Source of the DNA: Chitinophagales bacterium
Lineage (GTDB): Bacteria > Bacteroidota > Bacteroidia > Chitinophagales > LD1
NCBI GenBank assembly: GCA_044228435.1
Contig: JBGAUW010000006.1
Coordinates: forward strand, 4,203 to 68,202
Reading direction: 5' to 3'
DNA length: 64,000 bases
This document shows, piece after piece, positions 1 to 64,000 of this stretch. How positions within the stretch are numbered: position 1 is the first letter of the stretch; each line of letters starts with the position of its first letter. A program made the translations under genes and the position numbers. The notes under the pieces were generated by a model. That model made no database searches. It worked only from the letters and a program-made list of their open reading frames with translations, and had not been told where the DNA came from.

Positions 1-57
1 CAGGCAGCTTTTGCGTATCAACTCTATCTCTTCTGCAGTTTTAATTTTAATTGCCAT
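1..57 (-). CDS. map: methionine aminopeptidase, first 19 codons only (gene runs off the left edge)
   Basis: The reverse complement of 1..57 reads MAIKIKTAEEIELIRKSCL, a typical type-I MetAP N-terminus. It sits in the canonical position downstream of secY. Confidence 0.65.
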   Translation of the reverse strand, partial: MAIKIKTAEEIELIRKSCL

Positions 58-156
58 CTCTCTAAAAGTTAATAGTGAGTAGTGATAAGTAAACAACGTA
101 GAAGCAATTGAATTTACCTGCTTACTATTGCCTATCCACTTTTCTTATTTAAACTA

Positions 157-188
157 AAAAACCCTTCTCGTATCTGAGAAGGGTTTTT
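157..188 (-). terminator. intrinsic terminator downstream of secY
   Basis: Arms AAAAACCCTTCTC / GAGAAGGGTTTTT flank a 6-nt loop. On the minus strand the hairpin starts 10 nt after the secY stop and is followed by a U-run. Confidence 0.55.
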
Positions 189-197
189 CTTTTATTC

Positions 198-1550
198 TTA
201 CATACTTGCCGATGCAAGCCCTTGTCTTCCTTTTATTCGTCCCGATGAGGTTAAACCATCGTAGTGGCGGTTTAATAAGTAAGTCTCTATTGTTTGCAGG
301 GTATCTAAAATTACACCCACCATAATCAATATAGAGCTTCCTCCAAAAAACAATGCAAAGCTACGGTTTACATCAAACAACATTACAATGGCCGGCATAA
401 TAGCCACTATACCTAAAAACACCGCGCCGGGTAAAGTAATGCGCGATATAACGGCATCAATAAACTCTTCGGTTTTCTTACCCGGTTTTACACCCGGTAT
501 AAAGCCGCTGTTGCGCTTTAAATCGTCGGCTATTTGAGTAGGGTTAACTATTAACGCTGTATAGAAGTACGTAAACGCTACTATAAGTATAAAATACGAA
601 AGGTTGTAAGGCCACGATTTGATATCGTTAAAAGCAATCAAAAACTTGCTGTTGCTATCGAAACCAGGAATAAACTGGGCTATAGTAGCGGGCAGGAACA
701 TAATAGCCTGTGCGAAGATAATTGGCATTACACCCGATGCATTCAACTTTAACGGCAGGTATTGACGAACACCACCAGCCTGCATCATTTTACCACCTTG
801 TACCACATTGCGTTTAGCATATTGAACCGGTATACGGCGGGTACCTTGTATAAGCAAAATACATGCTGCAATAACTACTACTAAGAACGCAAGCTCAATA
901 ACAAAAGCAATTAAACCACCTTTTTGTGTGCGGGCCAAAAACTCTTCTAAGATAGAGCCGGGGAAACGTGCAAGGATACCAATCATAATGATTAGCGAGA
1001 TACCATTACCTATACCTTTATCGGTAATCTTCTCTCCCATCCACATTACAAATAAGGTTCCGGCAGTAAGCACTATTACTGTAGAGATTGAAAACAATAT
1101 TGGCGAAAGGTTTGGCAATACCGCTGCAGCATCTGCATTACGCAGGTAAACTACATAACCGGCACCCTGAAAAGCAGTAACCACGATGGTTAGCAAACGG
1201 GTGTATTGGTTTAACTCGCGGCGACCGCTTTCACCTTCTTTCTGTAACTTTTGGAAATAAGGAACAGCTAAGGTTAATAACTGAATAGCGATAGAGGCAG
1301 AAATATATGGCATAATACCCAATGCAAAAATAGAGGCACGTGCAAACGCTCCCCCTGCAAACAAGTTTACCAAACCTAAAATGCCGCTGCTACCCTGGCT
1401 CGATACATTCTCTAAAGCCGTTGGATCAATACCCGGCAGGGTAATGTAGGTACCTAAACGGTAAATGAGAATTAAGCCAAGCGTTAGAAGAATTCGCTGG
1501 CGAAGTTCTTCTATACTCCAAATCTCTCTTAATTTTTGAATTAACTTCAT
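198..1550 (-). CDS. secY: preprotein translocase subunit SecY
   Basis: 450-aa polytopic membrane protein with typical SecY sequence (LGIMPYISASI, GEKITDKGIGNGISLII). It follows rplO as usual. Confidence 0.97.
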   Translation of the reverse strand: MKLIQKLREIWSIEELRQRILLTLGLILIYRLGTYITLPGIDPTALENVSSQGSSGILGLVNLFAGGAFARASIFALGIMPYISASIAIQLLTLAVPYFQKLQKEGESGRRELNQYTRLLTIVVTAFQGAGYVVYLRNADAAAVLPNLSPILFSISTVIVLTAGTLFVMWMGEKITDKGIGNGISLIIMIGILARFPGSILEEFLARTQKGGLIAFVIELAFLVVVIAACILLIQGTRRIPVQYAKRNVVQGGKMMQAGGVRQYLPLKLNASGVMPIIFAQAIMFLPATIAQFIPGFDSNSKFLIAFNDIKSWPYNLSYFILIVAFTYFYTALIVNPTQIADDLKRNSGFIPGVKPGKKTEEFIDAVISRITLPGAVFLGIVAIMPAIVMLFDVNRSFALFFGGSSILIMVGVILDTLQTIETYLLNRHYDGLTSSGRIKGRQGLASASM

Positions 1551-1564
1551 AGTATTTTCTAAGT

Positions 1565-1588
1565 GAAAAATCCCGACGTTTATCGGGA
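1565..1588 (-). terminator. weak hairpin plus U-tract between rplO and secY (possible attenuator)
   Basis: 6-bp stem TCCCGA/TCGGGA with a 6-nt loop, followed by UUUUU on the minus-strand transcript. It lies inside the 55-nt rplO-secY spacer. Confidence 0.3.
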
Positions 1589-1605
1589 CTATTCTTTTTT
1601 GAAAC

Positions 1606-2061
1606 TTATTTTTTTACAATGGTTACTGTTCCGCCCAGGCCTTCAATTTTAGCCTTGGCCGATTCGCTGATACCGTGAACGCTTACATTCACTTTGGTAG
1701 TCAGTTCGCCGCCACCAAGCACCTTTATAAGGGCGCTTTTAGCTAACAAACCATTTTCGCGTAAAGCTTCAACAGTAATATCAGTTAACTTAAATTTTTC
1801 GGTTATTGCCTGAATTTGACCCAGGTTTAAGCCTTTGTATTCTAAGCGGCTGAAATTTTTGAATCCTACTTTAGGCATTCTTCTTTGCAAAGGCATCTGC
1901 CCGCCCTCAAAGCCAAGCTTTTGCTTGTAACCCGAACGCGATTTTGCTCCTTTGTGGCCACGTGCAGCAGTTCCCCCATCGGTTGAACCTTGTCCGCGTC
2001 CTAATCTTTTCTTTGCTCTTCCTATAGCACCTTTAGCCGGTGTAAGATTATGTAATTCCAT
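1606..2061 (-). CDS. rplO: 50S ribosomal protein L15
   Basis: 151 aa with a Gly/Arg/Lys-rich N-terminus (GRGQGSTDGGTAARGHKG). Operon position between rpmD and secY. Confidence 0.95.
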   Translation of the reverse strand: MELHNLTPAKGAIGRAKKRLGRGQGSTDGGTAARGHKGAKSRSGYKQKLGFEGGQMPLQRRMPKVGFKNFSRLEYKGLNLGQIQAITEKFKLTDITVEALRENGLLAKSALIKVLGGGELTTKVNVSVHGISESAKAKIEGLGGTVTIVKK

Positions 2062-2085
2062 TTTACTTGTATTTGCCTTAAGCTA

Positions 2086-2265
2086 TTAAATATTTTCTAC
2101 CTTAACCAAGTGCGAAACTTTACGGATCATACCGGCAATAGCTGGTGTGTTTTCCATTTCGTTGCTGCTACCGATTTTGTTTAAACCCAACGCCTTAATT
2201 GTTCTTTTTTGGCGCTCGTCTTTTTCAATCGTGCTTTTAGTTTTTGTAACTCTAACCTTTGCCAT
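2086..2265 (-). CDS. rpmD: 50S ribosomal protein L30
   Basis: Not in the ORF track because it is only 59 aa. My hand translation is MAKVRVTKTKSTIEKDERQKRTIKALGLNKIGSSNEMENTPAIAGMIRKVSHLVKVENI. It is L30-like and sits between rpsE and rplO. Confidence 0.9.
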   Translation of the reverse strand: MAKVRVTKTKSTIEKDERQKRTIKALGLNKIGSSNEMENTPAIAGMIRKVSHLVKVENI

Positions 2266-2322
2266 TGTTTTTGTATTTATCTGGGTCTATTGTCTAAATC
2301 TCTTGTGTCTATTGTCTCTAAA

Positions 2323-2841
2323 TTATCCTTTAAACACTTTCTCCATCGATACACCGCGGTTTTTGCTAACCGTGAAAGGATCGCGCAGTTTACTAAGTGC
2401 ATCTAAAGTAGCTTTAATTACGTTAGCCGGGTTAGCGCCACCTTGCGATTTTGCCAATACATCCTTAATACCAACGCTCTCTAACACAGCGCGCATAGAA
2501 CCTCCGGCAATTACACCCGTTCCCTGGCTGGCTGGCTTTAACATTACTTTAGCGGCACCAAACTTACCGTGTTGTACGTGTGGTATAGTTCCTTTAAACA
2601 CTGGTACGCTTACCAGGTTTTTCTTTGCGTCGTCAATTCCTTTTTGGATTGCCTCTTGTACTTCACGCGCTTTGCCCTGGCCTTCGCCAACAATGCCGTT
2701 GCCGTTTCCAACTACTACAGTTGCCGAAAAAGTGAAAGTACGGCCCCCTTTGGTAACCTTAGTTACACGGCGGATATTTACTACCTTCTCTTTTAATTCC
2801 AGTTCGCTCGCCTTGAGCTTTTGAACGTTCAGTCTTGCCAT
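2323..2841 (-). CDS. rpsE: 30S ribosomal protein S5
   Basis: 172 aa with S5 motifs ([23 protein letters not shown]). Operon position is as expected. Confidence 0.96.
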
Positions 2842-2871
2842 TTGCTTATTTTATTGAATGCTTTTTATCAA

Positions 2872-3225
2872 TTAGAATTTTAATCCGCCTTCACGGGCGC
2901 CTTCTGCTACCGCTTTAACACGGCCATGGTATAAGTATCCGCCACGGTCAAACACTACATCGCTAATACCTTTGGCAGCTGCCTTTTGTGCTAAGGTTGT
3001 ACCAACCAGTTTACCTTGTTCAGATTTAGTACCGTTGCGGGTAAAATCTTTATCGCGGGTGCTGGCTGCAACTAAAGTTACGCCGGCTACATCGTCAATC
3101 AATTGAACATAAGTTTCCTTATTGCTACGAAATACGCTTAGTCTCGGGCGTTCAGCAGTTCCGCTGATTTTACCACGGATTCTGCTTCTTATTTTTTTTC
3201 TTCTTGCTTCTTTAGTTACTGCCAT
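2872..3225 (-). CDS. rplR: 50S ribosomal protein L18
   Basis: L18 sequence starts at [37 protein letters not shown] placed the start at the ATG at 3225. The track's start at 3288 lies inside an RNA hairpin and adds 21 non-L18 residues. Confidence 0.92.
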
Positions 3226-3276
3226 CTTACAATTTTTAAAAGATGAATTTTTGAATTTTAATTCTTTACTTCTTGT

Positions 3277-3297
3277 GGGCAACCGCAAGGGTTGCCC
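3277..3297 (-). other. GC-rich RNA hairpin inside the operon, between rplF and rplR
   Basis: GGGCAACC / GGTTGCCC (8 bp) around a 5-nt loop. No U-tract follows on the transcript, so it is not a classical terminator. Confidence 0.5.
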
Positions 3298-3304
3298 CTA
3301 CCGG

Positions 3305-3862
3305 TTATTTCTTAGCGGCCGATTTACCAGCTTTTCTTCTTAAAGCTTCGCCCACAAACTTAATACCCTTGCCCTTGTATGGTTCAGGTTTACGTATGCT
3401 GCGTATTTTAGCGCAAACCAAACCAAGCAAATCTTTATCGCTGCACTCCAGGGTAATAATTGGGTTCTGTCCTTTATCCTGCTTAGCCGATGCCTTAATT
3501 TCTTCAGGCAGCAATACTACTACAGGGTGAGAGTAACCTACGCTTAGGGTAACTACTTGTTTAGCAACATCGGCACGGAAACCCACACCTACCAGTTCCA
3601 TTTGCTTAACATAACCAGCGCTAACGCCTGTAATCATGTTGTTAATAAGCGCACGGTAAGTACCATGTAGCGATTTGTGGCGTTTTTGCTCAGTAGGGCG
3701 CTCAACATTCAGTTCGCCGTTATCTACCTTTACGGTAATATCCGGGTCAACTGTTTGAAACAATTCGCCTTTAGGGCCTTTTACCTTTACAACGTTTCCT
3801 CCCAATACTTCAACCGAAACATTTTTCGGAAGTGTGATGGGTGCTCTGCCTATACGTGACAT
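3305..3862 (-). CDS. rplF: 50S ribosomal protein L6
   Basis: 185 aa, N-terminus MSRIGRAPITLPKNVSV, two L6 repeats. Operon position is as expected. Confidence 0.96.
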   Translation of the reverse strand: MSRIGRAPITLPKNVSVEVLGGNVVKVKGPKGELFQTVDPDITVKVDNGELNVERPTEQKRHKSLHGTYRALINNMITGVSAGYVKQMELVGVGFRADVAKQVVTLSVGYSHPVVVLLPEEIKASAKQDKGQNPIITLECSDKDLLGLVCAKIRSIRKPEPYKGKGIKFVGEALRRKAGKSAAKK

Positions 3863-3916
3863 ACTTTATAATTGAAATTATTATTTAATGTTTTGTCTTG
3901 TGTTTAACGTTTTCTA

Positions 3917-4318
3917 TTAGAATACTTCGCACAATACTTCTCCTCCAATACCTAACTCTCTGGCTTGTTTTTCTGTCATTACACCTTTGCTGGTGCTAAT
4001 GATAGCTATACCCAATCCGCTTAACACGCGTGGAAGTTCGCCTTTGCCGGCATACTGACGTAAACCCGGGGTCGAAATTCTGGTAAGGCTTTTAATAACC
4101 GGTGTTTTGGTAGCTGCATCAAACTTTAATGCAATTTTGATTACACCCTGGTTATCGGCAGTATCTTCAAATTTGTATTTAAGGATATAGCCGTGGTCGT
4201 AAAGTATCTCAGTAATTCTCTTCTTTGTTTTAGAAGCCGGAATTTCCACAATACGGTGACCTGCCTGTTGTGCGTTTCTGATTCTTGTCAGAAAATCTGA
4301 AATTGGATCAATAACCAT
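3917..4318 (-). CDS. rpsH: 30S ribosomal protein S8
   Basis: 133 aa, [13 protein letters not shown] at the N-terminus, GGEVLCEVF at the C-terminus. Confidence 0.96.
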
Positions 4319-4386
4319 TTTATTTCTTTTTAATTCTTTTTATTGTATTTGTCTTGTGTCTTCTGTCTAACGTCTCGGGTCTGTTC

Positions 4387-4656
4387 TTACCAGCTCGACT
4401 TGGTTACACCCGGAATTTTACCTTCGCTGGCCAGGTCGCGGAACTTAATACGCGAAATGCTGAACATACGAACGTAACCTCTTCCTCTTCCGGTTAGTGC
4501 GCAACGGTTGCGAAGGCGAACCTTCGAACTGTTTTTAGGAAGCTTATCCAGCAATTCCCATTCGCCGGCTTCTTTAAGTGCTTTACGTTTTTCGGCAAAT
4601 TTCTCTACCAGGCGTTCTCTTTTGCGCTGACGTGCTTCTACTGATTTCTTAGCCAT
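4387..4656 (-). CDS. rpsN: 30S ribosomal protein S14 (long form, no zinc-binding cysteines)
   Basis: 89 aa ending in ...GVTKSSW. There is no CxxC pair. Confidence 0.95.
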
Positions 4657-4681
4657 CTTATATTAGTATTGAGAGTTTGAA

Positions 4682-5248
4682 TTATTTATTGTCTTTTTTA
4701 AATGGCATACCCAGTGCTTCTAAAAGCGCGTAAGCTTCTTCGTCGCTTTGTGCGGTAGTTACAAAAGTAATATCCATACCTTGTATACGGGTTACCTTAT
4801 CAATTTCCATTTCGGGGAAAATGATTTGCTCCTTTATACCCATGGTATAGTTACCTCTGCCATCAAAACCTTTGTTGCTTATACCCTTAAAGTCGCGAAC
4901 GCGTGGAAGGGAAACCGAAACCAAACGGTCTAAGAACTCATACATTCTTTCGCTGCGTAGAGTTACGCGGCTGCCTATTGGCATACCTTCGCGAAGTTTG
5001 AAGTTAGAAATCGCCTTTTTGGCGTGTGATGCTACCGCCTTTTGGCCGGCAATTGCTGTCATTTCATTTACAGCAATATCAACCAGTTTCTTATCGGAGT
5101 TGGCTCCGTTAACACCCTGGTTTAAGCATATTTTAGTTAATCGGGGAACTTGCATTACCGAAGTGTAGTTAAACTTCGTCATTAAAGCAGAGGTAATCTC
5201 GTCCTTATAGCGCTTCGCTAAGCGCGGAGTGTATTTTGCTGTACTCAT
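4682..5248 (-). CDS. rplE: 50S ribosomal protein L5
   Basis: 188 aa, L5-like throughout ([20 protein letters not shown]). It is the first gene of the run in this window. Confidence 0.96.
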
Positions 5249-5298
5249 TTTAAATGTTTTTACACGATTCCCAGCCGTGCGGTTTTAAAAAGGGACTG

Positions 5299-5329
5299 CA
5301 AAAGTAGCCTTTACATTCACATTTCCAAA
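5299..5329 (-). promoter_or_regulatory. Bacteroidota sigma-A type promoter for rplE
   Basis: The minus strand reads TTTG-N19-TACTTTTG, matching the TTTG / TAnnTTTG consensus described for Bacteroides and Flavobacterium. The -7 box ends 51 nt upstream of the rplE ATG. Confidence 0.55.
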
Positions 5330-5534
5330 TGTTTTTTTATCTCAAACTATAAAATATGTAGTTTTTATGGTCGTGAGCGGTATTAACAATAAGATAAATC
5401 TACATTCCTTCCCCTACCGTATATCAAATAGAACGCTATACTTGCAGCCCGATTTTTTAAACTGCTTAATAAAACAACAATTGCCTTTATCCGTATAACA
5501 CTTCACTTTACCTAAATTTTACAACCATTAACCT

Positions 5535-5562
5535 TTTGCTTAATCCTTACACGCTACTTTTG
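5535..5562 (+). promoter_or_regulatory. candidate promoter for the 993-aa surface-protein operon
   Basis: TTTG-N16-TACTTTTG, 67 nt upstream of the ATG at 5629. The spacer is shorter than ideal. Confidence 0.35.
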
Positions 5563-5628
5563 CTTTACAGTTAAACCACGTCTAAAGTGGGTGATGCCAC
5601 CCAACTATTTTTTTAATTAAACCGATTT

Positions 5629-8610
5629 ATGAAGAAGCTCAGTCTGTTCTCTTTTATTTTTATTACTGCCTTTGCGGGCGCTCAAAATGTGGGTATTGGC
5701 ACTAACAATCCGCAAACGAAATTAGATATTAACGGAGCCCTCTCGGCGCGTATTACTGCTTTGCCCGCGGCGGGCAGTGTTACCATACCTGCCAATGTTT
5801 CCCTTTTTAGATTAACCAATACTACAGGCGGTGGCACTACCACCCTTACGGCTACCAGCCCTAAGGACGGGCAGTTTTTAAGCATTATTAATGAGGATGA
5901 TAATATTGCCACACTTAACGGCCTTACAATTGCTGCAGGCACCGCAGCGGTACCTACGGTGGTTAACTTTATTAATATAGGAGGCGTGGCCGCAGGCTGG
6001 AAAACCACCGGCGATAATAATACCGGGGCTAATACCTTTACAGCAGGCAGCGGCCTTAGCTGGAGCGGTAATACCCTAAATAGTGTATGGACCGTAAACG
6101 GCCAAAACGATATTTACAATAATAACAGCAGTGGCAATGTAGGTATAGGCAATAACACCCCCGGTGGCTTGCTGGATGTATCGGCTACTGCGCCTGCCAA
6201 TAACAGTGCGGGCAAGTCTATTATATTATTGGCCCAAAGCGGCGGCACCGGTGGCGCCGCTACCAATGGCGGTAATGTTAGTATAGCCTCGGGCACAGGT
6301 GCCAATGGCGGCACAACAGGCACGGTGAATATTAATACCGGCAACACTAACACAGGCGCTGTAAACGTTGCCAATGGCACAGCAGCGCAAACTATTGGCA
6401 TAGCTAATAATAACAGCGGTGTAAAAACTGTAACTATAGGTAGCACTAATACCACCAGCGCTACTACTATTAATGCCGGTTCGGGCAATGTAAACCTAAA
6501 CGGAAACACCATTATTACGGGCACCCAAACCGTAAGCGGATTAACCACTTTAAACGGTGGCCTTACCGAAACAGGCACAGCCTCTATTAATAATAACGCA
6601 GCAGCAAATACTACAAGCATAGGCACCGGCACTACCACCGGCAACGTAAGCATTGGCGGTGCATCTAATAATGTATTGCTACCTAAACTTACTACAGCAG
6701 GTATTGTAACCAACACCGCTACCGGTCAGTTAGGTACCACTACCACTGTACCGGTAGGTAACCTGCCCGATGCAACTACCAGCGCTAAAGGTATTGTGCA
6801 ATTGGCCGGCGATTTAAGCGGCACAGCTGCATCGCCTCAAATTGCTGCCGGAACAATAGTAGATGCCGATGTAAACAGCGCAGCCGCCATTGGCCGCAGC
6901 AAACTGGCCAACGGCACAGCCAACCAGGTAGTTATTAATGATGGTTCGGGTGTTTTAAGCAGCGAGGCGCAATTGGCCGTTACCCGTGGTGGTACCGGCG
7001 CAGCTACCGCAGCAGCGCATACCTTTTTTGGTAACAACACAGGGGGCACGGCTGCCCCGGGCTTTCAATCGATAGTAGCTGCCGATTTGCCCGATTTGAG
7101 CGGAACCTATATAAAGAACCAAACTACTCAACAAGCATCAGCTAACTTTAACGTAAGCGGTGCGGGTGTGGTAGGAACTACTATGACTGCCGGCACCTAC
7201 CTGTTTCCGGCACCTACCGGCGACCCTTCGCCGGTAATTACCGCCCGAGTGGTTCCGGCCAACCAGGGCGCAGCCAACGAGCGTACCGAGCTTATTTTAT
7301 TCCATAGCAACGACCCTGCGAACAGCTCGGGCGACGACCTGATAACGCTTCGTGCGCCTTCACTTCGGTTTCAAACGTATAACGATGCTACAGTGGGTGA
7401 TATCAATAATTACCTGGGCTCGAACGATCGGATGTATATCCGCTATGATGGCAATATAGGTATAGGAACCTCGGCCCCCACGCTTAAATTAGATGTGCTG
7501 GAAACTTCTGCCACTAACAGCATTGCTGTTTTAAGGCGCGGCACCCAAGGCAGTGATGCCAGCATGGTTACTACTTACGGAGCACCTTATTTAAAAGTGG
7601 GTGGTGTGGAATATAAAACCAACAGCATTCAATCCATTGGTTTTGGATGGAACAACAATAGCATTCAACCTGCCGAAATAGGGTTTTTAACTACTAACAC
7701 AGCGGGTAATACCTCGGGCGATTTGGTATTTGCCACCCGCAATGGAACTACCAACGTAGCCCCTACCGAGGCTATGCGTATTACATCGCTTGGAAATGTG
7801 GGCATAGGCACCAGCGCCGCTACCTACAAGCTGGAAGTAAATGGCGGTATCCGTTCGGCTGATTACGGCGCTGCCGGTTCAGTAAACGTATTAGTGGGCG
7901 ATGATGTTTTCTTATCGGATATGGATGAAGCCCATACCCTGGGGGTAATAAGCGCCAGCAATGCAGCCGTTGGCAGAATACGCATGGGCAATCTATCAAA
8001 CGTAGTGAGGGTAACCGATGACCAAACCGGCGACTTTGGACAAGTAGCCAGCTTTGATTTTGACGATGCCGATGCCACTACACAAGGCGTATTACTGGAA
8101 GGCGGTAATAGCGAAAGCGGCGGATTTTTTGCCAACGGTAATACAGCAGCAATTTGGAGCCCGGGTGATGGAACCGGAGGCATACTTAGCGTTTATGATG
8201 AAGACGACCCTAACATAAGCAACCCGCGCTTTAGAATTGCCGGTAACGGCGAAACCGAAGCCCGCTATGGCTTACGCACAAAAAAATCGTACACTTATTT
8301 CCGTGGCCGTGCTAACGAAGACCAGGCTTATACCTATAGCCTGGGCGCTTTCGATTTTTGCTACCTTGGGGGCGTAAGCTTTTATATGGATAACAATGCC
8401 ACCTGGGATATAGATAACCAGTGCAACGTATACCCTACTGATTGGGGTGCAGGGGTTTGGGGCGATGGAGGAAACAGCAACCAGCTTTATACCACCGGAC
8501 CAATAAACTATGCTTACAACACCCGCCCAAGCTGGCAGTTGTATGTAGAAAGCTTTATTGATAACGATGCGGTTTATTGCGGCGCTATATGCGTTAACTT
8601 TACCTACTAA
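5629..8610 (+). CDS. exported tail-fibre-like repeat protein of unknown function
   Basis: Signal peptide MKKLSLFSFIFITAFAGAQ. Four copies of an N(V/I)GIG(T/N)..P..(K)L(D/E)(I/V) motif. Long Gly/Thr/Asn/Ala beta-helix-like tracts. Tail-fibre-type motifs ATTSAKGIVQLA and LAVTRGGTGAAT. Cys-containing C-terminal domain of about 130 aa. I see no T9SS C-terminal domain. Confidence 0.85.
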   Translation: MKKLSLFSFIFITAFAGAQNVGIGTNNPQTKLDINGALSARITALPAAGSVTIPANVSLFRLTNTTGGGTTTLTATSPKDGQFLSIINEDDNIATLNGLTIAAGTAAVPTVVNFINIGGVAAGWKTTGDNNTGANTFTAGSGLSWSGNTLNSVWTVNGQNDIYNNNSSGNVGIGNNTPGGLLDVSATAPANNSAGKSIILLAQSGGTGGAATNGGNVSIASGTGANGGTTGTVNINTGNTNTGAVNVANGTAAQTIGIANNNSGVKTVTIGSTNTTSATTINAGSGNVNLNGNTIITGTQTVSGLTTLNGGLTETGTASINNNAAANTTSIGTGTTTGNVSIGGASNNVLLPKLTTAGIVTNTATGQLGTTTTVPVGNLPDATTSAKGIVQLAGDLSGTAASPQIAAGTIVDADVNSAAAIGRSKLANGTANQVVINDGSGVLSSEAQLAVTRGGTGAATAAAHTFFGNNTGGTAAPGFQSIVAADLPDLSGTYIKNQTTQQASANFNVSGAGVVGTTMTAGTYLFPAPTGDPSPVITARVVPANQGAANERTELILFHSNDPANSSGDDLITLRAPSLRFQTYNDATVGDINNYLGSNDRMYIRYDGNIGIGTSAPTLKLDVLETSATNSIAVLRRGTQGSDASMVTTYGAPYLKVGGVEYKTNSIQSIGFGWNNNSIQPAEIGFLTTNTAGNTSGDLVFATRNGTTNVAPTEAMRITSLGNVGIGTSAATYKLEVNGGIRSADYGAAGSVNVLVGDDVFLSDMDEAHTLGVISASNAAVGRIRMGNLSNVVRVTDDQTGDFGQVASFDFDDADATTQGVLLEGGNSESGGFFANGNTAAIWSPGDGTGGILSVYDEDDPNISNPRFRIAGNGETEARYGLRTKKSYTYFRGRANEDQAYTYSLGAFDFCYLGGVSFYMDNNATWDIDNQCNVYPTDWGAGVWGDGGNSNQLYTTGPINYAYNTRPSWQLYVESFIDNDAVYCGAICVNFTY

Positions 8611-8618
8611 AATTATAT

Positions 8619-10028
8619 ATGGATTGCTTTTTAAAAAAGGTTTTAAAAACGGTGATATTTTGTATCACCGTTTTTAATTTTTGCAGCGCGCAAACCGTAA
8701 TGGTTACTTTTAATGATACTGTTGCCTTAACACCCCATACCCTTTATTTAAAAGGCTACCAAAATGGCGAATGGCTATTGCTGGATAGCGCTGCTGTAAA
8801 TGCTGATACTAAAGAGAAGATTAAACTAAACTTTGGCCCATATACAGGTAGTGGCATTATTTACTTAGATAAACAACCTTTAGATCCGCTCAATTTCATT
8901 TTAAACCCGTTAGAAAAGCCTGTAATTACTACCACCATTGCCCGCCTGCAAAAAGGTAAGGCGCAAATTGGGGGTTCTAAAGAAAATGTCTTATTCGAAA
9001 CACTGGCCCGAATGAAAATTAACTTTGATGCTGATACGCGGGAACTGTTTCGGGCTAAAAGCAAGCTTAGCCGGATAGATTCGTTGTTTTACACCCGGCT
9101 GGAAAATATCATTCATCAAATAGAGCTGCGCAAACAACTTTTCAACGATTCTGTTTCGGCACTGCAAAAAATGCAGCCCCCAACTTTTGCCACGCGCATT
9201 ACCGCCAACATTCTTAAACTGCCCAACCGGGTTGGCGCCCAAATCAAATCAACCGAAATTGACAACGTAGAGTCGTTTTTGTTCTATCACTTTTTCGACC
9301 ACATTCCATTTAACGATTCCCTGCTATCCAACCATTACGCACTAAGCAAGGTAATCGACTCCTACTTCGATTTGTATGTGAACGATGGCGACAAAACAGT
9401 ACTAAAGGCCATAGATATTTTGCTTACACGCTGCAAGCCCGAAAACAGCAACTACCCTACCCTGCTTAAAATTTGCCTGGATTATATGGCGCGGCGCAAT
9501 ATGGAATACACCGTTAAGTATATATATGATACCTATAGCGACAACTGCCTGGTAGATATTGATTTTGCCAAACATAAAGAGTTGGCCAATATTAAAAACA
9601 CACAAGTGGGGGCCACCATACCGGATGCAGCCCTTTACGACTTGCAGGGCAAAATACGCTCGCTTAAAAACGAACTAAAACAGAAAGAGTACACTATTAT
9701 ATATATATGGCTATCGGGCTGCCACGCTTGCGCAAAAAAAACACCTGAGCTTAAAAAGTTAGCCGATGGCTATGCAAAAAATCTGCAGGTGTTTGCTATA
9801 TCGCTGGATAAAGAAAAAGCTGAATGGAGCGCAGCCATTGATAAATACAACATTAAAAACTGGATAAACGTTTCGGAACTTGTAGAACTTGCCGAATCCA
9901 CAATAGCACCCAAATACAATACCCGCACCACACCCAAACTATTTTTAGTAGATAGGAACGGAGAAATAATAGCGAAGGATGTTTTTGGAGAAGATTTGAA
10001 GCAACTTTTGGATAAAACTACGAAGTAG
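8619..10028 (+). CDS. TlpA-like thiol:disulfide oxidoreductase with a large N-terminal domain
   Basis: Signal peptide. The C-terminal thioredoxin fold carries the CxxC motif IYIWLSGCHACAKK. It starts 9 nt after the preceding gene. Confidence 0.85.
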   Translation: MDCFLKKVLKTVIFCITVFNFCSAQTVMVTFNDTVALTPHTLYLKGYQNGEWLLLDSAAVNADTKEKIKLNFGPYTGSGIIYLDKQPLDPLNFILNPLEKPVITTTIARLQKGKAQIGGSKENVLFETLARMKINFDADTRELFRAKSKLSRIDSLFYTRLENIIHQIELRKQLFNDSVSALQKMQPPTFATRITANILKLPNRVGAQIKSTEIDNVESFLFYHFFDHIPFNDSLLSNHYALSKVIDSYFDLYVNDGDKTVLKAIDILLTRCKPENSNYPTLLKICLDYMARRNMEYTVKYIYDTYSDNCLVDIDFAKHKELANIKNTQVGATIPDAALYDLQGKIRSLKNELKQKEYTIIYIWLSGCHACAKKTPELKKLADGYAKNLQVFAISLDKEKAEWSAAIDKYNIKNWINVSELVELAESTIAPKYNTRTTPKLFLVDRNGEIIAKDVFGEDLKQLLDKTTK

Positions 10029-10108
10029 GAATCAAAACAGAGCTATTCAATTTTACAGCTTTAGTTCTCTCCGCTTTTAGCTAAAAAAAAACCTGCTCAT
10101 CATACACT

Positions 10109-10148
10109 AAACTACAAGGCCCCGCACACTTGCAGGGCCTTGTAGTTT
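10109..10148. terminator. bidirectional terminator between convergent genes
   Basis: 14-nt arms AAACTACAAGGCCC / GGGCCTTGTAGTTT. The hairpin has an A-run upstream and Ts inside its 3' arm. Confidence 0.7.
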
Positions 10149-10164
10149 GGCAGTAATTTAAAGG

Positions 10165-11157
10165 CTATTGAACAATCACCCGTTGCGTGAAGTTTTGCCG
10201 ATTTTGTTTATTAGTTAAACTAAGAATGTATATACCCTTTTGTACAATCGCTATGTTGTTGTAGCCCTTAGGTAAATTAGCAGAAGTAACCAACTGACCC
10301 AACGTGTTGAAAACCGATAATTGGCAATCTTCAAAGGTAGTAAAGGCAAACTGACCGGTGCTTATAGTAGCCATGCCTGCTAACGGGTTTTTAGCTTCTA
10401 TCTCATCTACCGCAGTGCTAAGGGCAAAATTAGCGTTCAGGTGCCTGGCAGCATCTACTATAAATGAGTAGGACCGGGCATTACTTACAAACTCACCATT
10501 TTCTGTCCAGTCGGTAAAAGTGTAGCCACTATTTGCTATGGCCGTTACGGTAATATTTGCTCCCCATATTGCACTTCCATCGCCTGTTGTGCTGCCGCCA
10601 TCTGCCGGAAAAGATTCGGTGGTAATGGTATAATAATCCGGGGTAAAATACCAATTGGCAACCACATTTACATTGCCCGTTACAGCAAACGAATAAAATG
10701 TATCGGTACTTGTTATTATGCCATTTACCGACCAGTTTGCAAACGTATAATTAGGGTTGGTGTGTGCTACCAGCTGTGCAGTATTACCACTATTGTAAAC
10801 CCCTGTACCGGTAGTAGTGCCGGCCTCTTCGGGATATACTGTGGCAGAAACTGTAAAAGAGTTTGGTATCTGTGCAAAATGCGCTTCTATAGTTATATCA
10901 GCTGTAACCATAGCAGTGATACCAGGTTCCATACTGATTAGCATACCATTTATGGTCCAGTAATTAAACCTATAGCCATCTGCCGCTGCGGCAGTTAGCA
11001 TAACTACCGAGCCGGAATCATAAACTCCCCCTCCATACACCTCTCCAGCCGAATCGGGGCAGGCAATGGCGGTTAATGTTACATAAGCAGACTTTGACCA
11101 GGCTTGTGTATATAAGCCAAGTAATAGAATGACAAGAATTGAAATTGATTTTTTCAT
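10165..11157 (-). CDS. T9SS type-A cargo with four divergent InlB B-repeat-like domains
   Basis: Signal peptide. Repeats of about 65 aa each contain G-Y-x-F-x-x-W (GYRFNYWT, NYTFANWS, GYTFTDWT). The C-terminal 80 aa match the Por/T9SS sorting-domain pattern (LSVFNTLGQLV...GIYILSL). Confidence 0.85.
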   Translation of the reverse strand: MKKSISILVILLLGLYTQAWSKSAYVTLTAIACPDSAGEVYGGGVYDSGSVVMLTAAAADGYRFNYWTINGMLISMEPGITAMVTADITIEAHFAQIPNSFTVSATVYPEEAGTTTGTGVYNSGNTAQLVAHTNPNYTFANWSVNGIITSTDTFYSFAVTGNVNVVANWYFTPDYYTITTESFPADGGSTTGDGSAIWGANITVTAIANSGYTFTDWTENGEFVSNARSYSFIVDAARHLNANFALSTAVDEIEAKNPLAGMATISTGQFAFTTFEDCQLSVFNTLGQLVTSANLPKGYNNIAIVQKGIYILSLTNKQNRQNFTQRVIVQ

Positions 11158-11299
11158 AGTAGTTTATTTTGAAATTTACGTGTTATACAAAGCTTTCACC
11201 GTAGCGCTTTTCAGGCACTATACGTTTTAAATTAATCTGGTTTTAATAGTTGTTATAAGTGTGTTGCACACTGTGCAGCAAGTACGCCTGTGCGTTTGC

Positions 11300-11719
11300 T
11301 TAAGCTATTTGCGCTGCCGTGCTTTCAGGCCCAATTAATAAAAGCATAATGGCAATACCGCAAAATGCAGATTCTATTACCAACCATTGATTACCAAAAT
11401 CGCCCAATGCGCCTTCGGTTAAAATGGTAATAACGCGCGATGCAGCATACATGCCCCATAGCAGGGCCAGAAACTGCAAGCCCTTTTTAGGAGCTTTAAA
11501 AGCCATATATAGTAGTGTAATAACAAGGGTGAACCCAACACCACCATACACACCGCGGATGGAGCTAAACGCGTCATTATTGTTTAACTTCACGTTTACC
11601 AGGTCCATCACCGCCTGGGGGTTACTAAAAGCCATAACGCTTACTGATAAAAAGCTTATTGCGGAAAGCATGATAAAACCGGTAGTGGCATAGCCAGCAA
11701 TCTTGTTTTTTGTTGTCAT
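11300..11719 (-). CDS. small four-helix membrane protein (DUF4345-like)
   Basis: About 139 aa counting from MTTKNKIAGYATTGF. It has four hydrophobic segments. The start was moved to the ATG at 11719. Confidence 0.6.
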   Translation of the reverse strand: MTTKNKIAGYATTGFIMLSAISFLSVSVMAFSNPQAVMDLVNVKLNNNDAFSSIRGVYGGVGFTLVITLLYMAFKAPKKGLQFLALLWGMYAASRVITILTEGALGDFGNQWLVIESAFCGIAIMLLLIGPESTAAQIA

Positions 11720-12044
11720 AATGTTTAATTTTTTGTTGATGCAAAAGTGCGCAGCTGCCCTTGCGTAAAAGTTGGTAAAAACCAAGATTTTCGGATGCCC
11801 CCTACTTCACATCTTTACTTGTATAGCAACTATATGTTAGGTGTCAAAAACCCCAAACATGGCGTTGGCTGCCAATCGATAGTTTTTAAGGCATTAAAAA
11901 ATTATCTTATTTGCCCCTGCTAATCAGCAGGCATAATTTGGCGCCAAAAGGTCGTTTTTCTTCTATAATTACTCAAAACATCCAAAAACACGCCCTAAAA
12001 GGCTTTTGTGGGTAAAATAATTTAAGCATTTTTTAGGTTTTTTC

Positions 12045-12074
12045 TTTGTTGATTAAAAACCTTTCATAAATTTG
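12045..12074 (+). promoter_or_regulatory. promoter for the PorP/SprF-family gene
   Basis: TTTG-N18-TAAATTTG, ending 30 nt before the ATG at 12105. Confidence 0.5.
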
Positions 12075-12104
12075 GTGCAGATTCACTAACCAATCTCTGA
12101 CATT

Positions 12105-13184
12105 ATGAGCGTTTCTACCTTATTCAAAAAGAGCATTTTATTTGTGGCTGTTGCAATTGCAGCCTTCCAAACACAGGCTCAGGACCTTCACTTTTCGCAA
12201 TACTATACGCACGCTTCGTGGTTAAACCCGTCTCTTGTAGGTAACTACGACGGAAGCTACCGTTTAGCGGCTATTTATCGCGACCAATGGAGCAGTGCTG
12301 TAGGCAAATCGGGCTTTCATACAGTAGGTGCCGATGTAGATTTTTGCCTATTAGAGGGTTACCTTAAAACAGATAAATTAGCTATTGGCGTTGGCTTTTT
12401 CAACGACCGTTCGGGCTCTGCCGGCTTATCTATATTAAATGCAAATATTTCAGTTGCTTACCATAAAGGCTTTGGCAGATTAGGCCAACACCGTTTAAGC
12501 ATTGGCTTACAGGGTGCTTTTATTCAAAAACGTGTTGAGAATCCTTTATTCGGAGATCAATTCCTTGGCCACAACCAAACACCTTCAAACGCTTCATCTG
12601 AAAATTTCGATCGCGGTTTTATGCAAGGCGATTTTAACGCAGGTTTATACTGGCGTTCGAACGTTAAAGATAAAGTGAAAATTGGTGTGGGCTTTGGTGC
12701 TTACCACTTAATTACTCCTAAGCAAGCGGCGGTAACTAACCAACAAACTGGCGAAACCGATAAAAAAAGCGTTCTACCACGCAAATTTAATGCAGATTTA
12801 AACGTTGAGGCTTTCTTAGGCAAAAAGAATAAAGTATCTATCTCTCCTGAAATCTTAGTTATTTACCAGGATCCATTTATGGAAATACTTCCTGGTCTTT
12901 CTGCTACTTACTACTTCAATACAGGCTTTAGAACGAACAACAGCATCAGCGCTGGTCTTCGTTTCCGCTACAGCGGTATTAAGAACGGTAACCCGGATGC
13001 AGTTATCCCTATGATCAATGCAGAGTTCCGCAATGTGCGTTTAGGCTTTGCTTACGATGTAAATATCTCTTCGCTTAAACAATCAACTACTAACCGTGGT
13101 GGCTTCGAAATTTCACTTACTTACGTAGGCGAAACCATCAAATCGTTCAAAGCAAACAAATCACTGCCTAGCCGCAGATTTTAA
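12105..13184 (+). CDS. type IX secretion system membrane protein, PorP/SprF family
   Basis: Signal peptide followed by the family-typical QDLHFSQYYTHASWLNPSLVG motif. 359 aa and beta-barrel-like. Confidence 0.88.
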   Translation: MSVSTLFKKSILFVAVAIAAFQTQAQDLHFSQYYTHASWLNPSLVGNYDGSYRLAAIYRDQWSSAVGKSGFHTVGADVDFCLLEGYLKTDKLAIGVGFFNDRSGSAGLSILNANISVAYHKGFGRLGQHRLSIGLQGAFIQKRVENPLFGDQFLGHNQTPSNASSENFDRGFMQGDFNAGLYWRSNVKDKVKIGVGFGAYHLITPKQAAVTNQQTGETDKKSVLPRKFNADLNVEAFLGKKNKVSISPEILVIYQDPFMEILPGLSATYYFNTGFRTNNSISAGLRFRYSGIKNGNPDAVIPMINAEFRNVRLGFAYDVNISSLKQSTTNRGGFEISLTYVGETIKSFKANKSLPSRRF

Positions 13185-13223
13185 TTCTTGAACTGGAATA
13201 AGTATTTGTTTCAATAAAAAATT

Positions 13224-13253
13224 AAAACCTGCATCCATGGTGCGGGTTTTTTT
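13224..13253 (+). terminator. intrinsic terminator after the PorP/SprF gene
   Basis: ACCTGCA / TGCGGGT stem (one G-U pair) followed by T7. Confidence 0.5.
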
Positions 13254-13282
13254 GAATAATAGAAAACCAAAAATTAACCCCG

Positions 13283-15613
13283 ATGAAGAAGACTTTAACT
13301 CTGACAGTTTTTGCTTTACTGGTTAGCATTACCTGCTTAACGGCACAAGAGCACCGTGTAGGCTCTAAAAACCTGAATACAGAGCTAAAAATTGGCGACA
13401 AATTTTATGCAGAGTCGTCGTTTTATACGGCAGCCGAGTTCTATAAAGATGCTGTGCGCCAGGATTCAACTAACCGCTATGGTACGTTTTGGTTAGCGAT
13501 GTCGCTATTAGGCGCGCGCGATTACGAAAATGCTGAAGTTTTCTTCCGCAAGTTTTACAGCATTAAACCAGGCGAAAAAACCAATAAGAAAAAATGGGAC
13601 GAAGAAGATGCCAAGTTATTTAATACAGGTGGCTACTACTTCGGTTCTGTATTACACCGCAACGGTAAATACGACGAGGCTATCGAATACCTGAATAAAT
13701 TCAGCAGCCGCTATACACCTAAAGACGAGAACGACAACCTTAAAAAACTTGCTGCCCTTGAAATTGCAGGTGCCGAGTTTTCTAAAACCGCCCCTAAATC
13801 GAAAGTTAAAATATTCAATGCAGGCCCCGGCGTAAATAAAGCATATGGCGAAGGTGCCCCTTTTGGCATTGGCGAAACTGAACTGTACTATCACTCTGCC
13901 AATAAGGATACTTTGGTTTTCCTAAACGGTAATACCAACAAGGATAAGGACAAAAACATTACCCGTATAATGCACAGTACCTTATCGGGTACTACCTGGT
14001 CGGCAGGCACTGCTATAGCTAATAAGGATATTAATGAAGAAGGTTTAACTGCGGCTAACGGTGCATTTAACAAAGACGGTAGCCGTTTTTACTTTACCAA
14101 ATGTACCGAAATGGATGACGACCGCTCGCTTTGTAACCTATTTGTTGCCGAAGCTAAAAACGGTTCATTCAGTAACATTACACGTTTACCAGAGCCAATT
14201 AACTCAAAAGAAAAATATACTTCTACCCAGCCTACGGTTAAAACCTCGGATGATGGAGTTGAGATTGTATACTTCGTAAGCGATAGACCAGGTGGCGCAG
14301 GTGGCCTGGATGTATGGTACTTTATGCGCACCCAAAACGGCGAATTTAAAGGCCCTAAAGTTGTAAAAGGTGGCCCTAATACAGCCGGTGACGAAAGCAC
14401 TCCTTTTTACGATGATAGCACTAAAACACTTTACTTTAGCAGTAACGGATTTCCGGGCCTTGGTGGCTTTGATGTATTTAAAACAGTTGAAGGCGCCGAT
14501 TTAAGCTGGGGCGAGGTTACACACGTTGGCTACCCGGTTAGCACTGGTGCCGATGATTTATACTACAGCAGAAGCAGCGACCAGACAAATGGTTTCTTAG
14601 CCAGCAACCGCGAAGGCAGTGCTCCTTTGAACGGAATCAAAACTGCATCAGATGATATTTTCTACTGGACTAATTTCCGCTATGCAGTTCAGGGTGTAGC
14701 CTTTAAAGAAGGTGATACCGAAGGCGGCTCGCTTAAAGGCGCTACATTTAACCTATACCGTAAGTTAGAAGATGGAACTAAGGTTTTGGTTAGCAGCGAT
14801 TCTACTCACACCGACGGATCTTATTTCTTTAAACTAAATCCTGAGACTGATTATGTAGTTGAAGTGGTTAGAGAAGGCTTTCAGCCAAAAGTTGAAAACA
14901 TAACTACCAAGGGTTTACCGGATGAAGATACTATCAACAACAATATCGTTATCCGCAAGGCTATGTATACTGTTAAGGGCCTAATTTCGGAAGAAGGCAA
15001 AGGTGCTTTAGCAGGAGCAAATGTTGAGTTAGTAGAGGTGTTCTCGAATGGTATGGAAAAGACCGCTTACTACATGAAGAGCGACCCTTACTACTACTTT
15101 GACGTAGACATGAACAAAAACTATAAAGTGGTAGTGCGCAAAGATGGTTACTTTACTAAAACCATTGATTTAAGCACTTCTAACCTTGGTACAATTGATA
15201 CTATCCGCAAAGATATTTCTATAGCTAAATTGGAACTGAACAAAACCTATACGCTTCAAAACGTATTGTATGAGTTTGGTAAATCTACCTTAACTGAAAA
15301 CTCTAAAGCTGTATTGGATAACCTTTACCAGATAATGGTAGAGAACCCGGCATTCATCATCGAGTTAAGCTCACACACTGATGCAATCGGTTCAGATGCT
15401 GCTAACATGAAGTTATCGCAGGCACGTGCCGAAAGCTGTGTAAATTACTTAGTAAGCAAGGGGGTTACCAAGGATAGAATGGTTGCCAAAGGCTACGGCG
15501 AAAGCTTGCCTAAAGTACCTAATACTACCGAAGATGGTAAAGATGACCCTGCCGGCCGCGCAATCAACCGCCGCACAGAGTTTAAAATTACAGGCTTAAA
15601 GAAAGCGCAGTAA
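13283..15613 (+). CDS. OmpA-family protein with TPR, TolB-like propeller and CarboxypepD_reg-like regions
   Basis: Signal peptide. PD40-like repeats (LYFSSNGFPGLGGFDVF). C-terminal OmpA peptidoglycan-binding domain (NVLYEFGKSTL...INRRTEFKI). Confidence 0.9.
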   Translation: MKKTLTLTVFALLVSITCLTAQEHRVGSKNLNTELKIGDKFYAESSFYTAAEFYKDAVRQDSTNRYGTFWLAMSLLGARDYENAEVFFRKFYSIKPGEKTNKKKWDEEDAKLFNTGGYYFGSVLHRNGKYDEAIEYLNKFSSRYTPKDENDNLKKLAALEIAGAEFSKTAPKSKVKIFNAGPGVNKAYGEGAPFGIGETELYYHSANKDTLVFLNGNTNKDKDKNITRIMHSTLSGTTWSAGTAIANKDINEEGLTAANGAFNKDGSRFYFTKCTEMDDDRSLCNLFVAEAKNGSFSNITRLPEPINSKEKYTSTQPTVKTSDDGVEIVYFVSDRPGGAGGLDVWYFMRTQNGEFKGPKVVKGGPNTAGDESTPFYDDSTKTLYFSSNGFPGLGGFDVFKTVEGADLSWGEVTHVGYPVSTGADDLYYSRSSDQTNGFLASNREGSAPLNGIKTASDDIFYWTNFRYAVQGVAFKEGDTEGGSLKGATFNLYRKLEDGTKVLVSSDSTHTDGSYFFKLNPETDYVVEVVREGFQPKVENITTKGLPDEDTINNNIVIRKAMYTVKGLISEEGKGALAGANVELVEVFSNGMEKTAYYMKSDPYYYFDVDMNKNYKVVVRKDGYFTKTIDLSTSNLGTIDTIRKDISIAKLELNKTYTLQNVLYEFGKSTLTENSKAVLDNLYQIMVENPAFIIELSSHTDAIGSDAANMKLSQARAESCVNYLVSKGVTKDRMVAKGYGESLPKVPNTTEDGKDDPAGRAINRRTEFKITGLKKAQ

Positions 15614-15640
15614 TTTGAACGGCAATCGTAAATAATAAAA

Positions 15641-15672
15641 GAAAAGGCTACCAATTGGTGGCCTTTTCTTTT
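15641..15672 (+). terminator. intrinsic terminator after the OmpA-family gene
   Basis: GAAAAGGCTACC / GGTGGCCTTTTC around an AATT loop, then a T-run. Confidence 0.65.
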
Positions 15673-15686
15673 ATAGCAAAAAGCAA

Positions 15687-16922
15687 ATGTGTAAAAAAGT
15701 AGCAAAGGCAATTTTAGCTGTTACCATGGGCATAGTTATTATGTTCGGCCTGATGGGTTTTGCTACCATTTTGCTGACTATAACGATGTATTTTTTAGTT
15801 TTTTACACTGGCAACAAATTGATAAGCACCTTTGTGAAGGACACAAATACTAAAACCAATTGTAAGCTACTTTTAACCACCGTATTAACAACCGCATTTG
15901 CAGGCGAACTAACACTAAAGTATCTGGCAAAGTATAACCTCTCCTATGGAGAAATTAATGGCAAAATCACTTACCGGTCGCCTTACAAACGAATGGCCGT
16001 AAAAAACATAGTAAATATGTTTAAGTATGGCCCAAACAGAGGATTTGTTTTGCATCACGATCCAAACACTACTGAAAAAATTATCAAACCCGAATTCAGC
16101 TATCAGCATCAATTTAATAGTTTGGGATTAAGAGATAGCGAACCAAAAAGCAATAGCACTTTATTTAATATAATTGAGCTTGGCGATAGCTTTACAGAGG
16201 GGGTAGGCGCGCCGGCAGATAGTACGTGGCCGGCTATTCTTCAAAGCCAACTAAGCACTAAATACCCTGGCTTAAACACCCAAAACATTAACGCTGGTGT
16301 AAGGGCGAGTGATCCTTTTTTTGAGCTTACGCTTTTAAAAGAACGCCTATTGCATTTTAATCCTAAGTTGGTAATACTTGCCCTTAACGAATCCGATATA
16401 ACTGATATTATAGCTTTGGGTGGTAAAGAACGTTATACCCACACATCGATCCTGGAAACGGAAGGCCCATGGTGGGAGTTTTTCTATTCCTTTTCTTATA
16501 TTTTTAGGGCACTTGCCAAAAGTGTTTTGCATACCGATGGCTTATTACTAACCCCTGCGCAACGTATTAGGGAAGAGAACCTGGCACTAAAAAAAATAGA
16601 GCATTGCGTACTTAACGATTATAGAAACTTAGCGGCCCAATATAATTTTAAGTTGGTGGTGGTGCTTCATCCGGTTCAACGCGAATTGGAGAACAAAGAG
16701 TTTTCACTTCAAAAACTGGCAGAAAGCTTTAGCAAAGAATCATCATTCCAAACCATCAACTTATACGAAGCTTATAGCCGCTGGCATGAAACCACCGGCA
16801 GGTCTTACAGCAGTCTTTACTGGCCGCTCGACAGGCACCACAATTCTGCCGGTTACCAACTTTGGGCAAGCATACTTGCCGAAGAACTAAAATTAGAAGA
16901 GCCTAATTTCGGTAGGTTATAG
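15687..16922 (+). CDS. membrane-anchored SGNH/GDSL-type hydrolase
   Basis: N-terminal transmembrane segments. GDS block in IIELGDSFTEGVG. The exact start is uncertain. Confidence 0.75.
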   Translation: MCKKVAKAILAVTMGIVIMFGLMGFATILLTITMYFLVFYTGNKLISTFVKDTNTKTNCKLLLTTVLTTAFAGELTLKYLAKYNLSYGEINGKITYRSPYKRMAVKNIVNMFKYGPNRGFVLHHDPNTTEKIIKPEFSYQHQFNSLGLRDSEPKSNSTLFNIIELGDSFTEGVGAPADSTWPAILQSQLSTKYPGLNTQNINAGVRASDPFFELTLLKERLLHFNPKLVILALNESDITDIIALGGKERYTHTSILETEGPWWEFFYSFSYIFRALAKSVLHTDGLLLTPAQRIREENLALKKIEHCVLNDYRNLAAQYNFKLVVVLHPVQRELENKEFSLQKLAESFSKESSFQTINLYEAYSRWHETTGRSYSSLYWPLDRHHNSAGYQLWASILAEELKLEEPNFGRL

Positions 16923-17321
16923 CTATGCTGGCTTCTCTTCTGTTTTTATAGCCTGCATAAAAACGAAAGCCCAACCCGCAATAAAAAAGAAACCGCCTAT
17001 GGGCGTTAAAGGGCCTAAAACAATGGCCGGCAGGTGTGTAATGTCGCGTGTAGCTAAAAGATAAAGCGAGCCTGAAAACAGCGCTATACCTAAAATAAAG
17101 CACCACGCCGCATTGCGTATGTGGGTAGAAGCCTCTTTGCGCAAAAACAAGGAGCACATAAACAGGGCCAGCGCATGGTATATTTGATACTGCACCCCTT
17201 TTTCCCAAATAGTAAGTTGGTACTCGTTTACCAAAGGCTTTAAGCTATGCGCGCCAAAGGCACCCAAAACAACCGCCGTAAGGCCGGCAACCGAGGCCGC
17301 TATTAAAAATCCCTTTTGCAC
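16923..17321 (-). CDS. DUF423 (YgdD-like) membrane protein
   Basis: 132 aa, four transmembrane helices, LGAFGAH motif. Its stop codon directly abuts the stop of the convergent upstream gene. Confidence 0.8.
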   Translation of the reverse strand: MQKGFLIAASVAGLTAVVLGAFGAHSLKPLVNEYQLTIWEKGVQYQIYHALALFMCSLFLRKEASTHIRNAAWCFILGIALFSGSLYLLATRDITHLPAIVLGPLTPIGGFFFIAGWAFVFMQAIKTEEKPA

Positions 17322-17390
17322 ACGTTATAGTTTATAAGTGAATGAATGGTGCGAAGTAAATGAAAATAGTTTTGCGCCAATTAACAAGGC

Positions 17391-19949
17391 ATGCAAAAAT
17401 TCAAAATACCTATAGCAGCAGGCGTAGTAGTAGTGGCGCTGGTGCTTGTCTATTTCCTGTTTATCCGCCAATCGGGCATATACCAGGCAATACCCTCATC
17501 GGCCATAGCCGTTATTGAGGTAAACAACTGGGGGCAACTAGGTGACAAGCTGGGCACTACCGGCACCGGTGCAGAGGTAAAAAAAACCGCTGCCATGCAA
17601 AAGCTAATGAGCGAGATTTCGCTTTTACAACAGTTGGTAAGCGCCGACAACTCGCTTAAAAGCAGCATTGCCTCGCAAAATACGGTAGCCTCGCTACACC
17701 TTACCTCGGCTACCGATTACGACTTTTTGTTTACCACCCGGCTTAGTGGGGTAAACGACAATACCTTGCTTAATCATATTCAGCATTCGCCATTGGTGCG
17801 TACGGTTAACGTGCACATTTTTAAAAACCAAAAAATAGTAGACTTACTGTTGAAGGATGGCCGGCAGCTAAGTTTTGCCAAGCAGGGTAGTGTATTGGCA
17901 ATAAGCTTTACTACTTTTTTAACCGAAAACGCCATGGCAGCCCTAAGCTCGGGTAATAATCTTAGCAGCGATAAAGGTTTTAAAGCGGTAATGGCTCCGC
18001 TTTCGGCTAAAGGTAGCCTGAAGATTTTCTTTAACTTTCAAAAGGCCGGGGTAATTTTTCCGGTAGCATTTAAATCGGAAAAAACTGCCTTGCTGCAGGA
18101 TGTAAATACCATTGGTGGCTGGGGCCGGTATGAAGTTAGTTTTACCAACGGGCAAATGGAGTTAGACGGGGAAATAAACGCCCTGCAGGAAACGGATGGC
18201 GCAGCAGTAAACATACTTAGCGAAAACCTGTTTGCCAAAATACCCGACCACGCCGCTTACGCGCACCTAAGCAGAACAGATACAGCCGGCAGCAATGCAC
18301 TAAGCGCTTATTTTAGTACCTGGATGGGCGCTACAAAAGCCTTTGCGGTGCTGGAGCCTTTAAAGCAAAACTACAGCGAGCAAAATGTATTGCTGGTAAG
18401 CATTAAAAACAAGGCAATTGCCATTCAAAAACTTAAGCAGTTGGCAGCTACCGGTGGAGGCACTCAGGCTCCGGTAGATACGTTTATGTCGGTTGAAATA
18501 TTTAACCTGCCCGATGGCGCTATATTAAACCAGGTATTTGGCAACAGCCTGGTAACTTTTGGCAATTGCTACTTTACCATTAATGGAAATGCAGCCATTT
18601 TTTGCAACAATATAGATGTGCTTAAACTGCTGCTCGAAAAAACAAACAAAGGTGAAACGCTGGATAAAGACCCAAACTTTATAAATACCGGGTTTAGTAA
18701 CTACAGCAAAAACACAGCCCTTACCTACGTTAATTTTCAGCGTAGCGACCTGCTAATACATGGGCTGCTGCAAGATAACTCTACCATTGCGGCATTGCTT
18801 TCATCCTTTAAAAACGAATTGAGCATTACCAACCAAACCGGTAAGAAGATTTTTTCGCACTTAACTTTTTACAGCGGCGGACAAGGGAAAGCATCCTCGG
18901 GCCTGGTTTGGAAAACCAAATTAAAGGCAGAGGCAGTTTTTACGCCACAAATGGTTTTAAACGGCACTACCGGCGAAAGAGAAGTATTTGTTCAGGATAC
19001 GGCTAATAACATTTACCTGCTGGGCCAATCGGGCGAAATATTATTTACCAAAAATACAGGCGAACCCATAATAGGCACTGTGCAGCAGCTGGATTATTAC
19101 AACAATGGCAAATTGCAATACATTTTCAACTCGGCCAGCCACGTGTTTATTGTAGACCGTTTAGGAAACGATGTGGGCTCATATCCACTTCGGCTAAGCT
19201 CTACAGCCACCGGCAGTCTTACACTGGTTAAAAACGGCGCTATTAGCCGCTATTACGTGCCTTGCGCTAATGGCAGCATTTATGGCTACGAAAGTAACGG
19301 CAAGCCACTTTCGGGCTGGAGCCCTAAAACCGGAATTGGCGTTTTAAGCCAGCCTTTGCTATACATTAACCAAAAGCGAAACGACCTTTTTATTGCGTTT
19401 AACACCGCCGGCAAGTTGCAATTGCTGGATGCACGCGGCAACCTTAAATGGGCCGTAGATAATTTGCCTGTGGCTAACCAGGGCTTTACAATAATACCTG
19501 CCAATGGCAATTTTGTGCTGCTGAATGCCCTGGGCAACCAGTTAACCGAAATTTCGGGCGATGGCAACGATAAAATAAACCCGCTTATAGATTCGGCTAC
19601 GGCTTTTACTGCACTACCCGGCTCCGACTCTGCCTACCTGTATTATTATAGCCATAACGGGCAGATAAGGGCTTACGATCAGGCGGCAGAATTCAAAACT
19701 TCTGCAAACCTGGCGGGGGCCGAAATTACAGCCCTGCAAACTATTACAACCGCCAATACTACCTACGTACTGGCTACGGATGGAGCAGGCAAACAGTTGT
19801 TTATTTTAGATACCGCTTTACAGCAAATAGCCACATTTAACTATGGCAGCGCCTACACATTTGCGATAGCCGATTTATTTAACCGCAACCAGTTTATGGT
19901 AATAACTGCCGATAGAGGGGGTAGCATTTCCTGCTACCGTGTTAAATAA
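17391..19949 (+). CDS. membrane-anchored protein of unknown function with beta-propeller-like C-terminal repeats
   Basis: One N-terminal transmembrane helix. The N-terminal half resembles DUF3352-type proteins. The C-terminal 330 aa carry PQQ/BamB-like repeat units (IYLLGQSGEILF, VFIVDRLGNDVG, IYGYESNGKPLSGW, LQLLDARGNLKW). Confidence 0.8.
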   Translation: MQKFKIPIAAGVVVVALVLVYFLFIRQSGIYQAIPSSAIAVIEVNNWGQLGDKLGTTGTGAEVKKTAAMQKLMSEISLLQQLVSADNSLKSSIASQNTVASLHLTSATDYDFLFTTRLSGVNDNTLLNHIQHSPLVRTVNVHIFKNQKIVDLLLKDGRQLSFAKQGSVLAISFTTFLTENAMAALSSGNNLSSDKGFKAVMAPLSAKGSLKIFFNFQKAGVIFPVAFKSEKTALLQDVNTIGGWGRYEVSFTNGQMELDGEINALQETDGAAVNILSENLFAKIPDHAAYAHLSRTDTAGSNALSAYFSTWMGATKAFAVLEPLKQNYSEQNVLLVSIKNKAIAIQKLKQLAATGGGTQAPVDTFMSVEIFNLPDGAILNQVFGNSLVTFGNCYFTINGNAAIFCNNIDVLKLLLEKTNKGETLDKDPNFINTGFSNYSKNTALTYVNFQRSDLLIHGLLQDNSTIAALLSSFKNELSITNQTGKKIFSHLTFYSGGQGKASSGLVWKTKLKAEAVFTPQMVLNGTTGEREVFVQDTANNIYLLGQSGEILFTKNTGEPIIGTVQQLDYYNNGKLQYIFNSASHVFIVDRLGNDVGSYPLRLSSTATGSLTLVKNGAISRYYVPCANGSIYGYESNGKPLSGWSPKTGIGVLSQPLLYINQKRNDLFIAFNTAGKLQLLDARGNLKWAVDNLPVANQGFTIIPANGNFVLLNALGNQLTEISGDGNDKINPLIDSATAFTALPGSDSAYLYYYSHNGQIRAYDQAAEFKTSANLAGAEITALQTITTANTTYVLATDGAGKQLFILDTALQQIATFNYGSAYTFAIADLFNRNQFMVITADRGGSISCYRVK

Positions 19950-19972
19950 CTTTTAATATTATTAACAACAAT

Positions 19973-19988
19973 AGTTGTATATACAACT
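19973..19988. promoter_or_regulatory. perfect 16-bp palindrome AGTTGTATATACAACT upstream of yceI
   Basis: It overlaps the -33 region of a TATGTTTG -7 box at 19999..20006 and is followed by GTTTTGTTTTT. It could be an operator or the terminator of the upstream gene. Confidence 0.4.
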
Positions 19989-20040
19989 GTTTTGTTTTTA
20001 TGTTTGTGTTGCAATTAATTACTAATTAAAAACACAAACC

Positions 20041-20613
20041 ATGAAAAAGTTAATTACAGTATTAGCCATAGCGGCTACCCTTGTTACCAACGCACAAACC
20101 TGGACCGTTGACAATTCGCATAGCGGCGTAAAGTTTTCAGTAAGCCACCTGGTAATATCTGAAGTAGAAGGCCAGTTTAAAACCTTTAGCGGCAACATTA
20201 CTGCAGCAAAGGAAGATTTTAGCGATGCTAAAATTGATTTCAAAATTGACGTAAACAGCATTAACACCGATAACGAAGGCCGCGATAAGCACCTGAAGAG
20301 CGATGACTTTTTTAATGCAGAGAAGTACCCAACCATTACCTTTAAAAGCACCTCGCTTAAAAAAGTAAGCGGCAACAAATACGTGCTGGAAGGCGATTTA
20401 ACCCTGCGCGATGTAACCAAGAAGGTGAAATTTGATGTGGTTTATAACGGCACTGTTAAAGACCCTTATGGCAACACTAAAGCAGGTTTTAAAATTGTAG
20501 GTGTGGTAGACCGTTTAGCTTACGGCTTAAAATGGAACACACTGGCAGAATCGGGCCCTGTAGTAGGCAAAGACGTAACATTTACAGTAAACCTTGAGTT
20601 AAAGAAGGGTTAA
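20041..20613 (+). CDS. YceI-family polyisoprenoid-binding protein
   Basis: Signal peptide, then WTVDNSHSGVKFSVSHLVISEVEGQFKTF, typical of YceI. Confidence 0.88.
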   Translation: MKKLITVLAIAATLVTNAQTWTVDNSHSGVKFSVSHLVISEVEGQFKTFSGNITAAKEDFSDAKIDFKIDVNSINTDNEGRDKHLKSDDFFNAEKYPTITFKSTSLKKVSGNKYVLEGDLTLRDVTKKVKFDVVYNGTVKDPYGNTKAGFKIVGVVDRLAYGLKWNTLAESGPVVGKDVTFTVNLELKKG

Positions 20614-20642
20614 AAATAAAAAAGGTGTAGTTGAAACAGTGA

Positions 20643-20667
20643 AGCGGGATAATTGTCCCGCTTTTTT
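20643..20667 (+). terminator. intrinsic terminator after yceI
   Basis: AGCGGGA / TCCCGCT stem with a 6-nt loop, then T6. Confidence 0.6.
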
Positions 20668-20691
20668 AATTTTGTAGAAACCCGAGCAATT

Positions 20692-21153
20692 ATGCCGTCG
20701 ATAGAGGATTTAATACAACAGAACAAATTCAGAGACGAGAAGCACAAAGCTATCATCAGCGTTATATATACTTCTAACCTGCTCTCCAATTTTCACGAGT
20801 CGTATTTTAAAAAGTTCAACCTCACCTCGCAGCAGTATAATGCATTACGCATTTTGCGCGGACAGTATCCAAAACCAGCTACGGTAAATGTAATACGCGA
20901 TAGAATGATGGATAAAATGAGTGATGCATCGCGCATAGTAGAGCGGCTGCGTAAGGCGGGTTTTGTAGAGCGTGTTGTTTGCAAAGAAGATCGCCGGGCA
21001 GTAGATGTGCAAATAACCCAAAAGGGATTAGATGTTTTGGCTGAAATTGATGCCCACGATGAGAAGATAGATAAACCTGCCGAACAGCTAACCCAGGAAG
21101 AAGCCCGGGAATTAAGCCGTTTACTTGGTAAAATGATTGATGCCCTCGTTTAG
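20692..21153 (+). CDS. MarR-family transcriptional regulator
   Basis: Winged-helix core (LTSQQYNALRILRG...MDKMSDASRIVERLRKAGFVER). The start was moved to the ATG at 20692 because the track's start lies inside the upstream terminator. A TAATTTTG -7 box sits at 20667..20674. Confidence 0.85.
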   Translation: MPSIEDLIQQNKFRDEKHKAIISVIYTSNLLSNFHESYFKKFNLTSQQYNALRILRGQYPKPATVNVIRDRMMDKMSDASRIVERLRKAGFVERVVCKEDRRAVDVQITQKGLDVLAEIDAHDEKIDKPAEQLTQEEARELSRLLGKMIDALV

Positions 21154-21162
21154 TAGAAGGGT

Positions 21163-22050
21163 CTACGATTTTAGTTTTTTAAACCTGGCAAAAGCCCCTA
21201 ACGGTAGTTTTTTCTTAAAACTATCTACCAGGTACAACTCTCCTACCTCTAGGTTTTCGGCTTTAAAATTTTGCTGCACCATGTTCTCCAGTATAAGCGA
21301 TGAGAAGCCAAGCGAATAGGCATTTAAAATTAAAAAATGCTCCTGCTCATCCAGCAGTTGCAGCACGCTCTTCATCATCTCGTTAATATTGTCCTCCAAC
21401 TTCCATTTTTCGCCATCGGGGCCGTGGCCAAAAGCCGGTGGGTCTAATATTATGCCATTGTATTTATTGCCGCGCTTTACTTCGCGCTTGGCGTATTTAA
21501 GTGCATCTTCTACTATCCAGCGTATATCAGTAAGTCCGCTTAATTCCATATTCTCCTTGGCCCAGCTAACCACCTGTTTAATCGAATCGAGGTGAGTAGT
21601 GTTGGCCCCTGCAGCCCTCGCCGCCAGCGATGCACCACCGGTGTAGGCAAACAAGTTCAAAAACTTGGGGTGCGAAGTATTCATCTTGGCTACGGTATTA
21701 AAAATATAATCCCAGTTAACTGCCTGCTCCGGAAAAACGCCTACGTGCTTAAACGAGGTTAAGCCTAACCGGAATTTAATCTCCTGGTCTTGCTTATGTA
21801 TTTTATACTTAATCTGCCATTGGTCGGGGCTGTTTTTCAACTTTTTCCAATCGCCGCTGCTGCTTGATTTAGGCACAAACTTTACATGCGCGCGCTTCTC
21901 CCACTCGGCCATGCTCATACCGGGGTCCCACACAGCTTGTGGCTCGGGGCGTATAGTAATACAACTTCCAAAGCGCTCCAGCTTTTGAAAGTTTCCACAA
22001 TCAATCAATTCGTAATCGGTAAAGCCCTGTGGGGTTAAGGAAAGTATCAT
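21163..22050 (-). CDS. class I SAM-dependent methyltransferase (RlmI/RlmK-like catalytic domain)
   Basis: FLNLFAYTGGASLAAR (motif I) and IILDPPAFG (motif IV). Confidence 0.8.
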   Translation of the reverse strand: MILSLTPQGFTDYELIDCGNFQKLERFGSCITIRPEPQAVWDPGMSMAEWEKRAHVKFVPKSSSSGDWKKLKNSPDQWQIKYKIHKQDQEIKFRLGLTSFKHVGVFPEQAVNWDYIFNTVAKMNTSHPKFLNLFAYTGGASLAARAAGANTTHLDSIKQVVSWAKENMELSGLTDIRWIVEDALKYAKREVKRGNKYNGIILDPPAFGHGPDGEKWKLEDNINEMMKSVLQLLDEQEHFLILNAYSLGFSSLILENMVQQNFKAENLEVGELYLVDSFKKKLPLGAFARFKKLKS

Positions 22051-22086
22051 GCCGCAAAATAATCAGGATAAAGTAAATGGGGGCTA

Positions 22087-22410
22087 TTACTCAGCCGCTT
22101 TCTCTTCAACAATTACAAACACATCTTCGTTGTCGCGCTTCATCCAGTAATGCTCGCGGGCAAATTTCTCCTGCGTGGCGGGGTTGCTGTTCAGTTCCGA
22201 AAAGGCCTTGTTGGTTTCTTTAATCTGGTCCTTGTAGTATTTGCGCTTCTCAAGCAGGGCCGATAGCTCTTTGTGTTTGTGGTACTGCGTTATCATGTTG
22301 CAATCATCAAAAAACACCATCCACACCCCAAACACTACAATAACTATCACAAACGGATTGGTAATCCACCAGGGTAGTTTAGAGATATTCTTTTGCAGCA
22401 GTTTCCACAT
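22087..22410 (-). CDS. septum formation initiator (FtsB/DivIC-like) protein
   Basis: 107 aa with one transmembrane helix followed by a coiled coil (ELSALLEKRKYYKDQIKETNKAFSEL). Confidence 0.75.
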   Translation of the reverse strand: MWKLLQKNISKLPWWITNPFVIVIVVFGVWMVFFDDCNMITQYHKHKELSALLEKRKYYKDQIKETNKAFSELNSNPATQEKFAREHYWMKRDNEDVFVIVEEKAAE

Positions 22411-22502
22411 AATGGTTGCTAAATTGGCAATAAACGGCGGTTAATACCTTAAACGATTTGCACCGTAGTATTGTAAAAGATACAGGGAGCCCTTGGGGAG
22501 AA

Positions 22503-22583
22503 AGTCATTCGATGACTCTTCTTATATAAAGTGCTGATTTGTATACTAAACTGCGCCTAAAATCAAAAAGTCATTGGATGACT
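22503..22583. repeat. two copies of the palindrome AAAGTCATTnGATGACT, 66 bp apart
   Basis: AGTCATTCGATGACT at 22503..22517 and AGTCATTGGATGACT at 22569..22583. The second copy overlaps the stop codon of the 439-aa gene. Confidence 0.5.
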
Positions 22584-23901
22584 AATGACGCTCCTCTTCC
22601 CTCAACACAAACCCCAGGGTATTAGCCACCAACTTAGGGTCCATTTTTATAATAAAAGCAAACATAAACACGGGCATTAGCGGCGTACGATACCTTACCA
22701 AATTACCCAATACCGGCGTGCACATGCCCACCAGCGCAAAATAAGCCAGCGAAAAAGTAAGCAGAAATAAAAACAGGTTCAGGTTATATGGATTGCGCCA
22801 GTTAGTGGAAAAGATAAACAGTAACAAAAAAGGAATTATGATAAAATTTTCGGCGGCGCTTAAGGCCATCATTATGTTTTTGCTTTCCAAAAGCGTTGGA
22901 CGAAAAAGCGCATTACGCATCCCTACCAGCGCCACTTTTACAATACTGCCTGCATTATCCTCCAGCACCGGTATATCGATGCGGCTGCCGGCCTTAGCGT
23001 AAATAGCCTCTTTTATAGAGTGCGTTTGCTTATTAAGCAACATTTGTTGCAGGTTAATGCGGGGCACCAGGTAATGCATATTAAATGCTACCAGTAATAA
23101 CACAAATGTTACTACCACATATTTAGCGGCTACAAAAGCTATGCTTTGCCTTTTACCAAATAAAACAAAAGCTATAAGTGCCGGGGCCAGGCACACTAAT
23201 ACAAAAAACTTACTGGCTAAAACAATAATAAAACCCGCTATTACTTTCAAAATAGGCCGCCAGCTGAATCTGAAATAAAGAATGCCCGATATAAGCAAGC
23301 CAAGCCCAAGTACTAAGAGCGGCTCCTTCATTACCCCGCTGGTCCAAAACAAAACGGAGGGTAAAAATAAAATGGGTAAGGCCAGTATTGCATTCTGCTT
23401 ATCAGCAAAACCTAAAATGGCATTGGTAAGCAGCACCCAACCTACCAGCGAAAAAAAACAGAAGAAAAGAATGTGAACGAAGTAAGTTTTAAACGAAACA
23501 AACATCAAGATGGCATTTAATCGTATCACCGTTCTGTTTTCATTAATAGGAGCCTCGTCAAAATTGCGGGTCCAGTTTTTAAGCCTACGCATGGAACTTG
23601 GCTTATCAAATGATGAACCCAAGATCATTATGCTAGCGAAAGTTGACGGATTTTCTGCACGTATTTCGTGCAGGGTTAAAGCATCGGTATAAAATTTATG
23701 CACGTCGTTATTCTGCACATCTTTATAGTAGAAGGTATAAATGAACCAGATAAAAATGCCCACTACAAACTTTGCATTAAACAGCAGATAGGTTACAAAA
23801 GGCTTAAAGCTTTTAAACTGCAGCCTTTTAAACTTATAAATAAGAAAGTTAAACAGCCCGAGGTATAGTAATGTGAGAATAACTTCTTTTGCCATCGGCA
23901 A
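22582..23901 (-). CDS. polytopic membrane protein of unknown function
   Basis: 439 aa with about 12 hydrophobic segments. I found no recognisable motif. The resemblance to GT-C or polymerase-like membrane proteins is only general. Confidence 0.75.
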   Translation of the reverse strand: MPMAKEVILTLLYLGLFNFLIYKFKRLQFKSFKPFVTYLLFNAKFVVGIFIWFIYTFYYKDVQNNDVHKFYTDALTLHEIRAENPSTFASIMILGSSFDKPSSMRRLKNWTRNFDEAPINENRTVIRLNAILMFVSFKTYFVHILFFCFFSLVGWVLLTNAILGFADKQNAILALPILFLPSVLFWTSGVMKEPLLVLGLGLLISGILYFRFSWRPILKVIAGFIIVLASKFFVLVCLAPALIAFVLFGKRQSIAFVAAKYVVVTFVLLLVAFNMHYLVPRINLQQMLLNKQTHSIKEAIYAKAGSRIDIPVLEDNAGSIVKVALVGMRNALFRPTLLESKNIMMALSAAENFIIIPFLLLFIFSTNWRNPYNLNLFLFLLTFSLAYFALVGMCTPVLGNLVRYRTPLMPVFMFAFIIKMDPKLVANTLGFVLREEERH

Positions 23902-23959
23902 CTAAGGTAAAAAAATACCCCAAACCCCTAAAGGGGTCTTTCTCGACAATAGGTATACT

Positions 23960-24835
23960 TTACATGCTACCCGATTCTGGCCAGTTTGTCCAATGAGTAT
24001 TTGCTTTTATAGTTGGCTTATATTGTTTTGAATCTTTCGTAGCAATAACTTTAGCTATCAATTGCCAGGTCTCATAAGAACTCGGCCTATTGTTCTTCCA
24101 AATTTCTTTGTTCCAGTCATCGCTCAATACTTCCCGTTGCATAAATAATTGCGCAAAATTCTCAAAGGTCATTCCATCAAGTCCGGTTAAGCTCTTATTG
24201 AAGTCATAGGATTGACGGAGATGTTCTTCCGTCATTGTAGGCGAAATTTGAAGTTGAAAATCTTTGTGAAACCACTCGTCAAGCACTAAAATCTTTTCCA
24301 GGTCAAAAGGAATGGACTTACATAATTCATCGTCGCTTGCGCGAAATAAATCACCATTATGCGCAGCTACCAGTCTTGCTATTTCTTCGGCGCTTATTTC
24401 ATTTGGCTCATATTCCTTCAACATAATACCAGCCTCAATATAGTCCCGTTTGTTATGGCTTAATGAAACTTGCTGACCCCTAATTATCCAAAATTTCGCA
24501 TCTGACTTTAATCTTTCACCGTCAATTGTTTCATTAAAACTATCAGTGTCAATTGGATAGATACTGTAATAACTTGCTGGCCGATCGTTATAAGTCTCCA
24601 AGTTTACCAAACAATTGCCGTAGTAATTAATATCAAGAATTACAGATCCGGCTCTGGGATTGTAGCCAAGCCTTTCTACAGCGATCGCCCAGCGATTTTC
24701 GTTCCCACAAAAAACATTAAGCCGTGAATCAATGAGGTAAGAATAAACGTGACCAAGTTCAACAAAAGAACAATAATACCCGTCATTGGAATAGTCAAGT
24801 GTGTTTAATATATCCGCCTCAGTCATGGTATGCAC
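23960..24835 (-). CDS. hypothetical cytoplasmic protein
   Basis: 291-aa ORF with no signal peptide and no family I recognise. Confidence 0.7.
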   Translation of the reverse strand: MHTMTEADILNTLDYSNDGYYCSFVELGHVYSYLIDSRLNVFCGNENRWAIAVERLGYNPRAGSVILDINYYGNCLVNLETYNDRPASYYSIYPIDTDSFNETIDGERLKSDAKFWIIRGQQVSLSHNKRDYIEAGIMLKEYEPNEISAEEIARLVAAHNGDLFRASDDELCKSIPFDLEKILVLDEWFHKDFQLQISPTMTEEHLRQSYDFNKSLTGLDGMTFENFAQLFMQREVLSDDWNKEIWKNNRPSSYETWQLIAKVIATKDSKQYKPTIKANTHWTNWPESGSM

Positions 24836-24958
24836 TTATGGTTTTTGATAGGCCTTATCAAATTTAATACTCGCCTTCTATTATTATAATGCTATTTTAA
24901 AACAAAAGAGCGCACCTATATAATAGATACGCTCTCAATTTAACCGATCAGTAATATA

Positions 24959-26257
<1,299 letters not shown>

Positions 26258-26321
26258 TTATTGGTTGATTAGTTAATAGTTATTGGGTTTAATGCAAGAG
26301 CGAACATAAAGAAACAAAACA

Positions 26322-26786
26322 CTAAGGCTGATTTTCGTAACGTAAAGTCTTTTTAGTAGTGGCATCTGCCGGCTTTTGTATCACTACATACACCTCTTCG
26401 CGTTTATTGTTATTACTATCGGCTAAAAAAGCTTCGGCTATCATACCGTCTCTTTCTCCCTTCATTACAGTATCGCTTTTATTATCTGCCCCTCTGCGCA
26501 AAATAGCAAACTCGCCGTGCGATGCAGGGCCTCCATACCCAATTACATCGTATACCAGTTTATCGTGCACCACTAAAGTTTTATGGAACTCATACGAGCT
26601 TTCAAATCCCTTTTGCATGTTGGTATCAATAGCAATGGCCGATGAATCTAAATCGCCAAGCACCGGCGTTTTATCGTGCTGGCTTTGGCAGGCAGTAACA
26701 GACGATAGACAATAGACGATAGACAATAGAAAACAGCCTTTAGCAAGCGCTTTCTTCCAATCGATATGTTTATCTTCTTCTTTCAA
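26322..26786 (-). CDS. lipoprotein of unknown function
   Basis: 154 aa with a lipobox-like SVTAC. The region encoding the signal peptide contains a perfect 14-bp tandem duplication. Confidence 0.7.
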   Translation of the reverse strand: MKEEDKHIDWKKALAKGCFLLSIVYCLSSVTACQSQHDKTPVLGDLDSSAIAIDTNMQKGFESSYEFHKTLVVHDKLVYDVIGYGGPASHGEFAILRRGADNKSDTVMKGERDGMIAEAFLADSNNNKREEVYVVIQKPADATTKKTLRYENQP

Positions 26787-26787
26787 T

Positions 26788-27897
26788 TTACTTAGTGGTC
26801 ATTGATTCTACAAACTGGTCGAATAAATAGCGGCTATCGTGCGGCCCCGGCGAACTTTCGGGGTGGTATTGCACACTAAAAGCTTTTTTGCCTTTTATAC
26901 GTATGCCTTCAATCGTATTGTCGTTCAGGTTTACGTGGGTAATTTCTACGGTGCTCGATTTTTCAATATCGGGGCGCGAAACCTCAAAGCCGTGATTCTG
27001 CGATGTAATTTCGCTTAAGCCGGTTATTAAATTTTGCACCGGGTGGTTAGCGCCACGGTGTCCGTGGTGCATTTTATGCGTAGGTATTCCGTTAGCCTGT
27101 GCTAAAAGTTGGTGGCCAAGGCATATACCAAACAAAGGCTTGTTTGCCTCGCAAATTTCTTTCACAGTTTTAATAGCGTAGTCCATAGCGGCAGGGTCGC
27201 CCGGGCCGTTAGAAATAAAGTAGCCGTTCGGCTTAAACTCCTCCATCTCTTTAAAGCTGGTTTTGGCATTAAACACTTTGCTGTAAATGCCGCGGCCGGC
27301 CATATTCTTCAAAATGTTTTCCTTAATGCCGCAATCTAAAACGGCAACACGCAGCTTTGCGTTCTCATCGCCGTAGTTGTAAGGTTTATCGGTAGTTACT
27401 TTCAATACTAAATCAAGGCCATCCATGTTCGGCACTTCGCTCAGCTTTTTCTTTAATGCCTCTACATCGGTAACCTCCGAACTGATAATGCAGTTCATAG
27501 CACCGTTTTTGCGCACGTGTATGGTTAAAGCGCGGGTATCTACATCGCTAATACCTACCAGGTTATTGTTTTCAAAATAATCCTGTAGCGAGCTTTCGCC
27601 CGAAAGGCGCGAAAAACTTTGGCCCGAATATTTTTTACAAATAACGCCGGCAATTTTAACACTGTCCGACTCTATCTCATCGGCCCTAACCCCGTAGTTG
27701 CCTATGTGGTCGTTGGTCATAATTATTATTTGACCAAAATAACTGGGGTCGGTAAAAATTTCCTGGTAGCCGGTCATGGAGGTGTTAAAGCAAATTTCGC
27801 CACTGGTAGTGCCGGTTTTGCCCAACGATTTACCATGAAACACGGTGCCATCGGCTAATAAAAGTACTGCGGGAACGGGAGAAAAGGATTTTGTCAT
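26788..27897 (-). CDS. carA: carbamoyl-phosphate synthase small (glutaminase) subunit
   Basis: 369 aa. Class-I amidotransferase triad context (PLFGICLGHQLL, HGHRGANHPV). Confidence 0.96.
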   Translation of the reverse strand: MTKSFSPVPAVLLLADGTVFHGKSLGKTGTTSGEICFNTSMTGYQEIFTDPSYFGQIIIMTNDHIGNYGVRADEIESDSVKIAGVICKKYSGQSFSRLSGESSLQDYFENNNLVGISDVDTRALTIHVRKNGAMNCIISSEVTDVEALKKKLSEVPNMDGLDLVLKVTTDKPYNYGDENAKLRVAVLDCGIKENILKNMAGRGIYSKVFNAKTSFKEMEEFKPNGYFISNGPGDPAAMDYAIKTVKEICEANKPLFGICLGHQLLAQANGIPTHKMHHGHRGANHPVQNLITGLSEITSQNHGFEVSRPDIEKSSTVEITHVNLNDNTIEGIRIKGKKAFSVQYHPESSPGPHDSRYLFDQFVESMTTK

Positions 27898-28052
27898 CGA
27901 ATCAGGTTAATTCGAGGTGCGAATATAAACCGTCAGAATTATGATTGGAATGATTTGATGAAAAAGTATGATTATTGTGTGGAAAAGATTTCGGGCAGGA
28001 AAGTTTTATTAGGGAAGAGAAGATATAATCAACGAAATCATAGTTCATACCA

Positions 28053-28535
28053 ATGCAATTTAAAGAAACCACCTGGAAGCGCGAGGCGCTGCTAAAGCAG
28101 AAAGAAAATAAACAGTTTTTGGCCAAGGCTAAACGCATGCGGGGTATTGAGAAGGAATTGCCGGCCCTGCACGACGAGGCCTTTTCGAAAATAAACTGCC
28201 TTAACTGCGCCAATTGCTGCAAAACAATATCGCCACGGTTTAAAAACACAGATATAGTGCGTATAGCCAAGCATTTGGGCATGAAACAGGGCGAACTGAT
28301 GGACACTTATCTGAGGCGGGATGAGGATGGCGATTATGTGGTTAATACCCTACCCTGTCCTTTTTTAGGCAGCGATAATTACTGTGGTATTTACGAAGTT
28401 CGCCCGCGCGACTGCGAAAACTACCCCTATACCGATAGCGGCGAGTTTTTTGATTATGCCACCACCACTTATAATAACAGCACTACTTGCCCTGCCGTGT
28501 TTTATGTTCTGGAGAGGCTTAAGGAAATTAAGTAG
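28053..28535 (+). CDS. YkgJ-family cysteine-cluster protein
   Basis: CLNCANCCK motif plus downstream Cys residues. Confidence 0.8.
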   Translation: MQFKETTWKREALLKQKENKQFLAKAKRMRGIEKELPALHDEAFSKINCLNCANCCKTISPRFKNTDIVRIAKHLGMKQGELMDTYLRRDEDGDYVVNTLPCPFLGSDNYCGIYEVRPRDCENYPYTDSGEFFDYATTTYNNSTTCPAVFYVLERLKEIK

Positions 28536-28667
28536 GGCTTTTTAAGTCTTTATAAAAGCGCGGTATTTTTGTTTTTTTATGTTTTAACTGCGTTAAATCA
28601 CCTTCCAATTAGAAAGCGTACTTTATATTTGCGCCTTCAATTTTTAACTAATTAAACAAATTACAAT

Positions 28668-29300
28668 ATGGCAGTTTTAGTAGGCAAAAAAGCCCCCTCG
28701 TTTAAGGCACAGGCAGTAGTTAATGGCGGAGAGTTTGTAGAGAACTTTTCTTTAGACCAATACCTTGGCAGCAAGTATGTTGTATTTTTCTTCTACCCTA
28801 AAGATTTCACTTTTGTTTGCCCTACCGAGCTTCACGCTTTTCAGGAAAAACTATCGGAATTTGAAGCACGCGGCGCTGCAGTAGTAGCCTGCTCTACCGA
28901 TACCGAGCAATCGCACTGGGGTTGGTTGCAACTTGAAAAGAAAAAGGGCGGCATACAAGGCGTAACTTATCCATTGGTAGCTGATACCAGCAAAACTATT
29001 TCGGCTAACTACGATGTATTAAACGGCGAATATTTTTACGACGAAAACAACCAAATGCAATCTACCAGCGAACTGATAGCTTACCGCGGCTTGTTTTTAA
29101 TTGATAAACAAGGTGTAGTGCAACATCAACTGGTAAACAACCTGCCACTTGGCCGTAACATCGACGAGGCTTTACGCACGCTTGATGCGCTTATCTTCTT
29201 TGAACAAAATGGCGAAGTATGCCCTGCTAACTGGGCTGTAGGTAAAGAAGGTATGAAAGACACCCACGAAGGTGTTGCTACTTACCTGGCTAAAAACTGA
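28668..29300 (+). CDS. typical 2-Cys peroxiredoxin
   Basis: FFFYPKDFTFVCPTE peroxidatic-Cys motif and a resolving Cys in GEVCPANW. Confidence 0.95.
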   Translation: MAVLVGKKAPSFKAQAVVNGGEFVENFSLDQYLGSKYVVFFFYPKDFTFVCPTELHAFQEKLSEFEARGAAVVACSTDTEQSHWGWLQLEKKKGGIQGVTYPLVADTSKTISANYDVLNGEYFYDENNQMQSTSELIAYRGLFLIDKQGVVQHQLVNNLPLGRNIDEALRTLDALIFFEQNGEVCPANWAVGKEGMKDTHEGVATYLAKN

Positions 29301-29323
29301 TTTCAGTTAAATTGATTATAGCT

Positions 29324-29356
29324 AAAGCCCCCGAAAACATCGGGGGCTTTTTATTT
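29324..29356 (+). terminator. intrinsic terminator after the peroxiredoxin gene
   Basis: AAAGCCCCCGA / TCGGGGGCTTT stem with a 5-nt loop, then a T-run. Confidence 0.75.
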
Positions 29357-29390
29357 CCCGTATGGCAATATTTGTTTACATTTAGGCAAC

Positions 29391-29882
29391 ATGAAAAGCC
29401 GCCTGGTTACATATCTGCAATCTCCCGTGGGGCTTATCGAAATTTCGGGTACCGGCACCTTTATTACTTCTGTTTTGTTTGTAGAGGAAACAGAGGTAGA
29501 GGCCGATGAAAATGTGCCCGAAGTTTTGCTGGATTGCAAACGTGAATTGGAAGAGTATTTTGCCGGCACCCGGCAGGAGTTTACAGTTAAGCTAAAAGCC
29601 GAAGGCAGCATTTTTCAAAAAAAGGTATGGAACGAACTGAAGAAGATACCTTTTGGCAGCACCTGCTCTTACAACACCATAGCCAAAAAACTACACAACC
29701 CCGATGCCGTTCGGGCTGTAGGTTTAGCCAACGGCAAAAACCCTATAGCTATTATACTACCCTGCCACCGCGTAATTGGCGAAGATGGTAAACTAACAGG
29801 CTACGCAGGCGGCCTTTGGCGCAAACAATGGCTGTTGGAACACGAGGGGAAAATTACCGGTAATAAGCCCTTGCTTTTTTAA
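29391..29882 (+). CDS. ogt: methylated-DNA--protein-cysteine methyltransferase
   Basis: Active-site PCHRV motif (ILPCHRVIG). Confidence 0.92.
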   Translation: MKSRLVTYLQSPVGLIEISGTGTFITSVLFVEETEVEADENVPEVLLDCKRELEEYFAGTRQEFTVKLKAEGSIFQKKVWNELKKIPFGSTCSYNTIAKKLHNPDAVRAVGLANGKNPIAIILPCHRVIGEDGKLTGYAGGLWRKQWLLEHEGKITGNKPLLF

Positions 29883-29884
29883 GG

Positions 29885-30523
29885 CTATACATCCAACCGG
29901 TAAACCGTATCTAAATCTGTATTGGGGTCGATGGTTAATATAGGCTTTATAATTCCATCATGCAGCGAGTAAACCCATCCGTGTATATGCGGCCGCTGGT
30001 TGTGGCGCCATGCGTTTTGCACTATGTTGGTTTTTGCCAGGCTTAATACCTGCTCCTGTACATTTAGCTCTACCATACGGTTATTTTTTTCGGTAGCTGT
30101 AGGTAAGCCATCTACTTCTTCCTTATGCAGGCGGTACACATCCTTAATGTTGCGCAGCCAGTTATCCAGCAACCCAAAACTTTTATTAGTCATAGCGGCG
30201 GCCACTCCCCCGCAGCCGTAATGCCCGCAAAGTATTATGTGCTTTACCTTTAGCACCTCTACCGAATATTGCAACACACTAAGTAAATTCATATCGCCGT
30301 TTACGGCCAGGTTAGCCACGTTGCGGTGAACAAATATTTCGCCGGGCTTGGTGTTTGTAATTTGATTGGCGGGCACGCGGCTATCGCTGCAGCCTATCCA
30401 TAAAAACTCCGGGGTTTGCAGGGCTTCCAGGCGTTCAAAAAAACCAGGGTCAACTTTCACCTGTTCTTTTGCCCAAATTTTGTTTTCTTCTAACAGCTTA
30501 TTTATAACTTCTATTGCCGGCAT
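29885..30523 (-). CDS. beta-class carbonic anhydrase
   Basis: CSDSRV and HYGCGG zinc-ligand motifs. Confidence 0.92.
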   Translation of the reverse strand: MPAIEVINKLLEENKIWAKEQVKVDPGFFERLEALQTPEFLWIGCSDSRVPANQITNTKPGEIFVHRNVANLAVNGDMNLLSVLQYSVEVLKVKHIILCGHYGCGGVAAAMTNKSFGLLDNWLRNIKDVYRLHKEEVDGLPTATEKNNRMVELNVQEQVLSLAKTNIVQNAWRHNQRPHIHGWVYSLHDGIIKPILTIDPNTDLDTVYRLDV

Positions 30524-31017
30524 AACTGGTTAATAATGGTTTTATGTTTAGGAAACTCTTTTTCTAATTCGGCGGCGCGCGCCAGTTCAAAATCTTCAAA
30601 ATCGAAACCGGGTGCAACTGTACAACCTACAAACGAAAACGTATCGGGCATTGCAGGCCTGCTGGCAAACCAGCAACCTGCCTTAACCACGTGCTGAAAT
30701 TTTTCGCCCTTTTCTATATGCGGCCCTATGGCCACCACTTCTAATTCTCCCCGTTCATCAATTATATAAACGTTCAATGCCTGCCCGGCGTAAAAGTGCC
30801 ACATCTCATCGCTCTTTATCCGGTGGAAGCCCGAAAACTGCTCCCCCTCCAGTAAAAAATAAATAGCTGTGCAAAAGCTTCTGCCATCTCTATACCGGTT
30901 AGGCAAATGCTCCTTTAAAATAACCTCCTCGCTGCGGTAGGTCTCTTTAAACCAACCACCCTCGGGGTGCAACTGCATTTTAAATTGCTCAACAAAAAAC
31001 TGCGGGGTGTAATTCAT
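30511..31017 (-). CDS. cupin (DUF985-like) protein
   Basis: 168 aa, LQLHPEGGWFKETYRS at the N-terminus. It overlaps the carbonic anhydrase start by 13 nt. Confidence 0.8.
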   Translation of the reverse strand: MNYTPQFFVEQFKMQLHPEGGWFKETYRSEEVILKEHLPNRYRDGRSFCTAIYFLLEGEQFSGFHRIKSDEMWHFYAGQALNVYIIDERGELEVVAIGPHIEKGEKFQHVVKAGCWFASRPAMPDTFSFVGCTVAPGFDFEDFELARAAELEKEFPKHKTIINQLCRQ

Positions 31018-31032
31018 ACTGGCAAAAATAAT

Positions 31033-31058
31033 AACGCCCCCGATAAATCGGGGGCGTT
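31033..31058. terminator. terminator immediately downstream of the giant adhesin gene
   Basis: AACGCCCCCGA / TCGGGGGCGTT stem with a 4-nt loop. The transcript is T-rich after it. Confidence 0.75.
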
Positions 31059-31062
31059 TCTG

Positions 31063-34000
31063 TTATTTCATCAGGGTAACTGTTCCCGTAAAGTCTTTGC
31101 TTACATCGTCGAAATACGTAACCGTCATTTGATAAACATAAGTATCAAACGGAGCGGCCTTACCATTTACGGTACCATCCCATCCGCTATTTTTATTAAT
31201 ACCATTTACCTGCGTTGGGTTGTAGTAAATACGCTGACCCCAACGGTCGAATATGGCTACCGAAATATTTTCGGCACCCAGTATATCAAACTCAAAGCGG
31301 TCGTTTAAGCCATCGCCGTTAGGTGTAAATGCGGTAGGTAAAAATGCCGAAGGCTGGTTAAGCACCTGCACGGTAACAGTATCCGATGCGTAGCACGAAT
31401 CGGAGTTCATCACAGTAACCGTAAAAGTGGTAGTGGTGCGTGGTGCTACCAGTGGGTTAGAGCAATTTAGCAGGTCGCCACAACTGCTGAAATCAAAAAT
31501 AACACGGTTGTTGGAATCTGTTTCCGGTGTCCAGAAATAATTCACAATTGGCGTTGAATCGGATTGAGCGGTAGCTACTAATTGTGTTTGCATACCGGTA
31601 AGTATTACCTGCTCGGTAACGTTCAAATCAACCGAAATTGCACCCGGTGCCGAAACGCTAAAATTGGTGGTACCCTGACAGCCGTTTACGTCGGTTACCA
31701 GCAATAAGTAATCGCCGGGCAACAATGCGCTAAACGTATCTGTGTTTTGCGCCACTGCATTTAGCAAATAAGTATACGGACCAAAACCGCCGGTAACCAC
31801 GGTAGACACATTACCCGTGGCTGTATTAAAGCATTTAGCCCCGTTTGCAGTAGCAGTTACCACAATAGGTGCGGGGTTATTAATAACCACCGAATCTGTA
31901 GCCGTGCAGCTTAATGCATCGGTAACGGTAAGCGTATAAGTGCCTGCTACCAGGTTACCTATAGCAATAGTTGACTTTCCGTTGCTCCAGGCATAGGTAT
32001 AAGGCTGTGTTCCGCCATTGGTTAAGGCGCTTATTGAACCGGTGTTACCTCCGTAGCAAATAGGGTCTAAACTTGCCAGGTTAGGGCTTATTTTAGTACC
32101 CTGTCCCAACGTAAAGGCTGCCGTAAGCGAACAACTATTAGCATCGGTAACGGTTACTGCATAAGGGCCTGCTGCTACACCGGTTAAATCAGGCGAGGTG
32201 GCATTGTTGCTCCACACATAGTTGTAGGCGGTTACACCACCGGTAACAGTTATATCTATTACACCGGTAGCCGAGCCAAAGCATACAGCATCAGTAGTAG
32301 TGCCGGCAAGTACAAGTTTAGAAGGTTCCAATACATCTACGCTATCATAAATAAAGCAGCCGCTCGAGTCGGTAAGTTGTATTACATAATGTCCGGCGCT
32401 TACGCCCACTAAAGCCGAATCAGTAGCAAAGTTGCTCCACAGGTAAAAATAAGGGCGGGTTCCTTCGGTTGGAATAACTGCCAAAGTACCGGTAGCTGCT
32501 CCATTGCACAACACATCGGTCTTCACGATGCTTATACCTAAAGGCAGTGGTTCGCGCACCGTATAAAGCGATACCCCCTGGCAACCATTGGCATCGGTTA
32601 CAGTAAGGTAATAATCGCCGCCAGCCACGCTGAATATATCTTCGGTAGTTTGATTGGTAGACCACAGATAAGCGTATGGCAGTGTACCGGCATAGGCTGT
32701 AATATCTACAAAACCATCGGCAAGGCCGGCACAGGTTACATTTTTAACTACACCCGATGTAAATATCGCGTCCGGCTCTGTTATAGTAGTTGAATCAACA
32801 TAAGAGCAGTTTCTTGAATCGGTAATTGTAACAATATAGCTACCTGCAGGTACGTTAATCAGGTCTTCGGTAGTTCTTCCGTTGCTCCATAAATAGGTAA
32901 AAGGTGGCGTTCCGCCCGATGCAATTAAATCAACTCTTCCGCTGGTATCACCATAGCAAAGCGGATTTTTATTAATAAAGTTGGCAAAAATAGCCGAAGG
33001 GTTAACTATGGTAGTAGATGCGGTAGCCGTGCAGCTATTGGCATCGGTTACGGTAATTACATACTGCCCGCCCGGTAAATTGCTCAGGTCTTCGGTAGTG
33101 GCGTTATTGCTCCATAAATAAGTATAAGCAGGGGTTCCGCCGGCTACCACCAAATCAATAGCACCATCGTTAGCATTAAAGCAGGTTATATTGGTTACGT
33201 TAAGCGTTAGGGCAATAGCGTTCGGCTCAGCAAGCAAAACAGAATCCTTCTTTTCGCAGCCATTGGCATCGGTTATAATTACAAAATATAATCCGCCGCT
33301 TAAACCGCTAATATCTTCTGTTCCCTGGAAGGTAGACCAAAGGAAGGTGTAAGGAGCCACACCACCACTAACGGTTAAATCAGCAGCGCCATTTTTTGCA
33401 CCGTTGCAGGTAACATCCGTTCCCACAACTGATGATACTATTCCAGCCGGCTCTGTAAGCGTATACGATGCTGTAACCGAACATCCGGCAGCATCGGTAA
33501 CCGAAACCACATAAGTTCCTGCAATTACATTGCGAATATCTTCGGCGATGGTCGAATTGCTCCAGGCATAAGTATAAGGGAAGGTTCCGCCCTGTACCGA
33601 TATATCTACCGAGCCATCATTGCCACCGGCACAGCTTACATTTTGGGTAGATGAATTAATTACGATAGGGTTAGATTCTGTAACCACTGCCGAGGCACTT
33701 GCCGAGCAGGATGCTGCATCGGTAACTACCACGCTATAGGTGCCGGCAATCAAACCGGTTAAATCTTCGCTGGTAGCATTATTATTCCATAAGTAAGTAT
33801 AAGTTGGTGCACCGCCATTTACTGTAAGGTCTATAGCACCCGTTGCAGCACCGTTACAAATTACATTGGTTACAACAAGGTTTAATACCAACGCAGGGGC
33901 TTCGGTAATTACAACAGAATCGTTCCTGGTGCAACCATTAGCATCGGTAATTATTACAAAGTAAGTTCCTCCGCTTATGCCACTCAAATCTTCAACCGTT

Positions 34001-37000
34001 TGGAAGGTGTTCCATAGGTAAGTATAAGGAGCAGTTCCGCCAGCCGCGGTTAAATCTATTGAACCGTTGGCAGCGCCAAAGCAAGTAACGTTTGTACCGG
34101 TAAGAGTTGAAGTAATAGCTGTTGGTTCTGTTATAGTAAAAGACGCAGTAAGGCTACAACCATTAGCATCTGTTACACTTACAGTATAAGTGCCACCGCT
34201 TAATCCGTTTATATCTTCGGTAGTAGCGCTATTGCTCCAGGCATAGGTATAAGGGAATACACCGCCCTGCACGGTTACATCAACAGCACCATTGGCCCCA
34301 CCTGCGCAACTTACATTTACAGGCGTAGCATTAAGCACTAAACCTGCCGGTTGGCTAATAGTTGCACCGGCGGTTGCTGTACAGCTATTGCCATCGGTAA
34401 TAGTTACACTATAATTTCCAGCTGGTAGTAAGCTTAAGTCTTCGGTAACTGCACCGTTGCTCCATGCATAAGTAATAACCGGCGTTCCGCCGTTTACCGT
34501 AATATCAATGCTGGCAGTAGAGTCGCCATTGCACAGTACATCGGTTTTAACCAGGCTTACGGTTATAGGTGCTGGCTCGGTAACAGTTGTTGAGTTGGTA
34601 ATGCTGCAACCATTGGCATCGTAAACTATAACGGTGTATAAACCACCGGCCACACCGCTAAGGTCTTCCGATGTTGCGCCGTTACTCCATACATAATTAT
34701 AAGGCAGGGTTCCACCGGTTACTGTCAAATCAACAGCACCACTAGCAGCACCTGCGCATAATACCTGCGTAGATGTTACTGATGAACTAAGTTGAGTTGG
34801 CTCTGTAATAACTTGCGAAATTGTTTGCTGGCAACCATTTGCATCGGTTACTACTACAGTGTAGGTATTCGGTAGTAAACCAAACACATCTTCGGTAGTT
34901 GCACCATTGCTCCAGGCAAAGCTGTATGGCGGCACGCCCCCATTAGCAGTAACATCTATCGACCCTGTTGAATCATTATAACAACTAAGGTTTTGGAACG
35001 ATGCTATATTAAGGAACAATGGAAGCGGCTGCGAAATAGTAGCGCCAACTGAAGCGGTGCAGCCTTTGGCATCGGTAATGGCAACATTATAAGTGCCGGC
35101 AGCTAAACCTGTAATATCTTCGGTGGTAGCGCTGTTGCTCCATAAAAAATTATAAGGGGCATTACCGCCGCTTACAGTAATATAAATAGCGCCGGTTGTA
35201 GCTCCGCTACAGCCAATATTAGCTACCGAATCAATTTGTGCCTGCAATTGGTTAGGCTGCGTAACAGTTACGCTAACAAAATCAGTACAACCTTTCGAGT
35301 CGCGCAGGGTTACTACATAGTTACCCGAGGCTAAGCCGGTAAAGGTAGGCGATGGAACAAACTGAATACCATTAATAGAATAAGAATATGGAGGAAGGCC
35401 GCCGGTTAATTGAACCGTTACCGTTCCGTCTACTCCGCCAAAGCAGCTTACCGGTGTTTGCGAAACAAGGCTGGCATACACAGCATAAGCCGTATCAATT
35501 ACTTCAGTTCCGCCATCAGTACATCCGTTAGCATCAGTAATTAAAATTGTATAAGTACCATCAGATAACCCACTAAACACATTGCCCGGTTGCGAAGGGC
35601 CACCGTTTAATGAGTATGCATATGGCGTAGTACCACCGGTAGCATTGACAGTTATGCTTCCGTCAAACACATTATCGCAACTTGCGTTTTGAGTAACAGC
35701 GGTATGTACCAGCACAGCCGGTTCAGAAACCACTACCGCATTGCCGGCATAAGCGCTAACACAAGCAGAATCATCGGTAATAAACACATTATAGTTGCCG
35801 GCAGTAAGATTGCTGAAAGCACCTGAAGATTGATATACCACACCACCATCAATTGAATAATAAGCTGAACCGTTGGTTGCAGTGCCCGACACCAAAATGC
35901 TACCGGTATTGCCACCATTACAAAGCACGTTTGTATTTGTTACCTGTGTTACCTGCGGTTGCTGTAAAATAAGTATCTGGTTATCGTTGCTGGTAGATGA
36001 ACACACGCTGGAAAATACCTGGCGACGATAGTATACTGTTGAACTGGTAAAAGGAGGATCGTACGAAATCGCGTTTGCCCCACCAACAGCCGTCCAGGTA
36101 ATTCCGTTAGGGCTGGTTTCCCACTGGTAGGTATAAACACCAGTACCGCCTGTAGGCGTACTGCCATTAATAGTAACAGGGTCGCCCGAACCGCAGAAGC
36201 GTTGATAGTTTTCAATGGTGTTATTACCTATTACAGGCACCACAGTAATTGTTATAACATTGCTACCGCTGCTGCAGGCAGATGATGTAACATCGCGGCG
36301 GAAATAGGTAGTAACGGTTACGTTACCCGGGTCGTAGTTTTGATTAACTGCGCCACCTATTGGGGTAAAGGTAAAGTTATCCGTACTTTCAAGCCATTGG
36401 AAATTATAGGTTCCCGTACCGCCCGCTGGAGTAGAGCCTATCAATAAAGCAGGATCGCCGCTACCGCAAAAACTTTGAGCGGCCGATATAGAGTTACCCG
36501 AAATAGCGGGAACAATAGTTATAGTAACCGCGTTGCTGCTAAGCGAGCAGCTGCCGCTAAAGGCATTGCGCATAAAATAAGTAGTAGCTGTAATATTGCC
36601 CGGCGCATAGCTTTGGCCGGTAGCCCCGCCTATGTTTGCCCAGGTAAAACCATCGGGCGAGCTTTGCCATTGGTAGGTAAATGAACCGTTGCCACCGGTA
36701 GGAACCGCTCCCGTAAGTGTTCCGGGGTCGCCCGATACGCAGAAAGTTTGGCTGGTACCAATGGTGTTTACTGTAATTGGCGGAGTAATAGTAACTGTAA
36801 CCACATTGCTTACATCGCTGCATGGCAATGAGTTAACCGTGCGGCGGTATTGGGTAGTAACCGTTACAGCACCCGGCGAGTAATTTGCCGAAACCGCGCC
36901 ACCAATCACATTCCATCCACCACCATTTACATTTTGCTCCCATACATAGGTATAGCTTCCGGTGCCGCCACCGGGTGTTGTGCCAACCAAAGTAGCTGGT

Positions 37001-38814
37001 GTAAATGCGCCGCACGAGGCCTGATCGGCGCTTATGCTGTTGTTAGTTATAACAGGATAGATGGTAACCGTAACATTGGGGCTATTATTAAAACAAGTGC
37101 CCGAATAAACGCCCCGGCGATAAGTAGTTGTTTGCGTTATTAACGGTGGATTGAAAGTAGCCGAAGTGCTTGCTGCAGCAGCCCAGGTATTTCCACCATC
37201 CGTACTCTCCTGCCATTGATAGGTATAAATACCGTTACCGCCGCTCAAACTACCGGTACCGGTTAGTGTAATCGGGTCGCCGCTGCCACAAAAACTTTGC
37301 GGCGCACCAATAGTGTTGCCGGCAATTACCGGCTGAATGGTAACCGTAACCACATTACTTGTCGATGCCGCACAGGCTCCGCCTGTAATTAAACGCCTGA
37401 AATATGTGGTGCTTACCAAAGCTCCCGGCGAATAATTTTGCGAATTGGCTCCGCTAATATTTCCGTAAGGTCCGCCAATAGATGTGGCCGATTGCCATTG
37501 ATAGCCGTAGCTGCCGTTTCCACCGGTAGGTAGCGTGCCGGTTAAACCAATAGGTGTAGAGGTGCCACACAAAGTTTGATCGGCATCAATTACGTTATTA
37601 GCTATAGGCTGCTCTATTACGTAAGTAAGCACATTCGATGAATTATCGCAACCGCCAGTGCTTATTACTCTTCTAACAAGTAAGGTTTGCGAAGTAGCGG
37701 CAGGGTCGAACTGGTAAGGCAACAAGGTTGAAGAGTAAGGGCCGTTAACTGTCCAGGTAGCGCCACCATTCGTGCTGGTTTCCCACTGGTAAGTCCAGGT
37801 AGGGAAAGCTACTGTTGGTGTATTGCCGGTAACAACTCCCGGGTCGCCGGTGCTGCAAAATGGGCCAACAGCACCCGTTGGGGTAATAACGTTATTGGTT
37901 ACAGGGGCTGAAGAAACAAGTAAATCGATATCCTTAAAACATAGGCTTTTTATACCTCCGTTGGTACAAAATACACGGTACGTTGTATTGGCTAAAGGCG
38001 ATACCGTGATAGTAGCACCCGTGCCCACAGTAGTTCCACCGGCGGTTTCCCAAACATAGCTGCCGCCAAACACAGTTCCGCCGGTTACCGTAAGGGTTAT
38101 TGACCCCCCCGAACAGGTACTAGTACCCGGCGAGGCTGTAATACCCGATGGAATTGGCGACGACCAATCTACCGAAACACGAGCCCCATAGTTACTACCA
38201 CCACCCAGGCCCGGAGGGGCCGCACCGTGGTTGGTTGTAAATACATCGGTTGTTGTTGAGTTTTGGTTAGGTGGAGCAAAACGATAATTGAAGGTAGTAG
38301 TAAGTACATCATCATAACAGTAATCATCATCATCAAACAAACAGCTTTCGCAGCCGCTTGCAGCGCCGCAATCATCACCTGTATAAGAACCGCGTATTTG
38401 CAAATAGCGCGGTGTATTAACTGTAACGTTAGTTCCTGCCGTACCATATGTTTGGTCGAAAAGGTTAACCAGCGGGTGGCTGGCAGCCTGGTCGTCGCCG
38501 CCATCAAATATAGTGCGCCATCCAATCCAGTTGGTTCCCGAAAAATACATAAAGCCATTGGTTCGCCAGCTTTGGCCGTCAAGGTTGGCGTTATCGGCAG
38601 CATACCAAAAAAGCGCTACCTCATCCGATTCAAAAGGATCTTCGAATTCCTGCAACCAGGTATCGCGCACATAAGGCCTTATGCGCATACAACCATCATT
38701 AATTACCTGTGCGTTGGCTTCAGAAACAAATAAAATGAGCGCTAAAACCAGTAAAGGTAATGCTGAAAAGCGTGTAAACTTGTTCATATCTGTAGTGTCT
38801 TTTCTGTTTGTCAA
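31063..38814 (-). CDS. giant SprB-like cell-surface adhesin with a T9SS type-B (gliding-motility-associated) C-terminal sorting domain
   Basis: 2583 aa. Domain order: signal peptide (the start may be M10 at 38787); unknown N-terminal domain; eight repeats of about 91 aa of the YQW type; 19 SprB-type repeats (CxGxxxGxI...GGxxPYxYxWSN...TDANGC); one Ig-like domain; C-terminal PTAFTPNGDGLNDRFEF...YVYQMTVTY. Confidence 0.93.
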   Translation of the reverse strand: MTNRKDTTDMNKFTRFSALPLLVLALILFVSEANAQVINDGCMRIRPYVRDTWLQEFEDPFESDEVALFWYAADNANLDGQSWRTNGFMYFSGTNWIGWRTIFDGGDDQAASHPLVNLFDQTYGTAGTNVTVNTPRYLQIRGSYTGDDCGAASGCESCLFDDDDYCYDDVLTTTFNYRFAPPNQNSTTTDVFTTNHGAAPPGLGGGSNYGARVSVDWSSPIPSGITASPGTSTCSGGSITLTVTGGTVFGGSYVWETAGGTTVGTGATITVSPLANTTYRVFCTNGGIKSLCFKDIDLLVSSAPVTNNVITPTGAVGPFCSTGDPGVVTGNTPTVAFPTWTYQWETSTNGGATWTVNGPYSSTLLPYQFDPAATSQTLLVRRVISTGGCDNSSNVLTYVIEQPIANNVIDADQTLCGTSTPIGLTGTLPTGGNGSYGYQWQSATSIGGPYGNISGANSQNYSPGALVSTTYFRRLITGGACAASTSNVVTVTIQPVIAGNTIGAPQSFCGSGDPITLTGTGSLSGGNGIYTYQWQESTDGGNTWAAAASTSATFNPPLITQTTTYRRGVYSGTCFNNSPNVTVTIYPVITNNSISADQASCGAFTPATLVGTTPGGGTGSYTYVWEQNVNGGGWNVIGGAVSANYSPGAVTVTTQYRRTVNSLPCSDVSNVVTVTITPPITVNTIGTSQTFCVSGDPGTLTGAVPTGGNGSFTYQWQSSPDGFTWANIGGATGQSYAPGNITATTYFMRNAFSGSCSLSSNAVTITIVPAISGNSISAAQSFCGSGDPALLIGSTPAGGTGTYNFQWLESTDNFTFTPIGGAVNQNYDPGNVTVTTYFRRDVTSSACSSGSNVITITVVPVIGNNTIENYQRFCGSGDPVTINGSTPTGGTGVYTYQWETSPNGITWTAVGGANAISYDPPFTSSTVYYRRQVFSSVCSSTSNDNQILILQQPQVTQVTNTNVLCNGGNTGSILVSGTATNGSAYYSIDGGVVYQSSGAFSNLTAGNYNVFITDDSACVSAYAGNAVVVSEPAVLVHTAVTQNASCDNVFDGSITVNATGGTTPYAYSLNGGPSQPGNVFSGLSDGTYTILITDANGCTDGGTEVIDTAYAVYASLVSQTPVSCFGGVDGTVTVQLTGGLPPYSYSINGIQFVPSPTFTGLASGNYVVTLRDSKGCTDFVSVTVTQPNQLQAQIDSVANIGCSGATTGAIYITVSGGNAPYNFLWSNSATTEDITGLAAGTYNVAITDAKGCTASVGATISQPLPLFLNIASFQNLSCYNDSTGSIDVTANGGVPPYSFAWSNGATTEDVFGLLPNTYTVVVTDANGCQQTISQVITEPTQLSSSVTSTQVLCAGAASGAVDLTVTGGTLPYNYVWSNGATSEDLSGVAGGLYTVIVYDANGCSITNSTTVTEPAPITVSLVKTDVLCNGDSTASIDITVNGGTPVITYAWSNGAVTEDLSLLPAGNYSVTITDGNSCTATAGATISQPAGLVLNATPVNVSCAGGANGAVDVTVQGGVFPYTYAWSNSATTEDINGLSGGTYTVSVTDANGCSLTASFTITEPTAITSTLTGTNVTCFGAANGSIDLTAAGGTAPYTYLWNTFQTVEDLSGISGGTYFVIITDANGCTRNDSVVITEAPALVLNLVVTNVICNGAATGAIDLTVNGGAPTYTYLWNNNATSEDLTGLIAGTYSVVVTDAASCSASASAVVTESNPIVINSSTQNVSCAGGNDGSVDISVQGGTFPYTYAWSNSTIAEDIRNVIAGTYVVSVTDAAGCSVTASYTLTEPAGIVSSVVGTDVTCNGAKNGAADLTVSGGVAPYTFLWSTFQGTEDISGLSGGLYFVIITDANGCEKKDSVLLAEPNAIALTLNVTNITCFNANDGAIDLVVAGGTPAYTYLWSNNATTEDLSNLPGGQYVITVTDANSCTATASTTIVNPSAIFANFINKNPLCYGDTSGRVDLIASGGTPPFTYLWSNGRTTEDLINVPAGSYIVTITDSRNCSYVDSTTITEPDAIFTSGVVKNVTCAGLADGFVDITAYAGTLPYAYLWSTNQTTEDIFSVAGGDYYLTVTDANGCQGVSLYTVREPLPLGISIVKTDVLCNGAATGTLAVIPTEGTRPYFYLWSNFATDSALVGVSAGHYVIQLTDSSGCFIYDSVDVLEPSKLVLAGTTTDAVCFGSATGVIDITVTGGVTAYNYVWSNNATSPDLTGVAAGPYAVTVTDANSCSLTAAFTLGQGTKISPNLASLDPICYGGNTGSISALTNGGTQPYTYAWSNGKSTIAIGNLVAGTYTLTVTDALSCTATDSVVINNPAPIVVTATANGAKCFNTATGNVSTVVTGGFGPYTYLLNAVAQNTDTFSALLPGDYLLLVTDVNGCQGTTNFSVSAPGAISVDLNVTEQVILTGMQTQLVATAQSDSTPIVNYFWTPETDSNNRVIFDFSSCGDLLNCSNPLVAPRTTTTFTVTVMNSDSCYASDTVTVQVLNQPSAFLPTAFTPNGDGLNDRFEFDILGAENISVAIFDRWGQRIYYNPTQVNGINKNSGWDGTVNGKAAPFDTYVYQMTVTYFDDVSKDFTGTVTLMK
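31630..35928 (-). repeat. array of 19 SprB-type repeats within the adhesin (aa 963-2395)
   Basis: Counted by hand. Repeats 5-18 are each exactly 75 aa (225 nt). Confidence 0.85.
35962..38160 (-). repeat. array of eight repeats of about 91 aa (FCGSGDP...GGxGxYTYQWxxS...TTYFRR...C) within the adhesin (aa 219-951)
   Basis: Repeat boundaries fall at P403, P495, P587, P678, P769 and P860. The first two units are divergent. Confidence 0.8.
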
Positions 38815-38824
38815 TTCAACTTAA

Positions 38825-39655
38825 CTATTTACCCGGGTGATTTTTAACCACATCGGCCGGCGGATTTTTAGTCCACTCAAATTTTTGCTTTACATCGGCG
38901 CGGAATTTTTCAGCGCTGAACCATTCCGGAAAGCTGTATTGGTTTCCATATAATGTAGCAAAAGTTTGTGGCTCGAAAACAAATAACCAGGCTCTTATGC
39001 TAAGCTGATAGCTTAATTCGCCCTTGCTGGTGTTCGAGTAAGCTTCGCGCACAGGTTTTGTTTCGTGCAGCGGTGCTGATAAAAAAGCCGGAATTTGAAC
39101 CGGTTTAAAGTAACCGGTATAGTAAGGGTTAAGCGCCGTTAATTCACTGGCGTTAAACAGTTTTTCATATTCCAGGGGGTAAAGCTTTATCCACGCATCA
39201 AGCGCAATCTCGTAGGCTTTAGTATCTTCTGCAGCTTTGCCTGTAAGCACCGGTTTTGGAAAATGAGCCGCCAGCTCGTTAAGGCGGGCTTCGCTTATTT
39301 TGCTATTGGTAACCCACTCCCAAATACTACTTGCAAATACCTCGGGCTTACTGCCATCGCTTAACCCAAGGTAATATGCCGAGGGGTTAGACTTTTGTAT
39401 GCCATCCAACTTCCAAAAGGCTTGCTCTTCATTAGCAAAGTTTTTCTGCCAGGCTTTAATTGCCTGCGCAAAAGCGGCATCATCGGTATACTTTTCAATA
39501 ACCGGAAAGTGCGGACAGGTTTTATAAATGTTATCGAAACTTACCTGGCTGGCTTGCATTAGCGAGCGCCATTGTTGAACAGAAGTTGGTTGCTGTGCAT
39601 TAGCAGACAAACTGCCCAACACCAATGCAAAAAGCAATGCGCGTACGTAATTCAT
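38825..39655 (-). CDS. secreted protein of unknown function, co-transcribed with the adhesin
   Basis: Signal peptide MNYVRALLFALVLGSLSANAQ. It ends 10 nt before the adhesin ORF. Aromatic-rich, with no family I recognise. Confidence 0.75.
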   Translation of the reverse strand: MNYVRALLFALVLGSLSANAQQPTSVQQWRSLMQASQVSFDNIYKTCPHFPVIEKYTDDAAFAQAIKAWQKNFANEEQAFWKLDGIQKSNPSAYYLGLSDGSKPEVFASSIWEWVTNSKISEARLNELAAHFPKPVLTGKAAEDTKAYEIALDAWIKLYPLEYEKLFNASELTALNPYYTGYFKPVQIPAFLSAPLHETKPVREAYSNTSKGELSYQLSIRAWLFVFEPQTFATLYGNQYSFPEWFSAEKFRADVKQKFEWTKNPPADVVKNHPGK

Positions 39656-39823
39656 AGTTATAAATTTTTCTTTTACTAAACTTAGCCTGTTTATTGGGTG
39701 TGTCCATTATTCCAAAAACAGCGGGGTCAAATATAAACCAAGCGGGCTAAAAAGGAAGTTATGTGTAAATTAAAGTATGGGTTGACTTAAATCATGAGTC
39801 TTAATGCGTTTGGTTAACCCTGG

Positions 39824-40306
39824 CTAAAAGGATTTTAACATATGAATGCTGCACGAATAATGGCCCGAGTTACCCATAGGGCCGGGCAATAGGGTAAAAC
39901 CCAACTTTTTATAAATAGCCACCGCCTTTTCAAGTTCGGGCATTGTTTCCAGGTAAATTTTGTTGTATCCCGCCTTTAAGGCAAAAGCTATACAGTTTTC
40001 TATTAGCATTTTACCCAATCCCCTGCCACGCGCGTGGGGTAACAAATACATTTTTACCAACTCGCAGGTGCCCGGGGGCAGCCCCTCGGTTGGGTAAATA
40101 CCAGCCCCGCCTACTACCTTACCATCTACTACGGCTACAAAATATGCGCTATTAGCTGATGTAAAAGCTTCGCTTAAATTATTCAGGCTTTGGTCGTAGT
40201 AAGCTGTGCCCGGCCGGTTAATCCCATGCTCCTCAAACACGTTTTTAATTACTGCACAAATAGCAGCATTGTCTTCTTCCTTTATCCTGCGTATTTCTGC
40301 TTGCAT
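39824..40306 (-). CDS. GNAT-family N-acetyltransferase
   Basis: Acetyl-CoA binding motif RGRGLGKMLIE. Confidence 0.88.
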   Translation of the reverse strand: MQAEIRRIKEEDNAAICAVIKNVFEEHGINRPGTAYYDQSLNNLSEAFTSANSAYFVAVVDGKVVGGAGIYPTEGLPPGTCELVKMYLLPHARGRGLGKMLIENCIAFALKAGYNKIYLETMPELEKAVAIYKKLGFTLLPGPMGNSGHYSCSIHMLKSF

Positions 40307-40405
40307 GGCTATATTAAAACTGACGACAAATTTGGCATTTCCTTACCAATAGTAAAATCGAGGTTACTGAACAGCTAATTTTGCCTTACAACAAAACAAT
40401 CAGTT

Positions 40406-40798
40406 ATGAAAAGATTACTTCTACCTGTTATTTGCGCACTGCTACTTACCGCCTCCTGCAAAAAGGATAAAGAAACCTTTAATGCGGAAGCTACTTACAA
40501 CACAACAGCTTTTACCGAAAAAGGTTGCTTTGATCCGGGAACCGTAATGTCAATGAATTCGCTAAACGCAATCGAAATTACCTTTACTAATAACACCAAA
40601 AACAACCTGAGTTTTTTTTGGATAGATTATAGCGCCGATGAAAAATTCTATAAAGAACTTGAACCCGGTCAATCGTGGGTGTGCCCTACCTTTTTAACTC
40701 ACCCGTGGATGATACGCAAGGCCGACAATAGCTGTGCTACTATTCTAATCCCTAAGGCAGGTGCAGCAGCCAATGAGACGGTGACGTTTGAGGAGTAA
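40406..40798 (+). CDS. lipoprotein with a pVHL beta-domain-like fold signature
   Basis: Lipobox LTASC (Cys18). Residues 60-106 align without gaps to human pVHL 76-122, including the W88/Y98/S111/H115/W117 equivalents. Confidence 0.8.
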   Translation: MKRLLLPVICALLLTASCKKDKETFNAEATYNTTAFTEKGCFDPGTVMSMNSLNAIEITFTNNTKNNLSFFWIDYSADEKFYKELEPGQSWVCPTFLTHPWMIRKADNSCATILIPKAGAAANETVTFEE

Positions 40799-40810
40799 GC
40801 CCCCTAAACA

Positions 40811-40845
40811 AAGACATCCGAAGTTTTAAAAACTTCGGATGTCTT
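40811..40845. terminator. strong hairpin terminator (15-bp perfect stem)
   Basis: AAGACATCCGAAGTT / AACTTCGGATGTCTT around a 5-nt loop, between convergent genes. Confidence 0.75.
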
Positions 40846-40850
40846 CAATA

Positions 40851-40883
40851 AAAAAGCGCGAAGAAAATTCTTCGCGCTTTTTT
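40851..40883. terminator. second bidirectional terminator
   Basis: AAAAAGCGCGAAGAA / TTCTTCGCGCTTTTT. Confidence 0.75.
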
Positions 40884-40908
40884 GCCTTTAGAGATTTAGG
40901 ATAGGGTT

Positions 40909-43176
40909 TTACTTTCCTATCGCTGCCTTAATAATATTCAACGCTGCGCCGGCTTTAAACCACTCTACCTGCTGCTCGTTATAAGTGTGTGCCACTTCAA
41001 ACGATTCTGTAGAACCATCTTTGTGGTTTAACTGCAATGTTAGGTTTTTGCCAGGGGCAAAAGTGGTAAGGCCTAAAATATCAATCACATCATCCTCCTG
41101 AATTTTGTTGTAGTCGTCCTTGTTTACAAAGGTAAGACCCAGCATACCTTGCTTTTTCAGGTTGGTTTCGTGTATACGCGCAAACGATTTTACAAGCACT
41201 GCACGAACACCTAAGAAACGTGGCTCCATAGCTGCATGCTCGCGGCTGCTGCCTTCGCCATAGTTCTCATCGCCAACTACTATGGAACCTACACCAGCTG
41301 CTTTGTAAGCACGCTGTACTGCAGGTACTTCACCATACTCACCGGTCAATTGATTTTTAACCGAGTTGGTTTTTTCGTTGTAGAAGTTAAGCGCACCTAT
41401 CAACATGTTGTTGCTGATGTTATCCAGGTGGCCACGATATTTTAACCATGGGCCGGCCATAGATATGTGGTCGGTAGTACACTTGCCTTTAGCCTTAATA
41501 AGCAGCTTCAATCCTTTCAGATCAACACCTTCCCATGGTGCAAATGGCTCAAGCAATTGTAAGCGGTCAGATGTTGGAGATACTTTAACCTGCACCTGGC
41601 TTCCATCTTCAAATGGAGCTACAAAGCCTGCATCTTCTACTGCAAAACCTCTTGTTGGTAGTTCATCACCAGTTGGTGCATCCAGTTTTACCTGCTGTCC
41701 GGCTTCGTTAGTTAATGTATCGGTAAGCGGGTTAAAAGTTAAGTCGCCGGCTATAGCCAAAGCAGTAGTCAATTCAGGTGAAGCCACAAACGCTAGTGTG
41801 TTTGGGTTACCATCCTGGCGCTTGGCAAAGTTACGGTTGAACGAGTGAACGATGGTGTTGCGTTCTTGTTTATCGGCACCGTGGCGGGCCCACATACCAA
41901 TGCAAGGTCCGCAGGCGTTAGCGTAAACGGTAGCGCCTATTTTATTAAAGGTATCGATAAAACCATCGCGCTCGATAGTAAAGCGGATTTGCTCGCTACC
42001 CGGTGTAATGCTGAATTCTGCCTTCGATTTCAGGTTTTTCTCAGCTACCTGCTTAGCCAATGATACGGCACGGCTGATATCTTCATAAGATGAGTTGGTG
42101 CAAGAACCAATCAAACCAACACTAACCTTGGTAGGCCAGTTGTTAGCAGCAGCAGCTTCTTTCATTTTAGATATTGGCGTAGCCAAATCCGGTGTGAAAG
42201 GGCCGTTGATGTGCGGCTCAAGTTCGGTCAGGTTAATTTCAATTACCTGGTCGAAATATTTTTCAGGGTTTGCATATACTTCCGGGTCACCGGTAAGGTG
42301 TGCTTTAACTGCATCTGCAGCAGCAGCTACATCGGCACGGCCGGTAGCGCTCAGGTAGCGGCTCATGCTCTCATCGTAACCAAAGGTAGAAGTAGTAGCA
42401 CCAATTTCTGCACCCATGTTGCAAATAGTGCCCTTACCGGTGCAGCTCATAGCCACAGCACCTTCGCCAAAATATTCAACTATAGCGCCGGTACCACCTT
42501 TTACAGTAAGTATACCTGCTACTTTCAAAATAACATCTTTAGGGGCTGTCCAGCCGTTTAATTTACCGGTTAACTTAACACCTATCAGTTTAGGTTGTTT
42601 AAGCTCCCATGCCAGGCCAGCCATTACATCACAAGCATCGGCACCACCTACACCGATAGCAACCATACCAAGGCCGCCGGCGTTTACCGTGTGGCTATCG
42701 GTACCTATCATCATACCGCCCGGGAAAGCGTAGTTCTCTAACACAATCTGGTGAATGATACCAGCGCCCGGTTTCCAGAAGCCAATGCCATATTTATTAG
42801 ATACAGAGGCAAGAAAATCGTAAACCTCTTTATTACCCGAAGTAGCAGCTGCCAAGTCGGTTTTAGAACCATCTTTTGCGGTAATTAAGTGATCGCAGTG
42901 CACAGTTGAAGGAACAGCCACTTTAGGACGGCCCGCCTGCATAAACTGCAATAAGGCCATTTGCGCAGTTGCATCCTGCATAGCCACGCGGTCTGGTGCA
43001 AAATCTACATAGCTTTTACCACGGGTAAAATCTTCCAGCTTTTGGCTGGCATGAAGGTGCGAGTAAAGAATTTTTTCGGTAAGCGTTAAAGGACGGTTAA
43101 GTACTTTACGGGCCGCTTCAATTTTAGCAGGTAGCTCGGCATATACCTTCTTAATCATTTCAATATCAAATGCCAT
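40909..43176 (-). CDS. aconitate hydratase, mitochondrial-type
   Basis: 755 aa. [16 protein letters not shown] and [18 protein letters not shown]...[10 protein letters not shown] closely track eukaryotic mitochondrial aconitase. This type is known in Bacteroides. Confidence 0.96.
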
Positions 43177-43363
43177 GATTTATGATTTGGGTTTTGTTTA
43201 CAAATAAATAAAGCGAATTAAAACAGCCAGGGTAGGTGGCGGGGATGGAAGGGCTAAAATTAGCGCCCGTTGCCGGAGGCCGGTTTCCTATTCGTTTCAC
43301 AGCGCAAATGTAGCAGGGTTTTTATAATATAAAAAACGTTTTTAGCGAAAATTCGCTACCTGC

Positions 43364-45544
43364 TTACGCTGGGTTTTCGCTCTTTCTCTTATATAACATG
43401 CTATTTACCACCATCCGCATGTCGTTGGCGTCATATTTATCGCCAAAATGTTCCAACAAGGGGCTAACCGAAAGCACATTATTCGCTTCCATGTAGTTTT
43501 CTACCTGCTTTACCATTTCCTCAGGTAAAATATTGCGCACGTCTATCTCTCCCTCCAATATCCACTTACTTAAATGGCTTTTTATAGTAGAAAGCGCCAA
43601 ACCGCGCACCGAGGCTATCTCTTCTACACTAATTCCCTGTCGGTACAAATCCAGCGTATCCTGAAAGGTGCCCCCCTTCTCTTTTTTGCCCGAGGTAACC
43701 GAACTTTCGGGTGTTTTAAGCATGGCGCGGTTATACTTTATAAGGCCTGTGTAAATCTTCTCATCCATAAAATAAGCCTGGTAAAGCTGGTTCATTTTTA
43801 CCCAAAAGTTCTCTTGCACATACTGCACCTGCTGCACATACTTTTTCGATTTGCTTTTGTAAGCCATGTCGCTAATATGTTTGTGCACCGGGGTTATTAG
43901 CTGGTTGAATATAGTTTCGGTAAAGTAGTCGATGGCTTTGGACGAACGTTCGCGCAAATCCGTCGGGTTTTTATCGCGGTTAAAAGTAAAAAGCAGTTTA
44001 TCGAGCTGCGATTCGAATTTATGTGCAGTAGTAACTATGGCTTCAATTTGCACCATTACATGATCGAGCACCTCAAGCGCTTTCTCTTTCTCGGGTATAT
44101 CTTTTTCAAAAAGCAATTCCTTCCAATCGCTTATCCGTTCGCGCAGTTTACTAAAATCGAACAGCTTTTTAAGCTGCTCATTGGCATACTCCACCTTCGA
44201 CTCCTCCAGCAAACTATACAAATCGCTGCTACTATGGTGTTGATCGCTAAAGTCTACAATCTTCTGGTCGCCGCGCAGGCTATTTTGAGTAATTAAACTA
44301 TGCAGCACAATACCCTCCAGCGTACGGCAGCGCGATAAAGCCACATACACCTGCCCCGCCGCAAAACTACTGCCGGCATCTATAATTACTTTATCGAAGG
44401 TAAGGCCCTGGCTTTTGTGTATGGTTATAGCCCAGGCCAAACGCAAAGGGTATTGGCTAAAAGTGCCTACCACATTTTTATTGATGGCATCGTTTTTTTC
44501 GTCAACCGAGTAGCTGATGTTTTCCCATACTTCTTTTTTTACCAGGTAATCTTCGCCGCTATCGTTAAAGGTTACGGTAATATTTTCGGTATCTACTTTT
44601 TTTACCTGCGCCAGTTTACCGTTAAAGTATTTTCCGCCTTCGGCATCATTGCGGGTAAACATTACCTGTGCCCCCTCTTTAAGCCCCAGGTATTTTTCGC
44701 AAGGGTAAATGTGCTCCGGAAACTCGCCGGTTATTTCTGCCTCAAAGGCATACATGCGCGCATCCAGCTTGCGCAATTCGGTTTCGTTTACGCTGTTTAC
44801 CTTGCTGTTGTGAGTACTTAATAATATGTAGCCCGGTTCGGTAGGTTTAAATCCTGGGTTATAGCGCTTCTTCAGCTCTTCATAATCATCCTCATCTATC
44901 TCCAGGTGGCGTATATTGTTTAGCAGGCGCAAAAACCGGCGGTCGCTTTGCCGGTAAATTTTCTTTAGTTCTATTTCGGCCGCATTCAGCTCCTTCCACA
45001 CCATTGAATCAAAAAAGTAGGGGCTGGCATAATAGTTTTTCAAAATAGCCCACTCATTATCTTTTACTACAGGTGGCAGCTGGTGCATATCGCCAATCAG
45101 CATTACCTGCACGCCCCCAAAAGGCTTTTGCTTGCGGCGCACAGTGCGCATTACAAAATCTACGGCATCTAAAATATCGGCGCGCACCATACTCACCTCA
45201 TCTACTATCAGTAACTCCATTTCCTGTATTACCTTGCGCTTATCTTTTCTAAAGTTCATGTGCTCTAACAGCGCACGCCGGTTAGTAATCAGGTTTAAAT
45301 CAACTTTATCGGCAGTAGGTATAAACGAGGTTAAGGGTAAATTAAACTGCGAATGGAGCGTTACGCCCCCGGCATTAATAGCCGCTACACCGGTAGGCGC
45401 TACTACCACAAAGTTTTTGGTAGTATGCTTAGCCAGGTGCTTAAGCAAGGTAGTTTTACCGCTGCCCGCCTTGCCCGTTAAAAAAAAGTGACGGTTGGTA
45501 TAAAGCGCAAACTGCTCGGCCAACTCAAATTCAGGATTATCCAT
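43364..45544 (-). CDS. Pif1/RecD-like helicase with a C-terminal helix-turn-helix domain
   Basis: Walker A GKAGSGKTTLL and DEVSMV (Walker B). The C-terminal segment SVEEIASVRGLALSTIKSHLSKW looks like an HTH. Confidence 0.88.
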   Translation of the reverse strand: MDNPEFELAEQFALYTNRHFFLTGKAGSGKTTLLKHLAKHTTKNFVVVAPTGVAAINAGGVTLHSQFNLPLTSFIPTADKVDLNLITNRRALLEHMNFRKDKRKVIQEMELLIVDEVSMVRADILDAVDFVMRTVRRKQKPFGGVQVMLIGDMHQLPPVVKDNEWAILKNYYASPYFFDSMVWKELNAAEIELKKIYRQSDRRFLRLLNNIRHLEIDEDDYEELKKRYNPGFKPTEPGYILLSTHNSKVNSVNETELRKLDARMYAFEAEITGEFPEHIYPCEKYLGLKEGAQVMFTRNDAEGGKYFNGKLAQVKKVDTENITVTFNDSGEDYLVKKEVWENISYSVDEKNDAINKNVVGTFSQYPLRLAWAITIHKSQGLTFDKVIIDAGSSFAAGQVYVALSRCRTLEGIVLHSLITQNSLRGDQKIVDFSDQHHSSSDLYSLLEESKVEYANEQLKKLFDFSKLRERISDWKELLFEKDIPEKEKALEVLDHVMVQIEAIVTTAHKFESQLDKLLFTFNRDKNPTDLRERSSKAIDYFTETIFNQLITPVHKHISDMAYKSKSKKYVQQVQYVQENFWVKMNQLYQAYFMDEKIYTGLIKYNRAMLKTPESSVTSGKKEKGGTFQDTLDLYRQGISVEEIASVRGLALSTIKSHLSKWILEGEIDVRNILPEEMVKQVENYMEANNVLSVSPLLEHFGDKYDANDMRMVVNSMLYKRKSENPA

Positions 45545-45681
45545 TGCGGCGAATATAATTACTTATAGCCCACGGTTTAAACCGTAGCTTGTAACAAATC
45601 CATATATCGCAACCGATTTAACTTTTTAGTCTCTAAATATTATTGTATTTAAAACGTCTTTCCTTTTAATAAGTTTGCGCC

Positions 45682-46926
45682 GTGAATTTGACCGAAAATA
45701 TAAAGCTGGCTATAAGGGCAATACGCAGCAACATGCTGCGCACTATACTTACGCTCTCTATTATCATGTTCGGTATTACTGCCCTTATAGGAATATTAAC
45801 CGCTACCGAGGGTATTAAAACCAAAATGCTATCCAGCTTTAGCGAAATGGGTAGCAATACCTTTTCAATTACCAACGAGGGAACCGTAAAAGCCCGCGGC
45901 GGCGGTGGTGGACGTGGCAGAAAACATAAATCAGAAAACCCGCCGCTTACCATACAGCAGGCAAACAGTTTTAAAAAGAATTTTCATTACCCGGCTACCG
46001 TTTCGGTAAGTACTATGGCTACGGGTATAGCTATTATTAAGTACGAGTCAAAAAAAACCAACCCCAATGTAAAGGTGGTGGGTATTGATGAAAACTACCT
46101 GAAGGTTAGCGGACAAAATATTGGTGAGGGCCGCAATTTTTCTAAAACCGAAATTGAAAGTGGCAGCGATGTAATACTGGTAGGTAAAGATGTGGTAGCC
46201 AAAATTTTTGAACCTTACGATACCGTAGTAGGCAAACTGATAAGCATTGGCAGCAAAAAATTTAAAGTGGCTGGCATACTGGCAAGCAAAGGCGCCAGCC
46301 AAATTGCTACCGATAACCAGGTAATGATACCGGTGCAAAATGCACGGTGGAGTTTTCCGGATAACAATACCTCGTACCTGCTGAACGTAATGGTAAGCAA
46401 TGCCGGCGAGTTAGATATGGCCATTGACGAAGCTACCGGTGTGTTGCGTGCGGTGCGTAATCTTAGGGTAGGCGATGGTAACGACTTTGATATAGGCAAA
46501 AGCGAGCGCCTGGCCGACCAGATTTTAGACCAGATGCAATACATAAAAATTGCCACTATAGTAATTGGCATTTTAACCTTAATAGGCGCAGGCATTGGGT
46601 TAATGAACATTATGCTGGTAAGCGTAAACGAACGCACCCGTGAAATTGGAATAAGCAAAGCGCTTGGTGCTAACAAGCAGACTATACGCGTTCAGTTTTT
46701 AACCGAGGCTATTGTTATTTGCCAGATAGGCGGCATACTGGGTATTATATTGGGTATAGGCATGGGCAACCTGGTGGGCCTGTTTTTACAATCGGGTTTT
46801 ATATTCCCTTATTTTTGGGTAATAGGTGGATGGGTATTTACGTTTATAGTGGGCCTTGCTGCCGGCATATACCCCGCTATTAAAGCCGCCGACCTGGACC
46901 CTGTAGAAGCGTTGCGCTACGAATAA
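45682..46926 (+). CDS. MacB/FtsX-family ABC transporter permease
   Basis: GTG start. One N-terminal transmembrane helix, a periplasmic domain, then a C-terminal FtsX region with three transmembrane helices (ERTREIGISKALGA). Confidence 0.88.
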   Translation: MNLTENIKLAIRAIRSNMLRTILTLSIIMFGITALIGILTATEGIKTKMLSSFSEMGSNTFSITNEGTVKARGGGGGRGRKHKSENPPLTIQQANSFKKNFHYPATVSVSTMATGIAIIKYESKKTNPNVKVVGIDENYLKVSGQNIGEGRNFSKTEIESGSDVILVGKDVVAKIFEPYDTVVGKLISIGSKKFKVAGILASKGASQIATDNQVMIPVQNARWSFPDNNTSYLLNVMVSNAGELDMAIDEATGVLRAVRNLRVGDGNDFDIGKSERLADQILDQMQYIKIATIVIGILTLIGAGIGLMNIMLVSVNERTREIGISKALGANKQTIRVQFLTEAIVICQIGGILGIILGIGMGNLVGLFLQSGFIFPYFWVIGGWVFTFIVGLAAGIYPAIKAADLDPVEALRYE

Positions 46927-46928
46927 GC

Positions 46929-47528
46929 TTATACTGTAAGCAATTTAATGGTTTGCACTATAGCTAAAAAAACAAGCAGGCCACCTATAATTTTACTAAG
47001 CAAATTACGGTTTACATTCAACCGTGCCACTATAGCTTTACCGGCCAGTGCATACATATACAAAACCATTATAGTGCCAATAGTGCACACTACGGTAAAC
47101 AAACCTATCGATGCCCTGGTATTCTGCACCCAACCGTTTTCCATAACATAAGCACCCCATACCAACCAAAACGGAATTTGCAGCGGATTGAAAATGGCAA
47201 CAAAAACACCCCGCTTAATGCTGGAAGAAAACAAGGTTTTTTCACTCTCGGGCTTTTCTTTATGCAGCAGGCTAAACAAACCAAGCGCGAAAAAAATAAC
47301 CACTCCGCTCCAGTTAAGTGCGGCAATCAACTTTGTATCACTGCGCAGCATTTGTATACCCGCCATAGATGCATAACAATAAATAAACTCCATTACGGCG
47401 GCCAGCAAAATAAACGCCTGCCATTGCCGCTTATGATGGTCTACACTTAGCTGCACCACCGTTAAGTTTATATTGCCCGGTGGCAGGTAACCTACAAAGC
47501 CAAGCAAAAAAGCAGTTATAAATAGCAT
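46929..47528 (-). CDS. LysE/RhtB-family amino-acid exporter
   Basis: 199 aa, six transmembrane helices, N-terminal FLLGFVGYLPPGNIN motif. It is divergent from the arginine operon. Confidence 0.82.
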   Translation of the reverse strand: MLFITAFLLGFVGYLPPGNINLTVVQLSVDHHKRQWQAFILLAAVMEFIYCYASMAGIQMLRSDTKLIAALNWSGVVIFFALGLFSLLHKEKPESEKTLFSSSIKRGVFVAIFNPLQIPFWLVWGAYVMENGWVQNTRASIGLFTVVCTIGTIMVLYMYALAGKAIVARLNVNRNLLSKIIGGLLVFLAIVQTIKLLTV

Positions 47529-47730
47529 CGGGGTGTTTTGGTGCAGAAGCTAAAATAGCAAAGTATGTTTCACCGCTGCGCTATATGCGCCTACTGGAAG
47601 TTGTCCTACTAAACACCATTTAGTTTTTTCTCAATTTTTATACAAATAGTTAAAATAATATCAGAATTATATTTCACTTTTGTGCGGTTAATCAAGTAAG
47701 TAAAAACAAGGTTCGGAAAGAAATGAAGAA

Positions 47731-47750
47731 AATATTCAAAAATGAATATT
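47731..47750. promoter_or_regulatory. 20-bp palindrome AATATTCA-AAAA-TGAATATT in the arginine operon upstream region
   Basis: Perfect 8-bp arms separated by 4 nt, located 241 nt upstream of the first arginine operon ATG. Confidence 0.35.
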
Positions 47751-47990
47751 CGGTTACCGAAGTAAAAACGCACAGTGCGTCGAGGGTATTTGCCCTTACC
47801 GGAACCGTTTTTAGTATAGATGCTCATGCTATTCTGCATAGCTTATCTACGCCCTTCTTCCCCAGACGTTGATACCATCCCAACTATAGCCATTCTCCAT
47901 CGTTGATGCGGCATGTGCTGCGAAAGATTTCGCGCGCCTCTTTTAAATTTTTATTGGTCACTTTTTTTGTGCATTAAGCCATTTAAGCTA

Positions 47991-48638
47991 ATGAATCAAT
48001 CATTCGTTATTACCGTTGCTACTTCGCAACACGAAATTTATGCAGAGACTATCTGCCATGAAATTGAAAACTCTGCCAAAGCCCGCGGCACCGGTATAGC
48101 CAAGCGCTCGCCCGAATATATAGGCGAAAAAATGCGCGAGGGAAAAGCGGTGCTGGCCTTCTCGCCCGAAGGGCAATGGGCCGGCTTTTGCTATATCGAA
48201 ACCTGGGGCCACGGTAAGTATGTAGCCAACTCTGGCCTGATAGTAGCGCCCGACTTTAGAAAAAGCGGTCTAGCGCGCGATATTAAAAAGAAGGTATTGG
48301 AACTATCTACTACCCGCTACCCCGATGCCAAGTTATTTGGCTTAACTACGGGTCTGGCGGTAATGAAAATAAATTCTGATTTAGGATACGAACCGGTTAC
48401 CTACTCGGAACTTACCGACGATGAAGAGTTTTGGAAAGGCTGCCAGAGCTGTATAAACTTTGAAATACTGCAAAGCAAAAACCGCAAAAACTGCCTGTGC
48501 ACCGCTATGCTATACGACCCTAAAGAAAAACAAGCTGCCAAAGTAGAAACGCCTGCTGCCGAGGTAGCGAACGACAAGCCAAAGGTATCGCAAAGCCTTA
48601 AGCAATTGTTTACAGCCATTTTTTCACTTAACCTTTAA
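47991..48638 (+). CDS. GNAT-family acyltransferase, first gene of the arginine operon
   Basis: The start was moved to MNQSFVITVA. The GNAT core includes DFRKSGLARDIKKK. Its position matches Bacteroidota arginine clusters. Confidence 0.8.
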   Translation: MNQSFVITVATSQHEIYAETICHEIENSAKARGTGIAKRSPEYIGEKMREGKAVLAFSPEGQWAGFCYIETWGHGKYVANSGLIVAPDFRKSGLARDIKKKVLELSTTRYPDAKLFGLTTGLAVMKINSDLGYEPVTYSELTDDEEFWKGCQSCINFEILQSKNRKNCLCTAMLYDPKEKQAAKVETPAAEVANDKPKVSQSLKQLFTAIFSLNL

Positions 48639-48652
48639 TAGCCACCAACAAC

Positions 48653-49870
48653 ATGAACAATAAAAAAGTAGTGCTTGCTTTTAGCGGCGGATTAGATACC
48701 ACTTACTGCGCACTTTACCTTAAAAACGATTTAGGTTACGAGGTGCATGCTATTACCATTAACACCGGTGGCTTTTCGGAAGAAGAAATAGCACGCATAG
48801 AGGCGCACGCATTTGCGCTGGGTGTAAAATCGTTTAAGTGTGTAGATGCACGAAACGACTATTACAACGATGTAATTAAATACCTGGTGTTTGGCAACGT
48901 TTTAAAGAACAACACATACCCCCTATCGGTTAGTGCCGAGCGTATTGTGCAGGCTATTGCTACTGCAAAGTTCGCCAAGCAACTGGGAGCCGAAGCAGTA
49001 GCGCACGGCAGCACCGGTGCCGGTAACGACCAGGTGCGATTTGATATGGTGTTTCACATAATGGCGCCCGAACTACAAATTATTACGCCTATACGCGATT
49101 TAAAGCTTTCGCGCGAGCAGGAAATTGAATACCTGAAGAAGAACAACGTGCAAATGAATTTTGAGAAAGCTGTTTACAGCATCAACAAAGGCATTTGGGG
49201 TACATCGGTTGGGGGACGCGAAACTTTAACCTCGGGCGGTTCGCTACCCGAAACAGCTTACCCTACGCAACTAAGCAATAATGAAAGCAGCGCAGTAACC
49301 CTGCATTTTGAACAGGGCGAATTGAAGGGAGTAAATGATGAGTTGTTTGAAAACCCCGTTGATGCCATACTTAAATTACAGGAATTAGCTTCGCCTTTTG
49401 CCATTGGCCGCGATATACACGTGGGCGATACTATTATAGGCATTAAAGGCCGAGTTGGTTTTGAAGCCGCTGCGCCGCTTATTACCATTAAGGCACATCA
49501 CCTGTTAGAAAAACACACCCTTACCAAATGGCAGTTGTTTATTAAGGACCAAATGGCCACCTGGTATGGCAACTGGCTGCACGAGGGGCAATACTTCGAC
49601 CCTGTAATGCGCGACATTGAAGCCTTCTTTACTTCTACTCAAAAATACGTTACCGGTAAGGTGTTTGTAAAACTACTACCCTACCGTTTCGAGTTAACCG
49701 GCATTGAATCGGCGCACGATTTAATGAGTGCAAAATTTGGCAGCTATGGCGAAATGAACAAAGGCTGGAGCGGCGATGATGTAAAAGGCTTTACAAAAAT
49801 TTTCGGCAATCAAACCGGTATTTACTTCCAGGTAAACCAGCTCAACCAACAGTTCCATGAACAGGATTAA
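48653..49870 (+). CDS. argG: argininosuccinate synthase
   Basis: AFSGGLDT ATP-binding motif, 405 aa. Confidence 0.96.
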   Translation: MNNKKVVLAFSGGLDTTYCALYLKNDLGYEVHAITINTGGFSEEEIARIEAHAFALGVKSFKCVDARNDYYNDVIKYLVFGNVLKNNTYPLSVSAERIVQAIATAKFAKQLGAEAVAHGSTGAGNDQVRFDMVFHIMAPELQIITPIRDLKLSREQEIEYLKKNNVQMNFEKAVYSINKGIWGTSVGGRETLTSGGSLPETAYPTQLSNNESSAVTLHFEQGELKGVNDELFENPVDAILKLQELASPFAIGRDIHVGDTIIGIKGRVGFEAAAPLITIKAHHLLEKHTLTKWQLFIKDQMATWYGNWLHEGQYFDPVMRDIEAFFTSTQKYVTGKVFVKLLPYRFELTGIESAHDLMSAKFGSYGEMNKGWSGDDVKGFTKIFGNQTGIYFQVNQLNQQFHEQD

Positions 49871-50840
49871 AGCGGGTATTATTGGTGGTGCCGGCTACAC
49901 CGGTGGCGAACTGCTAAGGCTTTTATTACTACACCCTTTGGTGGAAGTAGCATTTGTGCAAAGCAATAGCAATGCAGATAAACCAGTGCATACCGTACAT
50001 ACTGATTTATTGGGCGAAACTGATTTGCTTTTTTCACAGACGCATACTAAGGGCATTGATGTGCTATTTTTGTGCGGCGGGCACGATGCTGCCCGAAAAT
50101 TTATGGCAGAAAATCAATTACCTGAAAACGTAGTGGTAATTGACTTAAGCCAGGATTTTAGGCACCACGCCAACAGCAATTTTGCAGGCCGTAGCTTTGT
50201 ATATGGTTTACCCGAGCTAAACCGCGATTTGATTAAAAGCGCAAAAAGCATTGCCAACCCCGGTTGCTTTGCTACCTGTATAGAACTGGCCCTATTGCCT
50301 TTGGCTGCTGCACAACAAATAAACAGCGAAGTGCACATAAACGCCGTAACCGGTAGCACCGGTGCCGGGCAGGCATTAAGCAGCACCACTCACTTTAGTT
50401 GGCGCAACAATAACGCATCTACCTATAAAGTGTTTGAGCACCAGCATTTGTTAGAGATAAACGAAAGCCTAAAAAGCTTACAACCCGGTCTAGATAGCGA
50501 TATGCTGTTTGTGCCTCAGCGCGGCAATTTTACGCGTGGTATTATGGCATCGGTATATCTTAAAACAGATTTAGCCGAAGCAGACTTAAAGGGTATATAT
50601 ACCCAATACTATCAAGCGCACCCTTTTGTAACCGTAAGCAATAGTGAGATTGATTTAAAACAGGTAGTAAACACCAATCGTTGCTTTATACACCTGGAAA
50701 AAAAAGAAGGATACGTACTGCTTACATCCGTAATAGACAACCTGCTAAAAGGAGCATCGGGGCAGGCGGTGCAAAACATGAACTTAATTTTTGGCTTCGA
50801 CGAAAAAGCGGGCCTTCACTTAAAACCAAGTGCATTTTAA
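49857..50840 (+). CDS. argC: N-acyl-gamma-glutamyl-phosphate reductase
   Basis: GGAGYTGGELLRLL and active-site NPGCFAT. It overlaps argG by 14 nt. Confidence 0.95.
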   Translation: MNRIKAGIIGGAGYTGGELLRLLLLHPLVEVAFVQSNSNADKPVHTVHTDLLGETDLLFSQTHTKGIDVLFLCGGHDAARKFMAENQLPENVVVIDLSQDFRHHANSNFAGRSFVYGLPELNRDLIKSAKSIANPGCFATCIELALLPLAAAQQINSEVHINAVTGSTGAGQALSSTTHFSWRNNNASTYKVFEHQHLLEINESLKSLQPGLDSDMLFVPQRGNFTRGIMASVYLKTDLAEADLKGIYTQYYQAHPFVTVSNSEIDLKQVVNTNRCFIHLEKKEGYVLLTSVIDNLLKGASGQAVQNMNLIFGFDEKAGLHLKPSAF

Positions 50841-50841
50841 A

Positions 50842-51981
50842 ATGAATCTGTTTGATGTTTATCCGCTTTTTGATGTAGTGCCCGTAAAGGGTGAGGGATG
50901 TTACTTATACGATGATAAAGGCACGCGCTACATGGATTTGTATGGCGGCCACGCTGTAATTTCTATTGGCCACAGCCATCCGCATTACGTAAAACTGCTA
51001 ACAGAGCAATTGCAGCAATTAGGCTTTTACTCTAACTCAGTAAAAATTCCTGCGCAGCAACAGTTGGCTGATAAACTAGGGGCTCTTTCAAGCTACAACG
51101 ATTACGCCCTCTTTCTTTGTAACAGTGGCGCCGAGGCGAATGAAAATGCGCTTAAGCTGGCTTCGTTTAAAAACGGCCGCAAAAAAATTATTGCCTTCCA
51201 TAAGTCTTTCCACGGCCGCACCTCGCTGGCAGTTGCCGCCACCGATGATAAAAGCCTGAGCGCACAAATTAATGCAAACGAAGAGATTCAATTTCTTCCC
51301 TTTAACGATGAGGCTGCATTAATCGAAGCTTTTGATGATACTGTTTGTGCCGTAATTATAGAAGGTATGCAAGGCGTGGGCGGTGTAAACATTCCTACTT
51401 TAAGCTTTTTGCAATTGCTGCGTACTCTCTGCGATAAGTTTGGCGCTTCACTCATCCTCGATGAAATACAATCGGGCTACGGACGCAGCGGTTACTTTTT
51501 CGCACACCAATACGCAGGCATAAAGGCAGACCTTATTACTGTTGCAAAAGGCATGGGTAACGGCTTTCCGGTAGCCGGTGTATTAATTAGCCCGGCATAC
51601 AAAGCAAAGCATGGCTTGTTGGGCACCACATTTGGGGGTAACTATCTGGCATGCGCCGCATCTATTGCTGTGCTGGACGTAATAAAACAGGAAGACTTAA
51701 TAGCTAATGCCCAAACTACCGGTGCATACTTTATGGAGCAGTTAAAAAGCTTCGAAGCAGTAAGCGAAGTGCGTGGCATGGGCTTAATGATTGGCATCGA
51801 ACTACACGAACCATGTGCCGCTGTACGAAATAGCCTTTTGCACAACCATAAAATTTTCACCGGTTCATCTTCCAATAAAAATACCCTGCGCATACTTCCG
51901 CCACTTACCATAGGCAAGCAAGAGGTGGATATTTTTCTCGAAGCTTTTCATCACTCTTTAAAAGCCCAGCCCGTAGCATGA
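50842..51981 (+). CDS. argD: acetyl/succinyl-ornithine aminotransferase (class III PLP enzyme)
   Basis: LILDEIQSGYGRSG and the lysine context TVAKGMGNGFP. The start is at MNLFDVYP. Confidence 0.93.
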   Translation: MNLFDVYPLFDVVPVKGEGCYLYDDKGTRYMDLYGGHAVISIGHSHPHYVKLLTEQLQQLGFYSNSVKIPAQQQLADKLGALSSYNDYALFLCNSGAEANENALKLASFKNGRKKIIAFHKSFHGRTSLAVAATDDKSLSAQINANEEIQFLPFNDEAALIEAFDDTVCAVIIEGMQGVGGVNIPTLSFLQLLRTLCDKFGASLILDEIQSGYGRSGYFFAHQYAGIKADLITVAKGMGNGFPVAGVLISPAYKAKHGLLGTTFGGNYLACAASIAVLDVIKQEDLIANAQTTGAYFMEQLKSFEAVSEVRGMGLMIGIELHEPCAAVRNSLLHNHKIFTGSSSNKNTLRILPPLTIGKQEVDIFLEAFHHSLKAQPVA

Positions 51982-52925
51982 AACAATTTATTTCGGTAAA
52001 CGATGCCGGCAATTTTGAATCGTTAATAAACGAAGCACTCGAACTAAAGCGCGATGTAAATGCCTTTGCCGATTTAGGAAAACGCAAAACCATTGGTCTG
52101 CTGTTTTTAAACCCAAGTCTGCGAACGCGTATGAGTACGCAGCGGGCTGCTTACAACCTGGGCATGAACGTAATGGTGCTTAACCTGGATAAGGATAGCT
52201 GGCAAATTGAATTTGAAGATGGCGCTGTAATGAACAGCACTAAAGTGGAACATATACGCGAAGCAGCTGGTGTAATTGCCCAATACTGCGATGTGGTAGG
52301 TATTCGGTGCTTTCCGGGCCTTACCGACCGCGATAAAGATTATAACGAAGATGTGCTGAATAGCTTTATGCGCTATTGCAACAAACCGCTTATCAGCCTT
52401 GAATCGGCTACGCGGCATCCGCTACAAAGCTTTGCAGATATGATAACCATTGCCGAAACCAAACAAACCGCTAAACCAAAAGTAGTGCTAACCTGGGCTC
52501 CGCACATTAAAGCGTTGCCGCAGGCCGTACCAAACTCGTTTGCCGAGTGGGCTGTAGCATCGGGAGCCGAAGTTGTAATAGCACAACCACAGGGCTATGA
52601 GTTGGACACCCAATTCAGCCGCGGTGCAACCATTGAATACAACCAGGATAAAGCCCTGCAGGGTGCCGACTATGTGTATGTAAAAAACTGGTCATCGTAT
52701 AATGATTACGGGGCTATGCCACCGGTTAGTGAATCGTGGCTGTTAACTGCCGAAAAAATGAACTTAACCAACAATGCCAAAGTAATGCACTGCCTGCCTG
52801 TTAGGCGCAATGTAGAATTACCCGATGCTATTATAGACGGGCCCAACAGCCTTATACAGCAACAAGCCGGTAACCGGGTAATAGCTGCACAAACAGTTTT
52901 GAAAAAAATATTGCAAACCAAATAA
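51978..52925 (+). CDS. argF: N-acetyl- or N-succinyl-ornithine carbamoyltransferase (argF' type, not a classical OTC)
   Basis: SLRTR carbamoyl-phosphate motif, HPLQSFAD and HCLPVRRN. At 315 aa its sequence tracks the AOTCase/SOTCase subfamily rather than classical OTC. ATGA overlap with argD. Confidence 0.88.
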   Translation: MKQFISVNDAGNFESLINEALELKRDVNAFADLGKRKTIGLLFLNPSLRTRMSTQRAAYNLGMNVMVLNLDKDSWQIEFEDGAVMNSTKVEHIREAAGVIAQYCDVVGIRCFPGLTDRDKDYNEDVLNSFMRYCNKPLISLESATRHPLQSFADMITIAETKQTAKPKVVLTWAPHIKALPQAVPNSFAEWAVASGAEVVIAQPQGYELDTQFSRGATIEYNQDKALQGADYVYVKNWSSYNDYGAMPPVSESWLLTAEKMNLTNNAKVMHCLPVRRNVELPDAIIDGPNSLIQQQAGNRVIAAQTVLKKILQTK

Positions 52926-52930
52926 TAGCC

Positions 52931-53725
52931 ATGCACGCACTACTGGTAGTAAAAATAGGGGGCAACATTATAGATAATGCCGAAGCATTAAACAGCTTTT
53001 TGCAGGATTTTGCTGCGCTGCCGGGTAAAAAAATATTAGTGCACGGTGGTGGCAAGCTGGCTACCGAACTTAGTGGCAAATTAGGCATAGCAACTACTAT
53101 GGTAGCAGGGCGCCGCATAACGGATGAAGCAACCATTAAGGTTGTAACCATGACCTATGCCGGCTGGATTAATAAAAGCATAGTAGGGGCTTTAAATGCC
53201 AAAGGCGCCAATGCTATTGGCCTTACCTGCGCCGATGCCCGAATTTTACAGGCAGTTAAACGCCCGGTTAAAGATGTTGATTACGGTTTGGTAGGCGATA
53301 TTTGTAAAAAGGATGTAAACTGTAAAGTTTTAAAAAACCTTTTAGAGGCGGGTATTACACCGGTAATGGCACCTATTAGTTGCAATGCCGAAGGCCAGTT
53401 ATTAAACATAAATGCCGACACAGTGGCGCGTATACTGGCCGAAGCCCTGAGTGAATTTTACGAGGTTAATCTTATTTATTGCTTTGAAAAGAACGGTCTG
53501 CTTAGCAATGTAAATGATGAACAAAGTATAATTAACGAAATAGACTTAGCCCGGGCTGAAGAATTAAAGCGCACCGGCGTTATAACTGAGGGCATGCTGC
53601 CTAAAATAGATAACGCTTTTGGTGCGATTAGTAATGGAGTTAAAACAGTATTAATAGGGCACGCCTCTCATATTACTCAACTGGCCGAAGGCGAAGCGCG
53701 CACCGGCACAACTATAAGGGCATGA
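52931..53725 (+). CDS. argB: acetylglutamate kinase
   Basis: VVKIGGN...VHGGG amino-acid-kinase motifs. Confidence 0.94.
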   Translation: MHALLVVKIGGNIIDNAEALNSFLQDFAALPGKKILVHGGGKLATELSGKLGIATTMVAGRRITDEATIKVVTMTYAGWINKSIVGALNAKGANAIGLTCADARILQAVKRPVKDVDYGLVGDICKKDVNCKVLKNLLEAGITPVMAPISCNAEGQLLNINADTVARILAEALSEFYEVNLIYCFEKNGLLSNVNDEQSIINEIDLARAEELKRTGVITEGMLPKIDNAFGAISNGVKTVLIGHASHITQLAEGEARTGTTIRA

Positions 53726-54774
53726 CGGAAACAATTGCCCTTTTACAGCGCTTAATAGAAACCCCCTCTTTAAGTAAAGAGGAGGATAAAACTGCCGATA
53801 TACTTTTCAGTTTTTTAGAAGGAAAGAAGTGCATTGCCTTTCGCGAGGGCAATAATGTTTGGGCGCAGAATACATTTTTTGATACGGCGAAACCCACCCT
53901 GCTGTTAAACTCGCATCACGATACGGTAAAGCCCAACTCCGGATATACAAAAGACCCTTTTGCTGCTACAATTGAAGAAGGTAAACTATATGGACTTGGC
54001 AGTAATGATGCAGGGGGACCTTTAGTATCCCTGCTGGCTACCTTTCTGTATTTTAAAGATAAAAGCGATATGCCTTCCAATATCGTTTTTGCCGCTACAG
54101 CCGAAGAAGAAATATCGGGCAAGGGAGGGATTGAAAGCATACTAAACGAATTAGGCAACATAGAACTTGCCATAGTAGGCGAACCTACAAAAATGGAAAT
54201 GGCCATTGCCGAAAGAGGTCTGTTGGTAGTGGATTGTACGGCCAAAGGAAAAGCAGGGCATGCCGCGCGCAATGAGGGCATTAATGCCATCTACGAAGCC
54301 CTGCCCGATATAGAATGGTTCCGCGCCTATAAATTTGAAAAGAGTTCGCAGTGGCTGGGACCGGTTAGTATGAATGTTACGGTGGTAAGCGCCGGAACGG
54401 CGCACAATCAGGTACCGGCCGCATGCAGCTTTGTAGCCGATATACGGTTGAATGAATGTTATACCCATGAACAGGTATTAGCCACTATACGCCAACATGT
54501 AAAAGCCGACGTAAAGGAACGCTCTACGCGTATTAAGCCTTCATTTATTGATACCGAACACCCCATGGTTAAAGCGGCGCAACAATTAAACATTCCGCTG
54601 TATGGTTCGCCCACTACTTCCGATATGGCTCTAATGCCCTGGAAGGCTGTAAAAATTGGCCCCGGCGATTCGGCCCGTTCGCATAGTGCCGATGAGTTTA
54701 TTTATATAGAAGAGATTAAAAATGGTATTGCGCTATACAAGCAGCTTATCGAAACATATTTAGAAGCTGTTTAG
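53722..54774 (+). CDS. argE: M20-family deacylase (acetylornithine deacetylase-like)
   Basis: LNSHHDTV and ATAEEE metal-ligand motifs. ATGA overlap with argB. Confidence 0.88.
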   Translation: MTETIALLQRLIETPSLSKEEDKTADILFSFLEGKKCIAFREGNNVWAQNTFFDTAKPTLLLNSHHDTVKPNSGYTKDPFAATIEEGKLYGLGSNDAGGPLVSLLATFLYFKDKSDMPSNIVFAATAEEEISGKGGIESILNELGNIELAIVGEPTKMEMAIAERGLLVVDCTAKGKAGHAARNEGINAIYEALPDIEWFRAYKFEKSSQWLGPVSMNVTVVSAGTAHNQVPAACSFVADIRLNECYTHEQVLATIRQHVKADVKERSTRIKPSFIDTEHPMVKAAQQLNIPLYGSPTTSDMALMPWKAVKIGPGDSARSHSADEFIYIEEIKNGIALYKQLIETYLEAV

Positions 54775-54952
54775 GATTTATATAGTAAGGTTGTTTATGA
54801 GCTATTTTCGAGCGAACCAAGAAAGGTTTTCGCAGCCATAATGGAATATTTCTGGCAAGAAAATCTGCCGCAGGTGCAGCCGAAAAGAGCCATAAACAAA
54901 TTAGGAGATAAATTCTAGACAGCTTCATAAACAACTAAAAAAAACACGTAGC

Positions 54953-56269
54953 ATGAAACTTTGGCAAAAAGGCGAATTAAAACAAGATGATAAGGCACTG
55001 GTTACCGAAAAGTTTACGGTAGGCAACGACCGCATATGGGATTTGCGCCTCGCCAGGTTCGATGTTTTAGGTTCATTAGCTCATGCCCAAATGCTGCACG
55101 AGATAAAGATTATTGATGCAGATGAATTGAATGCTATAAAAACCGGCTTGCAGGATATTCTAACTACGATAGATGAAGGCAATTTCATTTTAGAAGAGCA
55201 TGTAGAAGATGTACACTCACAAATAGAACAAACGCTTACAGCCACCATTGGCGATGCCGGCAAAAAACTGCACACCGGCCGCTCGCGTAACGACCAGGTG
55301 CTGGTAGATATTAAGTTGTATCTTAAACACACGCTTGAAGAAACTTCAGGGTTGGTTATGCAGCTATTTACCAAGCTACAGCAGTTAAGCGAGCAATACA
55401 AAAATGATTTACTACCGGGCTATACGCATTTGCAATTAGCCATGCCTTCATCATTCGGGCTTTGGTTTGGCGCCTACGCCGAAAGCCTTGCCGACGATAT
55501 GGAACTGCTTTCAGCAGCTTATAAAATAGCCGATAAAAACCCGCTGGGCTCCGGTGCCGGTTATGGTTCAGCTTTCCCCCTTAACCGCACATTAACCACC
55601 GGGCTGCTTGGCTTTAGCCAAATGAATTACAACTCGGTTTATGCGCAAATGACTCGCGGTAAAGCAGAGAAAGCAACCCTCACCTCTTTTGCATCGGTTG
55701 CTTCTACCCTATCGCGCTTTGCGTATGATGTTTGCCTGTATATGAACCAGCAGTTTGGCTATATCTCCTTCTCCGACTCGCTTACTACCGGTTCCAGCAT
55801 AATGCCGCACAAAAAGAACCCCGATATATTTGAGTTAATCCGCGCCAAATGTAACCGCCTGCAGGCTACACCAAACGAAATGACGATGCTTTGCAATAAT
55901 CTTCCTTCGGGCTACCACCGCGATATGCAGCTAACTAAAGATATCCTGTTTCCGGCCATTGATACAATGCACGAGTGCCTTACCATGCTTATCTTTTCGT
56001 TAGATGAAATAAAAGTGCGCAAGGACATTTTAAATGATGCAAAGTTTAACGACCTGTTTAGTGTAGAAGAAATTAATAAACTGGTTGTGGGCGGCATGGC
56101 CTTTCGCGATGCCTATAAAGTGGTGGGCAATTCAATTAATGCGGGCACCTTTAACCCCGAACGAAAACTGGCCCATACGCACGAAGGTAGCATTAACCGG
56201 TTGTGCAATGAAGAAATTGCGGCTATGATGAACAACGCTGCTGCCGTGTTTGAATCGAAAAAACAATAG
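54953..56269 (+). CDS. argH: argininosuccinate lyase
   Basis: GSSIMPHKKNPD fumarate-lyase signature. Confidence 0.96.
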   Translation: MKLWQKGELKQDDKALVTEKFTVGNDRIWDLRLARFDVLGSLAHAQMLHEIKIIDADELNAIKTGLQDILTTIDEGNFILEEHVEDVHSQIEQTLTATIGDAGKKLHTGRSRNDQVLVDIKLYLKHTLEETSGLVMQLFTKLQQLSEQYKNDLLPGYTHLQLAMPSSFGLWFGAYAESLADDMELLSAAYKIADKNPLGSGAGYGSAFPLNRTLTTGLLGFSQMNYNSVYAQMTRGKAEKATLTSFASVASTLSRFAYDVCLYMNQQFGYISFSDSLTTGSSIMPHKKNPDIFELIRAKCNRLQATPNEMTMLCNNLPSGYHRDMQLTKDILFPAIDTMHECLTMLIFSLDEIKVRKDILNDAKFNDLFSVEEINKLVVGGMAFRDAYKVVGNSINAGTFNPERKLAHTHEGSINRLCNEEIAAMMNNAAAVFESKKQ

Positions 56270-56326
56270 ATTCCACTATTACTAAAACATGCAATTGGTA
56301 TATTTATCTGCATAAATACACCGGTT

Positions 56327-56980
56327 ATGGCAATGAAAGCAAATACCCCTGTTAGTGTGGATGCATACATCAGCACTTTTCCTAAATCAACACAAAAGTT
56401 ATTGCAGGAGATACGGACAGCAATTAAAAAGGCTGCACCACAGGCAGAAGAAACCATCAGTTACCAAATGCCCGCCTTTACTTACTATGGCCCTCTGGTT
56501 TATTTTGCCGGTTACGAGCATCATGTTGGCTTTTACCCTGGTGCTGCGGGCATTGCCAATTTCACAAAAGATATAGCCAAATACAAAAATGCAAAAGGCT
56601 CGGTTCAATTTCCATTAGATAAACCTTTGCCCATTGCATTAATCACTAAAATTGTAAAGTTTCGCTTTAAGCAAAACGCCGATAAGCAAAAAAGCAAAAG
56701 CCTGCGCACCTGCCGCAAGGGCCATCAATATTATAAAAGCACCGATTGCCCTACGTGCCCTGTTTGCGAAAAACAACGGGCTCCCGAAACAGGATTTCTA
56801 TCCGGCCTTTCGGCACCTGCGCGGCGTGCTCTTGAAAACAAAGGCATTAAAACCGTAAAGCAACTTGCCAGGTTTTCCGAAACCGACATATTAGCCTTAC
56901 ATGGCATGGGTAAAACCAGTTTACCCAAATTGCGGACGGAACTAAAAAAAGCAGGGCTGCACTTTAAAAGTGTGGAATAA
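56327..56980 (+). CDS. DUF1801 (YdhG-like) domain fused to a Cys cluster and a helix-hairpin-helix tail
   Basis: The N-terminal 120 aa are YdhG-like. Next comes CRKGH...CPTCPVC. The tail ARRALENKGIKTVKQLARFSETDILALHGMG resembles an HhH/RpoA-CTD segment. Confidence 0.75.
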   Translation: MAMKANTPVSVDAYISTFPKSTQKLLQEIRTAIKKAAPQAEETISYQMPAFTYYGPLVYFAGYEHHVGFYPGAAGIANFTKDIAKYKNAKGSVQFPLDKPLPIALITKIVKFRFKQNADKQKSKSLRTCRKGHQYYKSTDCPTCPVCEKQRAPETGFLSGLSAPARRALENKGIKTVKQLARFSETDILALHGMGKTSLPKLRTELKKAGLHFKSVE

Positions 56981-57066
56981 CAGTTGACTAACATGCTCAT
57001 ATAGTCCATTTAGCCCTGCAGCTGGCGGTGGTACAACTTTATTACAACCTGTAAAAATTAAAATTT

Positions 57067-57567
57067 ATGGGCGACGTAAAAAACCTTACCGGAACGGAAG
57101 CAACTGCCAAAATCAAGCAACTGGCAAACGATATTACTACGTGTATGTTTTGCACTTACAAAGGCGAAAAACTAATTGCGCGCCCAATGGCCGTACAACA
57201 AGCGGACGATGAAGGAAATATTTGGTTCCTTACCGATAAGAACAGCGAAAAAAATCAGGAGATAGCAGTAGATAGCCATGTGGAATTACTATTTAGTAAA
57301 GGCCAGGCAAGATTTCTTTCGCTACACGGCATAGCCACTATAGGTTACGATAAAGAGAAAATTAAAGAGTTATGGCAACCAGCCGCTAAAATTTGGTTTA
57401 CCGAAGGTGTAGACGACCCAAGGATTAGCATTATAAAAGTAAGCTTTACCGATGGCTACTACTGGGATACCAAACATGGTAAAGCTATAGAAGTAGCAAT
57501 AATGGCAGCGGCCTACATCAGTGGCAAAACTATGGACGATGGCATTGAGGGCACCTTATCCAAATAA
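57067..57567 (+). CDS. pyridoxamine 5'-phosphate oxidase-family protein (general stress protein 26-like)
   Basis: 166 aa. CMFCTYKGEKLIARPM...IWFLT is the typical pattern. Confidence 0.82.
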   Translation: MGDVKNLTGTEATAKIKQLANDITTCMFCTYKGEKLIARPMAVQQADDEGNIWFLTDKNSEKNQEIAVDSHVELLFSKGQARFLSLHGIATIGYDKEKIKELWQPAAKIWFTEGVDDPRISIIKVSFTDGYYWDTKHGKAIEVAIMAAAYISGKTMDDGIEGTLSK

Positions 57568-57574
57568 GGCAACC

Positions 57575-57934
57575 CTACCATTCCAAGGTTTGCTTGCTGG
57601 CTTTATTTTGCTCTTTATACATCATTAAAATGGTATCGTAGCTGCACATGCCTATATCGCAGTAAGTTTTAATTACAGTACTCAACAACGAGGTATTGGT
57701 TACAGTGGTAAGTTCCTTAAAAGCTTTCAAATTGGCCTGCTCCATCATTCTTAAGGTAGAGGGGTCATCCATACCTATTTTAGAATAATCTTCTTTAACC
57801 TGCTTTTGAATAAAAGCAATAACCTTTTGCTTGTTAGCATCTGTTTCTACAAACCCGATGGGGCTAACAAAAGATTGAGCGTAAATAACTGCACCCTGAA
57901 AAAACAGGCAAGCTATCAGAAGTATATTTTTCAT
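57575..57934 (-). CDS. small secreted protein of unknown function
   Basis: 119 aa with signal peptide MKNILLIACLFFQGAVIYAQ. Confidence 0.65.
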   Translation of the reverse strand: MKNILLIACLFFQGAVIYAQSFVSPIGFVETDANKQKVIAFIQKQVKEDYSKIGMDDPSTLRMMEQANLKAFKELTTVTNTSLLSTVIKTYCDIGMCSYDTILMMYKEQNKASKQTLEW

Positions 57935-58059
57935 TACTGCGTCTTTAATTGATATTTTGAAGATAGGAATTGTGTTTAAAAAAGCAACTCCGGCCTCGTT
58001 TTTTTGGGGTGGTAGCCTACCTGTTTAAATTATACATTTAAGCGTTTATCTTCGCAGGC

Positions 58060-60435
58060 ATGCTTAAAAAATTAAGTCTGCTCATATTTGCACAGCTATT
58101 ATTTTTATTACCCCACGCGCAGGATTTACGGGGCGATACAATTGATTTGCGCAGCTTTAATTTAAAGCTCGATTTATCCGATTTTACTACTAAAGTATTG
58201 CACGCCGAAGCTGTAATAGGCATAAAAAGCAAACAGAATGGAGTAACTGGTATCCATCTCGATTTACTAAAGCTTACCGTGGATTCGGTAAAGGTTAATA
58301 CCTCTACCGTTCCTTTTACTTATAACGATTCTGTAATTGATATAAACCTGCTGCTCAACCTCAATACCGGCGATTCTGCCACGTTGCATGTTTTCTACCA
58401 TGGTAACCCTTACAGGGCGACGGGCGATTTTGGCGGCTTTTACTGGACCAATGCTTATGCCTTTAATATTGGCGTAAGCTTTTTGGCCGACCCGCATACT
58501 TACGGCCGCGTTTGGTTTCCCTGCTTCGATAATTTTGAACAGCGGAGTTTGTACGAGTTTTATGTAACTACCAAAAACACGCATAAGGCTTTTTGCAACG
58601 GCCTGTTGCTGGATGTAGCCACCAATGGCAACAAAAAAATCTGGCACTGGAAGCTAACTCAAGATATCCCATCCTATCTGGCATCAGTTGCGGTGTCTGA
58701 TTATGCTACAGTTGAGGATACCGTAAACGGCATGACAGGCACCTTACAGGTATTGCTGGCCGCCCGCGCTGCTGATACCACCAACCTTAAAAATTTGTTT
58801 GTGCATCTGCACGATGCCTTCCATATACAAGAAGAAGCCTGGGGCCCTTACCGCTGGGACCGCGTTGGCTATTGCATAGTGCCGTTTAATGCCGGCGCCA
58901 TGGAGCATGCCACCAACATTGGCTTTATGACTTATTACCTGAATAGCTTAAGCGCACAAGCCGAACGCACCATGGCCCACGAACTTAGCCACCATTGGTT
59001 TGGCAATTTAGTTACCTGCAAAACAGCCGGTGAAATGTGGCTGAACGAAGGATGGGCCAGCTATAATGAACACCTGTTTTACGAGCGCTTGTATGGTGAT
59101 AGCACCTACAAAGATGCCGTGCGCGTAAACCATGAAGATGTTTTGCATAAGGCCCATATAAGCGATGGCAGCTATCTGCCGGTTAGTGGAGTGCCTACCG
59201 AAAGCACCTATGGCTCTACCGTTTACAATAAAGGCGCCGATGTAATACACACCCTGCGCGCCTACATGGGCGACCAGCTTTTTTTTAGCTGTGTAAAGAA
59301 CTTTCTAACCGATTTTGCATGGCAGAATGTTACCACCCTGCAACTACGCGATTACCTGGCACAATGCGCCGGCATTAATCTAAATGATTACTTTAATGAC
59401 TTTATAACAGCGCCCGGCTTTACGCATTTTTCTATTGAGCAACTGCGCACCCTGCCTACAACTAATGCCGGCTTTCAAACTACATTTGTTATCAGGCAAC
59501 GGCTGCACCAGGCACCGCACCTTTACCAAAACGTACCGATTAAGGTTTCTTACTTCGACCAGAACTGGAACCGGACTGATGAGATAGTAAATGTGGGTGA
59601 TGAGTGTACGTCTCATGCCATTTCGCTACCTAACGAACCGGTGTATATAGCACTTGATTTTGATGAAAAAATACAGGATGCCATTACCGATGAGTGGAAA
59701 ATATTAGACCAACCCGGAAGCTATGATTACGGCACAGCAAAAATGCTATTGCAGGTGGCTGCAGTTACCGATTCTGCATTAGTGCGTGTAGAACATAATT
59801 GGGTAAGGCCGGAACCACTTAAAAACAAAATTGCCGGATTGCATTTGCATGATAAGCGATACTGGACCGTTGACGGAATTATACCCTCAAATTTTACGGC
59901 AAATGCAACCATTAATTACGATGGTACAGATACCTCTTTGGACGCCTCGTTTATTACGTTATCGGAAGATAGTATGGTGGTTATGTATCGCCCGGCTTCA
60001 GATTCTGATTGGGCGCTGGCAGATTCATTTAAAATAAACATACAAGGGAACGCTAACAACAAAACGGGCACTGCTACTATTTATGGCCTCAGCAAGGGCC
60101 AATACTGCCTTGCTATTCGGAACCCTGCTTTAGCCGATACTACTTCTGCCGATGTTGAGTGCGTTTATTCGGCCGTGAATGAAGTTGAAGCGCGTAAGGC
60201 GTTTAATTTGTTCCCCAATCCAACAAGCGAATCTATATCGGTAAGCTATGAAGCTAATACATTTGAAAAACTGGAACTACGCAATATAACCGGCCAAAAG
60301 CTTTTAGAGCAACCAATTGGCAACAACCAAACCTTAAGCACTTTACCGGTTAAGGCTTATGCCAACGGAGTTTATTTTATTACCCTAAGCGGTAAAAACA
60401 TTCAATCATCCACTAAAAAAATAATTAAGCAATAA
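58060..60435 (+). CDS. M1-family zinc aminopeptidase with a T9SS type-A C-terminal sorting domain
   Basis: HELSHHWFGNLVT plus WLNEGWASY (HExxH-18-E). The C-terminus has FNLFPNPTSESISVSY...GVYFITL. Confidence 0.92.
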   Translation: MLKKLSLLIFAQLLFLLPHAQDLRGDTIDLRSFNLKLDLSDFTTKVLHAEAVIGIKSKQNGVTGIHLDLLKLTVDSVKVNTSTVPFTYNDSVIDINLLLNLNTGDSATLHVFYHGNPYRATGDFGGFYWTNAYAFNIGVSFLADPHTYGRVWFPCFDNFEQRSLYEFYVTTKNTHKAFCNGLLLDVATNGNKKIWHWKLTQDIPSYLASVAVSDYATVEDTVNGMTGTLQVLLAARAADTTNLKNLFVHLHDAFHIQEEAWGPYRWDRVGYCIVPFNAGAMEHATNIGFMTYYLNSLSAQAERTMAHELSHHWFGNLVTCKTAGEMWLNEGWASYNEHLFYERLYGDSTYKDAVRVNHEDVLHKAHISDGSYLPVSGVPTESTYGSTVYNKGADVIHTLRAYMGDQLFFSCVKNFLTDFAWQNVTTLQLRDYLAQCAGINLNDYFNDFITAPGFTHFSIEQLRTLPTTNAGFQTTFVIRQRLHQAPHLYQNVPIKVSYFDQNWNRTDEIVNVGDECTSHAISLPNEPVYIALDFDEKIQDAITDEWKILDQPGSYDYGTAKMLLQVAAVTDSALVRVEHNWVRPEPLKNKIAGLHLHDKRYWTVDGIIPSNFTANATINYDGTDTSLDASFITLSEDSMVVMYRPASDSDWALADSFKINIQGNANNKTGTATIYGLSKGQYCLAIRNPALADTTSADVECVYSAVNEVEARKAFNLFPNPTSESISVSYEANTFEKLELRNITGQKLLEQPIGNNQTLSTLPVKAYANGVYFITLSGKNIQSSTKKIIKQ

Positions 60436-61328
60436 TGGAAATAAAGAAAGTATCGGTAATTGGTGCAGGCACCATGGGTAATGGAATAGCGCATGTGTTT
60501 GCTATGAAAGGATTTGCAGTAAACCTGGTAGATGTTTCGGCACCGGCTTTAGAAAAAGCCCTGGGCACCATTACCAAAAACCTTGACCGTATGGTTGCCA
60601 AGGGAACACTTACCGAAGAGGCAAAAACTACCACCTTAAAAAACCTGAGCACAAATACTTCATTAGAGGTTTGTAAAGATTCAGATTTGGTAGTTGAAGC
60701 CGCCACCGAAAACGAAGCGATTAAATTGAAAATTTTTACACAGTTGGATGAATTGTGCAAACCCGAAACTATACTGGCATCTAATACTTCTTCCATCTCT
60801 ATTACCAAAATAGCTGCAGCCACTAAAAGGCCGCAGAATGTAATAGGTATGCACTTTATGAACCCGGTTCCTTTAATGAAACTGGTAGAAATTATACGTG
60901 GCTACAAAACATCGGATAACAGCATGGAAGTTGTATTAACCGCCACCCGCAGCCTGGATAAAATACCGGTAGAAGTAAACGACTACCCGGGCTTTGTAGC
61001 CAACCGCATTTTAATGCCTATGATAAACGAGGCCATTGAAACCCTGCGAGAAGGCGTAGCCGGTGTAGCAGAAATTGATACAGTAATGAAACTGGGTATG
61101 GCACACCCCATGGGTCCTCTGCAACTTGCCGATTTTATTGGCCTGGATGTTTGCCTGGCTATTTTACGTGTATTGCACGATGGCTTTGGCAACCCAAAAT
61201 ACGCACCAAGCCCTTTATTGGTAAACATGGTAACCGCGGGTTGCCTGGGCGTTAAAGCAGGCGAAGGTTTTTATAAATACACCGCCGGCTCTAAAGATTT
61301 AATAGTAGCCGATAGGTTTAGTAAGTAG
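60435..61328 (+). CDS. 3-hydroxybutyryl-CoA / 3-hydroxyacyl-CoA dehydrogenase
   Basis: VIGAGTMGNGIA Rossmann motif, 297 aa. One-nt overlap with the upstream stop. Confidence 0.93.
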   Translation: MEIKKVSVIGAGTMGNGIAHVFAMKGFAVNLVDVSAPALEKALGTITKNLDRMVAKGTLTEEAKTTTLKNLSTNTSLEVCKDSDLVVEAATENEAIKLKIFTQLDELCKPETILASNTSSISITKIAAATKRPQNVIGMHFMNPVPLMKLVEIIRGYKTSDNSMEVVLTATRSLDKIPVEVNDYPGFVANRILMPMINEAIETLREGVAGVAEIDTVMKLGMAHPMGPLQLADFIGLDVCLAILRVLHDGFGNPKYAPSPLLVNMVTAGCLGVKAGEGFYKYTAGSKDLIVADRFSK

Positions 61329-61344
61329 ATTACAGAAGTTTTTA

Positions 61345-61386
61345 TAAAAAAGAAACGCCCCGGAAATTCGGGGCGTTTCTTTTTTA
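61345..61386. terminator. bidirectional terminator between convergent genes
   Basis: 12-bp stem AGAAACGCCCCG / CGGGGCGTTTCT, flanked by an A-run and a T-run. Confidence 0.8.
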
Positions 61387-61401
61387 TAACCAGTTGCTTT
61401 A

Positions 61402-64000
61402 TTAATACCCAAACACATCCTTCAATTCTAACACCTGCACGGGGCCTAAATCTTTCAATACTTCCATATTAAGGTCTTCTTTTTTACCTATTACCAGGTA
61501 GTCAAATTTTTTGCCCTTTACGTGCTCGTTAAAAAACTTATGTACGTCTTGTATACTGGTTGTTTTAGCAGCTTCGTAAATTACTTTGCGCACATCGTAA
61601 TTTAATCCGCGCTTTTTAGCGCGTTCGTAAGCAGCATACATATCTATACCGGTAGTCCAGTCGCTTTCAAGCGTTTTTATTACGCTGGCACGGGCACCAT
61701 CAAATTGTTGCGGCACTTCCGGCATATCGTTCAATAACTTGTTCATTTCGGCCAAAGCTGTTTTAAGCTTATCGGCCTGCGTGCCTACATACGAGGTTAA
61801 GTAGTGCGACTCGTTAGCGTACTGTGGCACACCATAACTGCTGTAAACCGAATACGCCAAAGCCATTTTCTCGCGTATCTCCTGGAACATAATAGAGCTT
61901 AAGCCCGAACCGTAGTAATCGTTGTATAAAAATATAGAGGGGTATAAATCTTTATTAAAAGGCACATCTTTAGCCAACATTACTATCTCGGCTTGTTTCA
62001 TAGGGTAATAGCACACATATACCTTCGTTTCATTTATAGGCAGCTCGGGATATTTTTTGGCCGCAGGGTAATCTTTTAATGTAGCATTAACTGTATGCAG
62101 CTTGTTTATTACTTCTAAAGCTACTGCAGGGCTGTTGCTTCCAAAATAGAATATCTTATGCTTGTAACCCGTTAACGATTTTATAAGGCTTACCAACTGA
62201 TTTACATCCACCTTCTCTAACTCCTCCTCACTCATTACGTTGGTAAAAGGATTAAGCGGGCCATACTTGGCGTAGTTAACCAGGCCGCTGTATAATATAG
62301 CGCTCTTGTTCTTTTTGGCATTAATGCGTCCTTGCGCTATATCCATCTTAAGCCCTTCAAACACTTCCTTATCTGCTTTTACATGCGATAAAATGTGCTC
62401 AAACAACTCAATACCTTTCTCCAGGTTTTCTTCAAGCCCGCTTAACGAAATATTAGCGCGGTCGCGGCCCGAGGTTACAGCAAACGATAATCCTAGTTTG
62501 TAAAATTCTTTCTTTAAATCTTCAGCCGAGTATTTATCGGTGCCCAGGTATTCCAGGTAGCTTACTGCCAAACCTAATTCGCGCACGTTATCGGTGCCCA
62601 TATCAAAAATGTAGCTAAGGTTAAAGGTTTTGTTTACATCGTTTTTAATGTAATCGAACGCCACATTGCCTTTAGCCAACTTTAAATGGGTAATGTCTTT
62701 TTCAAAATCGATAAACTTAGGGGCTATGGCAGGTTGCGCCATCTCGTCCCAGCTTTTCTTATACGACGACATTTCATCCTTATTCATTACCACCGAGGTA
62801 ATAGCAGGTTTTTCTACTTTATGCACTGCAGCATCGCCCTGGCGTTTGTAGCACACGGCGTAGTTGCTTTTATAATGCTCGTTTACAAACTTCACCAGGT
62901 CGGCCTTCGTAATTTTCTCCATCTCCGTTATCTGGTTAACCCAGTCTGCCCATGGTATATTATGCACAAAGGTGCCCATCATATTGTATGCACGGCCATC
63001 GTTCTTTTCTGCCGCCTTCATACGCTCCAACTTTTGGTTCTGTATAATAGCAGGCAGCAACCAATCGCCAAATTCACCCTTCTTTACTTTTTCAATTTCG
63101 CCCAGTAGTAAATCTTTTACTTCTTCCAGTTTTTGTCCTTGTTTTGGCTCACCATAAAACTTATGGAAAACATAGTCGGTATTTTCATCTAAAAATGAAT
63201 AGGCATTCAATACTTTTTGTTGTTGTACCAAATCCAAATCAATCAAACCGGCAGCACCATTGGCAAGCACCAGGTCAACCATTTTAGCCATTAAAGCCTC
63301 GCGGGTATTAGCCCCGTTAAACAGAAAACCGATGTACACATGCTCCGGTTGCGGGCCTACATACTCACGTATAATAGGCGTGGTAATTTCCGGTTCAGGC
63401 TTCTTTTCAAACTTAGGCAATTCGCCATCTTTCCAATTACCATAGTATTTATCTATAATAGCTATGGCCGCATCAGGGTCTAAATCTCCGGCCAATATTA
63501 AGGCTGCATTGTTAGGGCGGTAATATGTCTTTTGGTAGTTGTAAATATTCACCATCGATGGGTTCTTTAAATGCTCGCCCTCACCAATAGTAGTTTGTGT
63601 TCCGTAAGGATGGTTAGGCAGCAAAGCATTTTCAATGGCATGGTCGCTCCACACGCGGTCATTATCCTGGTTGCGGTTAAACTCTTCGTACACCGTTTCT
63701 AACTCAGTATGAAAAATACGCAGCACGCAATTTTCAAAGCGGTGCGCTTCCAGCTTAATAAACTTTTCAAAAGCGTTCGATGGTATATCGTTTACATACA
63801 CCGTCATGTCGGTGCTGGTAAATGCGTTGGTACCCTGTGCCCCAATACTGGTAGTCATTTTATCATACTCATTCGGTATGGCATACTTGCTGGCCTCGTA
63901 GCTAAACGAATCTATTTTGGCATACAGGGCTTTCTTCTTAGCCTCATCGCGTTCGTTTTTGTGGTATTCAAAGTAGGCCGAAACAGAATCCAGCAAGGCG
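61402..64000 (-). CDS. M16 (insulinase/pitrilysin) family peptidase, N-terminus beyond the right edge
   Basis: The ORF stays open to the window edge; the track's M at 63996 is a TTG codon. The visible region has the conserved RFENCVLRIFHTELETVYEEFN-type segment. The HxxEH motif would lie upstream, outside the window. Confidence 0.85.
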   Translation of the reverse strand, partial: ALLDSVSAYFEYHKNERDEAKKKALYAKIDSFSYEASKYAIPNEYDKMTTSIGAQGTNAFTSTDMTVYVNDIPSNAFEKFIKLEAHRFENCVLRIFHTELETVYEEFNRNQDNDRVWSDHAIENALLPNHPYGTQTTIGEGEHLKNPSMVNIYNYQKTYYRPNNAALILAGDLDPDAAIAIIDKYYGNWKDGELPKFEKKPEPEITTPIIREYVGPQPEHVYIGFLFNGANTREALMAKMVDLVLANGAAGLIDLDLVQQQKVLNAYSFLDENTDYVFHKFYGEPKQGQKLEEVKDLLLGEIEKVKKGEFGDWLLPAIIQNQKLERMKAAEKNDGRAYNMMGTFVHNIPWADWVNQITEMEKITKADLVKFVNEHYKSNYAVCYKRQGDAAVHKVEKPAITSVVMNKDEMSSYKKSWDEMAQPAIAPKFIDFEKDITHLKLAKGNVAFDYIKNDVNKTFNLSYIFDMGTDNVRELGLAVSYLEYLGTDKYSAEDLKKEFYKLGLSFAVTSGRDRANISLSGLEENLEKGIELFEHILSHVKADKEVFEGLKMDIAQGRINAKKNKSAILYSGLVNYAKYGPLNPFTNVMSEEELEKVDVNQLVSLIKSLTGYKHKIFYFGSNSPAVALEVINKLHTVNATLKDYPAAKKYPELPINETKVYVCYYPMKQAEIVMLAKDVPFNKDLYPSIFLYNDYYGSGLSSIMFQEIREKMALAYSVYSSYGVPQYANESHYLTSYVGTQADKLKTALAEMNKLLNDMPEVPQQFDGARASVIKTLESDWTTGIDMYAAYERAKKRGLNYDVRKVIYEAAKTTSIQDVHKFFNEHVKGKKFDYLVIGKKEDLNMEVLKDLGPVQVLELKDVFGY

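Follow-up and report, generated by a model that had tools for sequence, protein, structure and literature searches.

A stand-alone von Hippel-Lindau beta domain in a predicted exported lipoprotein of a Chitinophagales bacterium

The window analysed here, which is the whole 64-kb stretch of DNA, carries on its forward strand an open reading frame at positions 40406-40798 that runs from ATG to TAA and encodes a protein of 130 amino acids with one VHL beta-type domain. The upstream neighbour is a divergent GNAT acetyltransferase gene and the downstream neighbour is a convergent aconitase gene; since both flanking genes lie on the opposite strand, the lipoprotein gene is monocistronic, as it had appeared to be in the preliminary description. 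The two terminators placed behind it in that description were also recovered. The first hairpin (40811-40845) has a perfect 16-bp stem and the second (40849-40884) a 16-bp stem between an A-run and a T-run, and the region 40799-40900 holding both hairpins folded with an energy of -46.9 kcal/mol (z = -9.3; 0 of 200 shuffles as good). The consensus terminator scan detected neither hairpin, whereas RNA folding detected both. Judging from its sequence, the second hairpin can serve the VHL gene and the convergent aconitase gene, that is, both directions. Upstream, a regular expression found a weak candidate -7 promoter element, TAATTTTG (40376-40383, forward strand, 22 nt before the ATG), labelled by its agreement with TAnnTTTG, which is taken here to be the Bacteroidota-type -7 consensus. 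There was no good -33 element in the sequence at the right spacing to it.

The N-terminus of the product is MKRLLLPVICALLLTAS followed by C. The predicted signal peptide (40406-40459, forward strand) ends in the lipobox L-T-A-S before this cysteine and agrees with the PROSITE-type lipobox rule, so that Cys18 (codon 40457-40459, forward strand) is the predicted lipidated first residue of the mature protein. The same rule is obeyed by all six orthologues compared (50-96% identity), each having its cysteine at position 18, and residues 1-21 are disordered or of low confidence in the AF2 model. The earlier assignment of an exported lipoprotein of 130 amino acids is therefore retained, and all the residue numbers cited with it, from C18 through A106, are correct against the translation. 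In lipoproteins of Bacteroidota, the signal for surface export consists of acidic residues just after the lipidated cysteine. In the window lipoprotein Cys18 is followed by KKDKE, and in the orthologues by KKVTD, KKIID, KKVVD or KKDIK, with no acidic run. As these residues are unlike the acidic surface-export signal, a site facing the periplasm appears at least as likely as the surface.

The relation of the protein to the human von Hippel-Lindau protein (pVHL) was analysed by profile, structure and pairwise comparison. Pfam PF01847, the VHL beta-domain model, matched with 43.6 bits, the gathering score being 21 (E=3.1e-11), and the match covers residues 47-108, or profile positions 1-62 of 82. 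This core (40544-40729, forward strand) pairs without gaps with residues 63-124 of pVHL; the same pairing was given independently by HMMER in a phmmer comparison with the PDB chains of pVHL, which reproduces the alignment made by eye in the preliminary description. The identities number 14 of 62 (23%). Ten of them are S49, N51, S52, F60, N62, L85, P87, G88, R104 and A106, corresponding to S65, N67, S68, F76, N78, L101, P103, G104, R120 and A122 of pVHL, and the other four are W72, Y82, H99 and W101; T95 for S111 and F96 for Y112 are conservative changes. The search of the PDB with the single sequence gave E ~0.11, yet every top match was pVHL. A profile built from 95 bacterial domains retrieved pVHL chains only from the PDB (E=5e-13), and hhalign against pVHL 54-213 gave a probability of 98.2% over 78 columns confined to the beta domain.

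The structure prediction is in accordance with these results. The AF2 model computed with a 95-sequence alignment had a pLDDT of 87.8, exceeding 96 over most of the domain, and replaced an earlier model from 5 sequences with a pLDDT of 69.8. The whole folded beta-sandwich spans residues 28-130 (40487-40795, forward strand) in nine predicted strands, of which two form an N-terminal extension and seven the core, and the mature protein has no helix. The seven-stranded sandwich of the model is superposable on pVHL 63-154 (PDB 1LM8, 1LQB, 4AJY). All of the top 50 Foldseek matches in the PDB were pVHL, with probability 1.00, E ~2e-7 and rmsd of 2.1-3.4 A over 86-93 columns. As Pfam, the bacterial profile against the PDB, hhalign, AF2 and Foldseek all agree, the window lipoprotein is a bona fide stand-alone VHL beta domain.

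The alpha domain with the BC-box, which binds elongin C, is absent: the protein ends at residue 130, 22 residues beyond the Pfam match, and the AF2 model contains beta strands only. The earlier statement that no elongin-binding domain is present is hence borne out. Unlike pVHL, the protein is unable to join the elongin/cullin ubiquitin ligase; with neither alpha domain nor BC-box, it was rejected as a pVHL orthologue with the role of E3 receptor. It is also predicted to be exported and lipid-anchored whereas pVHL is cytosolic, has two extra N-terminal strands and a cysteine pair (C41/C110), and is without a HIF or PHD partner. Human VHLL likewise lacks the alpha domain and cannot nucleate the ligase while keeping the N-terminal segment of pVHL (PMC7465906); unlike the window protein, it arose recently by duplication in mammals, is cytosolic and has no independent tie to the bacterial family. 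The identity of a GldH-type gliding lipoprotein was rejected as well, VHL being the sole Pfam match above threshold (Cupin_1 was sub-threshold at 13.7 bits against a cut-off of 22).

The two cysteines C41 (codon 40526-40528) and C110 (codon 40733-40735, both forward strand) are candidate disulfide partners by co-variation. Among the family domains both were present in 94, both absent in 141 and one only in 27, and the pair is commoner in proteins with a signal-like N-terminus (54% vs 20%). From this co-variation and enrichment in signal-bearing proteins, a C41-C110 disulfide would be formed outside the cytoplasm. The remaining cysteine of the domain, C93, is not conserved in the family.

The residues of the hydroxyproline pocket were then compared. 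Four of the five are identical to those of pVHL, namely W72, Y82, H99 and W101 for W88, Y98, H115 and W117, and the fifth, S111, is replaced by T95, just as the preliminary description had it. W72 (40619-40621) and Y82 (40649-40651) correspond to pocket walls and T95 (40688-40690) to the hydroxyl donor or acceptor, while H99-P100-W101 (40700-40708; all forward strand) corresponds to H115-L116-W117. The residues W88, S111 and H115 of pVHL, matched by W72, T95 and H99, are taken here to be surface pocket residues. From the gapless alignment and the global superposition, the five side chains are predicted to converge on one cavity.

The conservation of these positions was counted in the 150 best cluster representatives, from which 346 domain copies were taken. 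The counts, which are inflated because the matches were chosen by similarity to a profile of the window gene's own subfamily, were as follows for the pocket: W at W72 in 328/345 (95%), Y in 256 and F in 20 of 346 at Y82 (Y/F 80%), T in 295 and S in 28 of 336 at T95 (T/S 96%), H at H99 in 303/334 (91%) and W at W101 in 313/334 (94%). The other conserved positions in the same set were N62 (pVHL N78; 340/343), S49 (pVHL S65; 243/262), F60 (pVHL F76; 274/339), F96, which is F or Y in the family (pVHL Y112; 293/336), and A77, where the family has G (pVHL G93; 307/346). The five pocket positions are thus among the most conserved columns of the bacterial family, in agreement with what the preliminary description would require of its homologues, and the complete pentad WYTHW was present in 209/333 domain copies. 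None of the five positions varies between the window protein and its four closest orthologues. This conservation of pocket-lining positions points to a probably conserved ligand site. The residues R69, R107, I109 and H110 of pVHL, presumably contacts to the HIF backbone, are replaced in the window lipoprotein by L53, W91, C93 and P94, and these positions are variable across the family. Such unconserved backbone-contact positions would fit a shared pocket with differing peptide partners.

The family to which the domain belongs is large. When 1.84 billion cluster representatives were searched exhaustively with the profile, at least 3,156 matched at E<=1e-3 and 499 at E<=1e-10, and PF01847 recognises all but one of the 150 best representatives (149/149 carrying the family). 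In the GTDB species genomes, a degenerate nucleotide pattern covering the family's two most conserved motifs, W-x-D-[YF]-(19 aa)-T-[FY]-x-x-H-P-W, located at least 120 loci; 118 of the 120 listed encode a match to the family profile. The loci listed are distributed over Cyanobacteria, Alphaproteobacteria (especially Hyphomicrobiales), Betaproteobacteria, Actinomycetota (Micromonospora, Nocardia), Bacteroidota, Verrucomicrobiota, Planctomycetota, Acidobacteriota, Gemmatimonadota and Myxococcota, and at least one family member belongs to a protist, Paulinella. Most architectures in the family are small one- or two-domain proteins, and in many small secreted members the VHL-beta domain is C-terminal. 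A crude hydropathy test assigned a signal-like N-terminus to about half of the proteins, and a few carry other sorting tags, either type IX secretion or PEP-CTERM. Giant members contain up to 9-12 tandem VHL-beta copies, and rare scattered fusions were seen with caspase, TIR, SAM, PAN, RicinB, MVL, PA14, OmpA, MACPF and cadherin; the family architectures examined included none with a 2OG oxygenase. A word-index search for relatives of the window protein gave 4 only, of which one shares 96% identity with it and the other three about 60%. The window protein itself is minimal, a lipoprotein of one domain that is confined to Bacteroidota of Chitinophagales type.

The name 'VHL beta domain' is already attached to some family members in existing sources. 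The IHF-TM-VHL protein of type X retrons carries a bacterial VHL-beta domain, the function of which was stated as unknown (PMC7736814), and the secreted Litorilituus sediminis protein EMK97_00595 with a VHL-beta domain has been the subject of an in-silico note (PMC9002001). Both share PF01847 with the window protein, the retron protein differing in that its VHL domain is on the cytoplasmic side whereas the window protein is predicted to be exported. The bacterial VHL-beta family is hence already known in Pfam and in papers, and the window gene adds a member to it. The preliminary description had presented such a module as functionally unexplored in bacteria; this holds in so far as the literature searches found no functional study of bacterial VHL-beta domains, while the family itself is not new.

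The genomic surroundings were examined for genes which could make or use hydroxyproline. Pfam scans of the 47 ORFs in the window identified ribosomal proteins, SecY, a type IX secretion PorP/SprF gene, enolase, CarA, an arginine-biosynthesis operon and peptidases; they identified no 2OG-oxygenase or prolyl hydroxylase families, in accordance with the earlier reading of the window, and no hydroxyproline catabolism genes or SusC/D pair. An approximate query for the catalytic domain of PHD2 had 0 matches at E<=10 among 4,881 ORFs of the window and the 120 loci listed; collagen-type hydroxylases could evade this query, and in the window they are covered by the Pfam scans. No prolyl 4-hydroxylase 'writer' was thus found in the window or beside the 118 relatives. 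In the survey of homologue neighbours that had been proposed, all-against-all BLAST of 471 neighbour ORFs revealed no neighbour family recurring in more than 4 of the 118 family loci. It had further been suggested that the lipoprotein might capture Hyp-rich proteins of a host, plant or alga. The context lends nothing to this suggestion, as no polysaccharide- or peptide-utilisation locus is nearby.

A proline-centred gene cluster was observed in a distant two-domain subfamily, at six loci (L124, L126-L130). Two-domain VHL-beta proteins (P0155, P0156), which carry the WYTHW pentad in the first domain, are encoded directly ahead of a membrane-protein gene and then a cyclophilin gene, with overlapping stop and start codons where genes were called. 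The membrane protein is polytopic, conserved and about 360 aa long, with no sequence match in Pfam, NCBIfam or the PDB; as a guess from its conserved histidines, it might be a membrane hydroxylase. The prolyl isomerase, of cyclophilin type, combines a signal peptide with membrane helices in its C-terminal part. Four further loci came from a scan of metagenomes in which the membrane protein served as the query. In 5/5 loci having upstream DNA the membrane-protein gene is preceded by the VHL gene, and in 6/6 it is followed by the cyclophilin gene. In all four loci with upstream DNA beyond the VHL gene, a gene for a secreted protein rich in Cys and Pro (27-68% proline), with repeats of C-P-x-P-P-P-P, lies immediately upstream or, in L124, divergently. 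Neither the window nor any of the 120 genome loci listed contains the cluster. The two-domain proteins are of the same domain family as the window lipoprotein and are exported like it; they differ in having two domains and no lipobox, and the window gene is without the Pro-rich, membrane or cyclophilin partners. A Pro-rich candidate substrate and a VHL-type reader are thus encoded together with a prolyl isomerase; the cluster is the only contextual evidence on the ligand and favours a prolyl or hydroxyprolyl one.

The function which best explains these observations is that of a binding module. The mature lipoprotein, of about 112 residues and consisting of a single VHL-beta-type beta-sandwich, would be exported via Sec, lipidated at Cys18, anchored most likely facing the periplasm and braced by a putative Cys41-Cys110 disulfide. 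One face would carry the conserved pocket of W72, Y82, T95, H99 and W101, positions which in human pVHL bind the ring and the hydroxyl of 4-hydroxyproline. A pure binding module is most likely because both a catalytic domain and an elongin-binding alpha domain are missing, and it would dock on a short peptide with a proline-type residue at its centre, either 4-hydroxyproline or proline in a particular context. The partner may belong to the neighbouring giant adhesin system of SprB type, or be a cell-envelope protein or an imported peptide. For such a non-catalytic, disulfide-braced, lipid-anchored module recognising a proline-type residue in a peptide, a reading taken from sequence, the chances for and against are judged about equal; hydroxyproline specifically as the ligand is put forward only tentatively, its chances being clearly below even. 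The homology to pVHL and the conserved pocket carry this reading, with a putative ligand and a putative location, and the proline-centred cluster of the distant subfamily supports it; against it stand the missing prolyl hydroxylase in the window, the missing recurrent neighbour family in the 118 loci and the lack of the proline-centred cluster at the window locus.

Among the other explanations, a sandwich resembling a lectin or carbohydrate-binding module, whose pocket binds a sugar ring or a hydroxylated glycan or cell-wall ring, is regarded as unlikely, though it has several points in its favour. Sugar sites are typically pockets lined with aromatics and polar residues. In some members the VHL-beta domain is fused to RicinB, mannan-binding MVL, PA14, GLEYA, WSC, Laminin_G_3 or PAN, and the tandem arrays of up to 9-12 copies recall multivalent lectins. 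Such fusions are rare, however, with one or two proteins each of the 150, and the pocket residues match those holding hydroxyproline in pVHL. The sole recurrent gene cluster is moreover the proline-centred one, with its Pro-rich protein and cyclophilin, and the Pfam scans revealed no glycoside hydrolase or SusC/D genes beside the window gene.

The lipoprotein could also be an accessory of an SprB-type gliding or type IX secretion adhesin, with the adhesin or its partner as the target. Within the subfamily of the window gene, transcription of the VHL gene always diverges from that of a gene encoding a giant protein of ~2,580 aa with SprB repeats and of CHU_C type, and at most two genes separate them. 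The four lineages are as follows: in the window, in L001 (VHL protein 61% identical to that of the window), in L057 (52% identical), where a 276-aa gene is the sole one between, and in L131 (55% identical), where the two are directly adjacent at 88 nt. In a further orthologue (P0014) the VHL gene follows a type IX secretion cargo gene. Since the aconitase on the other side is also kept in three of the four loci, this adjacency may be plain synteny of Chitinophagales-type genomes; the two genes are on opposite strands, the genes in between differ among the loci and there is no sign of co-regulation. The accessory role is accordingly given rather a small chance. It names a partner and not the chemistry, and is compatible with the module recognising a proline-type residue described above.

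A passive periplasmic protein of structural or inhibitor type, in which the conserved residues only hold the fold and no ligand pocket exists, is considered improbable. Across phyla and very different architectures, W72, Y82, T95 and H99, the counterparts of pocket residues on the surface of pVHL, match the core in their degree of conservation. The gene evolves fast, the protein of L001 being 61% identical to that of the window against 93% for the flanking aconitase, yet the pocket positions are invariant. A few relatives carry the inhibitor-type domains LprI and Inhibitor_I36, which would support a passive role. Part of the conservation is structural, because F60 and W101 match F76 and W117, members of the 'aromatic tetrahedron' core of pVHL (PMC3688787). 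The same study found that Y98 contacts hydroxyproline directly and that the modelled Y98H mutant leaves the fold unchanged (PMC3688787), so fold stability alone hardly explains the conservation of Y82. Lastly, a chance alignment of a short segment, to which the 23% identity over 62 residues and the weak single-sequence search would lend some colour, has practically no likelihood left in view of the PF01847 match, the profile search of the PDB, the hhalign probability and a Foldseek result in which the predicted fold retrieves pVHL alone.

A wider reading is that bacterial VHL-beta domains are ancient and widespread readers of (hydroxy)proline peptides that function apart from any ubiquitin system, and that animal pVHL was recruited from them, the window lipoprotein being a minimal periplasmic reader acting on an envelope protein, possibly the SprB-type adhesin. 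Both the general proposal and this joint proposal for the window protein are speculative and may well be wrong, resting as they do on sequence comparison. In animal oxygen sensing, pVHL is the textbook example of a hydroxyproline reader, and most PROTAC drugs use it as their handle. VHL has been said to have arisen de novo in Eumetazoa (PMC7465906), which is contradicted by the existence of the bacterial VHL-beta family; the profile match to pVHL at E=5e-13, the at least 3,156 representatives and the conserved pocket positions all bear on this point. If these domains read hydroxyproline or proline, bacteria would hold a large unexplored set of readers for a barely studied modification, and the small disulfide-stabilised VHL-beta domains might serve as stable Hyp-binding reagents. 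If the ligand differs, the family would show the re-use of an old pocket.

The conservation of the VHL lipoprotein gene was compared between the window and L001, a related locus of the same subfamily. The gene was only 61% identical between the two, and every neighbour compared was much better conserved, namely aconitase (93%), PIF1 helicase (93%), the SprB-type protein (88%), the 276-aa protein (86%) and GNAT (75%). Despite this low overall identity, the pocket residues of the VHL domain were unchanged. The layout of the region also varied. An additional 292-aa gene with a faint Cofac_haem_bdg match (L001:8498-9376) separates the VHL gene from aconitase in L001 and is lacking in the window, while the same position in L131, another locus of this subfamily, is taken by two genes, one BNR/sortilin-like (1,032 aa) and the other of 243 aa.

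On the other side, the gene of a SprB-repeat/CHU_C giant protein (~2,580 aa) lies divergent from the VHL gene in every one of the window, L001, L057 and L131. It is preceded in the window, L001 and L057 by a conserved gene for a 276-aa secreted protein, which showed 73-86% identity between genomes and gave no Pfam match. Both genes occupy 31063-39655 of the window on the minus strand, with the 276-aa gene at 38825-39655.

The distant two-domain relatives revealed a recurrent, proline-centred gene cluster in six metagenome contigs (L124, L126, L127, L128, L129 and L130), located for example at L124:5452-8554 and L126:1863-5237. The cluster encodes a secreted Cys/Pro-rich protein with C-P-x-P-P-P-P repeats and a proline content of 27-68%, a VHL-beta protein with two domains, an unannotated polytopic membrane protein of ~360 aa, and a prolyl isomerase of the cyclophilin type that is exported and anchored in the membrane. 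Stop/start overlaps join the last three genes in L124 and L126, the loci with called genes. The search for a family or PDB match to the membrane protein returned neither; its conserved His motifs are NWPHF, SPFHY, FFHG and IHHFFVDGVIWKL.

Other architectures were observed within the family. Giant proteins of 1,700-2,100 aa (P0005-P0009, P0013, P0025 and P0026; loci L033:6482-8000, L096:5749-8000, L020:4155-8000 and L029:1-945) begin with tandem VHL-beta domains, up to 9-12, and continue into a long stretch that lacks annotation; they have no obvious signal peptide. Their hosts are Flavobacteriaceae, Saprospiraceae, Cyanobacteria and Alphaproteobacteria. At L125:865-6187 a VHL-beta gene lies amid several genes for exosortase-sorted PEP-CTERM proteins, and P0168 combines PEP-CTERM and VHL domains in one protein. 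P0002, a 131-aa VHL-beta lipoprotein orthologue, is labelled '5'-3' exonuclease' by one source (JGI), which looks like a misannotation. The same profile family has a protist member, the 783-aa Paulinella chromatophora transcript P0020, with three VHL-beta copies; a TIR_2 match (E=2.9e-21) was recorded for one unspecified protein of the scanned set that includes P0020.

The remainder of the window is ordinary chromosome, comprising a partial ribosomal-protein/SecY operon (198-5248), a PorP/SprF and OmpA-family pair of type IX secretion (12105-15613), an arginine-biosynthesis operon with argG, argC, aminotransferase, OTCase-like, argB, M20 deacetylase and argH genes (48653-56269), and an M1 peptidase whose C-terminal sorting domain is of the type IX secretion kind (58060-60435).

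VHL has been said to have arisen de novo in Eumetazoa (PMC7465906). The bacterial profile matched human pVHL with E=5e-13, and this match, together with the size of the bacterial family (at least 3,156 cluster representatives), contradicts such an origin.
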